A stretch of 64,000 bases of DNA from Laetmonice hystrix. Lineage: Eukaryota. Location: NCBI GenBank assembly GCA_965235115.1, contig OZ249436.1, positions 18,602,001 to 18,666,000 on the forward strand. Direction: 5' to 3'. Within the stretch, counting starts at the first letter, position 1. The number at the start of each line of letters is the position of its first letter. A program made the position numbers and the translations under genes. This document shows positions 1-64,000 of this stretch, piece after piece. Under the pieces are notes generated by a model. That model made no database searches. It was not told the origin of the DNA and was given only the letters and a program-made list of their open reading frames with translations.

Positions 1-297
1 ATGAGGCTGCTCTGCCTACGTCCCGGGAATTCCGGCTCGTGCCTCACAAACAGAACGGGGAACACTCCTAGGCTAGCATATATTGCACGGGCGCTCACAC
101 AATATAATATTCTAACGCCACAACAAAGACATATCGAGAATTACCGCATATTGGTCATCTAATAAAGGTCTATATTGCACAGGTCAAATTTTGTGAATTT
201 ACTTATTATACGGAAATAAAAGATAATATTTCCAGTAAAAGTTTCCGATCTGCCGTCCTACCCATGTCATGTCGGAGAGCCCATACCAGGCACAGCA

Positions 298-1100
298 TCA
301 TGGTGGCCTACCACAGGGTACAAGGCCGGGAAGGAAACTGCCAGGGTAGGAACTAACGGATCCTGATTCTAAGGGATGAACTGCAGTAAGAAGTAAAGTT
401 TTACCTCTGAATACCAAAGCACAAAAGGCACACGTATTCAGCTGCCCCGCCAAATGCATGCAACTCAGACCGCCTTCATCCCGACACTCGAGCCACAAGG
501 AACAACACCTTCCACATTATGAGACATAATGTGTTTGAGGTCCACAGACCCTAGTGGCTCGAAGGGAGCCTAAATGAAGTATCCAGGACCAACACCAGAT
601 TCCACAACAGAGCCCTCTTGGTCCCCACCAGTCCCTGCAAGGAGAAACTCCACAGCAGGGCACTTGACTCCGGTGAAACGGACAATGACCTATAGCCTCC
701 CGCTCCATCCAACACAAGATCCGATCTAGTGGCAGTGAGACGAGCGCTTCCAGCAGATCCCTGAAAAGGTGCCACTGGCTCAGCATTGCGAACTGCAATG
801 GACGAAGGTGCAGTCTGCCCAAGTGCAGAGCCTGTGACCCCGAGTTGAGTAAACGCAACGTTGTCTGCAAACTGAGAAACCGAGGGAGAATAGTCCACAG
901 TTTCTCCTGCCACCTGGCGGTGAGAAATAGCCAGCCCAGAAGCATGTCCCAATGGAATCACGTGCTGCCAAGGTGGGGAAAGGTCCCAGATCGACCCACC
1001 CCTCACACAAAGCGCGGGACTCCCAGTTGGTTGTGGCCCGGCCTCATGGTCGCCCACCTCACGGATCAAGGGGCAAGCCTTTGTCTGCTGAGCAAATAAA
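298..1100 (-). mobile_element. Degenerate DIRS-like retrotransposon fragment (RT connection / RNase H region)
   Basis: ORF 517..945(-) contains LHLGRLHLRPLQFAMLSQWH..DLLEALVSLP, resembling the DIRS1-type RT-RNase H linker (GRLHMRPLQ..L...W). ORF 298..498(-) has DEGG..S..L...LTAVH, resembling DIRS RNase H. Frames are broken and no termini are seen. Confidence 0.6.
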
Positions 1101-1850
1101 GTCAGGTACCCTAGAGTTTTTTTTACAAAATACACTTCCCATTAAAACAATACCACGACACACACTTCGAGAATCACAAAGTGGTTCTGTGCGACCCGAA
1201 TGATATCATTTGAACTTATTTAACAAGGCACTGGCCGGACCCAGAGATAATAACAGAGATTTCTGGGTGGCAACTTGGGACTCTTTTGCCTTGCGAATTA
1301 CGGCTCACCGAAAGTCCAAGTGTTTACATCATGACAGACATTCGTCCGCATTACTTGTTGCAATGGTTGATTAGCCAACATGCCACGCACAGGGCATCAC
1401 CAATCCACTGCCATAGCTTCAGCTCAAAAACGCAGGAAACATGAACGAGATATTAGTAGATCTCGGCCTAGAATTTTTATCAGCGATGCTGGGCGCATTT
1501 ATGAGAATTGGAGCCGGGCTTGCTGACATTTCCGATTTGAGCATGGCATCAGGGTGAACAATTTAGTCGTTACTCATACTGTACCTATTGGGAAGGGTCG
1601 TCATTGTCGGTATGAAAAGTATCAAAGACTGAGAACCTCAACTGCAGGTGCACGTTTCGTCACGCCAGAGAATTCCCCCGTTTGTTCATAGTCCCAGTTC
1701 AAATGGTGTCTAAAGCCTTGACAACGGGTTGACACAGTGCACGACTGACAAAATCATGTTAATTTGTCCAGATTATCGTTTTTTTCTCAGCTAAAAGGCA
1801 CGTACATGTATTATCTATGATAATCGTTTCTGCTTGATGTTGAAAGCGTT

Positions 1851-2810
1851 TGGCTGTCATCTGACCCTCTTCCTGAGACCTGCTCAACTCGCCTGCGTCC
1901 CGTCAAGCACGAAAAACTGGAGTCAGCGCTTCAGCTGTGGATGACAGACGTTGTTTCTAAAGGGGCAGCGGTTTCAGACGCCATGCTTCAGGAGAAGGCA
2001 GAGCAGTTTAGAAAAGAACTGGGCATCACCGACCTAGGCTACTCCCGGGGTTGGCTCTGCAAATTCAAGAAACGCCATGGCATTTCCTCCCACATCTACC
2101 ATGGGGAATCCGCAAGTTCCAACCTGACAGCCGTCATCAGTGGTCGTGCAGAGCTGAAGGAAATCATCAAGCCTTACAGCCTGACTAATGTTTTCAATAT
2201 GGACGAAACAGGCCTATTCTTCAGGTAAAAACCACCAAATTGATATCTAGAAATGATATCTCAATAAAATTTCAATAAAATAAAATTTATATCACAATAA
2301 TGAATAATGTCATCCCCTAGTTTAAATAAAATTGATAAATGTCATGTCATAATTTGTGTTTTTCAGACTAGGTCCGAATGCAACACTTGCCACAGGGCCT
2401 GTTGCAGGCAAGAAAAGGAGCAAGGACCGTGTGACCCTTGCCTTGTGCTGTAATGCTGATGGATCCGAGAAACTCCGCCCATTCATCATAGGCAAGTCAA
2501 AGCGTCCCCGTTGCTTTGGAAAGACGTTTGACCCAGAGACAACCTTGAACATCCGCTACCGGTCCAATGGAAAGGCGTGGATGACATCCCGGGAGTTTGC
2601 TGAGTGGATCCATGAGCTTGATCGTTCCATGCGCCTACAGAATCGCCAGATTCTCCTCCTGGTGGACAACGCTGCGAGCCATGCCAACCCTGGAGACCTG
2701 CAGAACGTCTGCCTGCAGTACCTCCCACCCAACACAACCGCACACATTCAACCCCTGGATGGTGGCATCATAAAGAATTTCAAGGTCAACTACAAACGCC
2801 ACCTTTGCCG
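1851..2810 (+). pseudogene. Truncated pogo/Tigger (CENP-B-like HTH + DDE_1) transposase, two exons 1851-2224 and 2367-~2810
   Basis: HTH-like LESALQLWM...SRGWLCKFKKRHGI; NMDETGLFFR|LGP; KDRVTLALCCNADGSEKL; GKAWMT; LLLVDNAASH; QPLDGGII (DD30D spacing). A GT-AG intron at 2225-2366 joins the two ORFs in frame. N- and C-termini are missing. Confidence 0.85.
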
Positions 2811-3020
2811 ACATATTTGTACTTTTCAAATGCATTTGATGCTTAAAGTGCATTTTCACATTTATGTTTTCAAATAAAGTTATAATTTTTGTATTATTAC
2901 ATTGGTTTTTTTTCTTATTCTTTAATCTACATTTCTAGGACCCTGATGCATTCACTGCAACTAACAGAGAAATCTCTGACCCCCCCTATTTCTTTCATGT
3001 AAATCCATAGGTGGAGCTAC

Positions 3021-3085
3021 CTGCAATGCTTCTGGCCACTAGGTGGCAGTGTAGTCGGTAATGCACCTGGCCACTAGGTGGCAGT
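3021..3085 (+). promoter_or_regulatory. Two tandem CTCF-consensus motifs
   Basis: TGGCCACTAGGTGGCAGT at 3033-3050 and 3068-3085; the first is preceded by CTGCAATG, like the CTCF upstream motif. Motif match only. Confidence 0.5.
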
Positions 3086-4719
3086 GTAATCGGCATAAAG
3101 TAGGTCGTTCTCTAATCCGGACAATTCGACATCCGGACAAAATTAATGGGGCACCAATATGTCCAGATTAGAGAGGTCTGACTGTATAGGAAAATTGTCA
3201 ACTTTGGATGTCATTGTATTGGTTTAAAGTAAATCTGTCCGAAAATTGAAATAAACGCAGTTAATTCAACAAAACTTGAGTAAAACCAATTATTTTAAGG
3301 GGTTTCTAGCAGTCTGGTACCATGGCGCGTCCATATCGACAATATTTTTAATTAATTAATTAAGCGTTTACCTATTTGGCTAGAGACGAGAGCACACGAA
3401 TCAAATCATGCCCTTATTTGGATTATGGGGGGGGGGGAGGGGAGGGCGGGCAGTGGGAGGCAACGCATGCGCCCAATCCCGTTGCTTACCTAATTAGTAA
3501 CGACCGCCCTAACAATGCTAACGCGGTCATGGCGGTCGGTTTAGGTTCTCAGTTCATTGAGATGAAAAATATGGGATGTATCGCCTCATTATGGCTCATA
3601 ATCATCAACAGACCTAGCACAACAATGTTATGGATACGACAGAATGTTTTATCAGTCCAGTGGGATAGATTCAAGATCAGATAAGCTTGAAATACGCGGA
3701 TTCGTAGTAGATGGGGACACCCCACTTCGACAAAACTCGCAGCCGTAGGGTGATCGATTACCTTTAAGTTTGTATGTCAGGATGAAGCAACATTTGAGCT
3801 GTTCGCATTTTGCTGCTTCCAGTTTGCAAGTTCTAAGTCAGACAGGGGTTATCCTCATAATCCATTTTGAGATCTCAACAGATTTGCATCGATCTCGTTG
3901 ACCATAAATTTGTGTGGAAAAAAAACCAAGCGGAATTTCGAGGAAAATCGGAACGCCTCCATCTCTTGGGTGCACATCTGATGGTCGTCATCTGTCAGGG
4001 GGCGTTTGGTCCTAGGTTTTCTCAACACCTAGGAAAGAGAGCGGGGTGTAACGGCAAGCGGCATCACAGAGACAAAGAAACATCACCTAACAGCCCACAA
4101 AAACAGCGTAGTCAGAGCACCGAAAAACCAAACAATAAACGAAACTCACGAGAAAAACCTGAACACAAGGGTTCATACTGAAAGTTCCTTCTCGAAAATC
4201 CGTTGAAACGTTCTAACAAGAACTGACCAACAGCTACAAGAACTCCGGCACTCATGGTCAGACAAAATACGACTAGCTAGCCAGCTCACAATGGCTATAA
4301 GGCTAGCAATAAATCTCAATAAGTATGTCAGGCTATGAAGTAAGGGCGCGTATGACCTTAACAATAATTGTTTTCTCACTGCCTCATCGGATTTTTTCCA
4401 AGAAAATTCTTCGGAACATTTTTTAAAGGCCGGCCCTGTGTTCCTCTCCTTATCTCTCTGCTGGACTGACATGTTTGGTCTCCTATGGCACAGCTCTGAT
4501 TTACTGGTAACCTTGTTCTCCAAACAAACATGGCAGCGCCCACAAATGATCCGTTGCTGGTGAAAATGTACCTTGAGTGAGAATTTAACGTCCATTTGGA
4601 GTGAATGTATACTTGTTCCCTAATTTTGTGATTCCATAATATTTTGAGAGGAATGCGGATGTGGAATATATCATTCAGATGTGGAAAGATTCCCCAGAAG
4701 CGGAAGGGTTGGCAGGTAT

Positions 4720-5310
4720 GTAATTATTTAGTTTGAACACACATTAAATTGACATGCTTATGCCTTCTCTCGTCCCCAAATTTGAAAGCAATTCAGCCAA
4801 TTTTGTGCGAGTTATTGCTCTAAATATCACCAAGCGGCCATTTTGAATGATATAAAAAAATCTGCTGGACCTGCATCATCCATAGACTGTCCCTGATCGT
4901 TTTGTACTGTTTCATGCAAGATTATGTCGTTATCTTCAAATGTTGACGATAATGAAAATATGCATGACCTTGTTTGTCCTTTCAAGGTCACTCAAGGTCA
5001 TGGAAACCAAAAAGAATTACTGTGTTATCTTGCACAATTTCGAAGATATGAGCCAAAACAGTGTTATTTTGCTAAATATGTCGCATATATACATTGCCCG
5101 TCATAGGCTTCTTCTTTGCACCAAATTTGAAAAATATCAAAAATCTATTTGACATGCATTATCCTCAGACCGTCCCAGATCATTGTGTAGTTTCATACAA
5201 TCTGACAGATACACTTCTGAGAACTCGCTGTCTGCGGACGAATGTACGGACCGACGAACGGACGGAGGTCGAATTAGAGACCCCCACCCCTTCCGGTTGG
5301 GGGCTAAAAC
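4720..5310 (-). mobile_element. Partial HINE-like element (same family as 33462-34700)
   Basis: Shares blocks with 33462-34700 (TTTCAAGGTCACTCAAGGTCATGGAAA, CAGACCGTCCC, GAATTAGA...GGGGCTAAAA end) and has a GACG-type microsatellite near the end. Confidence 0.6.
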
Positions 5311-5995
5311 CCCTGGCTGATTGTGTTGTGGTCCTCTTTAGGGCTTGAACTGGAGTGGTCCACGGGAGGGTGTGGGGTGGAGGGCATTGGGTGCCTCCCC
5401 AAGTTACACCCCACCAGATGTAGGGAAAGGACACACTCCTTCCAATGAGCCTTTTAGGTCAAATCTAGCAATGCTAGCTACGCGGTATATGGTTTCTACC
5501 ACTGCATACCTGGCACATTACTTTCGAATAATAGCGTAAAATTGAGCAAAGGAAAACTAGCAGGAATACTTGATAAGGTTTGATGGATGTGTAGCACATC
5601 CATTCATGTTTGCACCACTGTGTAGTCTATAGTCTCCTTGTCGGGTCTACTCAACCGTCTGGTCCTTTCTGATTTCAACCATACATGTATCCCTAAATAC
5701 CATTAATATGCCATAACATATTGTACGTGTTTACATTTGCATGGTAAAACTCAAACCACCTCTGCATTAATAAAACCTAGCTTAAACTTAGGTTGGGGAA
5801 TGGGAGAGAACAGTATTTATGTTCTACTTTGACAAAAAGCAGTTGTCTATTGATGAGTCGAACTTTTCAAAATGTGCGTGTTTTAAAGAGTATGGAAGGT
5901 TGTATATACGCCACGTCATGCCATGTCCATGGTTTACAATTACAGCACCAAGTCATATGAACCACTTCTGACAGAATCACAGCTGAAGGAACCAG

Positions 5996-6466
5996 GGGTG
6001 CGTTTCACAACTCGTTGTCATGCATTAACCACTGGCCTGTCGTTAACTTATGAAACACATCATGTGGTGACTTTTTGCCTCGTTTTGTGTTGCAAAGGTG
6101 CCTTTTCTGCCGACGATTGTGGCGCCCTCTACCATTAAAATGCGGCATCTATCCTAGACTGTACATTGACTGTCTGTGAGATGCTCGGTCCGAATGAGCC
6201 GTCCTGCTTGATATTTGGCCCTTTTTTGGATTTTACCCATGCAATTCTTAAAAGAGGCAATATGCAGCCGAACATATCAGTATTCACATTCCAGATAAAT
6301 GGATTGATTAATTTATGAGTCTCGTTACGATGGCTTAACTACAGGACAAGAGATGTCTTTATTTCGGCCATGGCTGACAACACCATCATACATGGTTTGT
6401 GAAATGCATTTGTCGTCGACAGTCTACGACAAAGTTAACACACGACAAGGGTTGTGAAACGCACCC
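5996..6466. mobile_element. Non-autonomous DNA transposon, PIF/Harbinger-like
   Basis: TIR GGGTGCGTTTCACAAC / GTTGTGAAACGCACCC with 3-bp TSD CAG on both sides. Confidence 0.75.
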
Positions 6467-7094
6467 CAGTGTACTAGATTAGGCTGACCTACTGTATACA
6501 TAGCCCTTTTTCTATTACCAGTAGGTAGGCCTACCTCTCAGTGACTGATCATAATAAGGGCTTTCCGTCAGCTTGTACGTTTCTCTAACTCCTCTGGTCT
6601 CATTATGTAGGTCATGACCAAAAGCAAATATTGGAACGGTTTTTCATTCACCAGCTTAATAAGTGCTGCCACCTGGCGCGGGCCTCCACGTCTCTTCCTC
6701 GTTTGCTGACCTCGGTTGAAGACAGGTGATGACCATACACTCCTCCATCAACTGTCCATCTTAAATAAATCGTCTGACACGTGAGGAGCACACAGGATTG
6801 TGTGAGGCAGGCCACGTCAGAGTGCTTTTAGGCTTGCCTTCTTCACTTGCAGACTTCAGTTTGAGCACAACATGTCCATATCACACTATATTTTAACAGA
6901 CAAGTTTTGTTGGGAGTGGCAGGGAGAGGAATGATGCCCCTAAGAACCTGTCAACTGTATCAATAACTTCATCTCTCGACAGTCACACTCCGCCTGGACT
7001 CGCCACCAGCATGATGTCGCCAGCTAGCCGCCCCAGCACCCACTCCCTGTCTGCCGCCACCGCCACCAGACGGTCGGGCGTCTCCCGGCCGCCG

Positions 7095-7214
7095 TTAGGA
7101 ACTACTCTGGGAGTCCAACTGGGAACGGTCGGTGGGCATTTCGGCCAGGATCTGACCCACGTAACCGGCCACGTCCACCTCGGCCGCCTCGTACATCAGG
7201 ATGAACGGGTGTTT
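7095..7214 (-). CDS. MAP2K4: MAP2K4 exon 12 (last): KHPFILMYEAAEVDVAGYVGQILAEMPTDRSQLDSQSSS*
   Basis: Acceptor TTTCAG, stop TAA at 7097-7095; matches the MKK4 C-terminal region. Confidence 0.95.
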   Translation of the reverse strand, partial: KHPFILMYEAAEVDVAGYVGQILAEMPTDRSQLDSQSSS

Positions 7215-10200
7215 CTGAAACAGGCCACCACCCCTTTCATGGCTGGCATCCGCTGCAAGAAGCTTTCTATAGCTTTCTTTAATACATATAAATTCTTTCT
7301 ACAATTTCCAAAAATGGTTTACAAATGTTGTCATTTTGTTTCTGGTACTTACCAACAACTTGGTGTATTTAGGTCGCTGTTCTTGGTCTTTAATTAAACT
7401 GATGAAAGAATAAAAAATACTTATGGTTATGGCGGATGTGTATCACTGATTAAACCGACGAACGAATAAATAAATACTATTAGTTAAGTGCAAGGGAGTC
7501 ATATAAAGCTCTCAGGTAGAAAAAAAACCTACATCTTTAAGTTAATATAGTCATCTTTAAATTTATAGTCCCTTGTCATTAGGTTTCTACAATTTGTGCA
7601 AAAAATTCAGGTCTTCACTATTAAGAAGGGTCTCCTAATTTACACTTAATAAAGAATTTATCCTTTCAGAATCATATACGTTACAGGTAAATTATTTGGT
7701 AGTTCATTGAATTGAACACAAGTCAACTTTGAACCTCCAGATTTAGAACCAGACTTGAAATTGAACGCACCAAGTATTGACGAAGTTAATGAACTCTGCT
7801 GAGAAGCGTTCGTCATTATCCCTGAGAGTGGGTGGTTCGCCCTGCACCACCTGCGTGAGTTGCTCAAAGACTGAGCTCCACTTTGGGTATGGGAACTTCC
7901 CTGTTGCTACCTCAACCTGTAACAATGACGGAACAGGTGAGATCGAACTGTCGTGAAGACTTTATCAACAGCACACCAAACACCGTAACTCAAACAGGCA
8001 TTGCTAATACTCATTCCATCTACCACGTGTACAGATTTTGCTAAGGAACATTACTGATATCTGTAATGGCTAGAATACTGTATAATCCGCTGGCCAGGTC
8101 TGGGGGACCCTATTAGGATAGCCAGGTCTGGGGGAACCCTGTTTAGATCAGCTATGATTTCTGTTACATTGTATAAACCAACATTTGTTGCAACATACCA
8201 GAGTGATACCTAAGCTCCAAACGTCCGACCGCACATCATAACCTTTGTTTGACCTTGGGTCAATTCTCTCGGGCTGTCATTGCAAAAGAAACATTCGTTT
8301 ATGCTTCACGTTTGCCGACATTCCTATATCATAATAGTAAATCATGTCAGTTTCTCATTTTTTCAACAAATCAGCATTTTTTCCAACTAAAGGGCCATAT
8401 TCACTAAGCCACTGGCCGGCCTACGCTCTTGTAGCAACCACTTTTGTCGTTCTTGAGGACACCACTTTAGTAGTAATGTTTTGACCAGTTTTGTCACACT
8501 TGTCAAGGCCACGACTTTTGTCCCACTACTCTGCCCACTTTTGTCACACCGAACATTTCACCCTAAACCCCCTCATTTCTGCCAAAATCTACTTTTTCAC
8601 CCAGCCAATAAAAAGACGGAGAGCTTGATTGGAGGTGGCCAGGGTGTAAGAGCCAGACTGTGCCGGGGACCAGGGTGTGAGGTAGGTGTGTGGGGAGGTA
8701 GGCGCGCTACTATAATACTATAATAATTTTAGCTTTCTAAATTATATCACACCAGCAAATATATTGGGCTACCACCATGAATCACAGTGGTACAGACCTG
8801 CCTATCCTGTTTTCAACCATGGTGTACAATGACCCTTAAAAAAAACATAAATTTGGACCTTGTGGTGCCATAAACAGCTATTATGATGAATACGCTGTCG
8901 ATAGTTTTCTTATGGAGAAAAATCAGCCTGTGTATCTGGGCCTTTACACATAAACATCCACAGAGACAACAGAAAGACTCGAGTGACCAGCCAATGCTGG
9001 GCTTGAACTTTATTTTAGTAAAGGAATAACTCCAAAGAAAAGTTTTCATCCAAACTTAACTCTTCAAATTTAATAGGAAATTATTATGTTTGGAAATTTT
9101 ACAAAACATAATCAGATTACATTCAATCACATGGGGAGACTAGAGACTTATTCTAGAGGGAGCCAAGTTGGCAAATCGTATTTTTGACATTTAGAAAAGG
9201 TAAAGTAACAGCGCACAAACAGGTTTAAAAATCATACATTGTACGCCAGAATTGTACAAGTAGGCAGGTAGCCCAGGAGGAGGAGGAGAAGGGGGGAGGA
9301 GGAGGAGGAGGAGGGGGAGGAGGGGGGTGGAGGGGGAGGAGGAGGAGAAGGAGGAGGAGATTTTTGGGGTGAAAACTAGATTTTTAGGAGGAAATATTCG
9401 GTATGACAAAAGTGGGCAGAGTGGTGCATGACAAAAGTCGTGGCCTTGACAAGTTTGACAAAACTGGTCAGAAAATTATGACTAACGTGGTGTCCTCAAG
9501 AATGACAAAAGTGAGCGATTTTGTGACAAAAGTGGTGACCTGTGACAAAAGTGTGGCAGAATTTTTGAGCCCTGATCCTCTCTATCCCTCTCCAAAACCA
9601 TTATAGTTCTGGCTCGGGGGGGGGGGGGGAGGGGAGTTCGTGTACATGTTCTTTTAGAGACTTACTTTAGATTTTCTTGTTCAATATGCCAAAACCTTCA
9701 GAAAAATTTTGGGCAACACTCCCAGATCAAGTACGTTTTCTCTACAAACCCCAGCTAAGATTTTGTGTTAGTGCCAAGGGCCTGAACTGATGATATTCAA
9801 GTTTCATGGAATATATCGTTATTTGACAGCAATAAATTATTTATTTTGATATAATTCAATTGGTTGGGTATTCTTAACACTTTTTAGCATAAGTCATTGC
9901 CCTAAACCTTGATTTACCATACAAAACGGGGATATTTTGCTAATTTTTGATAGCACTTATTAAAATATTTGCCAACTAAGAAGTCATCAAACTTGGAATT
10001 ATGTTCAAATTGAAAGCAATTTTCTGCTAAAATTAAGTCAATTTTGTGTTTGTGCTTGTCTTTTTGTACTACAAACCAAGACTTAAAGAAAATGGTGGCC
10101 TGAGTAGGCCTAATGATATGGCTGCCAAGTGGCCATATTGGAACTGGAAGAAAAAATCCTTCGAAGTGCATCATGCCACAAGGTTAATTGATCTTCAGTT

Positions 10201-13200
10201 AAAATATGAAAATGATTGGACCATGCGTTTTTGCGATATCGCTGTCCATGGAGGAACAGAAAAAATCTTCCAGCGTGCATCATGGCACAAAGGTACTTGA
10301 TCTTGTGTTCTCCCAGTCCTAGCCGTGCCCTCCCTATAGAGAACAATGGATTAACACCGTGCTGATGACACAATTACTAACAATTGTAGAGCGTCTCGGT
10401 CCTCGTGCTGTGATCTGGGGCCACACACTAAAAATCATGTTTAAACCCTTAGTTAAAATATGAAAAGGACTGGACAGAGGATGAATTAGAAGCCATCATT
10501 TCATTGCATGGGACAACACAACCTCCCCCCCCCCCCACCTTCCCGAGCCTATACTAATATTTATAAACACATGGCTACTTACTGCCATGTAAGGCCTGCA
10601 GCCAGCGTCCCGGGTTTTGGCAATGGAATCGACCAGCTGACCACTGATGCCAAAGTCACACAACTTGATGTTGCCTGTCTTGTCAAGCAGGATATTTGAC
10701 GGTTTCACATCTGATGAAGAGAATGGACATTTCTAATGAAGGTTGTGAATTCAATATTTAGCCAAAGTAAGCAGTTTCTGCAGTGGACCTACCACTACTC
10801 ATTTAGGTGGGTGGTACCAAGATTGAGAGCTAGTTTCATTCAACATGTCAGAATTCAAGCTGACTTTAAGACACCAGTTTAAGATATGTACATTTATTGC
10901 AATGGCAGTAATATATGGTGGTACCAGAATATATTACCAGTAGGTCAAAATGGAACATTGTGACGTTTTCTGCCACTCCTAACATATATTACATGTACTC
11001 ACCTCTATGAATTATTTTCAATTTATCCTTCAAATAGCTCAATGCTTTTAGGGTCTGAAATTGAATAAATTATGAAAACTGAGAGCAAAGCAGGCTTCTA
11101 TCATTTCTAAAGTTTTATAGCAATGAAAAAAGTTCCTTCAGTACTTCCTTACTGACAGATGGAAAAAAATATCAGTAGTATTCACACTCAGTTGAGTACA
11201 CGTTCACCTGATCACAACTTAGGGCAAAAGCAATATCCATTGAATTTCCTAAGGAGTGATATGCATTCACAAAGATTTATATTTATCCATTAAATTTAAG
11301 ACCACAGTTGATCAGATCTGTCATGTTGCACGAATTCTCAGCGGATAGTCAGTGGATTGGCCAGGAAGATGTTTACTTACCGCTACTGTAATTTTTCCTA
11401 GAATGTTCTCTGGTATCCTATTTTGCATGGGGCCATAGACGTACTTGTAAAACTTATCCAGAGACACAGACATCAATTCCATACAAATCCAGCAATCACC
11501 CTGAAAAACATGTGGGGCAGAAAACTTTTGGTCACTTTCACTTTCATCAGAAATAACGGAACACAGAAAAAAACACACAAAAGAAATCAAGTACGAACAA
11601 AGGAAAACTATATGAAAGACTTCAGAGCAACTTGCCATCTACTCACATAAAATAAAAGGTGGCTGTCTGGTTTAAAATGAAAGTCATGAGAAATCCAACA
11701 AAGTCACTTTCCTAGATGGAGAAACATGTGGCAAATGTGATGTAGCTATACAATCACCTTACTCTGTCATTTCGCACATCTGATGAACATAGATAGAGAA
11801 AGTGGTGTAGATTTCAAAGATCAAAGAAAAAAATGGAGGTCCTGAACTACTTTTTGAGATAAACGTGAATTTTTGTTTCTGGCTGAAAAAATGGGGAAAA
11901 TCAACATTTTTCCTGGCGTACATTATGGTTAGAAGTCTTATTCCTCTGAACCTTCAAGAATGATACTAAAGATCCTGGTCACAAAATTATAGCACACTAA
12001 AACATATTTGTAAAGCAAAAGGGAAACAAAAAGAAATATCAGATAAAAAAATAGGACCAAGTGTCCTGTAGCTTACCAGAAAACGGTTTTAGTTAAACTA
12101 AACTAAAAGCTAAATAAACTAAAAGGCACATATATACCCCTTGAGCTCAGCACAGACTAAAACAGATATTAATACGAGAAACTCTGATTGCCAAGCAATA
12201 CAGGTAGGCTCCCATTTCCTCAATTGTTTTCTATCATTACCTACATTTTTTCTCTACTTTAATTTGACTGTCCTGTGATTCAGCCAACTGTGGAACCATC
12301 CACACCAACCTGCTGGCTTTCTTGATGCGATTCTACCACAAACCATTGACAGGCTGTGCAGAAATAGGTACATAAGGACGATATTCATAACCAGGCAGCT
12401 ACCTTCAAGGAATACTTTTCTTGAGCTAATTCATAGAATAGAATTGAAGAAGGCATAATTCTACAACCCATGTTATTTTTTAACATAAAACAGTTTATAT
12501 TATATTGTCAAAAAGAACTTTAATGCAGATTCATAGTCGCCGCCATTGACGCACCGCGCGCCCTCTTGCGGCAATAATAGCAATGACTTGGCTACATCTT
12601 TGACTACGTCACGAAGGGACACACTTAGCCCTGAATATGCCTCGGCGCTCGTTAAACAAGTGTTGATAAGTAGGCGGTCTGCTCATGTGGCAAATAGGGA
12701 CCTGTTAAATAAGTTTAGGTAGCAATGATATCTAGTTCTATAGTGGATTAATTTTAATAGTGCCAAACAAAAGTGGGAGGGGTTCGTCAGAACCCTGGAA
12801 CCCCGCCCACTCCCTCGGCTACATCCGTGATCCATAGCCATAGGCATAAGGAAAAAAAAATAGGCCGAAAATAGGGCCTAGCCGGTTTCCGAGATTATAA
12901 GCTATGGAGGTACACGTATGTAGGGCCGTAGCTAGAAATTTCTGAGTGGGGCGGGGGGTGGAGTAGCAGTAGCAGTATCAGAATCACAGAATCACCTGAA
13001 ATCCAGAAATCTTCCCAGGTGACCATCTCAGATTTTTATGATTTTTTGTTTACAGGTACCTCCATATGTGTGACGAACACATGCAAAATCTTTTGCTCCA
13101 ACTCCCAGTAGTTTTCCAGAAATTAATTTTCAAAGTTTGTGTGTCAGTGCAGACTTTATATGTAGAAAGTCATTTTTGTGTTTTTTCCCATTTTCAAAGC

Positions 13201-16200
13201 GTTATATCTCAGGACTGGTTGCATGTATCAGGCTGAAATTTGGTATGTGCAAGGTCCCCACCCACGTATTCAGTGCCAATCATCAAAGTTGTGCTAAATT
13301 GCATTTTTCTATTTTTTTATAGCTGACTGAAAATGGCATTTTGTTCATATCGGAACATTTTTTTCAAACTTTAGGGGGCTCTACACCAAATGTGTATTAA
13401 GTGATCATCTTCATATTACACAGCTTACCTCAGTAGATTCCCCCCTTGTGTTTAGCCAAAAACAATGCCCATCACAATAATAGTTTTTGAGCTGTAGCTC
13501 CATAAAAATCGATCATGGTTGAAAACGTCGAAAAAAGCTCTCCATTCTAGGTCGGATTTCACCATGTAGGCAACTACTCAGACACTTCAAATTTTTTTAA
13601 AAGGTAGAATGTCTATATGACATTTGTCAGTAGAATTCTTTTTATCTAACTCAAAAGGCTTCATGTTTAAAAAAAAAACAGTTTAGACGGTATTAAACAG
13701 AATGTAGAAATCCATAATATCTTATTAAAAAATATCTAAAATGGATTTAGCATAGATTATAACTACTAAATAACTACTGAACATACATCTGTTCATAATC
13801 ATAATTAATTCATAATTAAATGATTAAATTAGGTAATTAAATAATTAATTAATTTAATTAATTAATTAATTAATCTAAAATGGATTTAGCATAGTTTATG
13901 CCTACTAAATAACTACTGAACAATTATCTGTTCAAAATCATAATTAATTCATAATTAAATAATTAAATAAAATAATTAAATTAAATAATTAAATAATTAA
14001 TTAAATAAATTAAATTAATTAAGTTAATTAATTAATTAATCTAAAATGGATTTAGCATAGTTTATGCGTTAAAAACAAGCCAAAAACAATGCCCATCAAA
14101 GGAGTAGTTTTTGAGCTTTTGCTGCATGAAAATCGGTTATGTTTGAAAAATGTTGAAAAAAGCTCTCCATGTTTTTTAACTAACTCACAAGGCTTCATGG
14201 TAAAATAAATTTATTTAATTATTTATTTAATTTATTTACTTAATTATTTAATTTAGTTTATTTATTTACTTAATTATTTTATTTAATTAAATTAGGTAAT
14301 CAAATTAGTTAATTAAATTAGTTAATTAAATTAGTTAATTATTTAATTATGAATTAATTATGATAATGAACAGATGAATGTTCAGTAGTTATTTAGTAGG
14401 CATAAACTATGCTAAATCCATTTTAGATTAATTTATTAATTCAATTAATTTATTTAATTAATTATTTTATTTAATTATTTTATTTAATTATTTAATTATG
14501 AATTAATTATAATTATGAACAGATGTATGTTCAGTCGATATTTAGTAGGCATAAACTATGCTAAATACATTTTAGATATATTTAAATGAGATATAATGGA
14601 TTTCTACATTCTGTTTAATACTGTCTAAACTGGTATTTTTCAAAACATGAAGCCTTTTGAGTTAGATAAAAAGATTTCTACTGACAAATGTCATATAGTT
14701 ATTCTACCTTTTGAAAAAAATTGAAGTGTCTGAGTAGTTGCCTACATGGTGAAATCCTACCTAGAATGGAAAGCTTTTTTCGACGTTTTTCACACATGAT
14801 CAGTTTTCATGCAGCTACAGCTCAAAAACTATTACTATGATGGGCATTGTTTCTGGTTAAACACAAGCTGGTAATCTACTGAGGTAAGCTTTGTAATATG
14901 AAGATGATCACTTAATACACATTTGGTGTAGAGCCCCCTAAAGTTTGAAAAAAATGTTCCGATATGAACAAAATGCCATTTTCAGTCAGCTATAAAAAAT
15001 AAAAAATGCAATTTAGCACAACTTTGATGATTGGCACTGAATATGTGGGTAGGGGACCTTGCACATACCAAATTTCAGACTGATACATGTAACCAGTCCT
15101 AAGATATAACGCTTTGAAAATGGGAAAAAGCACAAAAATGACTTTTGACATGCACAGTATGCACCGACACACATATTTTAAAAATTAATATCTGAAAAAC
15201 TACTGGAAGTTGGAGCAAAAAATTTTGTATGCGTTCATCAAACATGTGGAGGTACTTGTAAAAAAAAAATCATAAAAATCTGAGATGGTCACCTGGGAGG
15301 CTCTAGGTGAATCCGCGTGGAATGACCCAGTAGTAAGCCCCCCCCACCCACCCACCCACCCACCAACCCGCTGCCCAGATAACACGTATACGTTGGCCCA
15401 ATATTGGCATTTGGTCGGCACTGTCGCCACCGTCGTGGTTTGAAAATATACGTTGGGCCAACGTTGGCAGTTAGTAATCACTTTTGCCATGATGTCCGGT
15501 TGGAAAGAATTACGTTGGCCCCACGTCGGTATATAGTCTGTACTATCGGCACCCTAGTTGTTGAAACCCGGCTGGAAAACCCACGTTGTCCCAACGTTGG
15601 AATTTAGTCGGCACCCCGTTGGAACCCCGTTGGAACATCCATGTTGGCGCACCTAGCTAGAGCCAGAGGTGGTTTTACATCAAGCCCTCCCCCCCCCCCC
15701 CCTTGCAAAATCCTGGATGCCCCTCACCCCCAATGGCCTTGGTATGGGTGTCTGTCCTCGGCTCACTTGCCTGAGCCCGGTGTGCAGCTTGGCGACGGAG
15801 TTGGCGGGGGCGGCTTGCTACAGTAGGCCTACACACTACAGGCCGGTCACGCCCACGGGTTGTCTCGAAAAACCGGTTTTTGGTAAATACTAGTCACAGC
15901 AGAAAGGCAGTCTAGGCCTAATCAGTTAGGTAGAAGTTTAAGACTGACAAGTTTAGTTAGTGACAGAAAAAAATCAAGACATTCACACTATGGGTAGAAT
16001 AATATTAATAGTCTGAGCACAGCAGGTGGTTCGCTGTTGGAACAAATCCACCTAGAGTCTAGGCCTACCTCGACGCATGTTGTGCACCCACCTCTTCAGA
16101 ATTATATAGCCTACAGGTCGTTTTATTTTAGAGGGGAAAGCATGAAAGCTCCTTTGTTGATCCAAATTCTTAACCTTTCGGTTGTTACAACCCCACTGCC

Positions 16201-19200
16201 GCACAAAGTCCTGGAATACTCCTTGTTGTGGGCCGAACTCGCGGTAAGTTTAGCTAGTCTAAGCCTTCAGTCTACGGTGTAGGCCTAGGCCTGTTGTCCC
16301 TTCATGACGTCACTACCAGGTGGCAGCTATAGTTCTGTAGATTTCCTCAAGGCGTCAGCATGCGTCCTTTTTGCAAGATGGCGGAAAGGCTATCAACTAC
16401 TAAGTCCCGTTTTTGATTGATAATCATTAATTACAAGGGCAATCTAAAAATATGAATATAGCATAGACGGACTCTAGTACTATCAAGTTAACATCTGATA
16501 ACTCAATATGCAGGAGAAGATTGTTCCTTTAAACAATTTCTCAAAAAGTATACAGCCAAAATTTACTTTGAAATATTGAGCCACCCATCACAGGCCAGGA
16601 AAACTAAACCAAGAACGAATTAATACAATGATAGTACTTACCTCTTTAAAGAGAGCACCATAGAACTGTACAATACAGGGGCAATCATTGCTCCTCATCA
16701 CAACGTCCAGATCCATCAGTAATTGCTTTTGCTCCTTCTCATCAACCGTTGACCTAATACGCTGCAAGTACGTTCAATTTCATTAAACACACACTTACCC
16801 AGTACTCACCTACACCAACACCCAGAGAATTCTCCTATTCATTATTCGTGTAAAAAATATCTCTCTAAGATCAATCACTATAATGCATGAAAGCATGCGA
16901 TCCTGCCACCAAATTCTTCCTTTTGAGACAGAGAACAAGTATATTTTCCGTCTAGCCAAACTGAATTATTTTTAAAATTTTAAAATTATTCTGTTTGAAT
17001 ATGGACAGATATTAAAAATGTTAGATATAGCGTATATGTCCCTTTAGCCGCGCACTACCTATCTGCTGCACACCCCCGCATTTTTTCAAACAAGCTGTGT
17101 CCTTCCCGGCATGGCGATGACTGGCGTACTATCTGATAGTGACGTCATAATGTAGTAGATTTGCCGTACCGTAAATTTTGTATCAATTGCCGCGCACTGC
17201 TTTTCTGCACACGCACGTGCGGCTAAAGGTACATATCCGGTATGTCATTTTATTCTTTTAATTGTAAACATGTAGTTTAATTTTAGTAATTTATATGTTT
17301 TTAATTCCAACTGAACTCCTGGTCTACCTTTACTGCCATCACAGTGTTGCTCTGTTCATGATACATTTTGTTGACAGTACCATAGGCACCTCGTCCTATT
17401 TCACCCTGGTCATTCAAGTCATCTGCAGTGAAGTCAAATATCTGGGGGGAAAAAGGAAATTATCCTTACATATCGTGGAAGATATGGGCAAATAACTAGC
17501 GATTTCAACCACTTTTCTATGAATAAACTCATAAAATAACACAAAAAAATCTTAAATTCACACGTGCTCATTCATGGGTGGGTAGTTTATGCGAAACCGA
17601 GCATCACACACAATTTGACCTAACTAATTGGAAATCAAATATAATGTGTACAAATTACAAAAAATGCCTGATGGGTTATTTGGGCATTCCACATGATAAA
17701 TTTAATCTAAAAAATATCCTTGTAAATATATTTTTCCCTACAAAAATAAAAAAAATTAAAGTCCATTGACATAGGTTTTGGTGAAACCGAGCGTTTGTGT
17801 ACGCATTGCAGCCAAACTATTTAATAATAGTGGCAGATATTAACCTCCCCATGTGTCTACAGCCCTCTTGAGATATACATTCTTAAGGAGAGCATATAAA
17901 TCAATTTTTGCTATTTTTACAATGTATCCATCTTAAAACCAAGCGTTTGCATGAAAAGGAACCTATGCAATATATTGTTTATGTATATGCAGTATATTGT
18001 ATCTAATTTGAAAATCCCTGCGTTCAGGTTTTAAAGTAATTGAGATCATTACGTTTTGTCAGTTCTTGCTCAAAATGTGTTTATATCTAAGATTGTTAAT
18101 CTGTGATTTTGAAGGATATCAAAACTCTACTTGACATGCATCATCCTCAGACTTTCCCTGATCATTGTGTAATGGTTCATACGATAATATATCGTTATCC
18201 CAGGCCCGTACCCAGGATTGGCCTTGGGGGGGGGGGGGGGGGGTTCAGTCTGGCTGAGACAGACTGAGGCCTTGCCTACAAAGACGATTGATGGTGCGAG
18301 GCCCCCTCCCTCCCGGGGGGGGGGGAGTTCCGGAACCCCTGGAACCCCCCCCCCCCCTCCCCCCCGGGTACGGGCCTGTCAACTGTTTTGGAGACACGGG
18401 CCATTGCAAATATGCTTGACTTGATTGACCTTTCAAAGTCACCCAAAGTCCTACAAAATGGTGTCAAATGAAAGTTCATGATTTATTATGATTTATTATG
18501 GAGAATATAGTGAACATAAAAAGGCTATAAAATATCACATAGCATAACAATAAGACAAGAAACCATATGCAGCTCAACTCCTAAAGGCGAAAACGTGATC
18601 TTCTATTATAAAATACATGTAGTAAAAATAAGATGCGATTTATTTACCATGTGCAATCAGCATGTATATATCATGGCTGTGCAAACACTTGGTTTCATTC
18701 ATATAATGGTTCACAAATAAAAGTGGTTCTCACAGTCAGTTTTCAGAGTTAGTGTACCCAAATTCTCTGATGACTGGGCCACTCTGTTGTCCTTATGTTC
18801 ACGACTAAAATCTTAAAGGATATATTGATTTTTACTTTTGATCCCTTTCAAACCCATTTGTTGCAGTTTTGTGAGAATCGACCATGTACAAATTTTAAGT
18901 AAATTATATAGTTATACACTAAAAGCAAAAACCGGCCATCTCTTATTTCAATGAGTCCAAAATGCAGACATGGGCTGTTAGGTTAAATAAGGCCTTATGC
19001 TGGTTCCACACCAGAAACCGACAACGACAAGACAGATCTCTACAAGACAACGGCAAGACAAAGACAAAACAGAGTTGATCCTGTTCATTTCTATTATGCC
19101 TTCCACACTGGGCCAGCAACGACAAAACAAAAATGGACTCACAACTAGACGACAATGACACAACAACAAAAGTTGAACCATGTTCAACTTTTGTCTTGTC

Positions 19201-22200
19201 GGCCTGTTGTAGTGCTGGAGAACACAGGGCTCCCAAGGAAGCCTGGTGGCTTTTGGCCTGACCGACACGGAGAGGTACAGCGCTAGTAGAGACGGTGGGG
19301 TAGTGACCAGTTGTCGGTTTCTGGTGTGGAACCCGTATCAGATTACATAAATCAATAAATGTATACCGGTACCCCCCCCCAAATATGGAAATTCAACATT
19401 CCAGTCGTCTCTTGTCATTATGAAGTGATTGTGTTATGGCCGATTGTTGACAAAATTGTTGACATGGCATTGACTTGAACAGCCAATGAAATTCATCGGG
19501 CAATGATCCGACGAATTTCACTGGCTGTTCCGGGCACCACACATGACAGCCGTCACAGCACATGGAGAGCCACTCCGTTATACTCCAACATACCCACCCC
19601 CACTACATAGCGATCACTGACTCCACATTGACTCGGTGCAACCCTGATCCGTCATCCTCACCACAACTGTACCAATTATGTTTTTCTTTGACAGAAAGAT
19701 ACATTTACATGTAATTAACTAGGTACCACAATTCTTTATAACCAGTACAGGGAAAAGTCGCCAAGTTTACCCACAACACCCTATCTCTGTCACAATTTTA
19801 CAAAGTTTATATACCTGCTCACATGAGCGGATTAGTGGTTGTTTTGGGGTTCAGGACCCCTTACCTTTTCACCGCCACACCTCTACTTTTGCTAGTTTGT
19901 TCTTGTTGCATCCCCCCACCTTATATATTTACATATATTAATATTTACAGAGATTTGTTTGAGATTGACTTGATGATACCAAATACATGTACATTCTGAT
20001 ATGCAAAGATGTTTTTCACTACATGCAAGCAATGCTCTCTTACTTCTTCCTTCTCAAGGCTTGTAATTATCGATTGCTACAAAGAGACTCAAGAAATAGT
20101 CAGCAACTTTATGTCCCGAATAAAAATAGAAATTTCCAGTACATGTACTATTAAAAGCTTACCCTCGACAAATCCAGTCTCTTACGTTTCGAGAAAATAA
20201 ATATTACATGCGACGATGTAGGGAAGGACACATGGACAGCCTGCTCCTTATTAGCCACAACTCAAACTCGATCACGTATTAACACATAAAAAGCATACTT
20301 TCAGATGACAGAACATCAGTCCCTGGATATTCTTTAGGAATCACCTACATTAAGTCCTTTTTGTTCTTTGGAGGATAAAAACTGTTCAAGGACAATCTAC
20401 TACATGTATATACAAAGTAAACGGTTCACTCTCATGAATAATGGTGATTTGAGGTGCCATTGCTGCATCAGCGAATAAGTACATTATAAACATTCATTCT
20501 TTCATTTGCGATATAATACTTAACTGTGCAACCTATCCCTCCTTTTGAAAAATGTGCTTGAAACTGTACTATTTTTTCATTTGTTACGAATTGGGATGCC
20601 CATATCTCAGAAGTTGTAATCAACAGAGAGTTCATATTATACACACTGGTAGACAGGATACTAGAGATGTTGTACACAGAGTTTCAAGGGATTTAAAGGG
20701 AAATGTGAGTGTTCAAAGCGCCACCTAGTGAGGCGCTTTGGTACCACTGGGGAAATGTGAGTATTCAAAGCGCCGCGTAGTGAGCTTTAACAGAAAAATG
20801 TTTGGCTTATTTATGCAGTCAACTAGTTTGATGTGGAAATCAGTAGTATTTTTTAAACCATGAACCAAACTGTGTGCCAGAACCTGTCTACTCCATTGAA
20901 TGCTATAGTTAAGTCCCGTGTTTTACCAAGGCACTGACTGTTTGGCAGGCTGTAACTTTTTTTTTGATTGTCCTAAGGACAAAGGCTATCCCCCATAAAA
21001 ATATTTTGAAAATTCTAGTGGTCAATCAAATTCCGTCGAACACTCACATTTCCCTTTAAGCAGTTTGTTTTTGTCTGGCTCGTGGCCAAAAGTTGGTTCG
21101 CAAATATTCGTGTTGATGAAATCATGATTTTTGACTTGATCTGTACCACATGTCAATAACTATAAAAAGCATCGATTGATATCTCCTGATAGCAGCCTGT
21201 GAGATGAACCGATCCTGAAAATTTCAGAGCTCTACTTCTTCTTGATCAAAAGTTATAAGGTCTTGAACATGACATGAAAAATAACACGCAAAAAAAAAGC
21301 TTGTGAAATTTGCACCCCCCCCCCCTTCAAAACTATTGGATATTTTGCCCTAAAATTTCGCAGGGCTTCATAATATATGTTGTAGTACATGTATGCCACA
21401 ATCTAACCACTTTGTCAGGAAATCTGTGTTGCCTTGTCAGCCAGAGCAGATTGAGTAGGTAGACATGAACAGGAGAAAATATCAAAATTGCTGAAACTTA
21501 TTTTTGTGCCCCAAGAAGGGAAATTTCAAAATTCTGACACAAATTAGGTGCATTTTGTGGTAGTATTCCAATCTCAAAAAAGCGGAAATCCACGAATCCG
21601 TGGAAAATGTTCATTTCTGGAGGAGGGTAACACTGCCTCAGCTTAGACATACATTTCTGGGAAATACACTTTTACACAAATGCTGGCAAAAAAATGTCTT
21701 TCATTTCAATGAAATACTGGTATTATTCCACCCAAATCCTTAATTTTCAGATACATGGTCCATTATTAAAGCCATCCTGTTTTTAAACCCAAAAATAAAT
21801 AACGCAACTTTCATCTCTAACTACCATCATTTGGTACATATACCCCCCGTATGAGGGTAAAAATTAGCTCCAGTCTTGTACTAAATTGAACTTAATTAGA
21901 AGCAAGGCATCCTACATGATATATACACCATCCCAGAACTGCGACCACTTCCGTGGAATCTCCATGATCGATGCATCTCTCCATGGGCAGATCCCGCTTT
22001 TTCAAGTGGGGGGGGGGGGGGGGGGGGGGTGAAGCCTTGCTAGGGGGGTCCGGGGCATGCCCCCCCCCTCCCCCCACGCGGAAAATTGTGAAATTCAAGG
22101 TGTAATTTGGTGAAATCTGATACATTTTGGAGCACAAAAGAAGCTATTCAATGACCAATGACAAAAGTCTTATGTAGGCCTACAATTCCGTGCCCCGGTG

Positions 22201-25200
22201 GGGCGCCTTGATCCGCCAGTGCTCCCTACCAATGTCCCAACTCCACGTACCCAGCTGAATTAAGTGTAGCATCTACCTAAACTCATGAAATAAATTTCCC
22301 ACATAGATTCTTGTATGACTGGCTATGATTGACCCCACATCTGTCAGAGGTCCCAGCCCAACTCTGGCCACCAGGCACCCGAGAATATTGACCTGTTATC
22401 ATTTCAGAAATACCAAATCATTCTTCCCATACCACATTATACACTTACAATTTTTCTAGATATCATACCTTGCTCTATAAACAAGCCAGGCACGGGACTG
22501 ATGCTCAACTGGCTTAACCTCGACATTGGTAGCATGGTTCAACATTTCCTTGATATTATGTGAAAATCGAACTTGTCCGAGATATTGGTCATATGAACTC
22601 ATGAGGAAATTTTCATTGAAATCCACTGCAATTTGTTCGAGTTATATGGAAATCCATCATGATTTGTTCAAGTACACTGCCCAAGCACAACCAATGCAAG
22701 GCCTGCTGACCTACTTACGGTGCATGCATTTCGCTCATTATCGAACTCGTCCGAGATATTGGCCATATGAATTTATGTTCAGAGTTTTGTTGAAATCCAT
22801 TAAGATTTGTTGCAGTTATCTCAACGAACGGTGTGACAGACGATGCGCCATCACATAAGCTTGACTGGCTTCCAGCCAGTCGAGCTAAAGATATACTGGA
22901 GTTTGGAAAGATGGGCAGTTGCACGGGACTATGTTTTCACCACATTGAAATTTCATGATCTTCCATGACCTTTCCAGACCAGAACTCAAATTTCATGACC
23001 AATTCTGGACAAAATTAACAAGATTACTAAAATCCAAGAATTGCCCCCTAGCATGTTATGGACGATACACTCTGTTAACAATATCTCGATATTTGCTCCA
23101 TGATATGATACGTATAACGATATGTATCTAATTCCAGTCAAACTGATTATGATCAATACAATAGTTGCCCTGGCCTGGAGGGGGATACCAGTAATTGAGC
23201 AATAGTGCAATACATAGAGAATATGGCCACAATGCGAGTATGACACCATGGGCCAAGGCTTTCGTTGTCCAAATTTAGTTTTCTATCACTTTGTATCACG
23301 TTTTAACACCTTTTTTATAACAAATAAAGAATATTCAAATATCACAAATATCATTATGTGCGTGCAGAACTGGGGATTCCCTGCTATATTGTTAGATATG
23401 GCAGCCGCCAATCACTCAATGGCTTACTGCATAAAGGAGGCCTGCAGTTAGCTTTATCGCACGCAGTTGTTTTGCTTCCATTTTATTAAGAGATTGCAGG
23501 TAAAACAATTTTGTTGTCATTATGTGAGTTGTGGTTTAAGAAATGCAGAGCAGCAGATTACCACTTACTATTTCTGGAGATATCTGTAATTTTCCTGTAG
23601 ATTCCAGACTGTGAGACCGTAGCCGCTCTCTGCAAGAAAATGCAAGGAGTGAAAAAAAACGTTATAAAAAATTCAAATAAATTTTCCACAAATAATGACA
23701 AATTAAAGATTCTTGATGCACTTAGTAAATTAATTCATGTTTTAACAGAACTAATCAAGTACAGTTGGTTTCAAGAGAATTGCAGAAATATTGAAGCTTT
23801 TGATGACAGGTTTTGGCACCTTGATCAACACCAAAATAATGAATGCACAATAAGCATCAAAAGCCAATTAACACCAAAAACAATAATAATCTATACTCAT
23901 TAGAATTATGCAGATAAAAGTTTTGCCGGTGCATTTTTAGAAGCCCCCCCCCCCCCCCCCCCCCAGGACAATTCATGCATAGACTGCAGGCCAGTGGCGT
24001 TCTGAGTGAACGGTAGCGACTGACGCCCCACCCCCACCGGCTAGCCCAGAGAGGTTGCGGCAGGTGGAAGTGTGGAGCAAAGCTTTTGGCACACGGCGAC
24101 CCAACACTCAAGCAGCATTCGCCTTATCCACAGCTACTAACAATCCATCCGTCCACCCACCCGTTCACGCATCAACCTCCATGATTTCAGCAACCATCAT
24201 AGCAGTCAGGTTAATTGATATTTGATAGTTGTCCGACACTCCTGGACAACTATCATCACATTTTGGATCATCGTCTTTCAGGTTCAGTAGAAGCTATGCT
24301 ACTGCTAGAATGTCATCATCGATTTCACAGAAACATGCAGTATCAGCTATGAAGAGAGGGGGTGTCGACCTTCTACATGAGAACTAGCTGATCTACACAG
24401 AGTATCAACAAGTTAAAAGTTCTACCAATCTGACAAACACAGTCATTCTTCCACACAGCCTCAAACATATATAGACAAACTTTTAAGTTTGGTGATGGAC
24501 AGGACATTGTCTTTCAGTAAAGCAACACTGCCTCCAAATGTAAAGTTATGGCTAACCACAGATCAATACAAACAGTGACATTAAAGGGGCTATATTTAGA
24601 CTTGCTCATATGAAGAACCATCTAGTGGATAATTAGAGAACTATTATGAAACGGCTGAACATTGTCTGTTTCCAAGAGGCAGCAGGAAAACCCCCAGCAC
24701 ATTTTCACGTTCAAGTCCTTTCGTCAATCTTCGGGCCGTTTGTAGTTAAAGGACATTCACATATTATACAGGGTGAGCCAAATTTTTTTTTACCCTTATT
24801 AAATTCTTGCCAGTTCCACAATTTCGTTGCAAAATATGCCTCCACAATCTTTACCCTATCTTGCACCGTGTAAAATCTAAGGCTTTATCTATGATTTACC
24901 TGAAAATGAGAGAGACATGTTAGCTATTGTGGAACTGGCAAGAATTTAATAAGGGTAACATTTTTTTGCCCCACCCCCTGTATATAACTCACGGCCCAAA
25001 GATGCCCATGTGCGCCACCTAGCTCATTTGTTAGATTACTACACAAGTAGTGTGTGCATGTCTGTAACAGAGATGCCAACTTATGAGGATGAGAATTGTT
25101 AATGATTTCCAAATCTGAGGACCCAAAATTCCTAATGATGTCAATTTCTAAGGATGAGAATTCCATGTGCCAAGAAAAAAAGCGAGCAGTGATACACACT

Positions 25201-28200
25201 CTCACTGTTTTGCTGCGACAATAATAAGGAGGCAACAAAATTGAGGTAGAATACATCAATGAATTAACTTAGTGACTTGTGACAGACATGTTCACAGACA
25301 AAACTAATGAAGGGGCTCCAAATTTATATGGTGACCATATTTCATCTAAAACAAGTGTTCAGTCTGCTATTATAGCAAGGATTTGACATGCCAAAATCAT
25401 AATTTTTGGTCAATTAATTCTCATGGCGTAATCATTATGCCAAATTCCTTATGGTTGGCATCTCTGCTGTAACTTATATGACTGCTGTTATTTATAATAT
25501 GTAACAAGCATAGTGATATTTCATCATTTAAACTTGCACTGGGTGTTTGTTTGGGGATTAACCACCGGTTTGACTAGTGTCACCGGGAAATCTGGCATGG
25601 CTTCTCAAAAGAAGTAGGTCTAGTTCGGCAAGCAGTTTCCTCACTACTCATACACACCTGCGCCTTACCCAGGTACCTGTGCGATATGTACGAGTGTTCA
25701 TTTTAGAAAATGGGCGCGATCTTGAGCGTGCCCCCAACATTGCAGTTTTAATCAGTTTCACCAGTTACGGTCTACCTCGTGGCAAGATATATTCAACAAC
25801 ACATAGAAATTGACGAAAAGTCATTAGAGGGCGCCACCTAGACTTTTAGGATACCCGTTAAGGGAAGTCTATACGGTGCTCCTTTATTTCTTGCTTGACA
25901 GGGAAGTCTTAGATCATACTTTGAATGGATCTATTATTATGATGTTATCAGATCAGATGAAACGTTTCATTCACATGGTTTACCCATCTTTGCAATTCAA
26001 TGCTAATAGGTCTTTTTTAAGTGAACTAATGTACAAGTTTCATGTTCTCTAAACACTGTTAGAACGCCAGGCCAATATACTGCCATGGTTGAAAAAAAAG
26101 AATACACCCAGCAGTGAAGGGCCCTCATCCTGTTACGTGTTTGTATGCCACCACTCACGGAACTCTGCTCACCAACCAGCCCTTTGCATGAGACACTCAC
26201 GGAACTCTGCTCACAAACCGGCCCTCTGTATGCCACACTCCCGGAAATCTGCTCACAAACCGGCCCTCTGTATGCCACACTCCCGGAAATCTGCTCACAA
26301 ACTGGCCCTCGGTATGCCACACTCCCGGAAATCTGCTCACAAACCGGCCCTCTGTATGCCACACTCCCGGAAATCTGCTCACATACTGGCCCTCTGTGTG
26401 CCACCACCGAGGTGCACCAACTTCTCTCCCCATTCCTTGGCGTAGGACATTCTGCAAGTCTATTTAGTTTACATCAAAATCACTGTGTATGTTCGAACTA
26501 ATTTGGATTTAAACCTGATATTGTTAATACTTGTTTACTGTTGGCTCTTTTCCTCAAATTAGAAAAAATCCAAGCACATCTAATAAACTTCGGTGTGCCG
26601 TATCCATGCGCTAGGCATCTTGTTCCATACTTTCCCCCAGTGAAGGACCTTCATCCCGTTACATGTTTGAATTTATTTTCCCCTTATGAAGTTCCATATT
26701 TAACCAAAGCAAATCAGTTAGCCTTATTACAAGAATTCTGAATGCACCTTTTTGAATCGGGTAGCATGACGCATTATTGCTCTTCAACATTCCTGATATT
26801 ACAGAATGTTAAGAAAAAAGGGTCCTCCTTTTATTCGCTGATTACCACTTTCCCTCTAGCTGTTGTTTCATTACCTAAGACAGGGTTCCCACAGCTTGGC
26901 TATATTGAAAGTTCATGACTTTTTACCATGACTTTTAAAGACTAAACTCCCAAATCTCATTACCAATTCCGGATATCATTAACAAAATGTACACTAAAAT
27001 ACCAGAATTGTCCTGTAGTCTATCGTGCTACTCGATTTTAGCCTTAACGGAAACTAAAATGTGGTTCCTACGAAATCTCAAATTCCATCACGTTCGCTTT
27101 CTATTTTGCATGACTTTTCCAGGCCTGGAAAACCAAATTTCATTTTCCAAGACATTTCATGACTCTTAATGGCTGTGGGAACCCTGTAAGAGCACTGTGT
27201 GCATTATTAGATGTCCACGGTGATAAGATTAGAAATATGTAAATGTACGTTTATGTACCGTATATATGTATATGGCTTATTTATGGTCATGAGATAAAGA
27301 GACTATTATTTCTGATTTATCAATCTTGATGTTTGGAATATCTGCTCTTGGCCTTATGCTTTGTCCTCTTTTACTGAATCTTTTGCACTAACTATATATT
27401 CGGGAAATACAATCACCACTCCCTCCTTGAAAATGAAGACAAAGGTTATGTCAAGATCTGGCACTGGATAATATCACTTCCACTAAACTTGAGCAGGTGG
27501 CAAATAAAAGTGGCATCATAAGATTAATTGCATGTGGTTATCTGAAGCTCCTGCTTGCTCGACTTACCAAGAAAGGTTATTCTTCCATCTTTGTCCGGAT
27601 CTTCCGACAACAATGATGAAGTTTAATCTAAACTGTCAAGAAACTATGAAACAGCATTTACAGGAATCTCCTTTGTGAGAAGTTGGAGATTTCATGTTGT
27701 AGAATGACTGGTAAAGAGCAACGACACTATTACGAAGATGAGGCCACGGAAAGATTGGAGAGTCCTAGAGGACTAATATCAAATTCATTAATCTGGATAC
27801 CATAGCCGTGCCATTACTAAGTATTGCATTCTCTGAGGCATCACGGACATGAGTTGAAGACAAATGGCAAGAAAGGGACTCACATGGTTATGGGAGTGTC
27901 AGAACTGGAATACAAAAACTTGTGCCTTATGCTCTCGGTACAATAACCACAATGAAACCAAGCATATTTTACTTTTCTTTGGGATCAGATTATGTAATGA
28001 ACAACAGGTAAGACTACTAGCACACTTTCACTAACAATGCTCCTTCCTCATCTCATATTAAGCTTAAAATCCATAACACACTGCGATTTTTCGGCGCTGG
28101 TTTAGAGCGAGGTAGAGCCGTGATCTTGTTGGTACAATGTAATTGTCACCGAAACGGAAATATCCTGCTATCATGCAGGCTAACCAAGGTTAGATTAAAT

Positions 28201-31200
28201 CATTGTGCAACTTATTTGTTCAAAGTTGACATACGTTCAGAAACATCGACCATGTACTTGAAAATTAACACAGAACTTGACTTAGAAAACATAAATATAT
28301 CAACAGTAGGCCTACGTTACGTAAGCCATCATGTATCTCATAGACCTCAATGTTTTTCCTCTGTTTTAACATTCTTGCCATGAAAAAGACCAATCATCTG
28401 TAAGCTCATCAACAGAAAATAATAAATGAATAAACATTCATTCTAAATTACAGAACCTGCCAGTTCAGAGGTGTCCTCAACTTGTGAAATGGGTCCTTGA
28501 AGTATGAGTACTTTCAAAGAAAAGGAATGGGATTTTCACATAGAGTTGGCGCCTCTGGCCTGTTACTTAGGCTTAGACAGAGGGCAAACTTTGACCTACA
28601 GTACCACAGGCCTGTCACTGCCCCAAGATGCCCAACCCACCTGGTAGAATATTTTGACAAAATTCCTAGGGAAATATACAAGTCTAAGACTAGTAAGAGT
28701 AGCCGTAATTGACAATCAAGAGTAGACCCTGCTGATAAAATCAGAATCATGCACCTAGTTATCTAGGCATTCTAGAGTTCACATTTATCACGTGTATGCA
28801 ATTCCTACAAAATCATATTTTTTTAGCACCCACAAGTTTATACTGGTAATACATGTACTAATGTTTGTAAGCAGACGTAGTATTGAAGACCTCTATTGTA
28901 CGTGCCTAATAGACCTGAAATGCAATTGGATACATTGTAATCTCTTCATGAAAGAGAGCATCCAACAATTTAATTTCATGACAAACAACTGCTATGAAAT
29001 ACCGTAAATGCTGTAAATGCACATTACAGCAAATCATACACCTACAAAATGATACGTGAATGATAAAATAATTGTTTAATTTGATAGATAGGTCACGAAA
29101 AATGACACTCAACAATCCATTTCTTTTTTTTTTGTGAGTGCAACAAACCTTAAAAACAGTGCAATAATAACAGGTAGAGATTTGATTTAGAATTTACAAA
29201 CTTACACTGCAATCTAAAGCATCTGACTCAGATAGCAAACAGCTGTCTTACTCCATGACTATAATACCATAAACTAACACTGTCTATGTACATCATTGTG
29301 AGCAGAGGTCAGATGATTTTTAACCTCAGGACAGTTCAGATCGCATCACAACACAAGCAAACCAGATATACCAATATACGTCAACCAAGCTACATGGGCC
29401 CTTTCTTACCTCCACATGTACTGCATCCTGCAACACCGGTGCAAAAAGTATTTATTGGCAAAAAGACAGTACTTAAGTGGTATAATTTAATTGCCACAAT
29501 CTTTGCTGGCCCATATGTCATGTGCACAACAATCAGGACAAGGCAGGTGTCTCGTTGGTAGCTTGTCCATCGGCGATTTCCCCTGTTCGAAGGGGGCCCA
29601 CTTGAAGGCACAAAAAGATCTCAAGACCAACACCAAACTATCCTGGGACTCATCTCCCTTATCATCACCTCCCTTCTCAGGCAATTGCAACTCCTTGCAC
29701 TGGCATGATCCAACAGACCCGACACAGCAAACATCCCACACAGGGACAGCAACACCCCCACAGGGACTTCCAAAGAATGGGGCCCTCCTGCACCTCCATT
29801 GTATATTTCTCCAACACCAAGGCACTGACAACTCTTTAAGAACCATTTTCACCAACTTAACCTGTGTAACCTCTCCCTCCCTGGTCTCAGCACCATGTCA
29901 CAGGTATGACCTCAAAGAACTGGCCACGGCCACCACAAAAGGAGAGCATGGGACTGGAGAATGTGAAGGGAAGCCAACTGGCCTACAAGGACAGCGTGTG
30001 GACGTGTCACAGAGTTATGCAGATAACGAGGGGTGACAAAAGACCAAGTACCTTCGGATTCTGCCTATATGGCCCCATATAATCCTCTCTCCTCCTGGGG
30101 GTGGGGACATGGAGGACAGCTGTCTCCGCCTATCCGCGCGTGCGTCCCTCCGAGCGTGCCAAGGTACCTCTGTCCGTGTGAATGCATTTGCGTTGCTGTG
30201 ACCAAGCATGTGAGTGTGATCATGGGAAGAGCGACTGTAACTGTGATGGCCGCGCTGCGGGTCCAGGCCTCCCGTCAACAACCTTTGTGAGGGCAACAAC
30301 TGACACTGTACGCCCAACTAACTCACACTAAGCTCTTGCACAGTGCTCAATCAAACTTACAGCGTTCATCAACGTTCAAACCAAGTGGAAGAATTCCAAA
30401 AGAGAAAATCTCCTGCTCTGCATCCCATCTCGCTGCTGAAAAACTGCCTGTACATGACAGTCTTGAATTGCAACACAAGAAAATCACAAAAATGAAAAAA
30501 TACATTATACAACAATGCAAAACAGTAAAATTGGTTAACACAAGGAGGTTTATATTATTTTGGAAGGATTAGGAACTTAGTGCATGGTAATGTTCGTGGT
30601 TTGTGGTTAAAAATTCTTCTAAAAGCCTGCCCCTGCATCAAAAATGATTACTACTCTAGTTGAAGCCACTGTTCAAACTCAAAGCTTCCATGGGTTAGAG
30701 TTACCAGTAGCTAAAAAGAAGACCCTTTTTAGGTCTGCACTGTGTTTTTTTGTTTGATGTCGTTTCAGAAGTGTGAGCTACACAACATCGGTCCTATTTC
30801 ATTTAAAACCAGTACTTTGCCGGATATTACCTTATACCTGGGATCATTGGTCACGATATTGAGAACGGACTGGTAAGGTTTCAAATTGAAAAAAATAAAG
30901 CTGGAGTAGTGAGATTCTACATCAAGACTCAGCTATTCAAGGTTGTCATGTTTTCTTACCGGTGCAAATTGTTAGTTTATATATCAATGTTTACCACTGT
31001 GCCAGGGTGTATTGAGGACAAAGTACCGGTTTAAGGATGGAATGTGCTTCATTGTTCTATGTTCAAGTTAGTGTTAACAAAAGGATTTAAAGGAATAGAA
31101 GGGAATGTGGTATTCTTCTAAAAGGTTTACAATACTCCTTTCTAACACTTGATAACTTACTTCAGTCAATAGATAATATAGTTCATGATGCTACCTACAA

Positions 31201-34200
31201 CTCACTCTAAAAATCATCAGGGCATAATTATTGTGCAAATTTTGTGGTACCACAAATTTTGTGTTACCCACAACTGAACTTGGATTGATACCTTTATTAC
31301 CTTTCCGTTCCAACTTTTATAACCTTACCACCTTGATTTGTTTTGAAGGAGACTGGCATTGCTCATTACATAAGAATTAATGATCAACGTTTTCCATTAG
31401 ATTTATTTGAATGGAATGAAACAAGTCAGCATACCTTGTAAAATACCTTGTAAAATATGATTAACGGTCTATTTAGAAGGAATATAGATAGTGTCACGTG
31501 GATAAACCTGTCATTATATTCATTTCAATCCAGAAGACCAAAAAATTTAGATAGTGCTGTACCAAAGCATTCAGAAATGTCCATTTTCAATGACAAACCT
31601 AAGAAGACATGCTCATTAATTGCATGACATCAAGAGAATTTAATTACTTTGTTTAATTAGCCTAATTTGGAAATGACCTGTGATGTTATTCTTTTCATAC
31701 GAGATTGGGAGGAGTTTGTAAAGTTTGCACAGGTCAGCATGACCTTCAAGCAAAGACAAAAAGAGCAAAAGCCAAAACCTGACTAAAGGGAACAGACAGA
31801 CAGTCTCATCTTAGAGTGCTCTCGTCCTCATGAGTTTTGCTGATTTTAAGACCTATCACAAGTATCAAGATCATGGGTAGGGAGAGGACTGTTAAAACTA
31901 AATTGTACACGAACACTCCACATGCACATACTTAGAATGTGTGTAAACTTCATTAACTTCATAGTAAAATTTAATAAACATAAATTAAAACCAATGGAGT
32001 ACAAAACGAAAAAATGACATCAAATGAAACTGGACCATCTTACCTGAAAAGAACCTATCAGAGAGTATCAAGTAAATGACTACTATAACGAGAGACAGTC
32101 GAGTGCACTCCCCAACACTGTCCTGAGGCTGGCCAAAAGGGGTTTTCTAGGATTCTATTCCACCATCAGATACTCAATCTCATAGAAGCAAAGTGTTCTA
32201 CTTCTAGGTGCTAATTATAACCCAACGTCCAAAAACATTACAACCCAGACCTACATTCAGAGAATACCAACACCATAGAACCTACCCTGCAGCCTATGGA
32301 ACCGTCCAGTTGTAGAGGACCTAGTTGTGCAGCCCTAAGAACATCTTTAAAATCTCACTAAGATTACGTGGAGAGCCGTACAAGATATACATATTCTGAT
32401 ACATATGCAGCAATGTTGATGCACCAAAGGTGTACCTAGCTTTTGAAGGAAAAAAAATCGAATGACACTTTCTCATAATTCAGACCAAAATCCTTGACAG
32501 ATTAGTTGAGTGGTTTCTTACAAACTAGTGCGACAGCAAGGCAAACTGTACCTTGGAGTGTGACACCAACGGACAATGACACGTTTTTCAAGTGATCGGC
32601 GTTTAAAATGAGCAACAAATACCAAAGCACAAAATTGTGAAGGTATAGGTAATCACACTGAAGCAAGCTAGATTCGTGTCCTAATTTCTCACATATCCTT
32701 CAGCTAAACATCAATCCCCCCCCCCCCAGTCCCCGCTGAAACATCTGAAATAACCCTATGCACTAAGTTATAAGTTTCACTTTCAGGCAAGAAATCTCTT
32801 TATGGCTCAAACAGCCACAGTTTTAAGCATGTGTTCTCTGAGCTGATCTTAAAACTTATAGTGACAAGTAATTATGGTAAATTAATTTTAGGCTAAGTAC
32901 TGTCATATTCTCGCCTAAGCTCAAAAGTGGATGGCAGGTCGTTTTCCTCATGTTCTTACTGATGGATTTAAGTATAAAATGTTCAGCAACCCATTCTGGT
33001 TTCAGTTTGGCAGCAAAGCATTGCTCGTTCCACCATCAATATAAGTGAAGCAAAGACTGGAAAGTAATGCAATAAACAGCAAGCTTGAAAAGACTGACAA
33101 TAGCAGAAGTCAAGTGGTCGCTACATTCCCTCCATACCAGTTGGTAACTTTTTAGGGGTGCTATGGGTATAATAGACGTCGGTCTACAGCGTGAAATTGG
33201 GTGCTGAGGTCAGCCGAGCTCCATTTGACTGACTCCACTCGACCAGGTCCCATGCCATGCATTCTCAGCGAGACAGGCAATAGCTATATGTATCATGTAA
33301 TAAATATATATAAAAATGTTCTATTTTAAAAGAAGTATAAATCTACTGAGTCATAAAAGAACTGCAGTGTACTGTCAGACAACATTCCTAGGAATCGCTG
33401 ATCAATGTTTATTGTTTATTGCACTGCCTATTATGCAACTCACAAAACACAAAACTCACAAAACAAGAACCTGTCGGAGTCACAGCCCCCAACTGGGTAG
33501 AGACTAAATCTGCGGGTCTAGGAACTAGGCATACTTTGTATTTTTGAGATACAGTCCATTTGAGAACATCCATGTTAGATGTGTCACAAAGAAAATTCAT
33601 ATCTTCAGCCATCATTTGTAGTAAGTGGTTATCATGAAGTGTTTTCGAGATATGAATTGTTGAAAATGTCCCTGACCATTAATTAACTGACCTCACAAGG
33701 TCACTCAATGTAAACGCAAATAGTGACAAATGAAACTAACGATTACCTAACCTTAGTTTTTTGAAATTATATGGTTACCTTGTCCACTTATATTTAATCT
33801 CAACACAAAATAAATTGGCACGCCTGATGCCCCTCATATGCCTTCTCTTGTCACCTAGTTTGAAAGAAATCCAGACAATTTTGTCCGAGTTATTGCTCCA
33901 AGTGAATACCCAAGATGACCACCAAGCAACCATTTTGAATGATATCAAAAAAACATGTGTTTGACCTGTGTCCATGATCATTATCATTATTTTCATCAGA
34001 GCTCTGTTCACGCTAGCAATTTTGAAATTGGGGTCCAAGGGCACAGTACCATCTAAAATTAGAGCATAATACATTTCAATTTTGCACCCCCGTTCCATAT
34101 TATGCGTAAATATGCAGGAAAATTATGTTAACGCAAATGCTGTCTCATGCAAGATTATGTCGTTATCTTTAACTGTTTTGGAGGTAAAGGCCATTGAAAA

Positions 34201-37200
34201 TATGCAAAACCTTGATTGATCTTTCAAGGTCACTCAAGGTCATGGAAAATTGCCCAAACAAAACTTCATACACGACTTCATATCTGTCAATAATAGACTC
34301 TATTGCATTATTTAGCACGGTTTTCAAGATATGAGTCAAAACAGTGATATTTGGGGGTCGAAAAACAAATATGGCCACCATATGGCCATATTTACTCTGA
34401 ACTGAGAATACATTGGGACATACATTGCACCTCATATGCTCCTTTCTCGCACCAAATTAGAAAGAAGTCAGGATTGTTTTGTTCAAGTTATTATTCGAAA
34501 TGTGCTTACATCCAAGATGGCTACCAAGCAGCCATTTTGAATATCAAAAATCTGTTTCACGTGCATCAGACCGTCCCCGATTATCATGTAAAGTTTCATA
34601 CAATTTGACTCATTCGCTTCTGAGAGATGGCTGTCTACGGACACTGGGACAGACATACAGACAGAGGACGAATTAGAAGCCTCCGGATTGGGGCTAAAAA
34701 CTAAAAAGACATCAATGGGAGACTCGAAATGCATGTGCAACGGAGCATTCCAGGCACATCCACGTGGCGGCAGCACTGTCATGCTGGTCCCTGCTATAGC
34801 ACATTGGCATTGGTTTGGATAGGACGACAAAGTTCTAATCTGTGCAAGGATGCCGTAACTGTAATTATTAGTAACATTTAAGGGTTCGACGAGTTCAGGA
34901 GGTCCTATACACTGTAATTTTTCATAATAAAAAGCTGTAACGCATCTGGACACAGCTTGGCATTTCTTCGTCCTATCTAATCTTGTGCTACCTTGTCGGA
35001 GCGAGGACAGGTGCAACATTGCTGCCACCATGCGGAACAAGATTTTTACGAGTCGCCCATTGCAAAGACAAAGAAGTGCTGCCCTGGATATGTAAAATAT
35101 TGCCTCCATAGACTTCGTTTCTACAAATAAATAAATTCCTAAAAAAAATAAGGGGAAGATTCGCACATAAAATTATAATTGTACAAATATTTTACATTCT
35201 GCGGGTCAATGTAAAATTACTATGTAATTACCTATTAGCTATGCGTTGTCTTATTTACTTATGTCCAAATGTAACTTACTGTTTAAAGTTTTTTGGGGTT
35301 TTTTTTGGTGATCCTGTCATTTATGGGTCATAGCTTAGGGAGCACTACCGTAATCCCCCATGAACAAGCCACACTTTTTTCCTCCACAAAATGCGGCTTA
35401 TAGATGGTCACATGTGTTTGACGACAGCTTTTAAGGTAGTTCAAGATATTATCCCTAGGTCCCTAGGTTCCCAATGGGAACTGGCCTGCTATACGGTACC
35501 AAAAGCTGTGGTGTTCCCGTAACACCCATTGTTTTACGTCTCAATCCATGATGGGTTCCAAAAATAAAGGTATGTCCTATTGTTTTCAATGCCCAGGGAA
35601 AGCAACAACAACCCGATTAACAATGGGAGGTGATGGTGACACTGGTGTCTGGACAGTGACCTTTCACACTATGGCCAGGCTGGTGAAGCATCTAGCTAAT
35701 ACATGTCTCAGAATGGCTCATATGGTTGACGGTTGGGGCCCAACTGGCGTCAGAAACATTTTTTTTATTACTTTTGCTCCAAAAACGGCCTGCGGCTTAT
35801 ACATGGCTTCGGCTTGTAGATGGAAGATTACCGTAATTATACTAAGATTGATAACATTAACCCAAAATTCTTATAGAAGAAATAATCTTAAATGTTTCTC
35901 ATGAAAGTTAAACTAAATATAATCCGCTGGTTTATGGGTTCATTGTTATGGTGAAGGGGAGTGCACCATTCTACGTTCTTATACATATTCCAATCAGGCA
36001 AAATTAAACCTAGAAAAAATTAAATGCAGATCAATTACGTTTTGAAACAAGATGTTGATTTTTTCTTTTTGGTTTTGTTTTTTAAACCAAAAAAAGTGTT
36101 AAGTAAAATATTTGTGGAAAACAATACATCAAGATGTATGTGAACTTAAATATTCTTTCATTTTCACATTTATGACGACTAAAATAGTTCCTATTTGGCA
36201 ACACCAAAACATATACAAGTATCACAGACGTATATACAAACATAAATTTATGTTTGCATGATAAAACAAATCTACCGTTGAACACTTTCATTCCATAAAA
36301 TTAATAAATACACCTATGAAGTGTTAATTGGGAATACAACATTGTTAAGAAAAGCAGTATGTGAATAAGTAACTGCAGGTAGAGTCCAGTGCTGTACAGC
36401 CAATCATAAGCTTTGTGCTGGCGTGCAATCTGGGAAACCAAAAACTTTACAACAAGCTCTTTTCAGTTCATCAGGTTATGGCCCTGTGTTCTTATCCATC
36501 TCCATTAAGACGTTAAAGCTGCTCGACATTGGCCAATATTCAAGGCATCTTATTTTGAGAAGAACTCTTGAGGTAGTAAACTAACTAGTACTAACCAGTA
36601 TCATCTTCCAAAAATATTACACTCGTAACAAAATATCACTTCCGTCATCTCTACTTATAATACTATAAATTTTGATGTCGAAATGATATTTTCAAAGTTT
36701 GCTTTATTTCCTGCATTAAGAATTAAAATACAGACAAATGGTGTAAGAATACAGGAGACTTTTCCAGGTTTTGACCACTATGTTGAGACTGAAAAGGCTT
36801 TATGTATGAAACAAGTTCTATCATAGAGCTGATAGAATGGCGCTCAGCAGAAGACACACACGTGTATCACCATAGCCACCTTAGCAAACGTACGTTATAC
36901 ATACATACACGCTCTGAAAAAAATTATTGGACCACCTACTTTCTTGAGCATTTCTGGGAATTTATTTAACCATTCACTCACTGCAACAACAAAACTACCT
37001 CGCTTCTGTTACATCAATTAATGACAAACAAAATAACGACAATGTTACGTGTTATATCACTTGAGTTCCTTATTACCATAAAAAAGCTGTTCTTAGGACA
37101 AGCTTTTGTACTCATTTCATTGTCTGAAGCAACTCCCATCCGTTGCGCATAAGATTAAGAACAAGCAGTAATTATGTTAGAGACATTCAGTAGCAAGTTC

Positions 37201-40200
37201 ACTTTTCATGCCTAGAGAGGTTGGCAGTCAGTACTTGGTGCTGTAGCCTTTATTCTTGATGACAGGAGCCATGTGTCTGGGCTCTGGAAAAAAAAAATTA
37301 TTGCACCACTTGCTGTCATGGATATTGGGACTTACTTAACTTAACTTGGCTTAACTTACAGAAGGTACTCTGAGGCCTTTTGCATTAAACACTGGAATAA
37401 CCTGCATAAGATCCATAGCCTTTGTTGAAAAAATGAATGAACAGAGGTGGTAGGAAGGCAAGATTAGGAGAAGACATTCTTATCCAAATTCTAAAACAGT
37501 TGTGCTAATTTAGACATGTGCCTCTGAGTATTGATGATGAACTCGACATGAACATCACAGAAATATCCATGACAGCAAGTGGTGCAATAATTTGTTTTCC
37601 AGAGCCCAGACACATGGCTCCTGTCATCAAGAATAAAGGCTACACCAACAAGTACTGACTGCCAACCTCTCTAGGCATCAAAAGTGAACTTGCTACTGAA
37701 TGTCTGTAACATTACCGCTTGTTCTTATGTACAATATACCGGTAATAACGGATGGGGGGTGCTTCAGACAATGAAATGAGTACAAAAGCTTGGGCTAACA
37801 ACTGCTTTTTTATGGTAATAAGGGACTAAAGTGATTAACTAACACATAACATTGTTGTTATTTTGTTATGCATTCATTGATGCCATGTGTAACAGAAGCG
37901 AGGCAGTTTTGTCATTGCAGTGAGTGAATGGTTTAAGAATAAATTCCCAGAAATGCCCAAGAAAGTAGGTGGTCCAATAATTTTTTCCAGAGCTGTATAT
38001 ATATGCCGCCAAGTCACTGTACAGAAGTCAACATTACACTACAGAGCTATACACTTCATAGTTGATGGTCCTTACAGAGTACACAACCCAACTGTGCATT
38101 TTTTTGGGCACATGCTATCATGAATTATTACAAGATATCTCGATAATTACGTAAAGGCCAGTGTGCACCTTCCATTTGTTATCCTGCAGCTGAACTACTT
38201 GTTTGTTTTTTTAGACTATTCTAATTGTAAGACTATGTAATCACAACATCGACAGAAGTTCTTGCTCATCACTAAAGAAGTCAAGCTTGTGCTATTATAT
38301 AATATATAACTTTTTTGTGGTAATCTCTGTGCAGGACTGAGCGTCATGGTGGTCATAGTAATGCATGGTGCGTTTCCTGGACAAACCACAGGTGTATTGT
38401 AACCTGTGTTATCCAAGTACTTACATCTGTGTCGGGTGACCCATACTGGCCAGTGTCTGTGTGGTGGGTGGGGAGCGCGAGTTCTGACGCTGTCCATCAA
38501 ACGTCAGCTTCAGTGCTTTACGTCTGGCTGCTAAAAGAACACCAAGTCAAGAAATATATTTATATATATATATTTGAACTTGAAATTTGACAAGGATTCT
38601 AAATCCGCCATTATTTTTCAGATTGGAGTATGTTGGGGTACATCAACTTTTTGTTGAAATTGACCTATATAGTGGATCACATGACCTTGAGATGACCTTT
38701 CCTGAAATTTAAATTCCCGCATGTTGCGAAAACATATAAATGTTTCAGAGGTGTAATATTCTTTGTTTATTAGCAATACACATTCAAAAACTGCATGTCC
38801 ATGAAAATGGTCACATTTCACAAAATTGGTGATCACTGATTTTGAACATTTGAATGATTCTACCATCAGTGTTCATTACAGGCCACGCATTTGCGTCATT
38901 CACGCATGTTTTTTTCTACTGACGCTAATTCCATGGTGTGCCTGCGCCAATATGGCGCACTCCCCACAATACTGGCGCAAACTGTGTGATGTGAATAGGC
39001 CGCCATATATAAATTGGTCAAAACTTACCATTTTAATTAGTTTAAAATACTTAAAGGAGAAGTCTAGTCAAAAATCACATTTGGACAGCTGCAGGGCCTC
39101 TAGGCCTATACTCACCTTTCAGAGTAGTGGCTGGAAATAAATGTTCCCCCATTCCAAGAAGTCATATGTTCACATGACAACCGTGTCAAAATCACTGGCT
39201 TCAGCGGCGCAGCCATTTGTCGGGCTGGCCGGAAGTAAGTGACGTCCTTGTGCCCATCTATTGCAAGCAGGGGCTAGGCTATAGACTAGGCTAAAGGCGG
39301 CCGAGGCGGGTGGGCAAATCGACGGGGGTCAGTCCCACAGTCACAGTCACAACTAAAGATCTGTGGCAACTAAAGGTCTGTGCTGACCACAGGAGTCTGA
39401 CTCCTGGAGTGCCCGCAGTAGTAGTCAGAGTGGTGCCCGAGCCACGTGGCGCTGATCTCCGTCAACATCACACCTCCGAGCGGGATGAATTGAATGCAGG
39501 CAGCCAAAACCCACGGCTGCCCAGATCCGTGTCCACCCTGATATATCCCCTGACATCGGTAGGCTTAATTCCTAGCCATTCCTGATCACTATCGATGGTT
39601 TTCGTCTATGTTCTAACAAATTTTGCTTATAAGCTGTCAACGTTCGCTACCAACACGGGACACGCCCGATACGTTCCCGAGCCGCCATTGTTTCCCCAAC
39701 TCCTTCCACCATGATGGAGTGTCAGACAACATTTCCTGACTGATAAAACGTACACGCAAAATGTTCAGTGTTTAAACTCGTCATCTCCATGTCCCGTTCG
39801 TCAGCGATTTGAAGCACTTCAAAACAAATCGTCTGAGCATGCGCAAGGGTTCTGCGTATCACGTGTGTCAACAAAATTCACGTGCAAACGATGGACAGAG
39901 CTGTTTTTCCAGATAGCCAGCAAGGGGGCTCCAAAAACTTCGATTTTCATGCAAAATGGAACCGATAACTCTGTCTTCGTTTACCAAGCAATTGTAATGA
40001 AGGATCTCTTCGTGAAAACAGCAAAAGTTCTTTGAAATACCGATTTTTCACGTTTCCTTATAATATGCCCCTTTAAATGATCATTAACATGCCCCATCTA
40101 CCACACAAACCGAGTCCTGCATGGGGGCCCGGCTGCCATCTTGGGTTGCGCAGCCGTACTTAGCGCAGATGTCAACGCCATATATTTTTGCAAGCTTTGA

Positions 40201-43200
40201 GTTGGATCTCATTAGCTGCATAGCTTTTCCTGCCTATGAGGCAAAGGAAACATCCATGTCCATGACCCATGTAATTTCACTCATGAGCCCCATTTCCAGA
40301 ACCCTATGGACCCTTGGCCCCTTCTCTCCAAAACCTCTAATGAACACTGTACCATGATAGGATATATTTGTATAAGGTACAAATGGTTTTTATAATTTAT
40401 TAGATCCAACTCATCAAAAGCTTTCATGGGATCTCCACTTTTGCCTATGTAGCAATAATATTTTAAAGGGAAAAGTGAGTATCTCCTCAAAATTTGAAAT
40501 CCATTACATCATCGTGAAATTTTTACATAATATTCCTCAACTACTGTAGAATCTGAAAGTAAGTTAAAAAAAAAAGGGGTTACCATACTTAATTTTGAGT
40601 TAAAGGACATAAAAGTAATGTGTCAGTCTTTCTGTTGATATATTTACATGTATTTTGATAATTACTTAATTACTTTTGTAATATTTATTAATGAAGATTT
40701 AGCAATTTAGTTTTAAAAATTTAGCTATGTCTAACAAAGATATCAAACATCAATCTATAATATTATCAGTTATTTGCTATTATTTCTTAGTTAAAACTAA
40801 GGGAGGGTCATGAATATGCTCGAGCTCTTCTTAGAGCGAACAGACTGTAGTTGGGTCCAACACAACCAACCCACCCCCTTGGCAGGGATCACTAGTATTC
40901 CAATATGGCCAAGCTCCCATAAGTCATTGCGAATAGGGGCAGTTAAGGCAAACTCAATGGGCACCGGTGGATAGAAGCGCCAGCGACCCCTATCATTGGG
41001 AACCATTGAAAATCTAGCTCGGAACACTAGTCGGTTCGTGTGACATGGGTTCATTAACATGCAAATTTGGCCAGTGTGTCAGCAGGCATGCATTCGGGGG
41101 CCCTACCCGGCTTAACTCCAGACCTTAGGTTTTGACGGGCGCGATCACGCTCGCACGCCATCGCGCCCCTAAAAAGCTTCTAAAGGAGAGGAGCGAAAAT
41201 ACGCGCCCGTACTTGCTATTCAATAGCGCACCTTGGCAAACATGCTGGAGGGTTTCTAGATCGCTGGTGGTTTGGCCCCACCATGATAATGTTGACATCA
41301 ATCAATCTAGCGTATATTTTCGATCACTGCCATGTTGTACTTTTGTCCCGAATACAATATACGTGTACTACAACGTATTTGACTGGCTTCCCACTTTGAT
41401 AGCCGTGTTACCATTGGTCCGACCAATCTGCGTCATCGCACCCAGATGTGTGCTCCTATTAAAGATTGGTCACTTTGCATAATTTTTTGCATAAATTTAC
41501 CAATTATCTTTTTATTTATACCTTGAAACGTGTGTATGATAGCCAGATCTACAAATATAACAGTTACAAAGTGTATAGAGTCACGTATACCACTGATCAT
41601 TTAGTTCTTTTCTTTGAAAGGTAATATGGTCAGAATTGTAAGTTTTAATCGGTATAGTCTTCACAATAAAATGTTTGTCACTCGGGACGGTCGGCTCTCT
41701 GTGTATACAGACCACCGGCTGTGAATAGCCCGGCGTCGGCAACTGACTACTGATAAGGTTGGGGCCGCGGTGACTCCCCCATTCCTCCCAGTCAGGGTGG
41801 GTTGGACCCTTGCTGAGAACAGACTTAATTGAATAGCTGTGCCTTTGTCTTTATAAAGTCTGTAGGTGTAACTGTCTAAGATATTATATTGGAAGAGTAT
41901 AATTATATTCTTGAATCTGATATTGGGGGAGAACAAGAGAACTCTTGGCCAGCTCTGCCTTTGGTTGAGTGAGCTAGCAGGTTGGTGTGGATGGTTCCAC
42001 GGTTGGCTGAATCACAGGACAGTCAAAGTAAAGTAGAGAAAAATGTAGGTAAGCACTTAGGCCTTAATCACCATTTACCTGAATTTGACCTCTGACCTTT
42101 GATCTTTTGGAGATCTACGTCAAAGATGGAAAACAGCTTAAAATGCATCTCCACCTTTGATATTTTTCAATATGTAGCCAAAGTGTATCTGAAGAGTCTC
42201 ATTAGGTGACTCTTTATGGGTTGACTGCTAATGCCTGTTGAAACCTCGACATTGGCGTAATAGTAATTTTAAATGGTTCACTTGCGCCGCTGACATGGTG
42301 GTCTGACCAAACCGGGCCCCCGGCGTACCACTGGGGGGAGACGGGGGGTCCACACAAATAAGGAATTTGACTTATAAATATTAAGAGAGTCACGTGACTT
42401 TAAAATTTGTCACTTTTGACATTTTTTGCTAAAATTGCTTCAGTCAGATAGGAATCGTGTATTTGTTCGTGAACCAGATTTGTGCTGCTATTAACGATTG
42501 GTATCTTTGCATAGATTTTTTCATAAATTTATCAATATTTCTAAGACAATAATTTTGTATTGATGATAAAATATATATGTAATTTGATTTTGATGGGCTC
42601 TATCTTGAAACAGTTTTAAGATAGCCATATGCAAATACAACAATAATTGTTGTAATTATTGTAAAGTGTATAGATTCATGTATACCACTGATTGTTTAGT
42701 TCTTTTGGGGGAAAGGTAATCTGGCCAAAATTGTAACTTTTAATGGGTATAATCTTCACAATAATATTTTTGCACTCTGACGGAACTTGGCATCTCTGAA
42801 TACACAGATCTCCTACTGTGACGCGGCCGCCTGGGGTCGGCAGAGTTACGTAAGGGCTGGTGATAAGGGCCCGCCGGTTGGTCGTGACTACTCCCCCCTT
42901 CCTCCCAGTCAGGGTGGGGTTGGAGAAATGTGTATTCTAAACTGACATTACTGAATTAGCTGTGCCTCTAAACTGTAGGTGTAACTGTCTAATACATGTT
43001 TCTGGATACTCCCCCTTTCCTCCCAGTCAGGGTGGGGTTGGAGGAATATGTGTATTCAGAACTGACATCTAACTGAATTAACTCCGGTTTTGAACTTTAG
43101 GTGTAACTGTCTAACGTATGTTTTTGAATCTTACATGGGAGGAGAGCTGAATAAAAGAATACTTTGATTGTTGGCTGTGGAATTAAGGTGACATGCCAAA

Positions 43201-45854
43201 CTTTTGGTCAGTTGCACTTGGATGACATTCCCACCCATTGGCCTTGTGTGACACTGACCTGGCAGGGCGCTTTTTGATATCCGTGTCAATTGTTCATGAT
43301 GCCGACAATAGGTTTAAGGACTATACTATTTCATAATTGTCAAAGGGGTACTTAGTAAATATCCATGTAAATGAAAATAACCTCCAGAGGTAATGTCGGC
43401 ACGGCAGTGTCAAGTATACCTGTGGAACAGTTGGCGGAATCACAGGACAGTTACATTTTAAAAAGGAGAGAAAAATGTAGGTAATGATAGAAAACCCAGC
43501 GTTCAATTTAAGGATTTTTTTCTCGGGTTTTCCGCCAGACAACATGAATGGAACCTTGGTTGTCTGCAGGAATTTCTGGTTGTCCAGATTTGTACCACAA
43601 TGCCTGGAACGTCCCCGAGCTCTTCAGTGTGAAATTTGCGAGAGCGCGAGGATTATGCAGCATTCATCAAAACTAATCTGTAAATTCTTTCTTGAAATAA
43701 CATTGTTATTTGAACCAAAGGAACTTCACTGAGACCAACGAGACTAGTCTCATTGCTGAGATGTTCTGAAGTCGCCCTTACAAGGTCACATTAATGGTTC
43801 TTTAATTGGGCAAAAAATTAGGCTTGACCAACTATAACTAAATAAGTCAGCAGCAGGGCTGAAGAGGTGGTCAGGTGGTGACTGGTAGCTGGTCATCACA
43901 GCCATAACTGTGAAACCACAGGGGGCCGACTGTCGGATTGCTTGCAGGACTGTCATGGTTGGTGGGTGGGTGGGGGGCGACTTGCTAAGCCAGGACCCAT
44001 CCTGGCCGTGGGCCCACCGGGCCACCGCCAATGGCCCCCTGTGCCGGTGTCGAACACTGTTATGTCACCTCATTGCCCACTCAGAGTGAGTCGATCAGGC
44101 AGGTGGTCGGCCCACTGTTCCAGACCAAAAAAAAGGAGGTTGTCCGTCGGACAACCCTGCCAGAAAGGTAGGGTTGTCCGACAACATTTTAGGTTGTCTC
44201 GGACAACCGGACAACCGCTTATTTTGAACGCTGAAACCATTGGGGAAATGGGATCCTACCTGTATTGCTTGGCAATCAGAGTTTCTAGTAGACTAGTATA
44301 ATAATCATGTCATGCATTTTTAGCTGGGGAAAAGTCACCTGGCCAGGTTTTCACCTCCTTTGAGGGTAAAGTCTCTCTGATATCGGCATTTTACAAACAT
44401 AAATGTTTTATACAAACATAAAGACCAAATACAGAATTTGGGCTAGTGGACAAAAAGTTCGGGCTAGTAGGTTCTCTCCAGGGGCGGGTTGCACTAATGG
44501 TCCTACGAGTTAGGACTGAATTTAGGACCAGTCCTACCGAGTGTCATGCCCCCCCCCCCAAGCACTTCATATCTATCTGAGTTTCAATAGCGGCTTAAGA
44601 TATAAAAGTTGGCGAATTACATATGGATATTGGCCCCTGTTGAACGTAGGACTGGCAGGCCTCGAATTACACGACGGCATCGACGGCAATTGCCGTCGTG
44701 CCCCTTCCATTTGCCGTGGTGCCCTCCTATTTTTTGCCCCATCGACGGCAGTCCAGTGCCGTGGTGCCCTTTTCCCTTGCTACCATGTGCCCTTCAGCTG
44801 TAACCAGCCATCACCAAATCATCCCTGACATCGATCCCCTAGTGATCACCAACACCACTAACCTAAAGTGTGAAGGTTCCTTGTTTTACTGTTAAGCCAG
44901 ACATGCGAGGTTTGGTTTTGGAGAAGTCAATTTGCTGTGGTGCCCTTCTAAACTTGTTGAAAATGCCGTGGTGCCCTCCTTTAAACAAGGCCCTGGACGG
45001 CAATTTTTGCCGTGCCCCTTTTAACTTCTAATTCGAGGCCTGGACTGGTCCTAAATTCAGTCCTAACCCGTAGGACCGTTAGTGCAACCCACCCCATGCT
45101 TAGTCCTGGGCTACCAGTTGCTGAAAAAAGACAAAAGACAACACCACTGGAACTATATACTTTTTCATCATTTTTTATAATTATGTACACCAACATCCTG
45201 AGAATCATTTTTATCTAGACTCTATCTCTAGAATTCCCACCTTAGAAACTAATGGGGTCACTTTTTCCCCGTTTTTGAAAAATGGCCATTTTGAGCGTCA
45301 CATTCTTTAGAATTAGAGACAAAATTAAGCACATCTCACTTTAATGGTCCTAGAGTAGACTAGACAGAAAATTCAAAAACATTTGTCATTCCCAGATGCC
45401 ACAGAACACAATGTCACATCAAAGGTTTTTTGAACTGTCAAGGTTTTAAAAATGGCTTGGCATCGCTACTGTAACCGTACCCACCCTGTCAATCGTCATG
45501 ACACTCATGTCGCTGTCAGACTAGATCTATTCTTACTCTTAGTGTCAGTGTGAGTGTCACACTCAGTCACATTCAAGTCACCAGTCACTATTCCGAGTAA
45601 TTTCAGTACAGAGACAGTACACACACTGACACAGTCACTGACACAGTCACAGCGGCCGGTGTCACGGCAGTGGAACCCACATCCTACTCGTCCTAGGCCA
45701 GTCAACTTCCCCATTACGTTGCTTTTCCATGATACGAATACTCCCCCCTGGAAACGTAGGCACCGTGTCCTGCCGGGCACAAACACGCGGAGGCACAGTC
45801 GAGTCTAACAGAATTCCCTTTACCTTGATTTTCTAGGGAATCCTCCTCCGCCAT
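7095..45854 (-). CDS. MAP2K4: Dual-specificity MAP kinase kinase 4 (MKK4/SEK1), 12 coding exons, 372 aa
   Basis: join complement(45824-45854, 38425-38530, 23569-23629, 17328-17441, 16642-16761, 11381-11500, 11003-11054, 10583-10710, 8199-8273, 7771-7916, 7353-7398, 7095-7214) = 1119 nt, open frame, all GT-AG. Docking site RRKALKLTF, G-loop GEIGRGAYG, MAVK, HRDVKPSN, DFG, activation loop [10 protein letters not shown] diagnostic of MKK4. Confidence 0.95.
7353..7398 (-). CDS. MAP2K4: MAP2K4 exon 11: LIKDQEQRPKYTKLL
   Basis: 46 nt, CAG acceptor / GTAAGT donor, phase 2 to 0. Confidence 0.93.
7771..7916 (-). CDS. MAP2K4: MAP2K4 exon 10: VEVATGKFPYPKWSSVFEQLTQVVQGEPP...FINFVNT(C)
   Basis: 146 nt, CAG acceptor / GTGCGT donor, phase 0 to 2. 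Confidence 0.95.
8199..8273 (-). CDS. MAP2K4: MAP2K4 exon 9: PERIDPRSNKGYDVRSDVWSLGITL
   Basis: 75 nt, CAG acceptor / GTATGT donor; kinase subdomains VIII-IX. Confidence 0.95.
8438..9574. mobile_element. Non-autonomous element with inverted subterminal arms (hAT-like right end)
   Basis: ~8438-8560 and ~9390-9550 are inverted copies rich in TTTTGTCA/TGACAAAA motifs; right end AATTTTTGAGCCCTG; left terminus and TSD not found; GGA-rich tract at 9277-9360. Confidence 0.55.
10583..10710 (-). CDS. MAP2K4: MAP2K4 exon 8: [43 protein letters not shown]
   Basis: 128 nt, CAG acceptor / GTAAGT donor; catalytic loop, DFG and SIAKT activation loop. Confidence 0.97.
11003..11054 (-). CDS. MAP2K4: MAP2K4 exon 7: TLKALSYLKDKLKIIHR
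   Basis: 52 nt, CAG acceptor / GTGAGT donor, phase 0 to 1. Confidence 0.95.
11381..11500 (-). CDS. MAP2K4: MAP2K4 exon 6: GDCWICMELMSVSLDKFYKYVYGPMQNRIPENILGKITVA
   Basis: 120 nt, TTTTTCAG acceptor / GTAAGT donor. Confidence 0.96.
12175..12320 (-). repeat. Fragment of the HINE body family found at 41445-44290 and in 48398-50626
   Basis: Reverse complement of GAGAAAAATGTAGGTAATGATAGAAAAC...CCTACCTGTATTGCTTGGCAATCAGAGT (compare 49820-49890). Confidence 0.65.
13011..15328. mobile_element. ~2.3-kb foldback element with ~1-kb inverted arms (possibly Sola2-like)
   Basis: 13011-~14067 is the reverse complement of ~14218-15299 (e.g. TCCCAGGTGACCATCTCAGATTTTTATG / CATAAAAATCTGAGATGGTCACCTGGGA). Very AT-rich centre; right terminus GTGGAATGACCC; extreme left terminus lost. 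Confidence 0.85.
15374..15650. mobile_element. One end of a CCC-terminal element with repeated CGTTGG/CCAACG subterminal motifs (CMC/EnSpm-like)
   Basis: CCCAGATAACAC start followed by many ACGTTGG(G)CC motifs; opposite end not seen. Confidence 0.4.
16642..16761 (-). CDS. MAP2K4: MAP2K4 exon 5: RIRSTVDEKEQKQLLMDLDVVMRSNDCPCIVQFYGALFKE
   Basis: 120 nt, TTGCAG acceptor / GTAAGT donor; near-identical to vertebrate MKK4. Confidence 0.97.
17030..17240. mobile_element. MITE, Tc1/mariner-pogo type
   Basis: Imperfect TIR CGTATATGTCCCTTTAGCCGC / GCGGCTAAAGGTACATATCCG, TA on both flanks. Confidence 0.6.
17328..17441 (-). CDS. MAP2K4: MAP2K4 exon 4: IFDFTADDLNDQGEIGRGAYGTVNKMYHEQSNTVMAVK
   Basis: 114 nt, pyrimidine tract + CAG acceptor / GTAGAC donor; G-loop and catalytic lysine. 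Confidence 0.96.
18201..18378. mobile_element. G/C-tract MITE inserted in a HINE-like fragment (~17990-18480)
   Basis: TIR CAGGCCCGTACCC / GGGTACGGGCCTG; the flanks continue the repeat seen uninterrupted near 34160. TSD unclear. Confidence 0.65.
18998..19337. mobile_element. MITE, Harbinger-like
   Basis: 24-bp perfect inverted repeat GGTTCCACACCAGAAACCGACAAC (19002-19025 / 19310-19333); flanks TTA and TCA; internal GACAA repeats. Confidence 0.7.
20697..21055. mobile_element. Non-autonomous Kolobok-like element
   Basis: TIR AGGGAAATGTGAGTGTTC / GAACACTCACATTTCCCT with TTAA on both sides; left end tandemly duplicated near 20750. Confidence 0.8.
22478..22889 (-). mobile_element. Short HINE-like element (another family)
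   Basis: Minus-strand 5' end TTTAGCTCGACTGGCTGGAAGCCAGTCAAGC (subTIR plus its inverted copy); matching subTIR CTCAACTGGCT near the other end, which finishes CTTGTT; two internal ~200-bp related units. Confidence 0.6.
23569..23629 (-). CDS. MAP2K4: MAP2K4 exon 3: ERLRSHSLESTGKLQISPEI
   Basis: 61 nt, TTTTCTTGCAG acceptor / GTAAGT donor, phase 2 to 0; contains the RxRxxS motif equivalent to vertebrate RLRTHS. Confidence 0.93.
24769..24980. mobile_element. MITE, Tc1/mariner type
   Basis: TA|CAGGGTG...CACCCCCTG|TA with ~50-bp inverted arms (TTACCCTTATTAAATTCTTGCCAGTTCCACAAT). Confidence 0.8.
25068..25466. mobile_element. hAT-like MITE with 6-bp TSD
   Basis: TIR CAGAGATGCCAAC / GTTGGCATCTCTG; CTGTAA duplicated on both flanks. 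Confidence 0.75.
26151..26402. repeat. 42-bp minisatellite, about 6 copies
   Basis: Unit ~ACACTCCCGGAAATCTGCTCACAAACCGGCCCTCTGTATGCC; it produces 14-aa repeats in several frames. Confidence 0.9.
26881..27186. mobile_element. hAT-like MITE with 5-bp TSD
   Basis: TIR CAGGGTTCCCACAGC / GCTGTGGGAACCCTG; TAAGA duplicated; CATGAC subterminal motifs. Confidence 0.8.
33462..34700 (-). mobile_element. HINE-like element
   Basis: Plus strand begins AACAAG + short palindrome CTGTCGGAGTCACAG + subTIR AGCCCCCAAC and ends with a GACA microsatellite and GGATTGGGGCTAAAAA; internal related units. Confidence 0.7.
35348..35833. mobile_element. MITE, pogo/Tigger type
   Basis: TA|CCGTAATCCCCCATGAACAAGCC ... GGCTTGTAGATGGAAGATTACCG|TA, with GCGGCTTATA subterminal motifs. 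Confidence 0.6.
36908..37995. mobile_element. Non-autonomous Tc1-like element with IR/DR architecture
   Basis: ~420-bp inverted arms (36908-37326, 37562-37995), TA TSD; the motif GCTCTG(G)AAAAAATTATTG(G/C)ACCAC occurs at the outer and inner end of each arm. Confidence 0.88.
38425..38530 (-). CDS. MAP2K4: MAP2K4 exon 2: AARRKALKLTFDGQRQNSRSPPTTQTLASMGHPTQ(I)
   Basis: 106 nt, TTCTTTTAG acceptor / GTAAGT donor, phase 1 to 2; JNK docking site RRKALKLTF (vertebrate KRKALKLNF). Confidence 0.92.
39055..40072. mobile_element. Possible Kolobok-like non-autonomous element
   Basis: TTAA|AGGAGAAG... and ...ATGCCCCT|TTAA ends with only weak TIR similarity; CpG-rich, promoter-like interior. Confidence 0.4.
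41445..44290 (+). repeat. Two headless copies of the HINE body module (~41445-42055; ~42390-43496 continuing at 44234-44290)
   Basis: Blocks shared with 48930-49890 (CACGTGACTTT..TTTGTCACTTTTGACATTT, TATACCACTGA..TTTAGTTCTT..GAAAGGTAAT, CTCCCAGTCAGGGTGG). Confidence 0.75.
43497..44233. mobile_element. hAT-like MITE with 5-bp TSD
   Basis: TIR CAGCGTTCAA / TTGAACGCTG; AAACC duplicated; empty site GATAGAAAACCATT seen in the paralogous repeat near 49840; GGTTGTCC/GGACAACC subterminal motifs. Confidence 0.8.
44482..45094. mobile_element. Harbinger-like MITE
   Basis: ~55-bp TIRs GGGCGGGTTGCACTAATGGTCCTACGAGTTAGGACTGAATTTAGGACCAGTCC; flanks CAG/CAT; right TIR interrupted by 44656-45042. Confidence 0.75.
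44656..45042. mobile_element. hAT-like MITE with 6-bp TSD, nested in the previous element
   Basis: TIR CAGGCCTCGAATTA / TAATTCGAGGCCTG; GACTGG duplicated; GTGCCC subterminal motifs. Confidence 0.8.
45824..45854 (-). CDS. MAP2K4: MAP2K4 exon 1 coding part: MAEEDSLENQ
   Basis: AAGATGGCGG start context, donor CAAG|GTAAAG in phase 1 matching exon 2; CpG-rich surroundings. Assigned by phase and context, since protein homology is weak here. Confidence 0.75.
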
Positions 45855-46100
45855 CTTGAATTGTGAACGGGAAATACTTTCGTCAGTATGCCGCAGCCGG
45901 GCGGTGAGACGACCTGTCTCCACCTCCTGCTCTGGTCTACGACGATTCTCTGTCCAGTAATCTAGCTCTTGGTATTGTTGGTAGTACTACGGGAAATATT
46001 ATCGTGCCCTGATGTCCATTTCTTGACGATGAGTCATCGATGAAAATATTCGGGAAAATCCCTTTTTACGTCATCAATACGCCGAGACTTGGTACGAGGC
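45848..46100 (-). promoter_or_regulatory. Putative MAP2K4 promoter / 5' UTR
   Basis: CpG-rich; YY1-type AAGATGGCGG over the ATG (45848-45857); AP-1 TGAGTCA 46030-46036; CRE-like TTACGTCA 46066-46073. Confidence 0.55.
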
Positions 46101-47138
46101 CATGCGAGATCGGGTTAGTTTTACTGTCCATTAACAGATGTCGCTTGCTACATATTTCGCGCCAGTCGTTCGGCAAGCCCTCCGGGGTCTCCGCTAGGGG
46201 GCATACCCGCCATTAACCATTTTTTAGGCTACCTTTGTTAATAGGCCCATCGATCTTGGATCTAGGCCCCCACCCCCAAAATAGCCATTTTTAATAGGAA
46301 AAGGGGGTCCAGGCCCCCTTTTTGAAATTTGGGGGCTAGGCCTAGGCCTATTCCCAGTCTGAAAATGCACCTTATTTTACTGGCGAAATTATAGGAATTT
46401 TATAGTGTAGGCCTACATCGCGGTGACAGTAAAGTAGTGTTGGATGACTTATGAGCAACAATAATCTAGATCTACTGTACATTTTGTATTCTGTTCAAAT
46501 TACAGTAATTACAGTATGTAACTGTTACTTCTGAAAAACTATAGGCCTACAGTAATGTACTGTAAAAACGAAAAACGGTTATTTAATGTTGCCAAATACC
46601 CTAACAGCAGTTTCCTGTAAATTAAACAACAGCGCCGATTTACAGTGTAATAGGCAGGGGGACTGCCCCCATTGCCCCCGCCCGTGGATGCCTGCGCAGC
46701 TACTCATGGGGGTATGATGGGACAGTTACCCATTGTGTCCCATAAGCCACTGTCCCATTATGTCCCACCCTAAACGTCACAAAGCTGTCCCGTCTTCCCG
46801 CTAGAGTAGATAGTGATGCATCACTATCTACGTAGGCCTAATGAATGTTTACTCTATAATGCCGAGACTAACTGTTGGTGTTAGAATAGTCAGTCATTCT
46901 TAGTTAGGCCTATAGGCTATAGAGACTTGGGGGGTGTTAAATATTTACCTGGCGGAAGTTTGGGTGCCAAGAATTCCAGGTTACAGATAAATGTGGGTCT
47001 GACGTTCGGATCCGTCAACACCAAGGCCGTGACAAAGTAGGGAATCCCAACGCCATCTGGTGGAAAGTGTAGGAGCTAGAGCCATGTCCCTTCATGAATG
47101 CCCCGTGTCCCGCCATGCCCCGCTTTCCTACCTCACCT

Positions 47139-48151
47139 GACTGTATTTTTCTTTTGAAATGCACGGGCATCAGGGGTAACCCAATTACTTTGACAATGTC
47201 CCTAAAGAGAAAAGTTGTATAGTCCTCTACAGGAATCGAACACCGGCCCCCAAGATTACTGCACCCATTCGCATAGCATTTGTTGTCGACACCCATGCCC
47301 ACTCGGCCACCGCCACTCCCCCGTGATTTGGACCCTATGTAGGTAGGCCTACCCCACCTGACTGTATTTTTCTTTTGAAATGCACGGGCATCAGGGGTAA
47401 CCCAATTACTTTGACAATGTCCCTAAAGAGAAAAGTTGTATAGTCCTCTACAGGAATCGAACCCAGGCCCTAAGATTACTGCACCCATTCGCATAGCATA
47501 AGGTGTCGACATCCATGCCCACTAGGCCACCGCCACTCCCCTAAAAAAAGGAGCTTTGGTGGTCGAGCAGGACAATGGACCCTCCCCCTACACACATCTT
47601 TTTGAAATGAGACGGAATCCATATTTTCCTAGTTAGAGCTACACATGATTTCTACCGAACATTGACTGTTAAGGTAATCCTGGCACTGGCGTAGACTGTA
47701 TTTTTCTTTTGAAATGCACGGGCATCAGGGGTAACCCAATTACTTTGACAATGTCCCTAAAGAGAAAAGTTGTATAGTCCTCTACAGGAATCGAACCCAG
47801 GCCCTAAGATTACTGCACCCATTCGCATAGCATAAGGTGTCGACATCCATGCCCACTAGGCCACCGCCACTCCCCTAAAAAAAGGAGCTTTGGTGGTCGA
47901 GCAGGACAATGGACCCTCCCCCTACACACATCTTTTTGAAATGAGACGGAATCCATATTTTCCTAGTTAGAGCTACACATGATTTCTACCGAACATTGAC
48001 TGTTAAGGTAATCCTGGCACTGGCGTAGACTGTATTTTTCTTTTGAAATGCACGGGCATCAGGGGTAACCCAATTACTTTGACAATGTCCCTAAAGAGAA
48101 AAGTTGTATAGTCCTCTACAGGAATCGAACCCAGGCCCTAAGATTACTGCA
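47139..48151 (-). repeat. 334-bp tandem array of tRNA-like (Pol III A/B box) units
   Basis: Units start at 47139 (short, diverged), 47360, 47694 and 48028 (partial). On the minus strand they carry A box TGGCC(T/G)AGTGG and B box G(G/T)TTCGATTCC about 55 nt apart, followed by TTTT; the partial unit has the B box only. Confidence 0.8.
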
Positions 48152-48397
48152 ACAATAATCTAGATCTACTGTACATTTTGTATTCTGTTCAAATTACAGT
48201 AATTATCCCATCCCCTACAGGGGGATGGGATCTTCAGATTGTACGGTTTCGTCTTCCCTATTATTATCCCATCCCCTATCCAGGGGATGGGATTTAGAAA
48301 TTGTGTGGTTTCGTCTTCCCTATTATTATCCCATCCCCCCGATAGGGGGATGGGATCTTAAAATTGTATGGTTTCGTCTTCCGTATTATTATTATTA

Positions 48398-50626
48398 TTA
48401 TCCCATCCCCTACGGAGGGGATGGGATTTAGAAATTGTGTGGTTTCGTCTTCTGTATTATTTTTGGCGTCGTAGTTGTAGTAGTAGTAGTAGTAGTAGTA
48501 GTAGTAAACTTGTATGTCTATCTCAGTCAATTTTCAAAATATCAAAATGAAATTTGGCACACATCTTGACAATGACAAAGTATGGTCAGGCATCGAATCC
48601 TGACGTCATGTAACGTCACGTCATGACGTGATGACGTCAAACGTATTATGAAAATTGAAGCCATTTTTAAGCTCATATTGGGAATTTTTTTTAAAAACCC
48701 GCCATGCCCTCATAATCGGCCAAAGGTGCTGCCTCAATTTGAGTCTTGATTTGACCTTTGACCTTTGACCTTAGGGTGAACTGGGTCATTGGTCACAAAT
48801 CGGTTAAATTGCTTCTCCTTCTCTATTTTTTGGTAAAATTCGACAATATTCGGCAAAAACACTCTCTAACGAAAGGTTCACAATACGATTCCAAGGATTA
48901 GCGATTTGACCTATTTTCGCCGAACCACGTGACTTTGAAGTTTGTCACTTTTGACATTTTTTTCTAAAACTGCTTTAGTCATATAGGAATCGTGTATTTG
49001 GTCACTAGATATGTGCTGCTATTGACGATTGGTCACTTTGCATATTTCTTTTAATAAATTTACCAATATCTTTTTTATTTATGATGAAATAATGTAATCT
49101 GACGTTGACAGGCTCTACCTTAAACCTGTTTAAGATAGCCATATACAAATACAACAATTACAAAGTGTATAGATTCAGGTATACCACTGACTGTTTAGTT
49201 CTTGTTTTGGAAAGGTAATATGGCCAGAATTGTAAGTTTTAATGGGTATAGTCTTCACTATAATATTTTTACACTCTGACAGGTGGCATCTCTGAATACA
49301 CAAATCACCTGCTGGGAGGCCAGAGCCAGGGTCGGCAGAGGGTTACGTAAGCGCTGGTGATAAGGGCCGGCCAGGCGGCCGGGTCGGCAGGCGGGTTGTG
49401 ACTCCGCCCCCTCCCTCCCAGTCAGGGTCGGTTTGGTGGAGGATGATTGTGTATTCAGAACTGACATAACTGAATTAGCTGTGCCTTTGAACTGTGTTAC
49501 TGTCTCCATGCATTTGTTTTTAAATCTTACATAGGAGAGCTGAATAAAACACTAGGCTACTACTGATTGTTGGCTGTGGAGTTCAAGAGACACGGCAAAC
49601 TTTTGGCCAGCTGCACTTGGTTTCAGCGTGAGCCAACAGCCTGGTGTGGATGGCATTCGCACCTATTGTTCTTGAGTCTGTGATATTTGTCATGATGCCC
49701 GTAACGGGTATAATCCATATAATCCATCAGGACTATAATATTTCATAATGTCAAAAGAATACTTAGTAACTTCCATGTGAATGGAAATGACGCTATTGTT
49801 GGGACAATAATTAAATGAGAGAAAAATGTAGGTAATGATAGAAAACCATTCGGGAAATGGGACCTACCTGTATTGCTTGGCAATCAGAGTCTCTAGATAT
49901 ATAATTACGATTTTAATGTATCCTTCCACAATGATTAATATCAAAATAGGTAGATATACCATGCAGTAGATATCTATGATCCCTTTCGACATGTCAGGGG
50001 CGTATCTGCACTCTTTCTTTTTAAAGAATTGACATTATTGTTAGGCTAGGTCTAAATACAGCCACGTATCTAGGATTTTCAGCAGGGTGGTCGCCGAAAT
50101 GTTTTTTTTTTAAATTAGAAGCCTTTTATGGACCCATTTAGTGCACTATATTTTTTGTAGGCCTATTCATCACTCAACCAGTTTAAAATAGGCAGAATGC
50201 TTTGCACCTGTTCGTTCGATGGTGTCCCGCTGAATCTAAGGAAAAATGAATCTATGCTCTGGGGGAGCAGGAGAGGGGGTCCAACCCCCGGACCCCTACA
50301 TGCGCCTGAAATACTTTGAGAAACTTCACATCTAGCTCCAGAAGTAACGTTCTTTGACTTTCTAAATTCAAGTCCCCCCCCCCCGCGCCCATGTTTGCCT
50401 TGCACCTTTGGTGCCCCTCCTTTCTTGCGGTACTGGATCTGAGCCTGCATGAAAGCAGGATCATGACGTATGAGATTATAATGATATTAAGATTATTTTC
50501 CTAAGCCTCCAACTCGTAAACGGTGAAAGATTGAGCCATGGTTACTATTGAACAGGAATAGGAAGTCATATATCACGTGACTCCCCGGGGATGGGATCTA
50601 TTGTGGTATCGCCACAACGTGTCTAG
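48398..50626 (+). mobile_element. Complete HINE-like element, TACGGA-loop subfamily
   Basis: Head, (GTA)n, body, tail GACTCCCCGGGGATGGGATCTATTGTGGTATCGCCACAACGTGTCTAG. Confidence 0.85.
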
Positions 50627-51741
50627 TTATTCCCGTAGTAGTTGTAGTAGTTGCATTCGTGCATCTATCTCAGTCATTTATAAAGATATCCAAATGAAAC
50701 TTGGCAGTCACATTCCTCATGGTAGTCAGAATCGACAAATATAATCTTTACGTCATGTGACGTCACATCATGACGTCATGACGTAATTTGTATTTTAGAC
50801 TTAGAGGCCATTCTTCAACCCATATTCCATAGTTTCCTAAAACTTTTCATACAATAATAATCTCCCATAGACCCTTCTTATCTAGGTCCATTACTTTGAC
50901 CTATTTCCTCTGATGTCATGGAAAAGTAGGTCACATGCTCCAAAGTGGTCAAATCGCTACTGATCCGCCATTTTTAAATAGAATCTGACTATTTTTTGTA
51001 GACAGACTTTCTGTAGGCAGCTTTACTGCAAAACTTCAGCAATAAGCCATTTGACCTATTTTCGCTGTACCACGTGACTTTGAAGTTTGTCACTTTTGAC
51101 ATTTTTTTCTAAAACTGCTTTAGTCATTTAGGAATCGTGTATTTGGTCATTAGATATGTGCTGCTATGGACGATTGATCACTTTGCATAATTATTTTCAT
51201 AGATTTACCAATAATTTTTAATTTATGATGAAATATCTGTAATCTGACTTTGACAGGCTCTACCTGAAACGTGTTTAAGATAGCCACATGCAAATACAAC
51301 AATTACAAAGTCTATAGATTCAGGTATACCACTGGTTCTTTAGTTCTTTTTTTGGAAAGGTAATCTGACCAGAAATGCAAGTTTTAATGGATAACAAAAT
51401 ATTTTTACACTGATGGTTGGCATCTCTCAATATACAGAACGCCCGCTGTGTGGGTTACGTAAGTGCTGGTGATAAGGGCCGGCCGCCCGGTCGGTCGGTT
51501 GACTAGTCCCCCCTCCCTCCCAGTCAGGCTGGGGTTGGAGGAATGTGATTGTGTATTCAGAATACACAAAGTGACAATGGACTGGGACGGGGAAAACCGT
51601 GAATGAAGGGATATATAGGGGCACCAATAGAGAGTCTAGGGAAGAAGGAGGAGAGAAAGGATACTATAGTTGACGATCAGGAACATATAGACACTGACCG
51701 CGTGGCGCATATAATATTAGATGGGTCAAAGAAGACGTGTG

Positions 51742-53021
51742 TTGAGTTTGAGTTTGAGTTCGAGTTTGGTTATTTCAGGAGCAGGCTTGTTTGAGATACA
51801 TTAAGGGATGAGGAAGTTCTAAAATGAACTTATGTACATCCTTATTAAATTACAACATAATATATAACTTAAATGGTGACACAAGCAGAGATACATTAAT
51901 ACGTAATTAAATGACACATCTATAGGGTATAAATGACAGGGTATACAAGCGGTAATACATTGCTAAATAGATAGATACAAAACTATCACAATGGTGTATT
52001 ATAAGTGATGTTGCTAGAGGAAGATAGAATATGTATGTAGAAAATTATAAATAAAACAATGGTGATGATGATGAGGAAAGGAGATGAGAATGAATTAACT
52101 GGCTTCAAGTTTAACAAACAAGTATTGTTTTGTTTTCCGTTTGAAACAATGGATCGAAATATTAAGGTCAATGTTACCCTCTTTCATAAGAATATTTTCG
52201 GAACTTGGAAAAAGAGAGATCGTTCGAGAATTTGTCCTCCTATTGCCGGTAAAATGTAGTGGTCAGGCTGCCGAGTGTTTCTGGTATTTAATTGATATCT
52301 TTTATTAAAAAGATTACATAAGACGCCAGGAGCTAAATTATGATGTATTTTAAACATATAACCAGCAACTGAAAGGTGGTAAATTTGTTCAAGTGGAAGT
52401 ATTTTAGCCTCCTTATATAGTGGTAATGAATGAGTTCTTTGCGGTTTATTAAAGACTAGTCTGATAACTTTCTTTTGAAGAACAAACAATTTGGAAAGAA
52501 GGGTTTTATTTGCCCTACCCCAGACCGTAATACCCATATGAAAGTATGGGTAAAGAAAAGAGTAATATAACCTTATAAGAATATATTGGTCAAGGGTTGA
52601 TCGAGACTTATGAATTATTCCAATTGATTTTGAGACTTTGTTGCAGATATATTTTATATGGGATTGCCATGTCAAGTTAGATTCGATTATATACCCTAAG
52701 AATTCAGTTTGCGTTACCTCTTCGATTGGCTGGCCATTTATTTTTAGTGCTAAGCTCTGGTGAGATAATTTACTGAGATGACATGGAAAGATAATATAAT
52801 TCGTTTTTTTCTATATTAATTGAGAGCTTATTCGGATTTAACAAAGTAACAATCTTGTCTAACTCATTATTAATAACAGATGTTGGATTACTGTTATTTC
52901 TATAAGTGTAGAAGAAATCACTGTCATCTGCAAATAGAATTGGATTCATCATTTTTGATACTTTGGCAAGATCATTTATGTAAATTAAGAAAAAAAGAGG
53001 ACTCAGGAATTGTTGTTTCAA
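51742..53021 (-). mobile_element. 5'-truncated CR1/L2-clade LINE (RT C-terminal part, frameshifted)
   Basis: LSPLFFLIYINDL..LFADD..INNELDKI..NKLSIN (52770-53021) and TWQSHIKYICNKVSKSIGII..LYYSFLYPY..GITVWG (52184-52675); (AAACTC)n tail at 51742-51768. Confidence 0.9.
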
Positions 53022-53689
53022 TTGTCAGCTGCTATTGACGATTGATCACTTTGCATAAATCTTTTCATAAATTTAGCAATAATTTTTAATTTATGATGAA
53101 ATATCTGTAATCTGGCTTTGACAGGCTCTACCTTGAAACGTGTTTAAGATAGACACATACAAATACAAAAATTACAAAGTCTATAGATTCAGGTATACCA
53201 CTGACTGTTTAGTTCTTTTTTTGGAAAGGTAGTCTGGCCAGAATTCTAAGTTTTAATGGATAAGAATGTAAGAATGTAAATATGTTTACACTGACGGTTG
53301 GCATCTCTCAATACACAAACCACCCGCTGTGCATGGCCGGCCGCCTCTCCCTGCCCGGTGTTGGCAGCATTACGTAACTGCTGCTGATAAGGTCGGGCGG
53401 TGACTCCCAGTCAGGATGGGTTGATGTTGATGGACCCTTGTGCTGGGAACAGACTTAATTGAATAGCTAGGCATTTGTATTTATATAAAACTGTAGGTAT
53501 TACTGTCTAATATATTATATTCTTGAATCTTATATTGGAGGAGAGCGGAATAAAACAACACTGATGATATAAGCCGTCTTCTTGAAGTTAAGAGAGAACT
53601 ATTGTCCAGCTGCGCCCTATATTTTCCTTCCAGTCAGGGTGGGGTTGGAGGAATGTGATTGTGTATTCAGAATACACAAAGTGACAATT

Positions 53690-54850
53690 TGCCATAGGGA
53701 AGTGAGCTAATGCTGAGATCACAGTGAGGTCACTTTTTCCTCACAGTTGTGAAGTCGCAATCATTATGATGTCAGTATGATCTCATGAGGTCAGAATGAG
53801 ATATAATTCCGACATCACCCTGATATCACATAAATGTCAGCTGGTGAGATCACACATTGATCTCACAGCAATCCCATAATGGTATCACTATGCGAGAACA
53901 AATAGTGAGATCTTTCTGATGTCAGAATGTTATAAAATTCCGACATCACCTTCATATCATGTAAATCTCAGCTGCTGAGATCACACATTGGACTCACAGC
54001 AATCTCATAATGACTTCACTATGTGAGAACAAATAGTGAGATCTTTCTGTCAGAATGTTATGTGATACATAAATCTCAGCTGGTAAGATCACACATTGAT
54101 CTCACAGCAATCTCATAATGACTTCACTATGTGAGAACAAATATTGAGATCTTTCTGATGTCAGAATGTTATAAAATTCCGACATCACCTTGACATCATG
54201 TAAATCTCAGCTGGTGGCGCTGATATCATTGAGATTAACTAGACTGTCCGAAACACAGTCAATAGGTGAACTTCTAGCGACTTCAAATAATTCACATGTC
54301 ATTCAAAAACAACAGTTACTATTCATTGTGTAACATTACGCTTTATCTTTTCGCTAATTGTGAAAAGAACAATATAGCGACGTAGAGATGATATTTTGTT
54401 TTTAAACAACCCAGTATAGAAAACACCAATTTGAATTTCCGACGGGAAACATCAATAGTGAGGACAGGGGTAAGGGTGTTAAGCGTCAGTGCTTAACTGG
54501 CACAGGAGATACTACAGCGTGCCCACACAATGGTTAGAACTGCCTAAGCCAGGATTTTTTCTAGAATGTCTCTGTGGGAACCCATGAAGGTGGTGCGACA
54601 ACGTCATTTCAAAAATATATTGGTACTGTTATGTCAGAGAGATGTCAAAATGATCTCAGTGTTAGAAGAAATTGAGATCATGGTTAGATTGCTATGAGAT
54701 TGCTGTAAGATCATATTCTTCTAAGGAAAGCCCAATATATTGGTACTGTTTTATGTCAGAGAGATGTCAAAATGATCTCACAGTGAGAGATCAAATGGTG
54801 AGATCACAGTGAAAATATAGCTGTAGGAAAGAAGAAATAGCTATAGGAAA
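53690..54850. repeat. Inserted repeat with ~130-bp tandem units (53790-54215) and GAGATCAC/GATCTCA motifs
   Basis: TTCCGACATCACC...TCAGCTGGTGAGATCACACATTG...GAGAACAAATAGTGAGATC recurs about 3.5 times; a second short duplication at 54616/54735. Confidence 0.65.
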
Positions 54851-55462
54851 GAAAAAATTGATCGTCGGGCGGTAGTCTTGCGCTAGCACTGAAGGGCCTG
54901 CCTGGCGCCGCCTGGCATGGGCACCTCCCTCTATAATCCCCACTCTTTCTTTTTGACGAATTGACAAAAATTATTGTTAGGCTAACTCAAAATACAGCCA
55001 CGGGCCCAGGATTTTCGGCAGAGGGGTCTCCAAAATCGAAATGAAAATGAAAATCGATGTTGATAGATCAACAATATTATTGAAACAGCTATAACTCTGA
55101 AAGGGGGCCCGGTAAAGCTATGGTTACTATTGAAGCTATAATAGGAACATGTTCTTTCAAAAGATACCAAAATCTATTATGTAGGGTGATGTATCACGTG
55201 ACAATGACGTCACTGATAGATGACCAATAATAATTATTGAGGTCATATAGGAAGAAATAATATATGCTCTTTCGATCTACGGGCCTATCGATGACATGGA
55301 GGTAGTCTAACATGATAATGTATCTATGATTTTCATTGCCAGGGGATGGGATACAAGATGTTGGCCCAAGCCACATCGGCGCTAGTTATTATTATTATCC
55401 CATCCCCTATCCAGGGGATGGGATCTAGAAATTGTGTGGTTTCGTCTTCCCTATTATTATTA

Positions 55463-57718
55463 TTATCCCATCCCCTACGGAGGGGATGGGATTTAGAAAT
55501 TGTGTGGTTTCGTCTTCTGTATTATTTTTGGCGTCGTAGTTGTAGTAGTAGTAGTAGTAGTAAACTTGTATGTCTATCTTAGTCAATTTTCAAAATATCG
55601 AAATGAAATTTGGCACACATCTTGACAATGACGAAGTATGGTCAGGCATCGAATCCTGACGTCATGTGACGTCACGTCATAACGTGATGACGTCAAACGT
55701 ATTATGAAAATTGAAGCCATTTTTAAGGTCATATTGGGAATTTTTTTAAAAACCCGTCATGGCCTCATAATCGGCCATAGGTCCTGCCTCAATTTGAGTC
55801 TTGATTTGACCTTTGACCTTTGACCTTAGGGTGAACTGGGTCATTGGTCACAAATCGGTTAAATTGCTTCTCCTTTTCTATGTTTTGGTAAAATTCGACA
55901 ATATTCGGCAGAAACACTCTCTAACGAAAGGTTCACAATACGATTCCAAGGATTAGCGATTTGACCTATTTTCACCGAACCACGTGACTTTGAAGTTTGT
56001 CACTTTTGACATTTTTTTCTAAAACTGCTTTAGTCATATAGGAATCGTGTATTTGGTCAATAGATATGTGCTGCTATTGACGATTTGTCACTTTGCATAT
56101 TTCTTTTCATAAATTTACCAATATCTTTTTTATTTATGATGAAATAATGTAATCTGACGTTGACAGGCTCTACCTTAAACCTGTTTAAGATAGCCATATA
56201 CAAATACAACAATTACAAAGTGTATAGATTCAGGTATACCACTGGCTGTTTAGTTCTTGTTTTGGAAAGGTAATATGGCCAGAATTGTAAGTTTTAATGG
56301 GTATAGTCTTCACAATAATATTTTTGCCGTCTGACAGTTGACATCTCTGAATACACAGATCTCCCACTGTGATGCGGCCGCCGGTCCCTGGCCAGGCCGG
56401 GAGAGAGTACGTAAGTGCTGGTGATAAGGGCCGGCCGGCCGGCCTACTCCCCCTCCCTCCCAGTGAGGGAGGAATATGATTGTGTATTCAGGTTCTATCC
56501 CCCATGATATCTTTCCACGAAATGTTTGGGCAGGGGTTAGGGTTAATGTCAGGGATAGGGGTAGGGTAGGGATATGTTTTGGGGAGGTGTAGGAATAGGG
56601 GTTAGGGGTTAGGGATAAGGTCAGGGCCATGGATCTTTCCTTTCCACCAAATTTCGTGGAGTTTAAGTTATCATGGGCGATATACCTGTATTCAGAACTG
56701 ACTTAGCTGTGCCTTTGAACTGTAGGTGTAACTGCCTAATGCATTTGTTTTTGAATCTTATGTAGGAGAGCTGAATAAAACAATACTACTGATTGTTGGT
56801 TGTGGAGTTCAAGTGACACGACAAGCTTTTGGTCAGCTGCACTTGGTTTAGCCTGAGCCAACAGTCTGGTGTGGATGACATTCGCACCTATTGGTAAAGT
56901 TTCATGATGACTACGTGTTGGCTAAATGGCGAGAGATAGAAGTGAACGAACGGTGTGCACAGTAGACAGGTATATGCAGTCGTCCTGGCGAGCGGCCCAA
57001 TAGATGCAGCAATCACTTGAGCGGGTCTGCGGAGGGACAAGGGGAACGCTCTGTGAGAAATACTTAAGGACTGTTTATAGAAGAGGTACCTTCTCAGTCA
57101 TATAACATGCCAGCTATCGGGCGGCAGCTCTCAATCAAATGAGCCGGTCAGGGGCGGTCAGTTAATTGGACGTGGGCCATCGGCCAATGACCAGTGGCCA
57201 TCCTTTAGACTGGGACTGGGGCAAAAACGTGAACGAGGGGAAGAGCACCAAGAGAGAGAGAGAGAGAGACTAGGGGAGAAGGAGGAGAGAGAGAGCGCCG
57301 ACCGGCGCCGCCGGGCGTGGGCACATCCCTCTATATCCCCACTCTTTTTTTTGAAGAATTGACAAAAAATTATTGTTTGGCTAGCCCCGGGTCCAGGATT
57401 TTCAGCAGAGGGGTCACGGGAAGTCTTTAAAAATTAAAAGCTCTTAGAACAGATTTCCCGCCTTTTAGGGGCCATTTTAGGGCATTATATTTTATGGATT
57501 CATCACTCAACCAGTTATAGCCGGAATGCATGCTCTTTTATTTGAGTCCAAGATTTATTACGTAGTGTGACGTGTCTCCTCATCATTGGCATCTTCTAAA
57601 GCTTATAAGTCATGAACTGTGCAAGATCGAGCCATAGTTTACCCTACTCAGAACATGTCATATATCACGTGACTCCCCGGGGATGGGATCAATTGTGGTA
57701 TCGCCACAACGTGTCTAG
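55463..57718 (+). mobile_element. Complete HINE-like element, TACGGA-loop subfamily (second copy)
   Basis: First ~850 bp nearly identical to 48398-49270; same tail type. Confidence 0.85.
56491..56686. mobile_element. 196-bp MITE with degenerate TTAGGG repeats, 8-bp TSD
   Basis: TIR GGTTCTATCCCCCATGATA / TATCATGGGCGATATACC; TGTATTCA duplicated; empty site in the sister element near 49450. Confidence 0.75.
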
Positions 57719-58212
57719 TTTTTTGCGTAGTAGTAGTAGTAGTAGTAGTCGTAAACAGTACCTCTATCTCAGTCATTTTTTAAGATATCTCAATCAAACT
57801 TGGCACACGTCTTGACCATGACAAAGACAGGTCACACAATCAGTCATGATGTCACGTGACGTCACGTCATGACGTCATGCCGTCAAACGTGTTTGGGACA
57901 TTGAGGGCCATTTTTAAAGTTCATATTTGGAATTTTCAGGATCTATCATGGCGTTGTGATCAGGCAAAGGTCTAGCCTAAAATTGACCCTTCATTTGACC
58001 TTTGACCTTTGACCTTAGGGAGAACTGGGCCCGACCTCACAAATTGGTTAAATCGCTACTTCTTCTTCATTTATTGGTAAAATTTGACAATATTGGGCAG
58101 GAACACTCTCTAACAAGTGTTTTAATAGAAACATCCAAGGATAAGCGATTTGACCTATATTGGCTGAATCACGTGACCTTGAAATTTTCAAAAGTGGCCA
58201 GTTTAGCTATCT

Positions 58213-59200
58213 ATGGCTACAACTTCTAAACAGTGCCAGATAGGGCCATAGTTACTATTGGACACGAATAGGAAGTCATAATGCTCTTTCATTTGGCACC
58301 ATTATTTTTCAGGTCACGTGACCTATGATGTCATAACGATGTCATCAATATTTTCTCAGGGCTATAACTTGTAAATGGTTGAAGATAGAGCCATAGTTAC
58401 TATTAAACACTAATAGGAAGTCATATATGTTCTTTCACTTGACACCATTATTTTTCAGGTCACGTGACCTATGACGTCATAATGATGTCAACCATGTTTT
58501 CTCAGGGCCATCACTTGTAAATGGTTGAAGTTAGAGTCATAATTACTATTAAAGATGAATTGGAAGTCATATATGCTCTTTTATTTGGCACCATTATATT
58601 TCAGGTCACGTGACCTAGGCATGATAAGAATGTCATTCATAATAATTATTTTCTCAAGGATATAGCTTGTTAATGGTTGAAGTTAGAGCCATAATTGCTA
58701 TTAAACACTAATAGGAAGTCATGTATGCTCTTTCATTTGGGACCATTATTTTTTAGGTCACGTGACCTCTGACGTCATAACGATGTCATGCATGTTTTAT
58801 CAGGGATACAACTTGTAAATGGTTGAACATAGAACCACAGTTACTATCAGAAACAAATAGGAAGCCACATATGCTCTTTTTTCTGGCACCGTTTTTAGGT
58901 CACGTGACCTGTGATGTCATAAGGATGGTATCCATATTTTCTCAGGGCTATAACTTGTAAATGGTTGAAGTTAGAGCCATAGTTACTATTAAACACTAAT
59001 AGGAAGTCATATACGCTCTTTCATTTGGCACCATTATTTTTCACGACACGTGACCTATCAGGTCATAATGATATCATCCATATTTTCTTAGGGCTAGAAC
59101 TTGTAAATGGTTGAAGTTAGAGCTATACCTACTATTAAACACTAACACTAACAGGAAGCTATATATATGTTCTTGTATTCGACACCATCATTTTGAATAG
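58213..59200 (+). repeat. ~146-bp satellite array inside HINE body (about 7 units)
   Basis: Unit starts at 58358, 58504, 58656, 58802, 58944, 59090; nearly every unit has AGGTCACGTGACCT and a TGACGTCA-like motif. Confidence 0.9.
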
Positions 59201-59782
59201 CCCTAGATCTCTCTATGAACAAATCAGAACATGGTAGACGGGACCCCCCAGGGGATGGGATCCATTGTGGTTATCACCACAACGGGTCTAGTTTTTTGCG
59301 TTGTAGTAGTAGTAGTAGTTGTAAACAGTACCTCTATCTCAGTCATTTTTCAAGATATCTCAATCAAACTTGGCAGAGATCTTGATCATGACAAAGTCAG
59401 ATCACACAATCAGTCATGACGTCACGTGACATCACGTCATGACGTCATGACGTCAAGCGTGTTTGGGATATTGAGGACCATTTTCAAAGTTCATATTTGG
59501 AATTTCCAAGATCTATCATGGCGTTATGATCAGGCAAGGGTCTAGCCTAAAACTGACCCTTCATTTGACCTTTGACCTTTGACCTTAGGGAGAACTGGGT
59601 GCTAGGTCACAAATCGGTTAAATCGCTTCTTCTTCTTAATTTATTGGTAAAATTTGATAATATTGGACAGGAACACTCTCTAATAAGGGTTTTAATAGAA
59701 TCATCCAAAGATAACCGATTTGACCTATATTCGATGAATCACGTGACCTTGAAGTTTTCAACAGTGGCCAGTTTAGCTATCT

Positions 59783-60620
59783 ATGGCTATAACTTCTAAA
59801 CAGTGCCAGTTAGGGCCATAGTTACTATTGAACACGAATAGGAAGTCATATATGCTCTTTCATTTGGCACCATTATTTTTTAGGTCACGTGACCTATGAC
59901 GTCATAACGATGTCATCAATATTTTCTCAGGGCTATAACTTGTAAATGGTTGAAGATAGAGCCATATTTACTATTAAACACTAATAAGGAGTCATATATG
60001 CTCTATCAATTCGCACCATTATTTTTAAATCACGTGACCTATGACGTCATAACGATGTCATCCATATTTTCTCAGGGCTATAACTTCTAAACAGTGCCAG
60101 ATAGGGCCATAGTTACTATTGAACACGAATAAGAAGTCATATATGCTCTTTCATTTGACACCATTATTTCTCAGGTCACGTGACCTATGACATCATAATG
60201 ATGTCATCCATATTTTCTCAGGGCTATCACTTGTAAATGGTTGAAGTTAGAGCCATAGTTACTATCGAAGACGAATAGGAAGTCATATATGTTCTTTCAC
60301 TTGGCACCATTGTTTTTCAGGTCACGTGACCTATGACATCATAACGATGTCGACAACATTTTCTCATAGCTATAACTTGCAAATGGTTGAAGTTAGAGTC
60401 ATAGTTACAATTAAACACTAATAGGAAGTCATATATGCTCTTTCATTTGGCACCATTATTTTTCAGGTCACGTGACCTATCAGGTCATAACGATATCATC
60501 CATATTTTCTTAGGGCTATAACTTGTAAATGGTTGAAGTTAGAGCTATACCTACTATTAAACACTAACACTAACAGGAAGCAATATAAATACTCTTCATT
60601 TGACACCATCATTTTGAATA
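59783..60620 (+). repeat. ~146-bp satellite array inside HINE body (about 6 units)
   Basis: Unit starts at 59929, 60074, 60220, 60366, 60512. Confidence 0.9.
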
Positions 60621-60769
60621 GCCGTAGCTCTCTCTACTAAATCAGGACATGGTAGACGGGACCCCCCAGGGGATGGGATCCATTGTGGTTATCACCGCAA
60701 CGGGTCTAGTTATTATCCCATCCCCTATCCAGGGGATGGGATCTAGAAATTGTGTGGTTTCGTCTTCCC

Positions 60770-60809
<40 letters not shown>

Positions 60810-61307
60810 TTTTGCGTAGTAGTAGTAGTAGGCGTAAACAGTACCTCTATCTCAGTCATCTTTCAAGATATCTGGATCAAACTTGGCACACATCTTGACC
60901 ATGATAAAGTCAGCTCAGACAATCATTCATGACGTCATATGACGTCACGTCATGACGTCACGTCATGACGTCATGAGGTCAAACGTATTTTGGACATTGG
61001 GGCCATTTTTAAAGTTCACATTGGGAATTTCAAAACCCTATCACGTCATTATAATCAGGCAAGGGTCTTGCCTAAACGTGACCCTTTATTTGGCCTTTGA
61101 CCTTTGACCTTAGGGAGAATTGGGTCCTAAGTCACAAATCGGTTAAATCGCTTCTCCTTCTTCATTTTTTGGTCAAATTTGACAATATTGCACAGAAAGA
61201 CTCTCTAACCAGAGCTTCACCAGAAATTTCCACGCATAAGCGATTTGACCTATTTTCGCTGAATCACGTGACCATAAAGTTTTGAACAGTGGTCAGTTTA
61301 GGTATCT

Positions 61308-62796
61308 ACGGCTATAACTCGTAAACGGTGCCAGATAGGGGCATGGTTATTATTGAACACCAATAGGAAGTATATGCTCTTTCATTTGGCACCAATATTT
61401 TTCAGGTCACGTGACATATGACGTCATAACGATGTCATCAATATTTTCTCAGGGCTATAACTTCTAAATGGTTGAAGTTAGAGCCATAGTTACTATTAAA
61501 CACTAATAGGAAGTCATATATGCTCTTTCATTTGATACCATTCTTTTTAGGTCACGTGACCTATGACGTCATACCGATGTCATCAATACTTTCTCAGGGC
61601 TACAACTTGTAAATGGTTGAAGATAGAGCCAGACTTACTATTAAACACTAATAGGAAGTCATACATGCTCTTTCACTTGACACCATTATTTTTCAGGTCA
61701 CGTGACCTATGACGCCATAATGATGTCAACCATGTTTACTCAGGGCTATCACGTGTAAATGGCTGGGGTTATAGTCATAGTTACTATTGAAGATGAATAG
61801 GAAGTCATATGCTCTTTCATTTAATACCATCATTTTTCAGGTCCCGTGACTTATGACGTCATAACGTTGTCATCAATACTTTCACAGGGCTAGAACCTGT
61901 AAATGGTTGAAGTTAGAGCCATAGTTACTATATTTAACACTAATAGGAAGTCATATGCTCTTTCATTTGATACCATTCATTTTCAGGTCACGTGACCTAT
62001 GACGTCATACCGGCTATAACTTGTAAATGGTTGAAGTTAGAGCCATAGTTACTAGTAAAGACTAGGCCCTAATAGGAAGTCATATATTTCTTTTCGGTGT
62101 AGTATTATGAGTAAACAGTATATCTCAGTCAGTTTTCAAGATATCTCAATCAAACTTGGCACATATATTGACCATGGCAACGTCAGGTCACACAATCAGT
62201 CATGAGGTCACGTGACGTCACGTCATGACGTCATGACGTCATTATTTTTCAGGTCACGTGACCTATGACGCCATAATGATGTCAACCATGTTTACTCAGG
62301 GCTATCACGTGTAAATGGCTGGGGTTATAGTCATAGTTACTATTGAAGATGAATAGGAAGTCATATGCTCTTTCATTTAATACCATCATTTTTCAGGTCC
62401 CGTGACTTATGACGTCATAACGTTGTCATCAATACTTTCACAGGGCTAGAACCTGTAAATAGTTGAAGTTAGAGCCATAGTTACTATATTAAACACTAAT
62501 AGGAAGTCATATGCTCTTTCATTTGATACCATTCATTTTCAGGTCACGTGACCTATGACGTCATACCGGCTATAACTTGTAAATGGTTGAAGTTAGAGCC
62601 ATAGTTACTAGTAAAGACTAGGCCCTAATAGGAAGTCATATATTTCTTTTCGGTGTAGTATTATGAGTAAACAGTATATCTCAGTCAGTTTTCAAGATAT
62701 CTCAATCAAACTTGGCACATATATTGACCATGGCAACGTCAGGTCACACAATCAGTCATGAGGTCACGTGACGTCACGTCATGACGTCATGACGTC
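61308..62796 (+). repeat. ~146-bp satellite array plus a 556-bp tandem duplication
   Basis: Units at 61451, 61596, 61742, 61886; 61684-62239 is repeated almost exactly at 62240-62796. Confidence 0.85.
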
Positions 62797-64000
62797 AAAC
62801 GTGTTTGGGACATTAAGGGCCATTTTTGTAAGGTTAGCCTATATTGGGAATTTCCAAGATCTACCATAGCGTTATGATCAGGCAAGGGTCTAGCCTAAAA
62901 CTGACCCTTCATTTGACCGCCGTACTGTACATTCCGCTCAGCCACCTCCCCAGCTTGGAGCCATCACTGACCGGGACTTGGACGCAGCAAGTCCCGTCAG
63001 CAAGCAGTTGGCCTGCCGGTGTCCTGCCGCGATATGGCCGCGCACTGAACAATTTAACTGGGATAAATCCAGTTAGTTTGACCGGAGTTTTCAATTTTGG
63101 GCACAGAAAACGTATAAAGTACATAATAAGTAAGGCCAATAAGACTTAGGTTGGGTCATAAAATACAATTTAAATACACAATCGTTTAAAGTATGATTGC
63201 TCCGCGCACGACAACCAACGCCATAATCTATTTTGAGCTTTGCACGCCTAAAATTCGAATCTATAAACATGTCAATTGGACTTTTAACAGTCACAATACA
63301 AGAACAAAAATTCTCGAAGACATTTCTTTTTTGGGGTGTGATGCCAATGAGTTAAGAGTGATAAATTCAAAACAAAACATGCTCATGTTTCAGACATGCC
63401 AAGACGTTCGAAGCAACAGAGAGCTGCAAAGAAAAGGGCAGCGCGAAGACCCCTAGAGGTAACAGTATACAACTATTCTGGCTTCACTTAACCATTTAAA
63501 GCAGTGATATACAGGTCAGACTTATATTTAGCAGTACTTGTATTTATCAGGGATGAAACTTCCAAAATAGTGGGTTTCCACTTGTTTATCCCCAGGAGTC
63601 CTGTATATGTCTCTCCTCGCACATAAATTTTTCTGCCCTTTTCCGGTTAGCCCCTATCGGTGAATTACCGTAAAAGATCATGTACAGTCAGACCCCTTTA
63701 AATAGTCCCTCTAATGCTAAATCCATGGATATTTGGATGGTGAACCTAGAGAAGAGTTTTTGGTCCATTTTGTTATCATTAACCGGAATGACCCATTTTC
63801 CGGGTCCAGATGGAATTAATTATGAACATTTGTCGTCACGTTTGTGTCATTAAACTGGACGGCCGACCTTTGAATTACCATTGGTGTCTCGGGCAAGCCA
63901 GGGTGTGAATGGGCAACACCTATTGTGTGTATGAAGCACAGGAGCTTACTACCTTGCATTTCAAACAAAATGAACTCTCTTTGAGCTTAAACGAATTTTC

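Follow-up and report, generated by a model that had tools for sequence, protein, structure and literature searches.

The closest described relatives of the elements reported here are the DINE-1/HINE transposons, whose published description (Thomas, Vadnagara & Pritham 2014, PMC4067079) includes subterminal inverted repeats (subTIRs), a 5' hairpin, a microsatellite, central tandem repeats and a 3' stem-loop, insertion at TT or in T-rich DNA without target duplication, and autonomous partners that encode Rep, helicase and endonuclease; a preference of the element for its own 5' region as a landing site was not found in the parts of that paper available to us. Cg_HINE elements from the Pacific oyster are described with the same order of modules (5' subTIR and inverted repeat, microsatellite, satellite-like repeats, 3' subTIR and palindrome), and likewise with a TT preference, no target-site duplication (TSD) and insertion into repetitive DNA (Vojvoda Zeljko et al. 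2020, PMC7492417). The comparison is one of descriptions, and the accessible text of that paper lacks the word 'nested' and reports no self-insertion at a specific site. In its accessible portion, a later review (PMC12628747) speaks of 'shuffled' loci in which parts of elements lie inside other elements, with no rule given. Stacked, multiple 5' termini are known from the Helitron2-like FoHeli1 elements of Fusarium oxysporum (Chellapan et al. 2016, PMC5148889; PMC13342296, 2026). A full copy is preceded by as many as five repeats of a short 5' terminal piece (31-85 nt in Fusarium, 61-76 nt in the elements described here), and in the available passages the authors give self-insertion near the 5' end as the cause and propose that the composites move again. 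Finally, the telomere-capping Helitrons of Paramecium (PMC13085455, as far as its available text goes) resemble the present elements in an absolute orientation bias, which is explained by insertion into a single strand of a simple repeat whose strands differ, but they target the telomere, a repeat of the host, and not the element's own end.

We analyzed a 64,000-nucleotide stretch of Laetmonice hystrix DNA (the window, to which positions refer unless prefixed with the contig, C1) that had been proposed to hold a last-in-first-out stack of Helentron-type elements. Seven head hairpins of the form TCCCATCCCC-N5-7-GGGGATGGGA lie where the original prediction had placed them, with the predicted loops and exact to the base (Table 1), whereas 100 shuffles of the window led us to expect none. 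Together with the tail ends in the window (n = 5; the ends of E2 to E6), they follow one another in the token order HHHHTTHHTTTH, that is, as nested brackets, and head type agrees with tail type as claimed. Two brackets that are open at the window edge close 17-19 kb past it. All brackets are closed, because the end of E7, body B1 and a TACAG-type tail were found beyond the window, and the whole stack spans 34.7 kb (C1:18650203-18684879).

Table 1. Features of the stack, with the start of each head hairpin and, for E2 to E6, the tail end as the last coordinate.
Feature	Loop	Position	Strand	Hairpin	Description
E1, 5' part (H1)	TACAG	48203..48263	+	48206	order: TTA, 12-bp-stem hairpin, 16-nt spacer, conserved TTTCGTCTTC, CCTATTA
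E1, body B1 and tail		C1:18683454-18684879			outside window; 1426 bp; tail type matches H1; TACAG-type tail at C1:18684841-18684879, after E7
E2 (H2)	TATCCA	48264..60709	+	48267	head 48264-48325, pad remnant 55386-55394, body B2 59292-60709; 1489 bp after splicing and colinear with both E7 and E5; tail ends ..GGGTCTAG; pad houses E3 and E5 side by side
E3 (H3)	CCGATAG	48326..55385	+	48329	head 48326-48397, body B3 50627-55385; contains E4; tail of its own type, ..GCCACATCGGCGCTAG
E4 (H4)	TACGGA	48398..50626	+	48401	innermost, complete, 2229 bp
E5 (H5)	TATCCA	55395..59291	+	55398	head 55395-55462, body B5 57719-59291; contains E6; spliced 1641 bp
E6 (H6)	TACGGA	55463..57718	+	55466	innermost, 2256 bp, TACGGA subfamily variant
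E7, 5' part (H7)	TATCCA	60713..64000	+	60716	uninterrupted head, long (TTA)n
146-bp satellite-like central repeats		B5 58241..59145	+		TRF: period 146, 4.8-6.2 copies, 80-85% matches; also in B2 (59785-60567) and E7 (61310-62009, 62240-62565)
MITE-like repeat inside E7		62919..63214	+		unrelated; starts at the supposed end of B7

Removing the inner elements by splicing restored colinear elements within the window. Spliced E2 (H2, 9 bp and B2) was colinear with the uninterrupted E7 over bases 1-1367 (83%) and with spliced E5 over bases 1-1395 (87%), and E4 and E6 shared 94% identity across their first 983 bp. H1 joined to B1 made an element of 1487 bp that shared 98.9% identity over its whole length with L003, a solo TACAG element, and 98.8-99.5% with four other TACAG carriers. 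E4 matched seven further ~2.2-kb TACGGA copies from other loci at 95.2-98.4% full-length identity, and E6 was 96.6% identical over 1.86 kb to the copy L008in1. B3 begins with TTATTCCCGTAG, the native continuation of the CCGATAG head type (L002), and the same pairing of head and tail as in E3 recurs at L023. The window stack is a true nested insertion, in one orientation, at one spot and without target duplication. The end of E7 was otherwise than predicted: it had been taken for a short copy ending at 62918, whereas it reaches C1:18683453 (window-equivalent 81453), for a total of 20,741 bp, and our head and tail searches listed no exact family head or tail between H7 and its tail, T7. The MITE-like repeat within it has ~40 scored copies (73-91% identity, starting at query base 1), which are adjoined by inverted matches of bases 1-105; the stretch 63215-64000 matched itself only.

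The anatomy of these elements is that of Helentrons, as the original prediction had supposed. Their ends read TTATCCC...CTAG. Helentrons and HINEs carry subterminal inverted repeats of ~11-15 bp near both ends, and the present elements have such repeats too: the 5' subTIR, (A)TCCCATCCCC, lies 3 nt inside the terminus in 7/7 window heads, and the 3' subTIR, GGGGATGGGA(T), lies 29-34 nt inside it in 5/5 window tails. The 5' hairpin has a 12-bp stem (-14.2 kcal/mol, z = -5.9, 0/200 shuffles as good). A 3' palindrome, TTGTGG..CCACAA, has a 6-7-bp stem and lies 9 nt before the terminal CTAG, its fold energy alone being insignificant (z = -1.9 and -1.2). Behind the head lie (TTA)n and (GTA)n, and in the center 146-bp arrays, corresponding to the microsatellite and tandem repeats of HINEs. 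The flanks read R^TT, and the cut could be shifted by as many as two T, which leaves three readings, T^T and A^T among them; occupied and empty pads agree base for base without a TSD. Assignment to the canonical Helitrons (Helitron1; 5'-TC...CTRR-3', a 3' hairpin only, A/T insertion) was rejected in view of the 5' hairpin, the inverted repeats and the ends. The family is best explained as non-autonomous Helentron-type HINEs with at least 12 head subtypes, plus long RepHel-encoding copies. Each copy starts with TTA and the hairpin (TCCCATCCCC and GGGGATGGGA around the loop), which are followed by a 16-nt spacer, TTTCGTCTTC, YNTA(TTA)n and a T-run or (GTA)n, then a body, often carrying 146-bp repeats, and finally GGGGATGGGA, a short palindrome and ..CTAG; we propose that the family may be young.

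As for the long copies, probable intact Rep/helicase/endonuclease frames are present: 125 matches to Helitron_like_N were found, mostly within open frames of 1600-3634 aa, and 12 frames also hold Exo_endo_phos, ~3 kb downstream. On C1 below 24 Mb, 3/3 Rep matches in long frames (1737-2902 aa) have a same-strand family tail 7.0-8.6 kb downstream, a count that leaves aside a Rep match in a 209-aa frame (C1 18534489) and a 362-aa Rep match with two stop codons (C1 24169285). Within the span of E7, a Helitron_like_N match (C1:18675844-18676437) lies on the same strand in a 2518-aa open frame. At both E7 and the L009 locus a TATCCA head, a Rep frame and a TATCCA-type tail follow in order, as judged by coordinates only, and the RepHel frame, which falls in the interior of E7 (window-equivalent 68001-81379), may be E7's own or that of another element inside it.

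Stacking proved common throughout the genome, in which we counted 2871 head hairpins, 1846 of them with an exact pad, and 2544 family tails. A second head lay 3-33 nt behind 781 of the 1846 pad-bearing heads (42% of heads), and 488 spacer-free junctions (CTAG+TTA+head) led from a tail directly into a head; independent events are fewer than these junction counts suggest, since composites are copied whole and segments are duplicated (L005 = L006). The repeated 5' pieces known from FoHeli are thus present here in stacks of up to five heads, in varied orders, and no reversed insert was found at the pad among the 1846 pad-bearing heads. We also examined a sample of 25 loci (including 24 fetched loci, all on C1 and picked for holding stacks). 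The concordance foreseen for outer heads and tails was borne out there, their types matching in 27/29 cases under last-in-first-out pairing as against 29/61 under first-in-first-out pairing, and the sequence after the inner tail was the enclosing head's native continuation in 30/32. Spliced outer copies regained their family lengths (1485-1504 bp for TACAG, 1073-1080 bp for CAAGTG and 2220-2224 bp for the outer copy of homotypic TACGGA pairs). No clear chimera of an outer head with an inner tail was seen among 60 paired elements, and tails balanced heads at the sampled loci. In contrast to FoHeli, no outer body or 3' terminus is missing, which demonstrates nesting; a further difference is that the habit here involves 42% of heads and at least 12 subtypes in an animal HINE family with satellites. 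Self-insertion stacking is real and genome-wide in this species, but a similar habit has been described in related fungal elements, where stacked 5' termini are ascribed to self-insertion (PMC5148889 and PMC13342296, in their accessible parts).

Insertion takes place at R^TT, without duplication, 33 nt (+3n) past the resident 5' hairpin. Among 56 junctions at the 25 loci, the distance after the stem was 33 nt in 33, 36 nt in 14 and 39 nt in 5, and the first 100 head-behind-head junctions measured 56 nt (51 cases), 59 nt (29), 62 nt (9), 65 nt (6), 68 nt (3), 71 nt (1) and 58 nt (1). The intact TACGGA pad, TGTATTA+TTTTTGGCG, and its occupied form, TGTATTA[TTATCCC..CTAG]TTTTTGGCG, provide an exact empty site. 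The target named in the original prediction, the (TAT)n tract, did not stand. TACGGA-type pads have no microsatellite and are used all the same (TGTATTA^TTTTT), TACGGA-in-TACGGA being the commonest junction (10/56), and along C1 0-13.4 Mb none of 11 free (TTA)n arrays of at least six units had an adjoining head, as compared with nine pad junctions in the same stretch; the microsatellite alone is therefore not the target. These findings make it decidedly unlikely that the family merely prefers T-rich or (TTA)n DNA, with harmless copies surviving inside transposons and heads being used for their tract, even though the outermost copies occupy short T-rich sites (roughly TNA^TT), most pads contain (TTA)n, and Helentrons are described as favoring TT and T-rich DNA (PMC4067079, available parts). 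TTATT is plentiful (4.8/kb, or ~3 million genome sites against a few thousand pads), and survival bias could not attain a single-nucleotide site. Several subfamilies evidently home into each other's 5' region well above what target availability explains, as had been claimed.

Copying of existing composites does contribute: a 4.44-kb nested composite is present at two loci (L011/L015, 99.2% identity), as is one of 5.69 kb (L008/L014, 96.4%), L005 and L006 are one duplicated segment, and TACGGA-in-TACGGA predominates. It is nonetheless unlikely that a few founder composites, multiplied by transposition or segmental duplication, account for most stacks and that self-targeting is rare, in view of the 29 distinct ordered outer-to-inner type pairs among the 56 junctions, the varied orders of stacks of up to five heads, and the near-identical TACAG carriers (98.8-99.5%) that hold different passengers at different loci; moreover, each nesting level still requires one pad insertion at the same site. 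Because nested composites have been mobilized again as units, a stack is no clean record of time, contrary to what had been suggested, and in an age comparison the inner copies were not measurably younger than the outer ones. Head clusters might instead be tandem arrays arising from rolling-circle over-replication, truncated copies or slippage of a 62-bp unit: TRF finds 4 copies at a period of 62 bp, Helitron arrays that are tandem or 3'-truncated are known (cited in PMC7492417, PMC8268682 and PMC5148889, as far as their available text goes), and the 488 spacer-free junctions could partly be concatemers. Yet adjacent heads differ in loop and subtype, tail-to-head neighbors are often unlike in subtype or size (L024, L014 and the window), and every outer body returns after the inner tail, last-in-first-out. 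An origin as tandem arrays is thus very improbable, and the clusters are not local duplications lacking bodies. An assembly artefact in a repeat-rich region is scarcely credible: the stack is known from the assembly alone, the available runs being kept as 130-280-bp contigs, but identical exact junctions recur at hundreds of places, and coherent brackets, restored family lengths and unique flanks are unlike a mis-join.

We therefore favor, with a probability of about three in four, a Helentron-type family that inserts preferentially into the heads of its own relatives, yielding mobile stacks and composites. New copies would enter in single-stranded form where a purine meets TT, with nothing duplicated or lost, preferring either the position 33 nt (or 33+3n) downstream of a resident 5' hairpin or that directly behind a resident 3' CTAG. 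Because the 5' signals of the recipient lie ahead of the insertion and its 3' signals far away, the recipient would stay mobile; it could be hit again or travel with passengers, and last-in-first-out stacks and composite elements would result. The transposase, or a single-stranded state beside the stable GC-rich hairpin, may pick the site by way of the resident head, the hairpin plus the invariant TTTCGTCTTC serving as the presumed recognition signal, with putative Rep binding at the 5' hairpin. The single orientation would arise from the T-rich pad, only one strand of which offers the R^TT target. Zero reversed inserts are expected from such a strand-asymmetric target alone and are therefore no proof of hairpin recognition. 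The 33-nt site distance matches the 29-34 nt that separate the 3' inverted repeat from the 3' cleavage site. Mimicry of the 3'-end sequence by the head was rejected, as the 33 nt after the hairpin were no more tail-like than shuffled sequence in 8 subfamilies (z -1.1 to 1.6), and the agreement is in distances alone.

The bacterial HUH elements IS200/IS605 and IS91 transpose as single strands, have hairpin ends and insert in a set orientation beside a short motif selected with the transposon's own end. They are prokaryotic and much smaller and have a different enzyme architecture; we claim no membership and take them as a working analogy for how a resident end might guide integration. Quite tentatively, the 5' end (hairpin, TTTCGTCTTC and T-rich tract) might be a true attachment site, read by Rep, helicase and endonuclease and used as a ruler, so that incoming single-stranded copies are placed, all in one orientation, exactly 33 nt downstream, as an evolved safe-harbour strategy. 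If this is so, the attachment-site signal would be ~60 nt of structured DNA, the strategy would also let elements grow by carrying passengers, and the family would be the first case in which a rule of target recognition is defined for a rolling-circle transposase of eukaryotes, as well as a natural template for integrating single-strand DNA at specific sites.

A pattern search of the window recovered all seven 5' heads (H1 to H7) of the original prediction, each at its predicted position and with its predicted loop; the pattern TCCCATCCCC-N5-7-GGGGATGGGA has seven matches there, all on the + strand, where none is expected by chance. Five 3' ends, each made up of GGGGATGGGA, a short palindrome and ..CTAG, terminate at 50626, 55385, 57718, 59291 and 60709, and the order of tokens in the stacked region, HHHHTTHHTTTH, bears out the predicted parse H1[H2[H3[H4-B4]B3; H5[H6-B6]B5]B2; H7..., in which B1 to B7 are the bodies of the correspondingly numbered heads. 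Splicing out the inner elements restores colinear elements (E, head plus body). Thus, spliced E2 is colinear with the uninterrupted E7 from base 1 across the splice (1-1367 against 1-1374, 83%) and aligns with spliced E5 over 1-1395 (87%). Over the first 983 bp, E4 and E6 share 94% identity. Compared with seven other copies, about 2.2 kb long, of the TACGGA subtype (subtypes are named by the hairpin loop of the head), E4 shows 95.2-98.4% identity, and 97.4-98.4% to six of these. Tandem repeats of 146 bp are present in B5, B2 and E7, and window 44000-64000 holds no tRNA genes.

The original prediction also had B7 ending at 62918. This end proved wrong: 62919 is the start of an unrelated MITE-like repeat, and the tail of E7 was found outside the window. 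The window corresponds to G000:C1:18602001-18666000. A genome-wide tail search placed two + strand tails beyond the window on the same contig, C1 (see the table), and 1.5 kb of genome sequence around both was examined. Right after the first of them comes TTCTTTGCGTCGTAG, with which TACAG heads natively continue; 1426 bp further on, the length of B1, the TACAG tail is reached, and unrelated flank then begins. H1 and B1 together measure 1487 bp and match a solo TACAG element (L003) from end to end at 98.9% identity; for four further TACAG carriers, identity is 98.8-99.5%. Because no exact family head or tail between H7 and the first outside tail is among the matches listed, E7 is taken to extend from 60713 to window-equivalent 81453 (20,741 bp), and the full stack is 34.7 kb long. 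Within the span of E7 and on its strand, an open frame of 2518 aa yields a Helitron_like_N match (C1:18675844-18676437). The MITE-like repeat inside E7 (window 62919-63214, about 300 bp, with inverted ends) is unrelated to the family and has some 40 scored copies of 73-91% identity across many contigs.

Several further features of the region were observed. Eight identical bases (TTACAGTA) flank E1; on the left (window 48190-48202) they stop 1 nt short of the junction, and on the right (G000:C1:18684880-18684887) they adjoin it directly. The other outermost copies have no such repeat, and that of E1 may have arisen by chance or from a duplication already present. Two degenerate sequences resemble tails of the CAAGTG/CGATA type (GGAAATGGGA..CCTGTATTGCTTGGCAATCAG..CTAG) and may be old relatives; they lie at window 44244-44288 (+), 4 kb before the stack begins, and at 49853-49900, within E4. 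B3 is 4.8 kb long as compared with 4.1 kb for the spliced CCGATAG copy of another locus (L023) and probably carries extra inserted DNA; it also contains a second, unrelated tandem repeat (window 53786-54172, periods of 131 and 108 bp, about two copies). Three sequencing runs share 53-55% of words, and the repeats occur there only as contigs of 130-280 bp, with joints from paralogous copies. The head patterns had no match in the metagenomes scanned. A marine-metagenome run yielded contigs 95-100% identical to window 47504-47867 and to scattered pieces (24 placed, 14 with an identity of at least 99%); evidently, a marine sample contains DNA of the host.

The ends of the elements could be fixed to the base. 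In the window and at 24 other loci, heads in unrelated DNA are always preceded by (A/G)TTA, tails are always followed by T and nearly always by TT, and the outermost copies occupy short TNA^TT sites. The shortest tail-to-head junction is CTAG-TTA-TCCC. Incoming copies are received by the pad, a T-rich tract, often (TTA)n, behind the hairpin of the resident head. For the TACGGA subtype the intact pad reads TGTATTATTTTTGGCG and the occupied pad TGTATTA[TTATCCC...CTAG]TTTTTGGCG; since the two match, the element is TTATCCC...CTAG, inserted at purine/TT with neither duplication nor loss. The position of the cut is ambiguous by one or two T, in line with the TT rule of Helentrons. The 5' hairpin (-14.2 kcal/mol, z = -5.9) is built on a stem of 12 bp, and the 3' palindrome on one of 6-7 bp.

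We then have the same nesting at other loci, in a sample of 26 stretches, all on C1 and picked for having stacks, of which 24 were usable (L006 equals L005, and L007 overlaps L008). Heads and tails mostly balance each other in their token strings (HHTT, HHHTTT, HHTHHTT and similar). With last-in-first-out pairing in these loci and the window, tail type agrees with head type, as predicted, in 27/29 outer pairs, both misses being at a single locus (L017); with first-in-first-out pairing, concordance is 29/61. The sequence behind an inner tail is the native continuation of the enclosing head in 30/32 cases (13/14 of those of mixed type), and of the two misses, that at L013 is in fact a match, displaced by the repeat-stripping rule. 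Outer copies return on splicing to family length: 1485-1504 bp for TACAG, 1073-1080 bp for CAAGTG and 2220-2224 bp for homotypic TACGGA pairs. The stacked 5' ends are nested full elements, and the nesting is base-exact and involves at least 12 subtypes.

Stacked heads recur far beyond the window, as the genome-wide counts show.

Genome-wide counts of family features and positions of the two tails that close the stack
Feature	Count or position	Strand	Source
Head hairpins, 627-Mb genome	2871		pattern search
Heads with exact pad motif	1846		pattern search
Exact-pad heads with another head within 3-33 nt downstream	781 (42% of 1846)		
Pads with a reversed element behind	0		
Heads directly adjoining a tail, CTAG-TTA-TCCC	488		
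Tails, whole genome	2544		
Tail, TATCCA-variant type	C1:18683414	+	genome-wide tail search
Tail, TACAG type, partner of H1	C1:18684841	+	genome-wide tail search

The spacing is narrow. Among the first 100 junctions listed, lengths were 56 nt (51), 59 (29), 62 (9), 65 (6), 68 (3), 71 (1) and 58 (1), and at 56 junctions of 25 loci the distance from stem to junction was 33 nt in 33, 36 nt in 14, 39 nt in 5, 35 nt in 2, and 42 and 48 nt in 1 each. Insertion is oriented and duplication-free. It takes place at a fixed spot, either behind the 5' hairpin of a resident copy or immediately after the 3' end of one, and it leaves the terminal signals of the recipient intact. Among the matches listed, the family clusters strongly in a few megabase-scale blocks (C1:23.6-24.2 Mb, C1:25.6-26.1 Mb and C2:38-40 Mb); these hold long stretches in which heads, tails and tail-to-head junctions all lie on one strand, and they may be heterochromatic or pericentric.

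What draws copies to this spot? The (TAT)n tract, the landing spot of the original prediction, does not account for it: TACGGA pads lack a microsatellite, yet TACGGA-in-TACGGA is the commonest junction (10/56), and of 12 (TTA)>=6 arrays in C1 0-13.4 Mb one lies inside a family pad and none of the other 11, which are free, has a head beside it. The same stretch holds nine pad junctions. TTATT, at 4.8 per kb in window 1-48000, would provide about 3 million sites per genome as against a few thousand pads. From these abundant sites, the unhit free arrays and the nine junctions we estimate that the preference for resident heads and 3' ends amounts to two to three orders of magnitude. One explanation is that the transposase would recognize the resident head, that is, the hairpin together with TTTCGTCTTC, an invariant motif between the pad and a 16-nt spacer behind the hairpin. 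Alternatively, an unpaired T-rich tract next to a stable hairpin would supply the single strand required for integration. The strand asymmetry of the T-rich pad is enough by itself to explain the lack of reversed inserts, which is no separate evidence for hairpin recognition. The 33 nt from hairpin to insertion equals the 29-34 nt from the 3' inverted repeat to the 3' cut, but the 33 nt behind the hairpin are not significantly tail-like in any of eight subtypes (0/8), and a head acting as a pseudo-3'-end by sequence homology was rejected. Because the distances agree and the sequences do not, we retain only a ruler-type model of site choice, to which we give about even odds.

The enzyme of the family is plausibly encoded in the genome. 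Helitron_like_N has at least 125 matches on contigs C1-C32, most in uninterrupted frames of 1600-3634 aa, and in 12 of these frames Exo_endo_phos follows about 3 kb downstream in the same frame; a Rep frame with an endonuclease is given as the Helentron hallmark in the available text of PMC13085455. Judged from these reading frames, the genome apparently holds an unusually large stock of intact Helentron transposase genes. In the first 24 Mb of C1, 3/3 long-frame Rep matches (1737-2902 aa) are followed, 7.0-8.6 kb downstream, by a family tail on the same strand; this count leaves out two shorter matches, at C1 18534489 (a 209-aa frame) and at 24169285 (362 aa, interrupted by two stop codons and past the stretch for which tails were listed). 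One locus (L009) has, within a TACAG pad, a TATCCA head followed by a Rep frame and then by a TATCCA tail. Apart from the 146-bp repeats, the interior of E7 has a single weak match to this element (298 bp, 70.8%; window 63380-63634, L009 reverse strand 9243-9538), which surrounds a short ATG-started open frame (63390-63453) and may be a part common to autonomous copies.

The stack had been expected to be a time-ordered record, with inner copies closer to consensus than outer ones. Neither expectation held up. A 4.44-kb TACGGA-in-TACGGA composite is 99.2% identical between L011 and L015, and a 5.69-kb composite is 96.4% identical between L008 and L014, in different contexts; nested composites thus transpose again as units. 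Inner and outer copies show no measurable age difference, the identities of leaf copies, mean as well as maximum, overlapping with those of parent copies, and because of both circumstances a stack is an unreliable clock. Recopying of composites, together with the segmental duplication of L005 and L006, also means that junction counts exceed independent events; the 56 junctions nevertheless comprise 29 distinct ordered type pairs. As judged by identity, which reaches 99.9% for some copies and about 99% among TACAG carriers, the family copies are young; between homotypic parents and their children, identity is anywhere from 72% to 99.8%.

Target choice by Helitron-type transposases is poorly understood. 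Yang and Bennetzen reportedly described, in 2009, same-orientation insertion of maize Helitrons into one another. The ends, hairpins and repeats of the present family match the DINE-1/HINE architecture (HINEs being non-autonomous Helentrons) as set out in the accessible text of Thomas et al. (PMC4067079), and oyster HINEs, in that of Vojvoda Zeljko et al. (PMC7492417), have the same architecture. No description of site-specific self-insertion of animal HINEs was found in the available text of the literature searched: "nested" is absent from that of PMC7492417 and of Yang and Barbash 2008 (PMC2374699), and same-orientation or inserted-into wording from that of the latter, and a review (PMC12628747), in its accessible part, refers to shuffled loci in oysters, where parts of one element lie within another. 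The published precedent, again from partial texts (PMC5148889, PMC13342296), is the Helitron2-like FoHeli of Fusarium, copies of which have two to five 5' termini with the first 31-85 nt repeated; these are ascribed to self-insertion, with a model of re-mobilized composites. For the present family, nesting is demonstrated and need not be deduced, and it is unusually clear and abundant. The telomere-specific Helitrons of Paramecium, as excerpted from PMC13085455, owe their orientation bias to a strand-asymmetric target, the same logic as that of the T-rich pad.

Finally, the genome offers hundreds of base-exact natural integrations into one defined site alongside many apparently intact Rep/helicase/endonuclease frames, and hence the site rule (33 nt after a 5' hairpin, or immediately after a 3' end) is open to bench testing. 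For annotation, stacked 5' ends should be read as nested full elements and not as tandem fragments. For the family itself, nesting provides a concrete route by which satellite-carrying HINEs give rise to composite, repeat-rich blocks.
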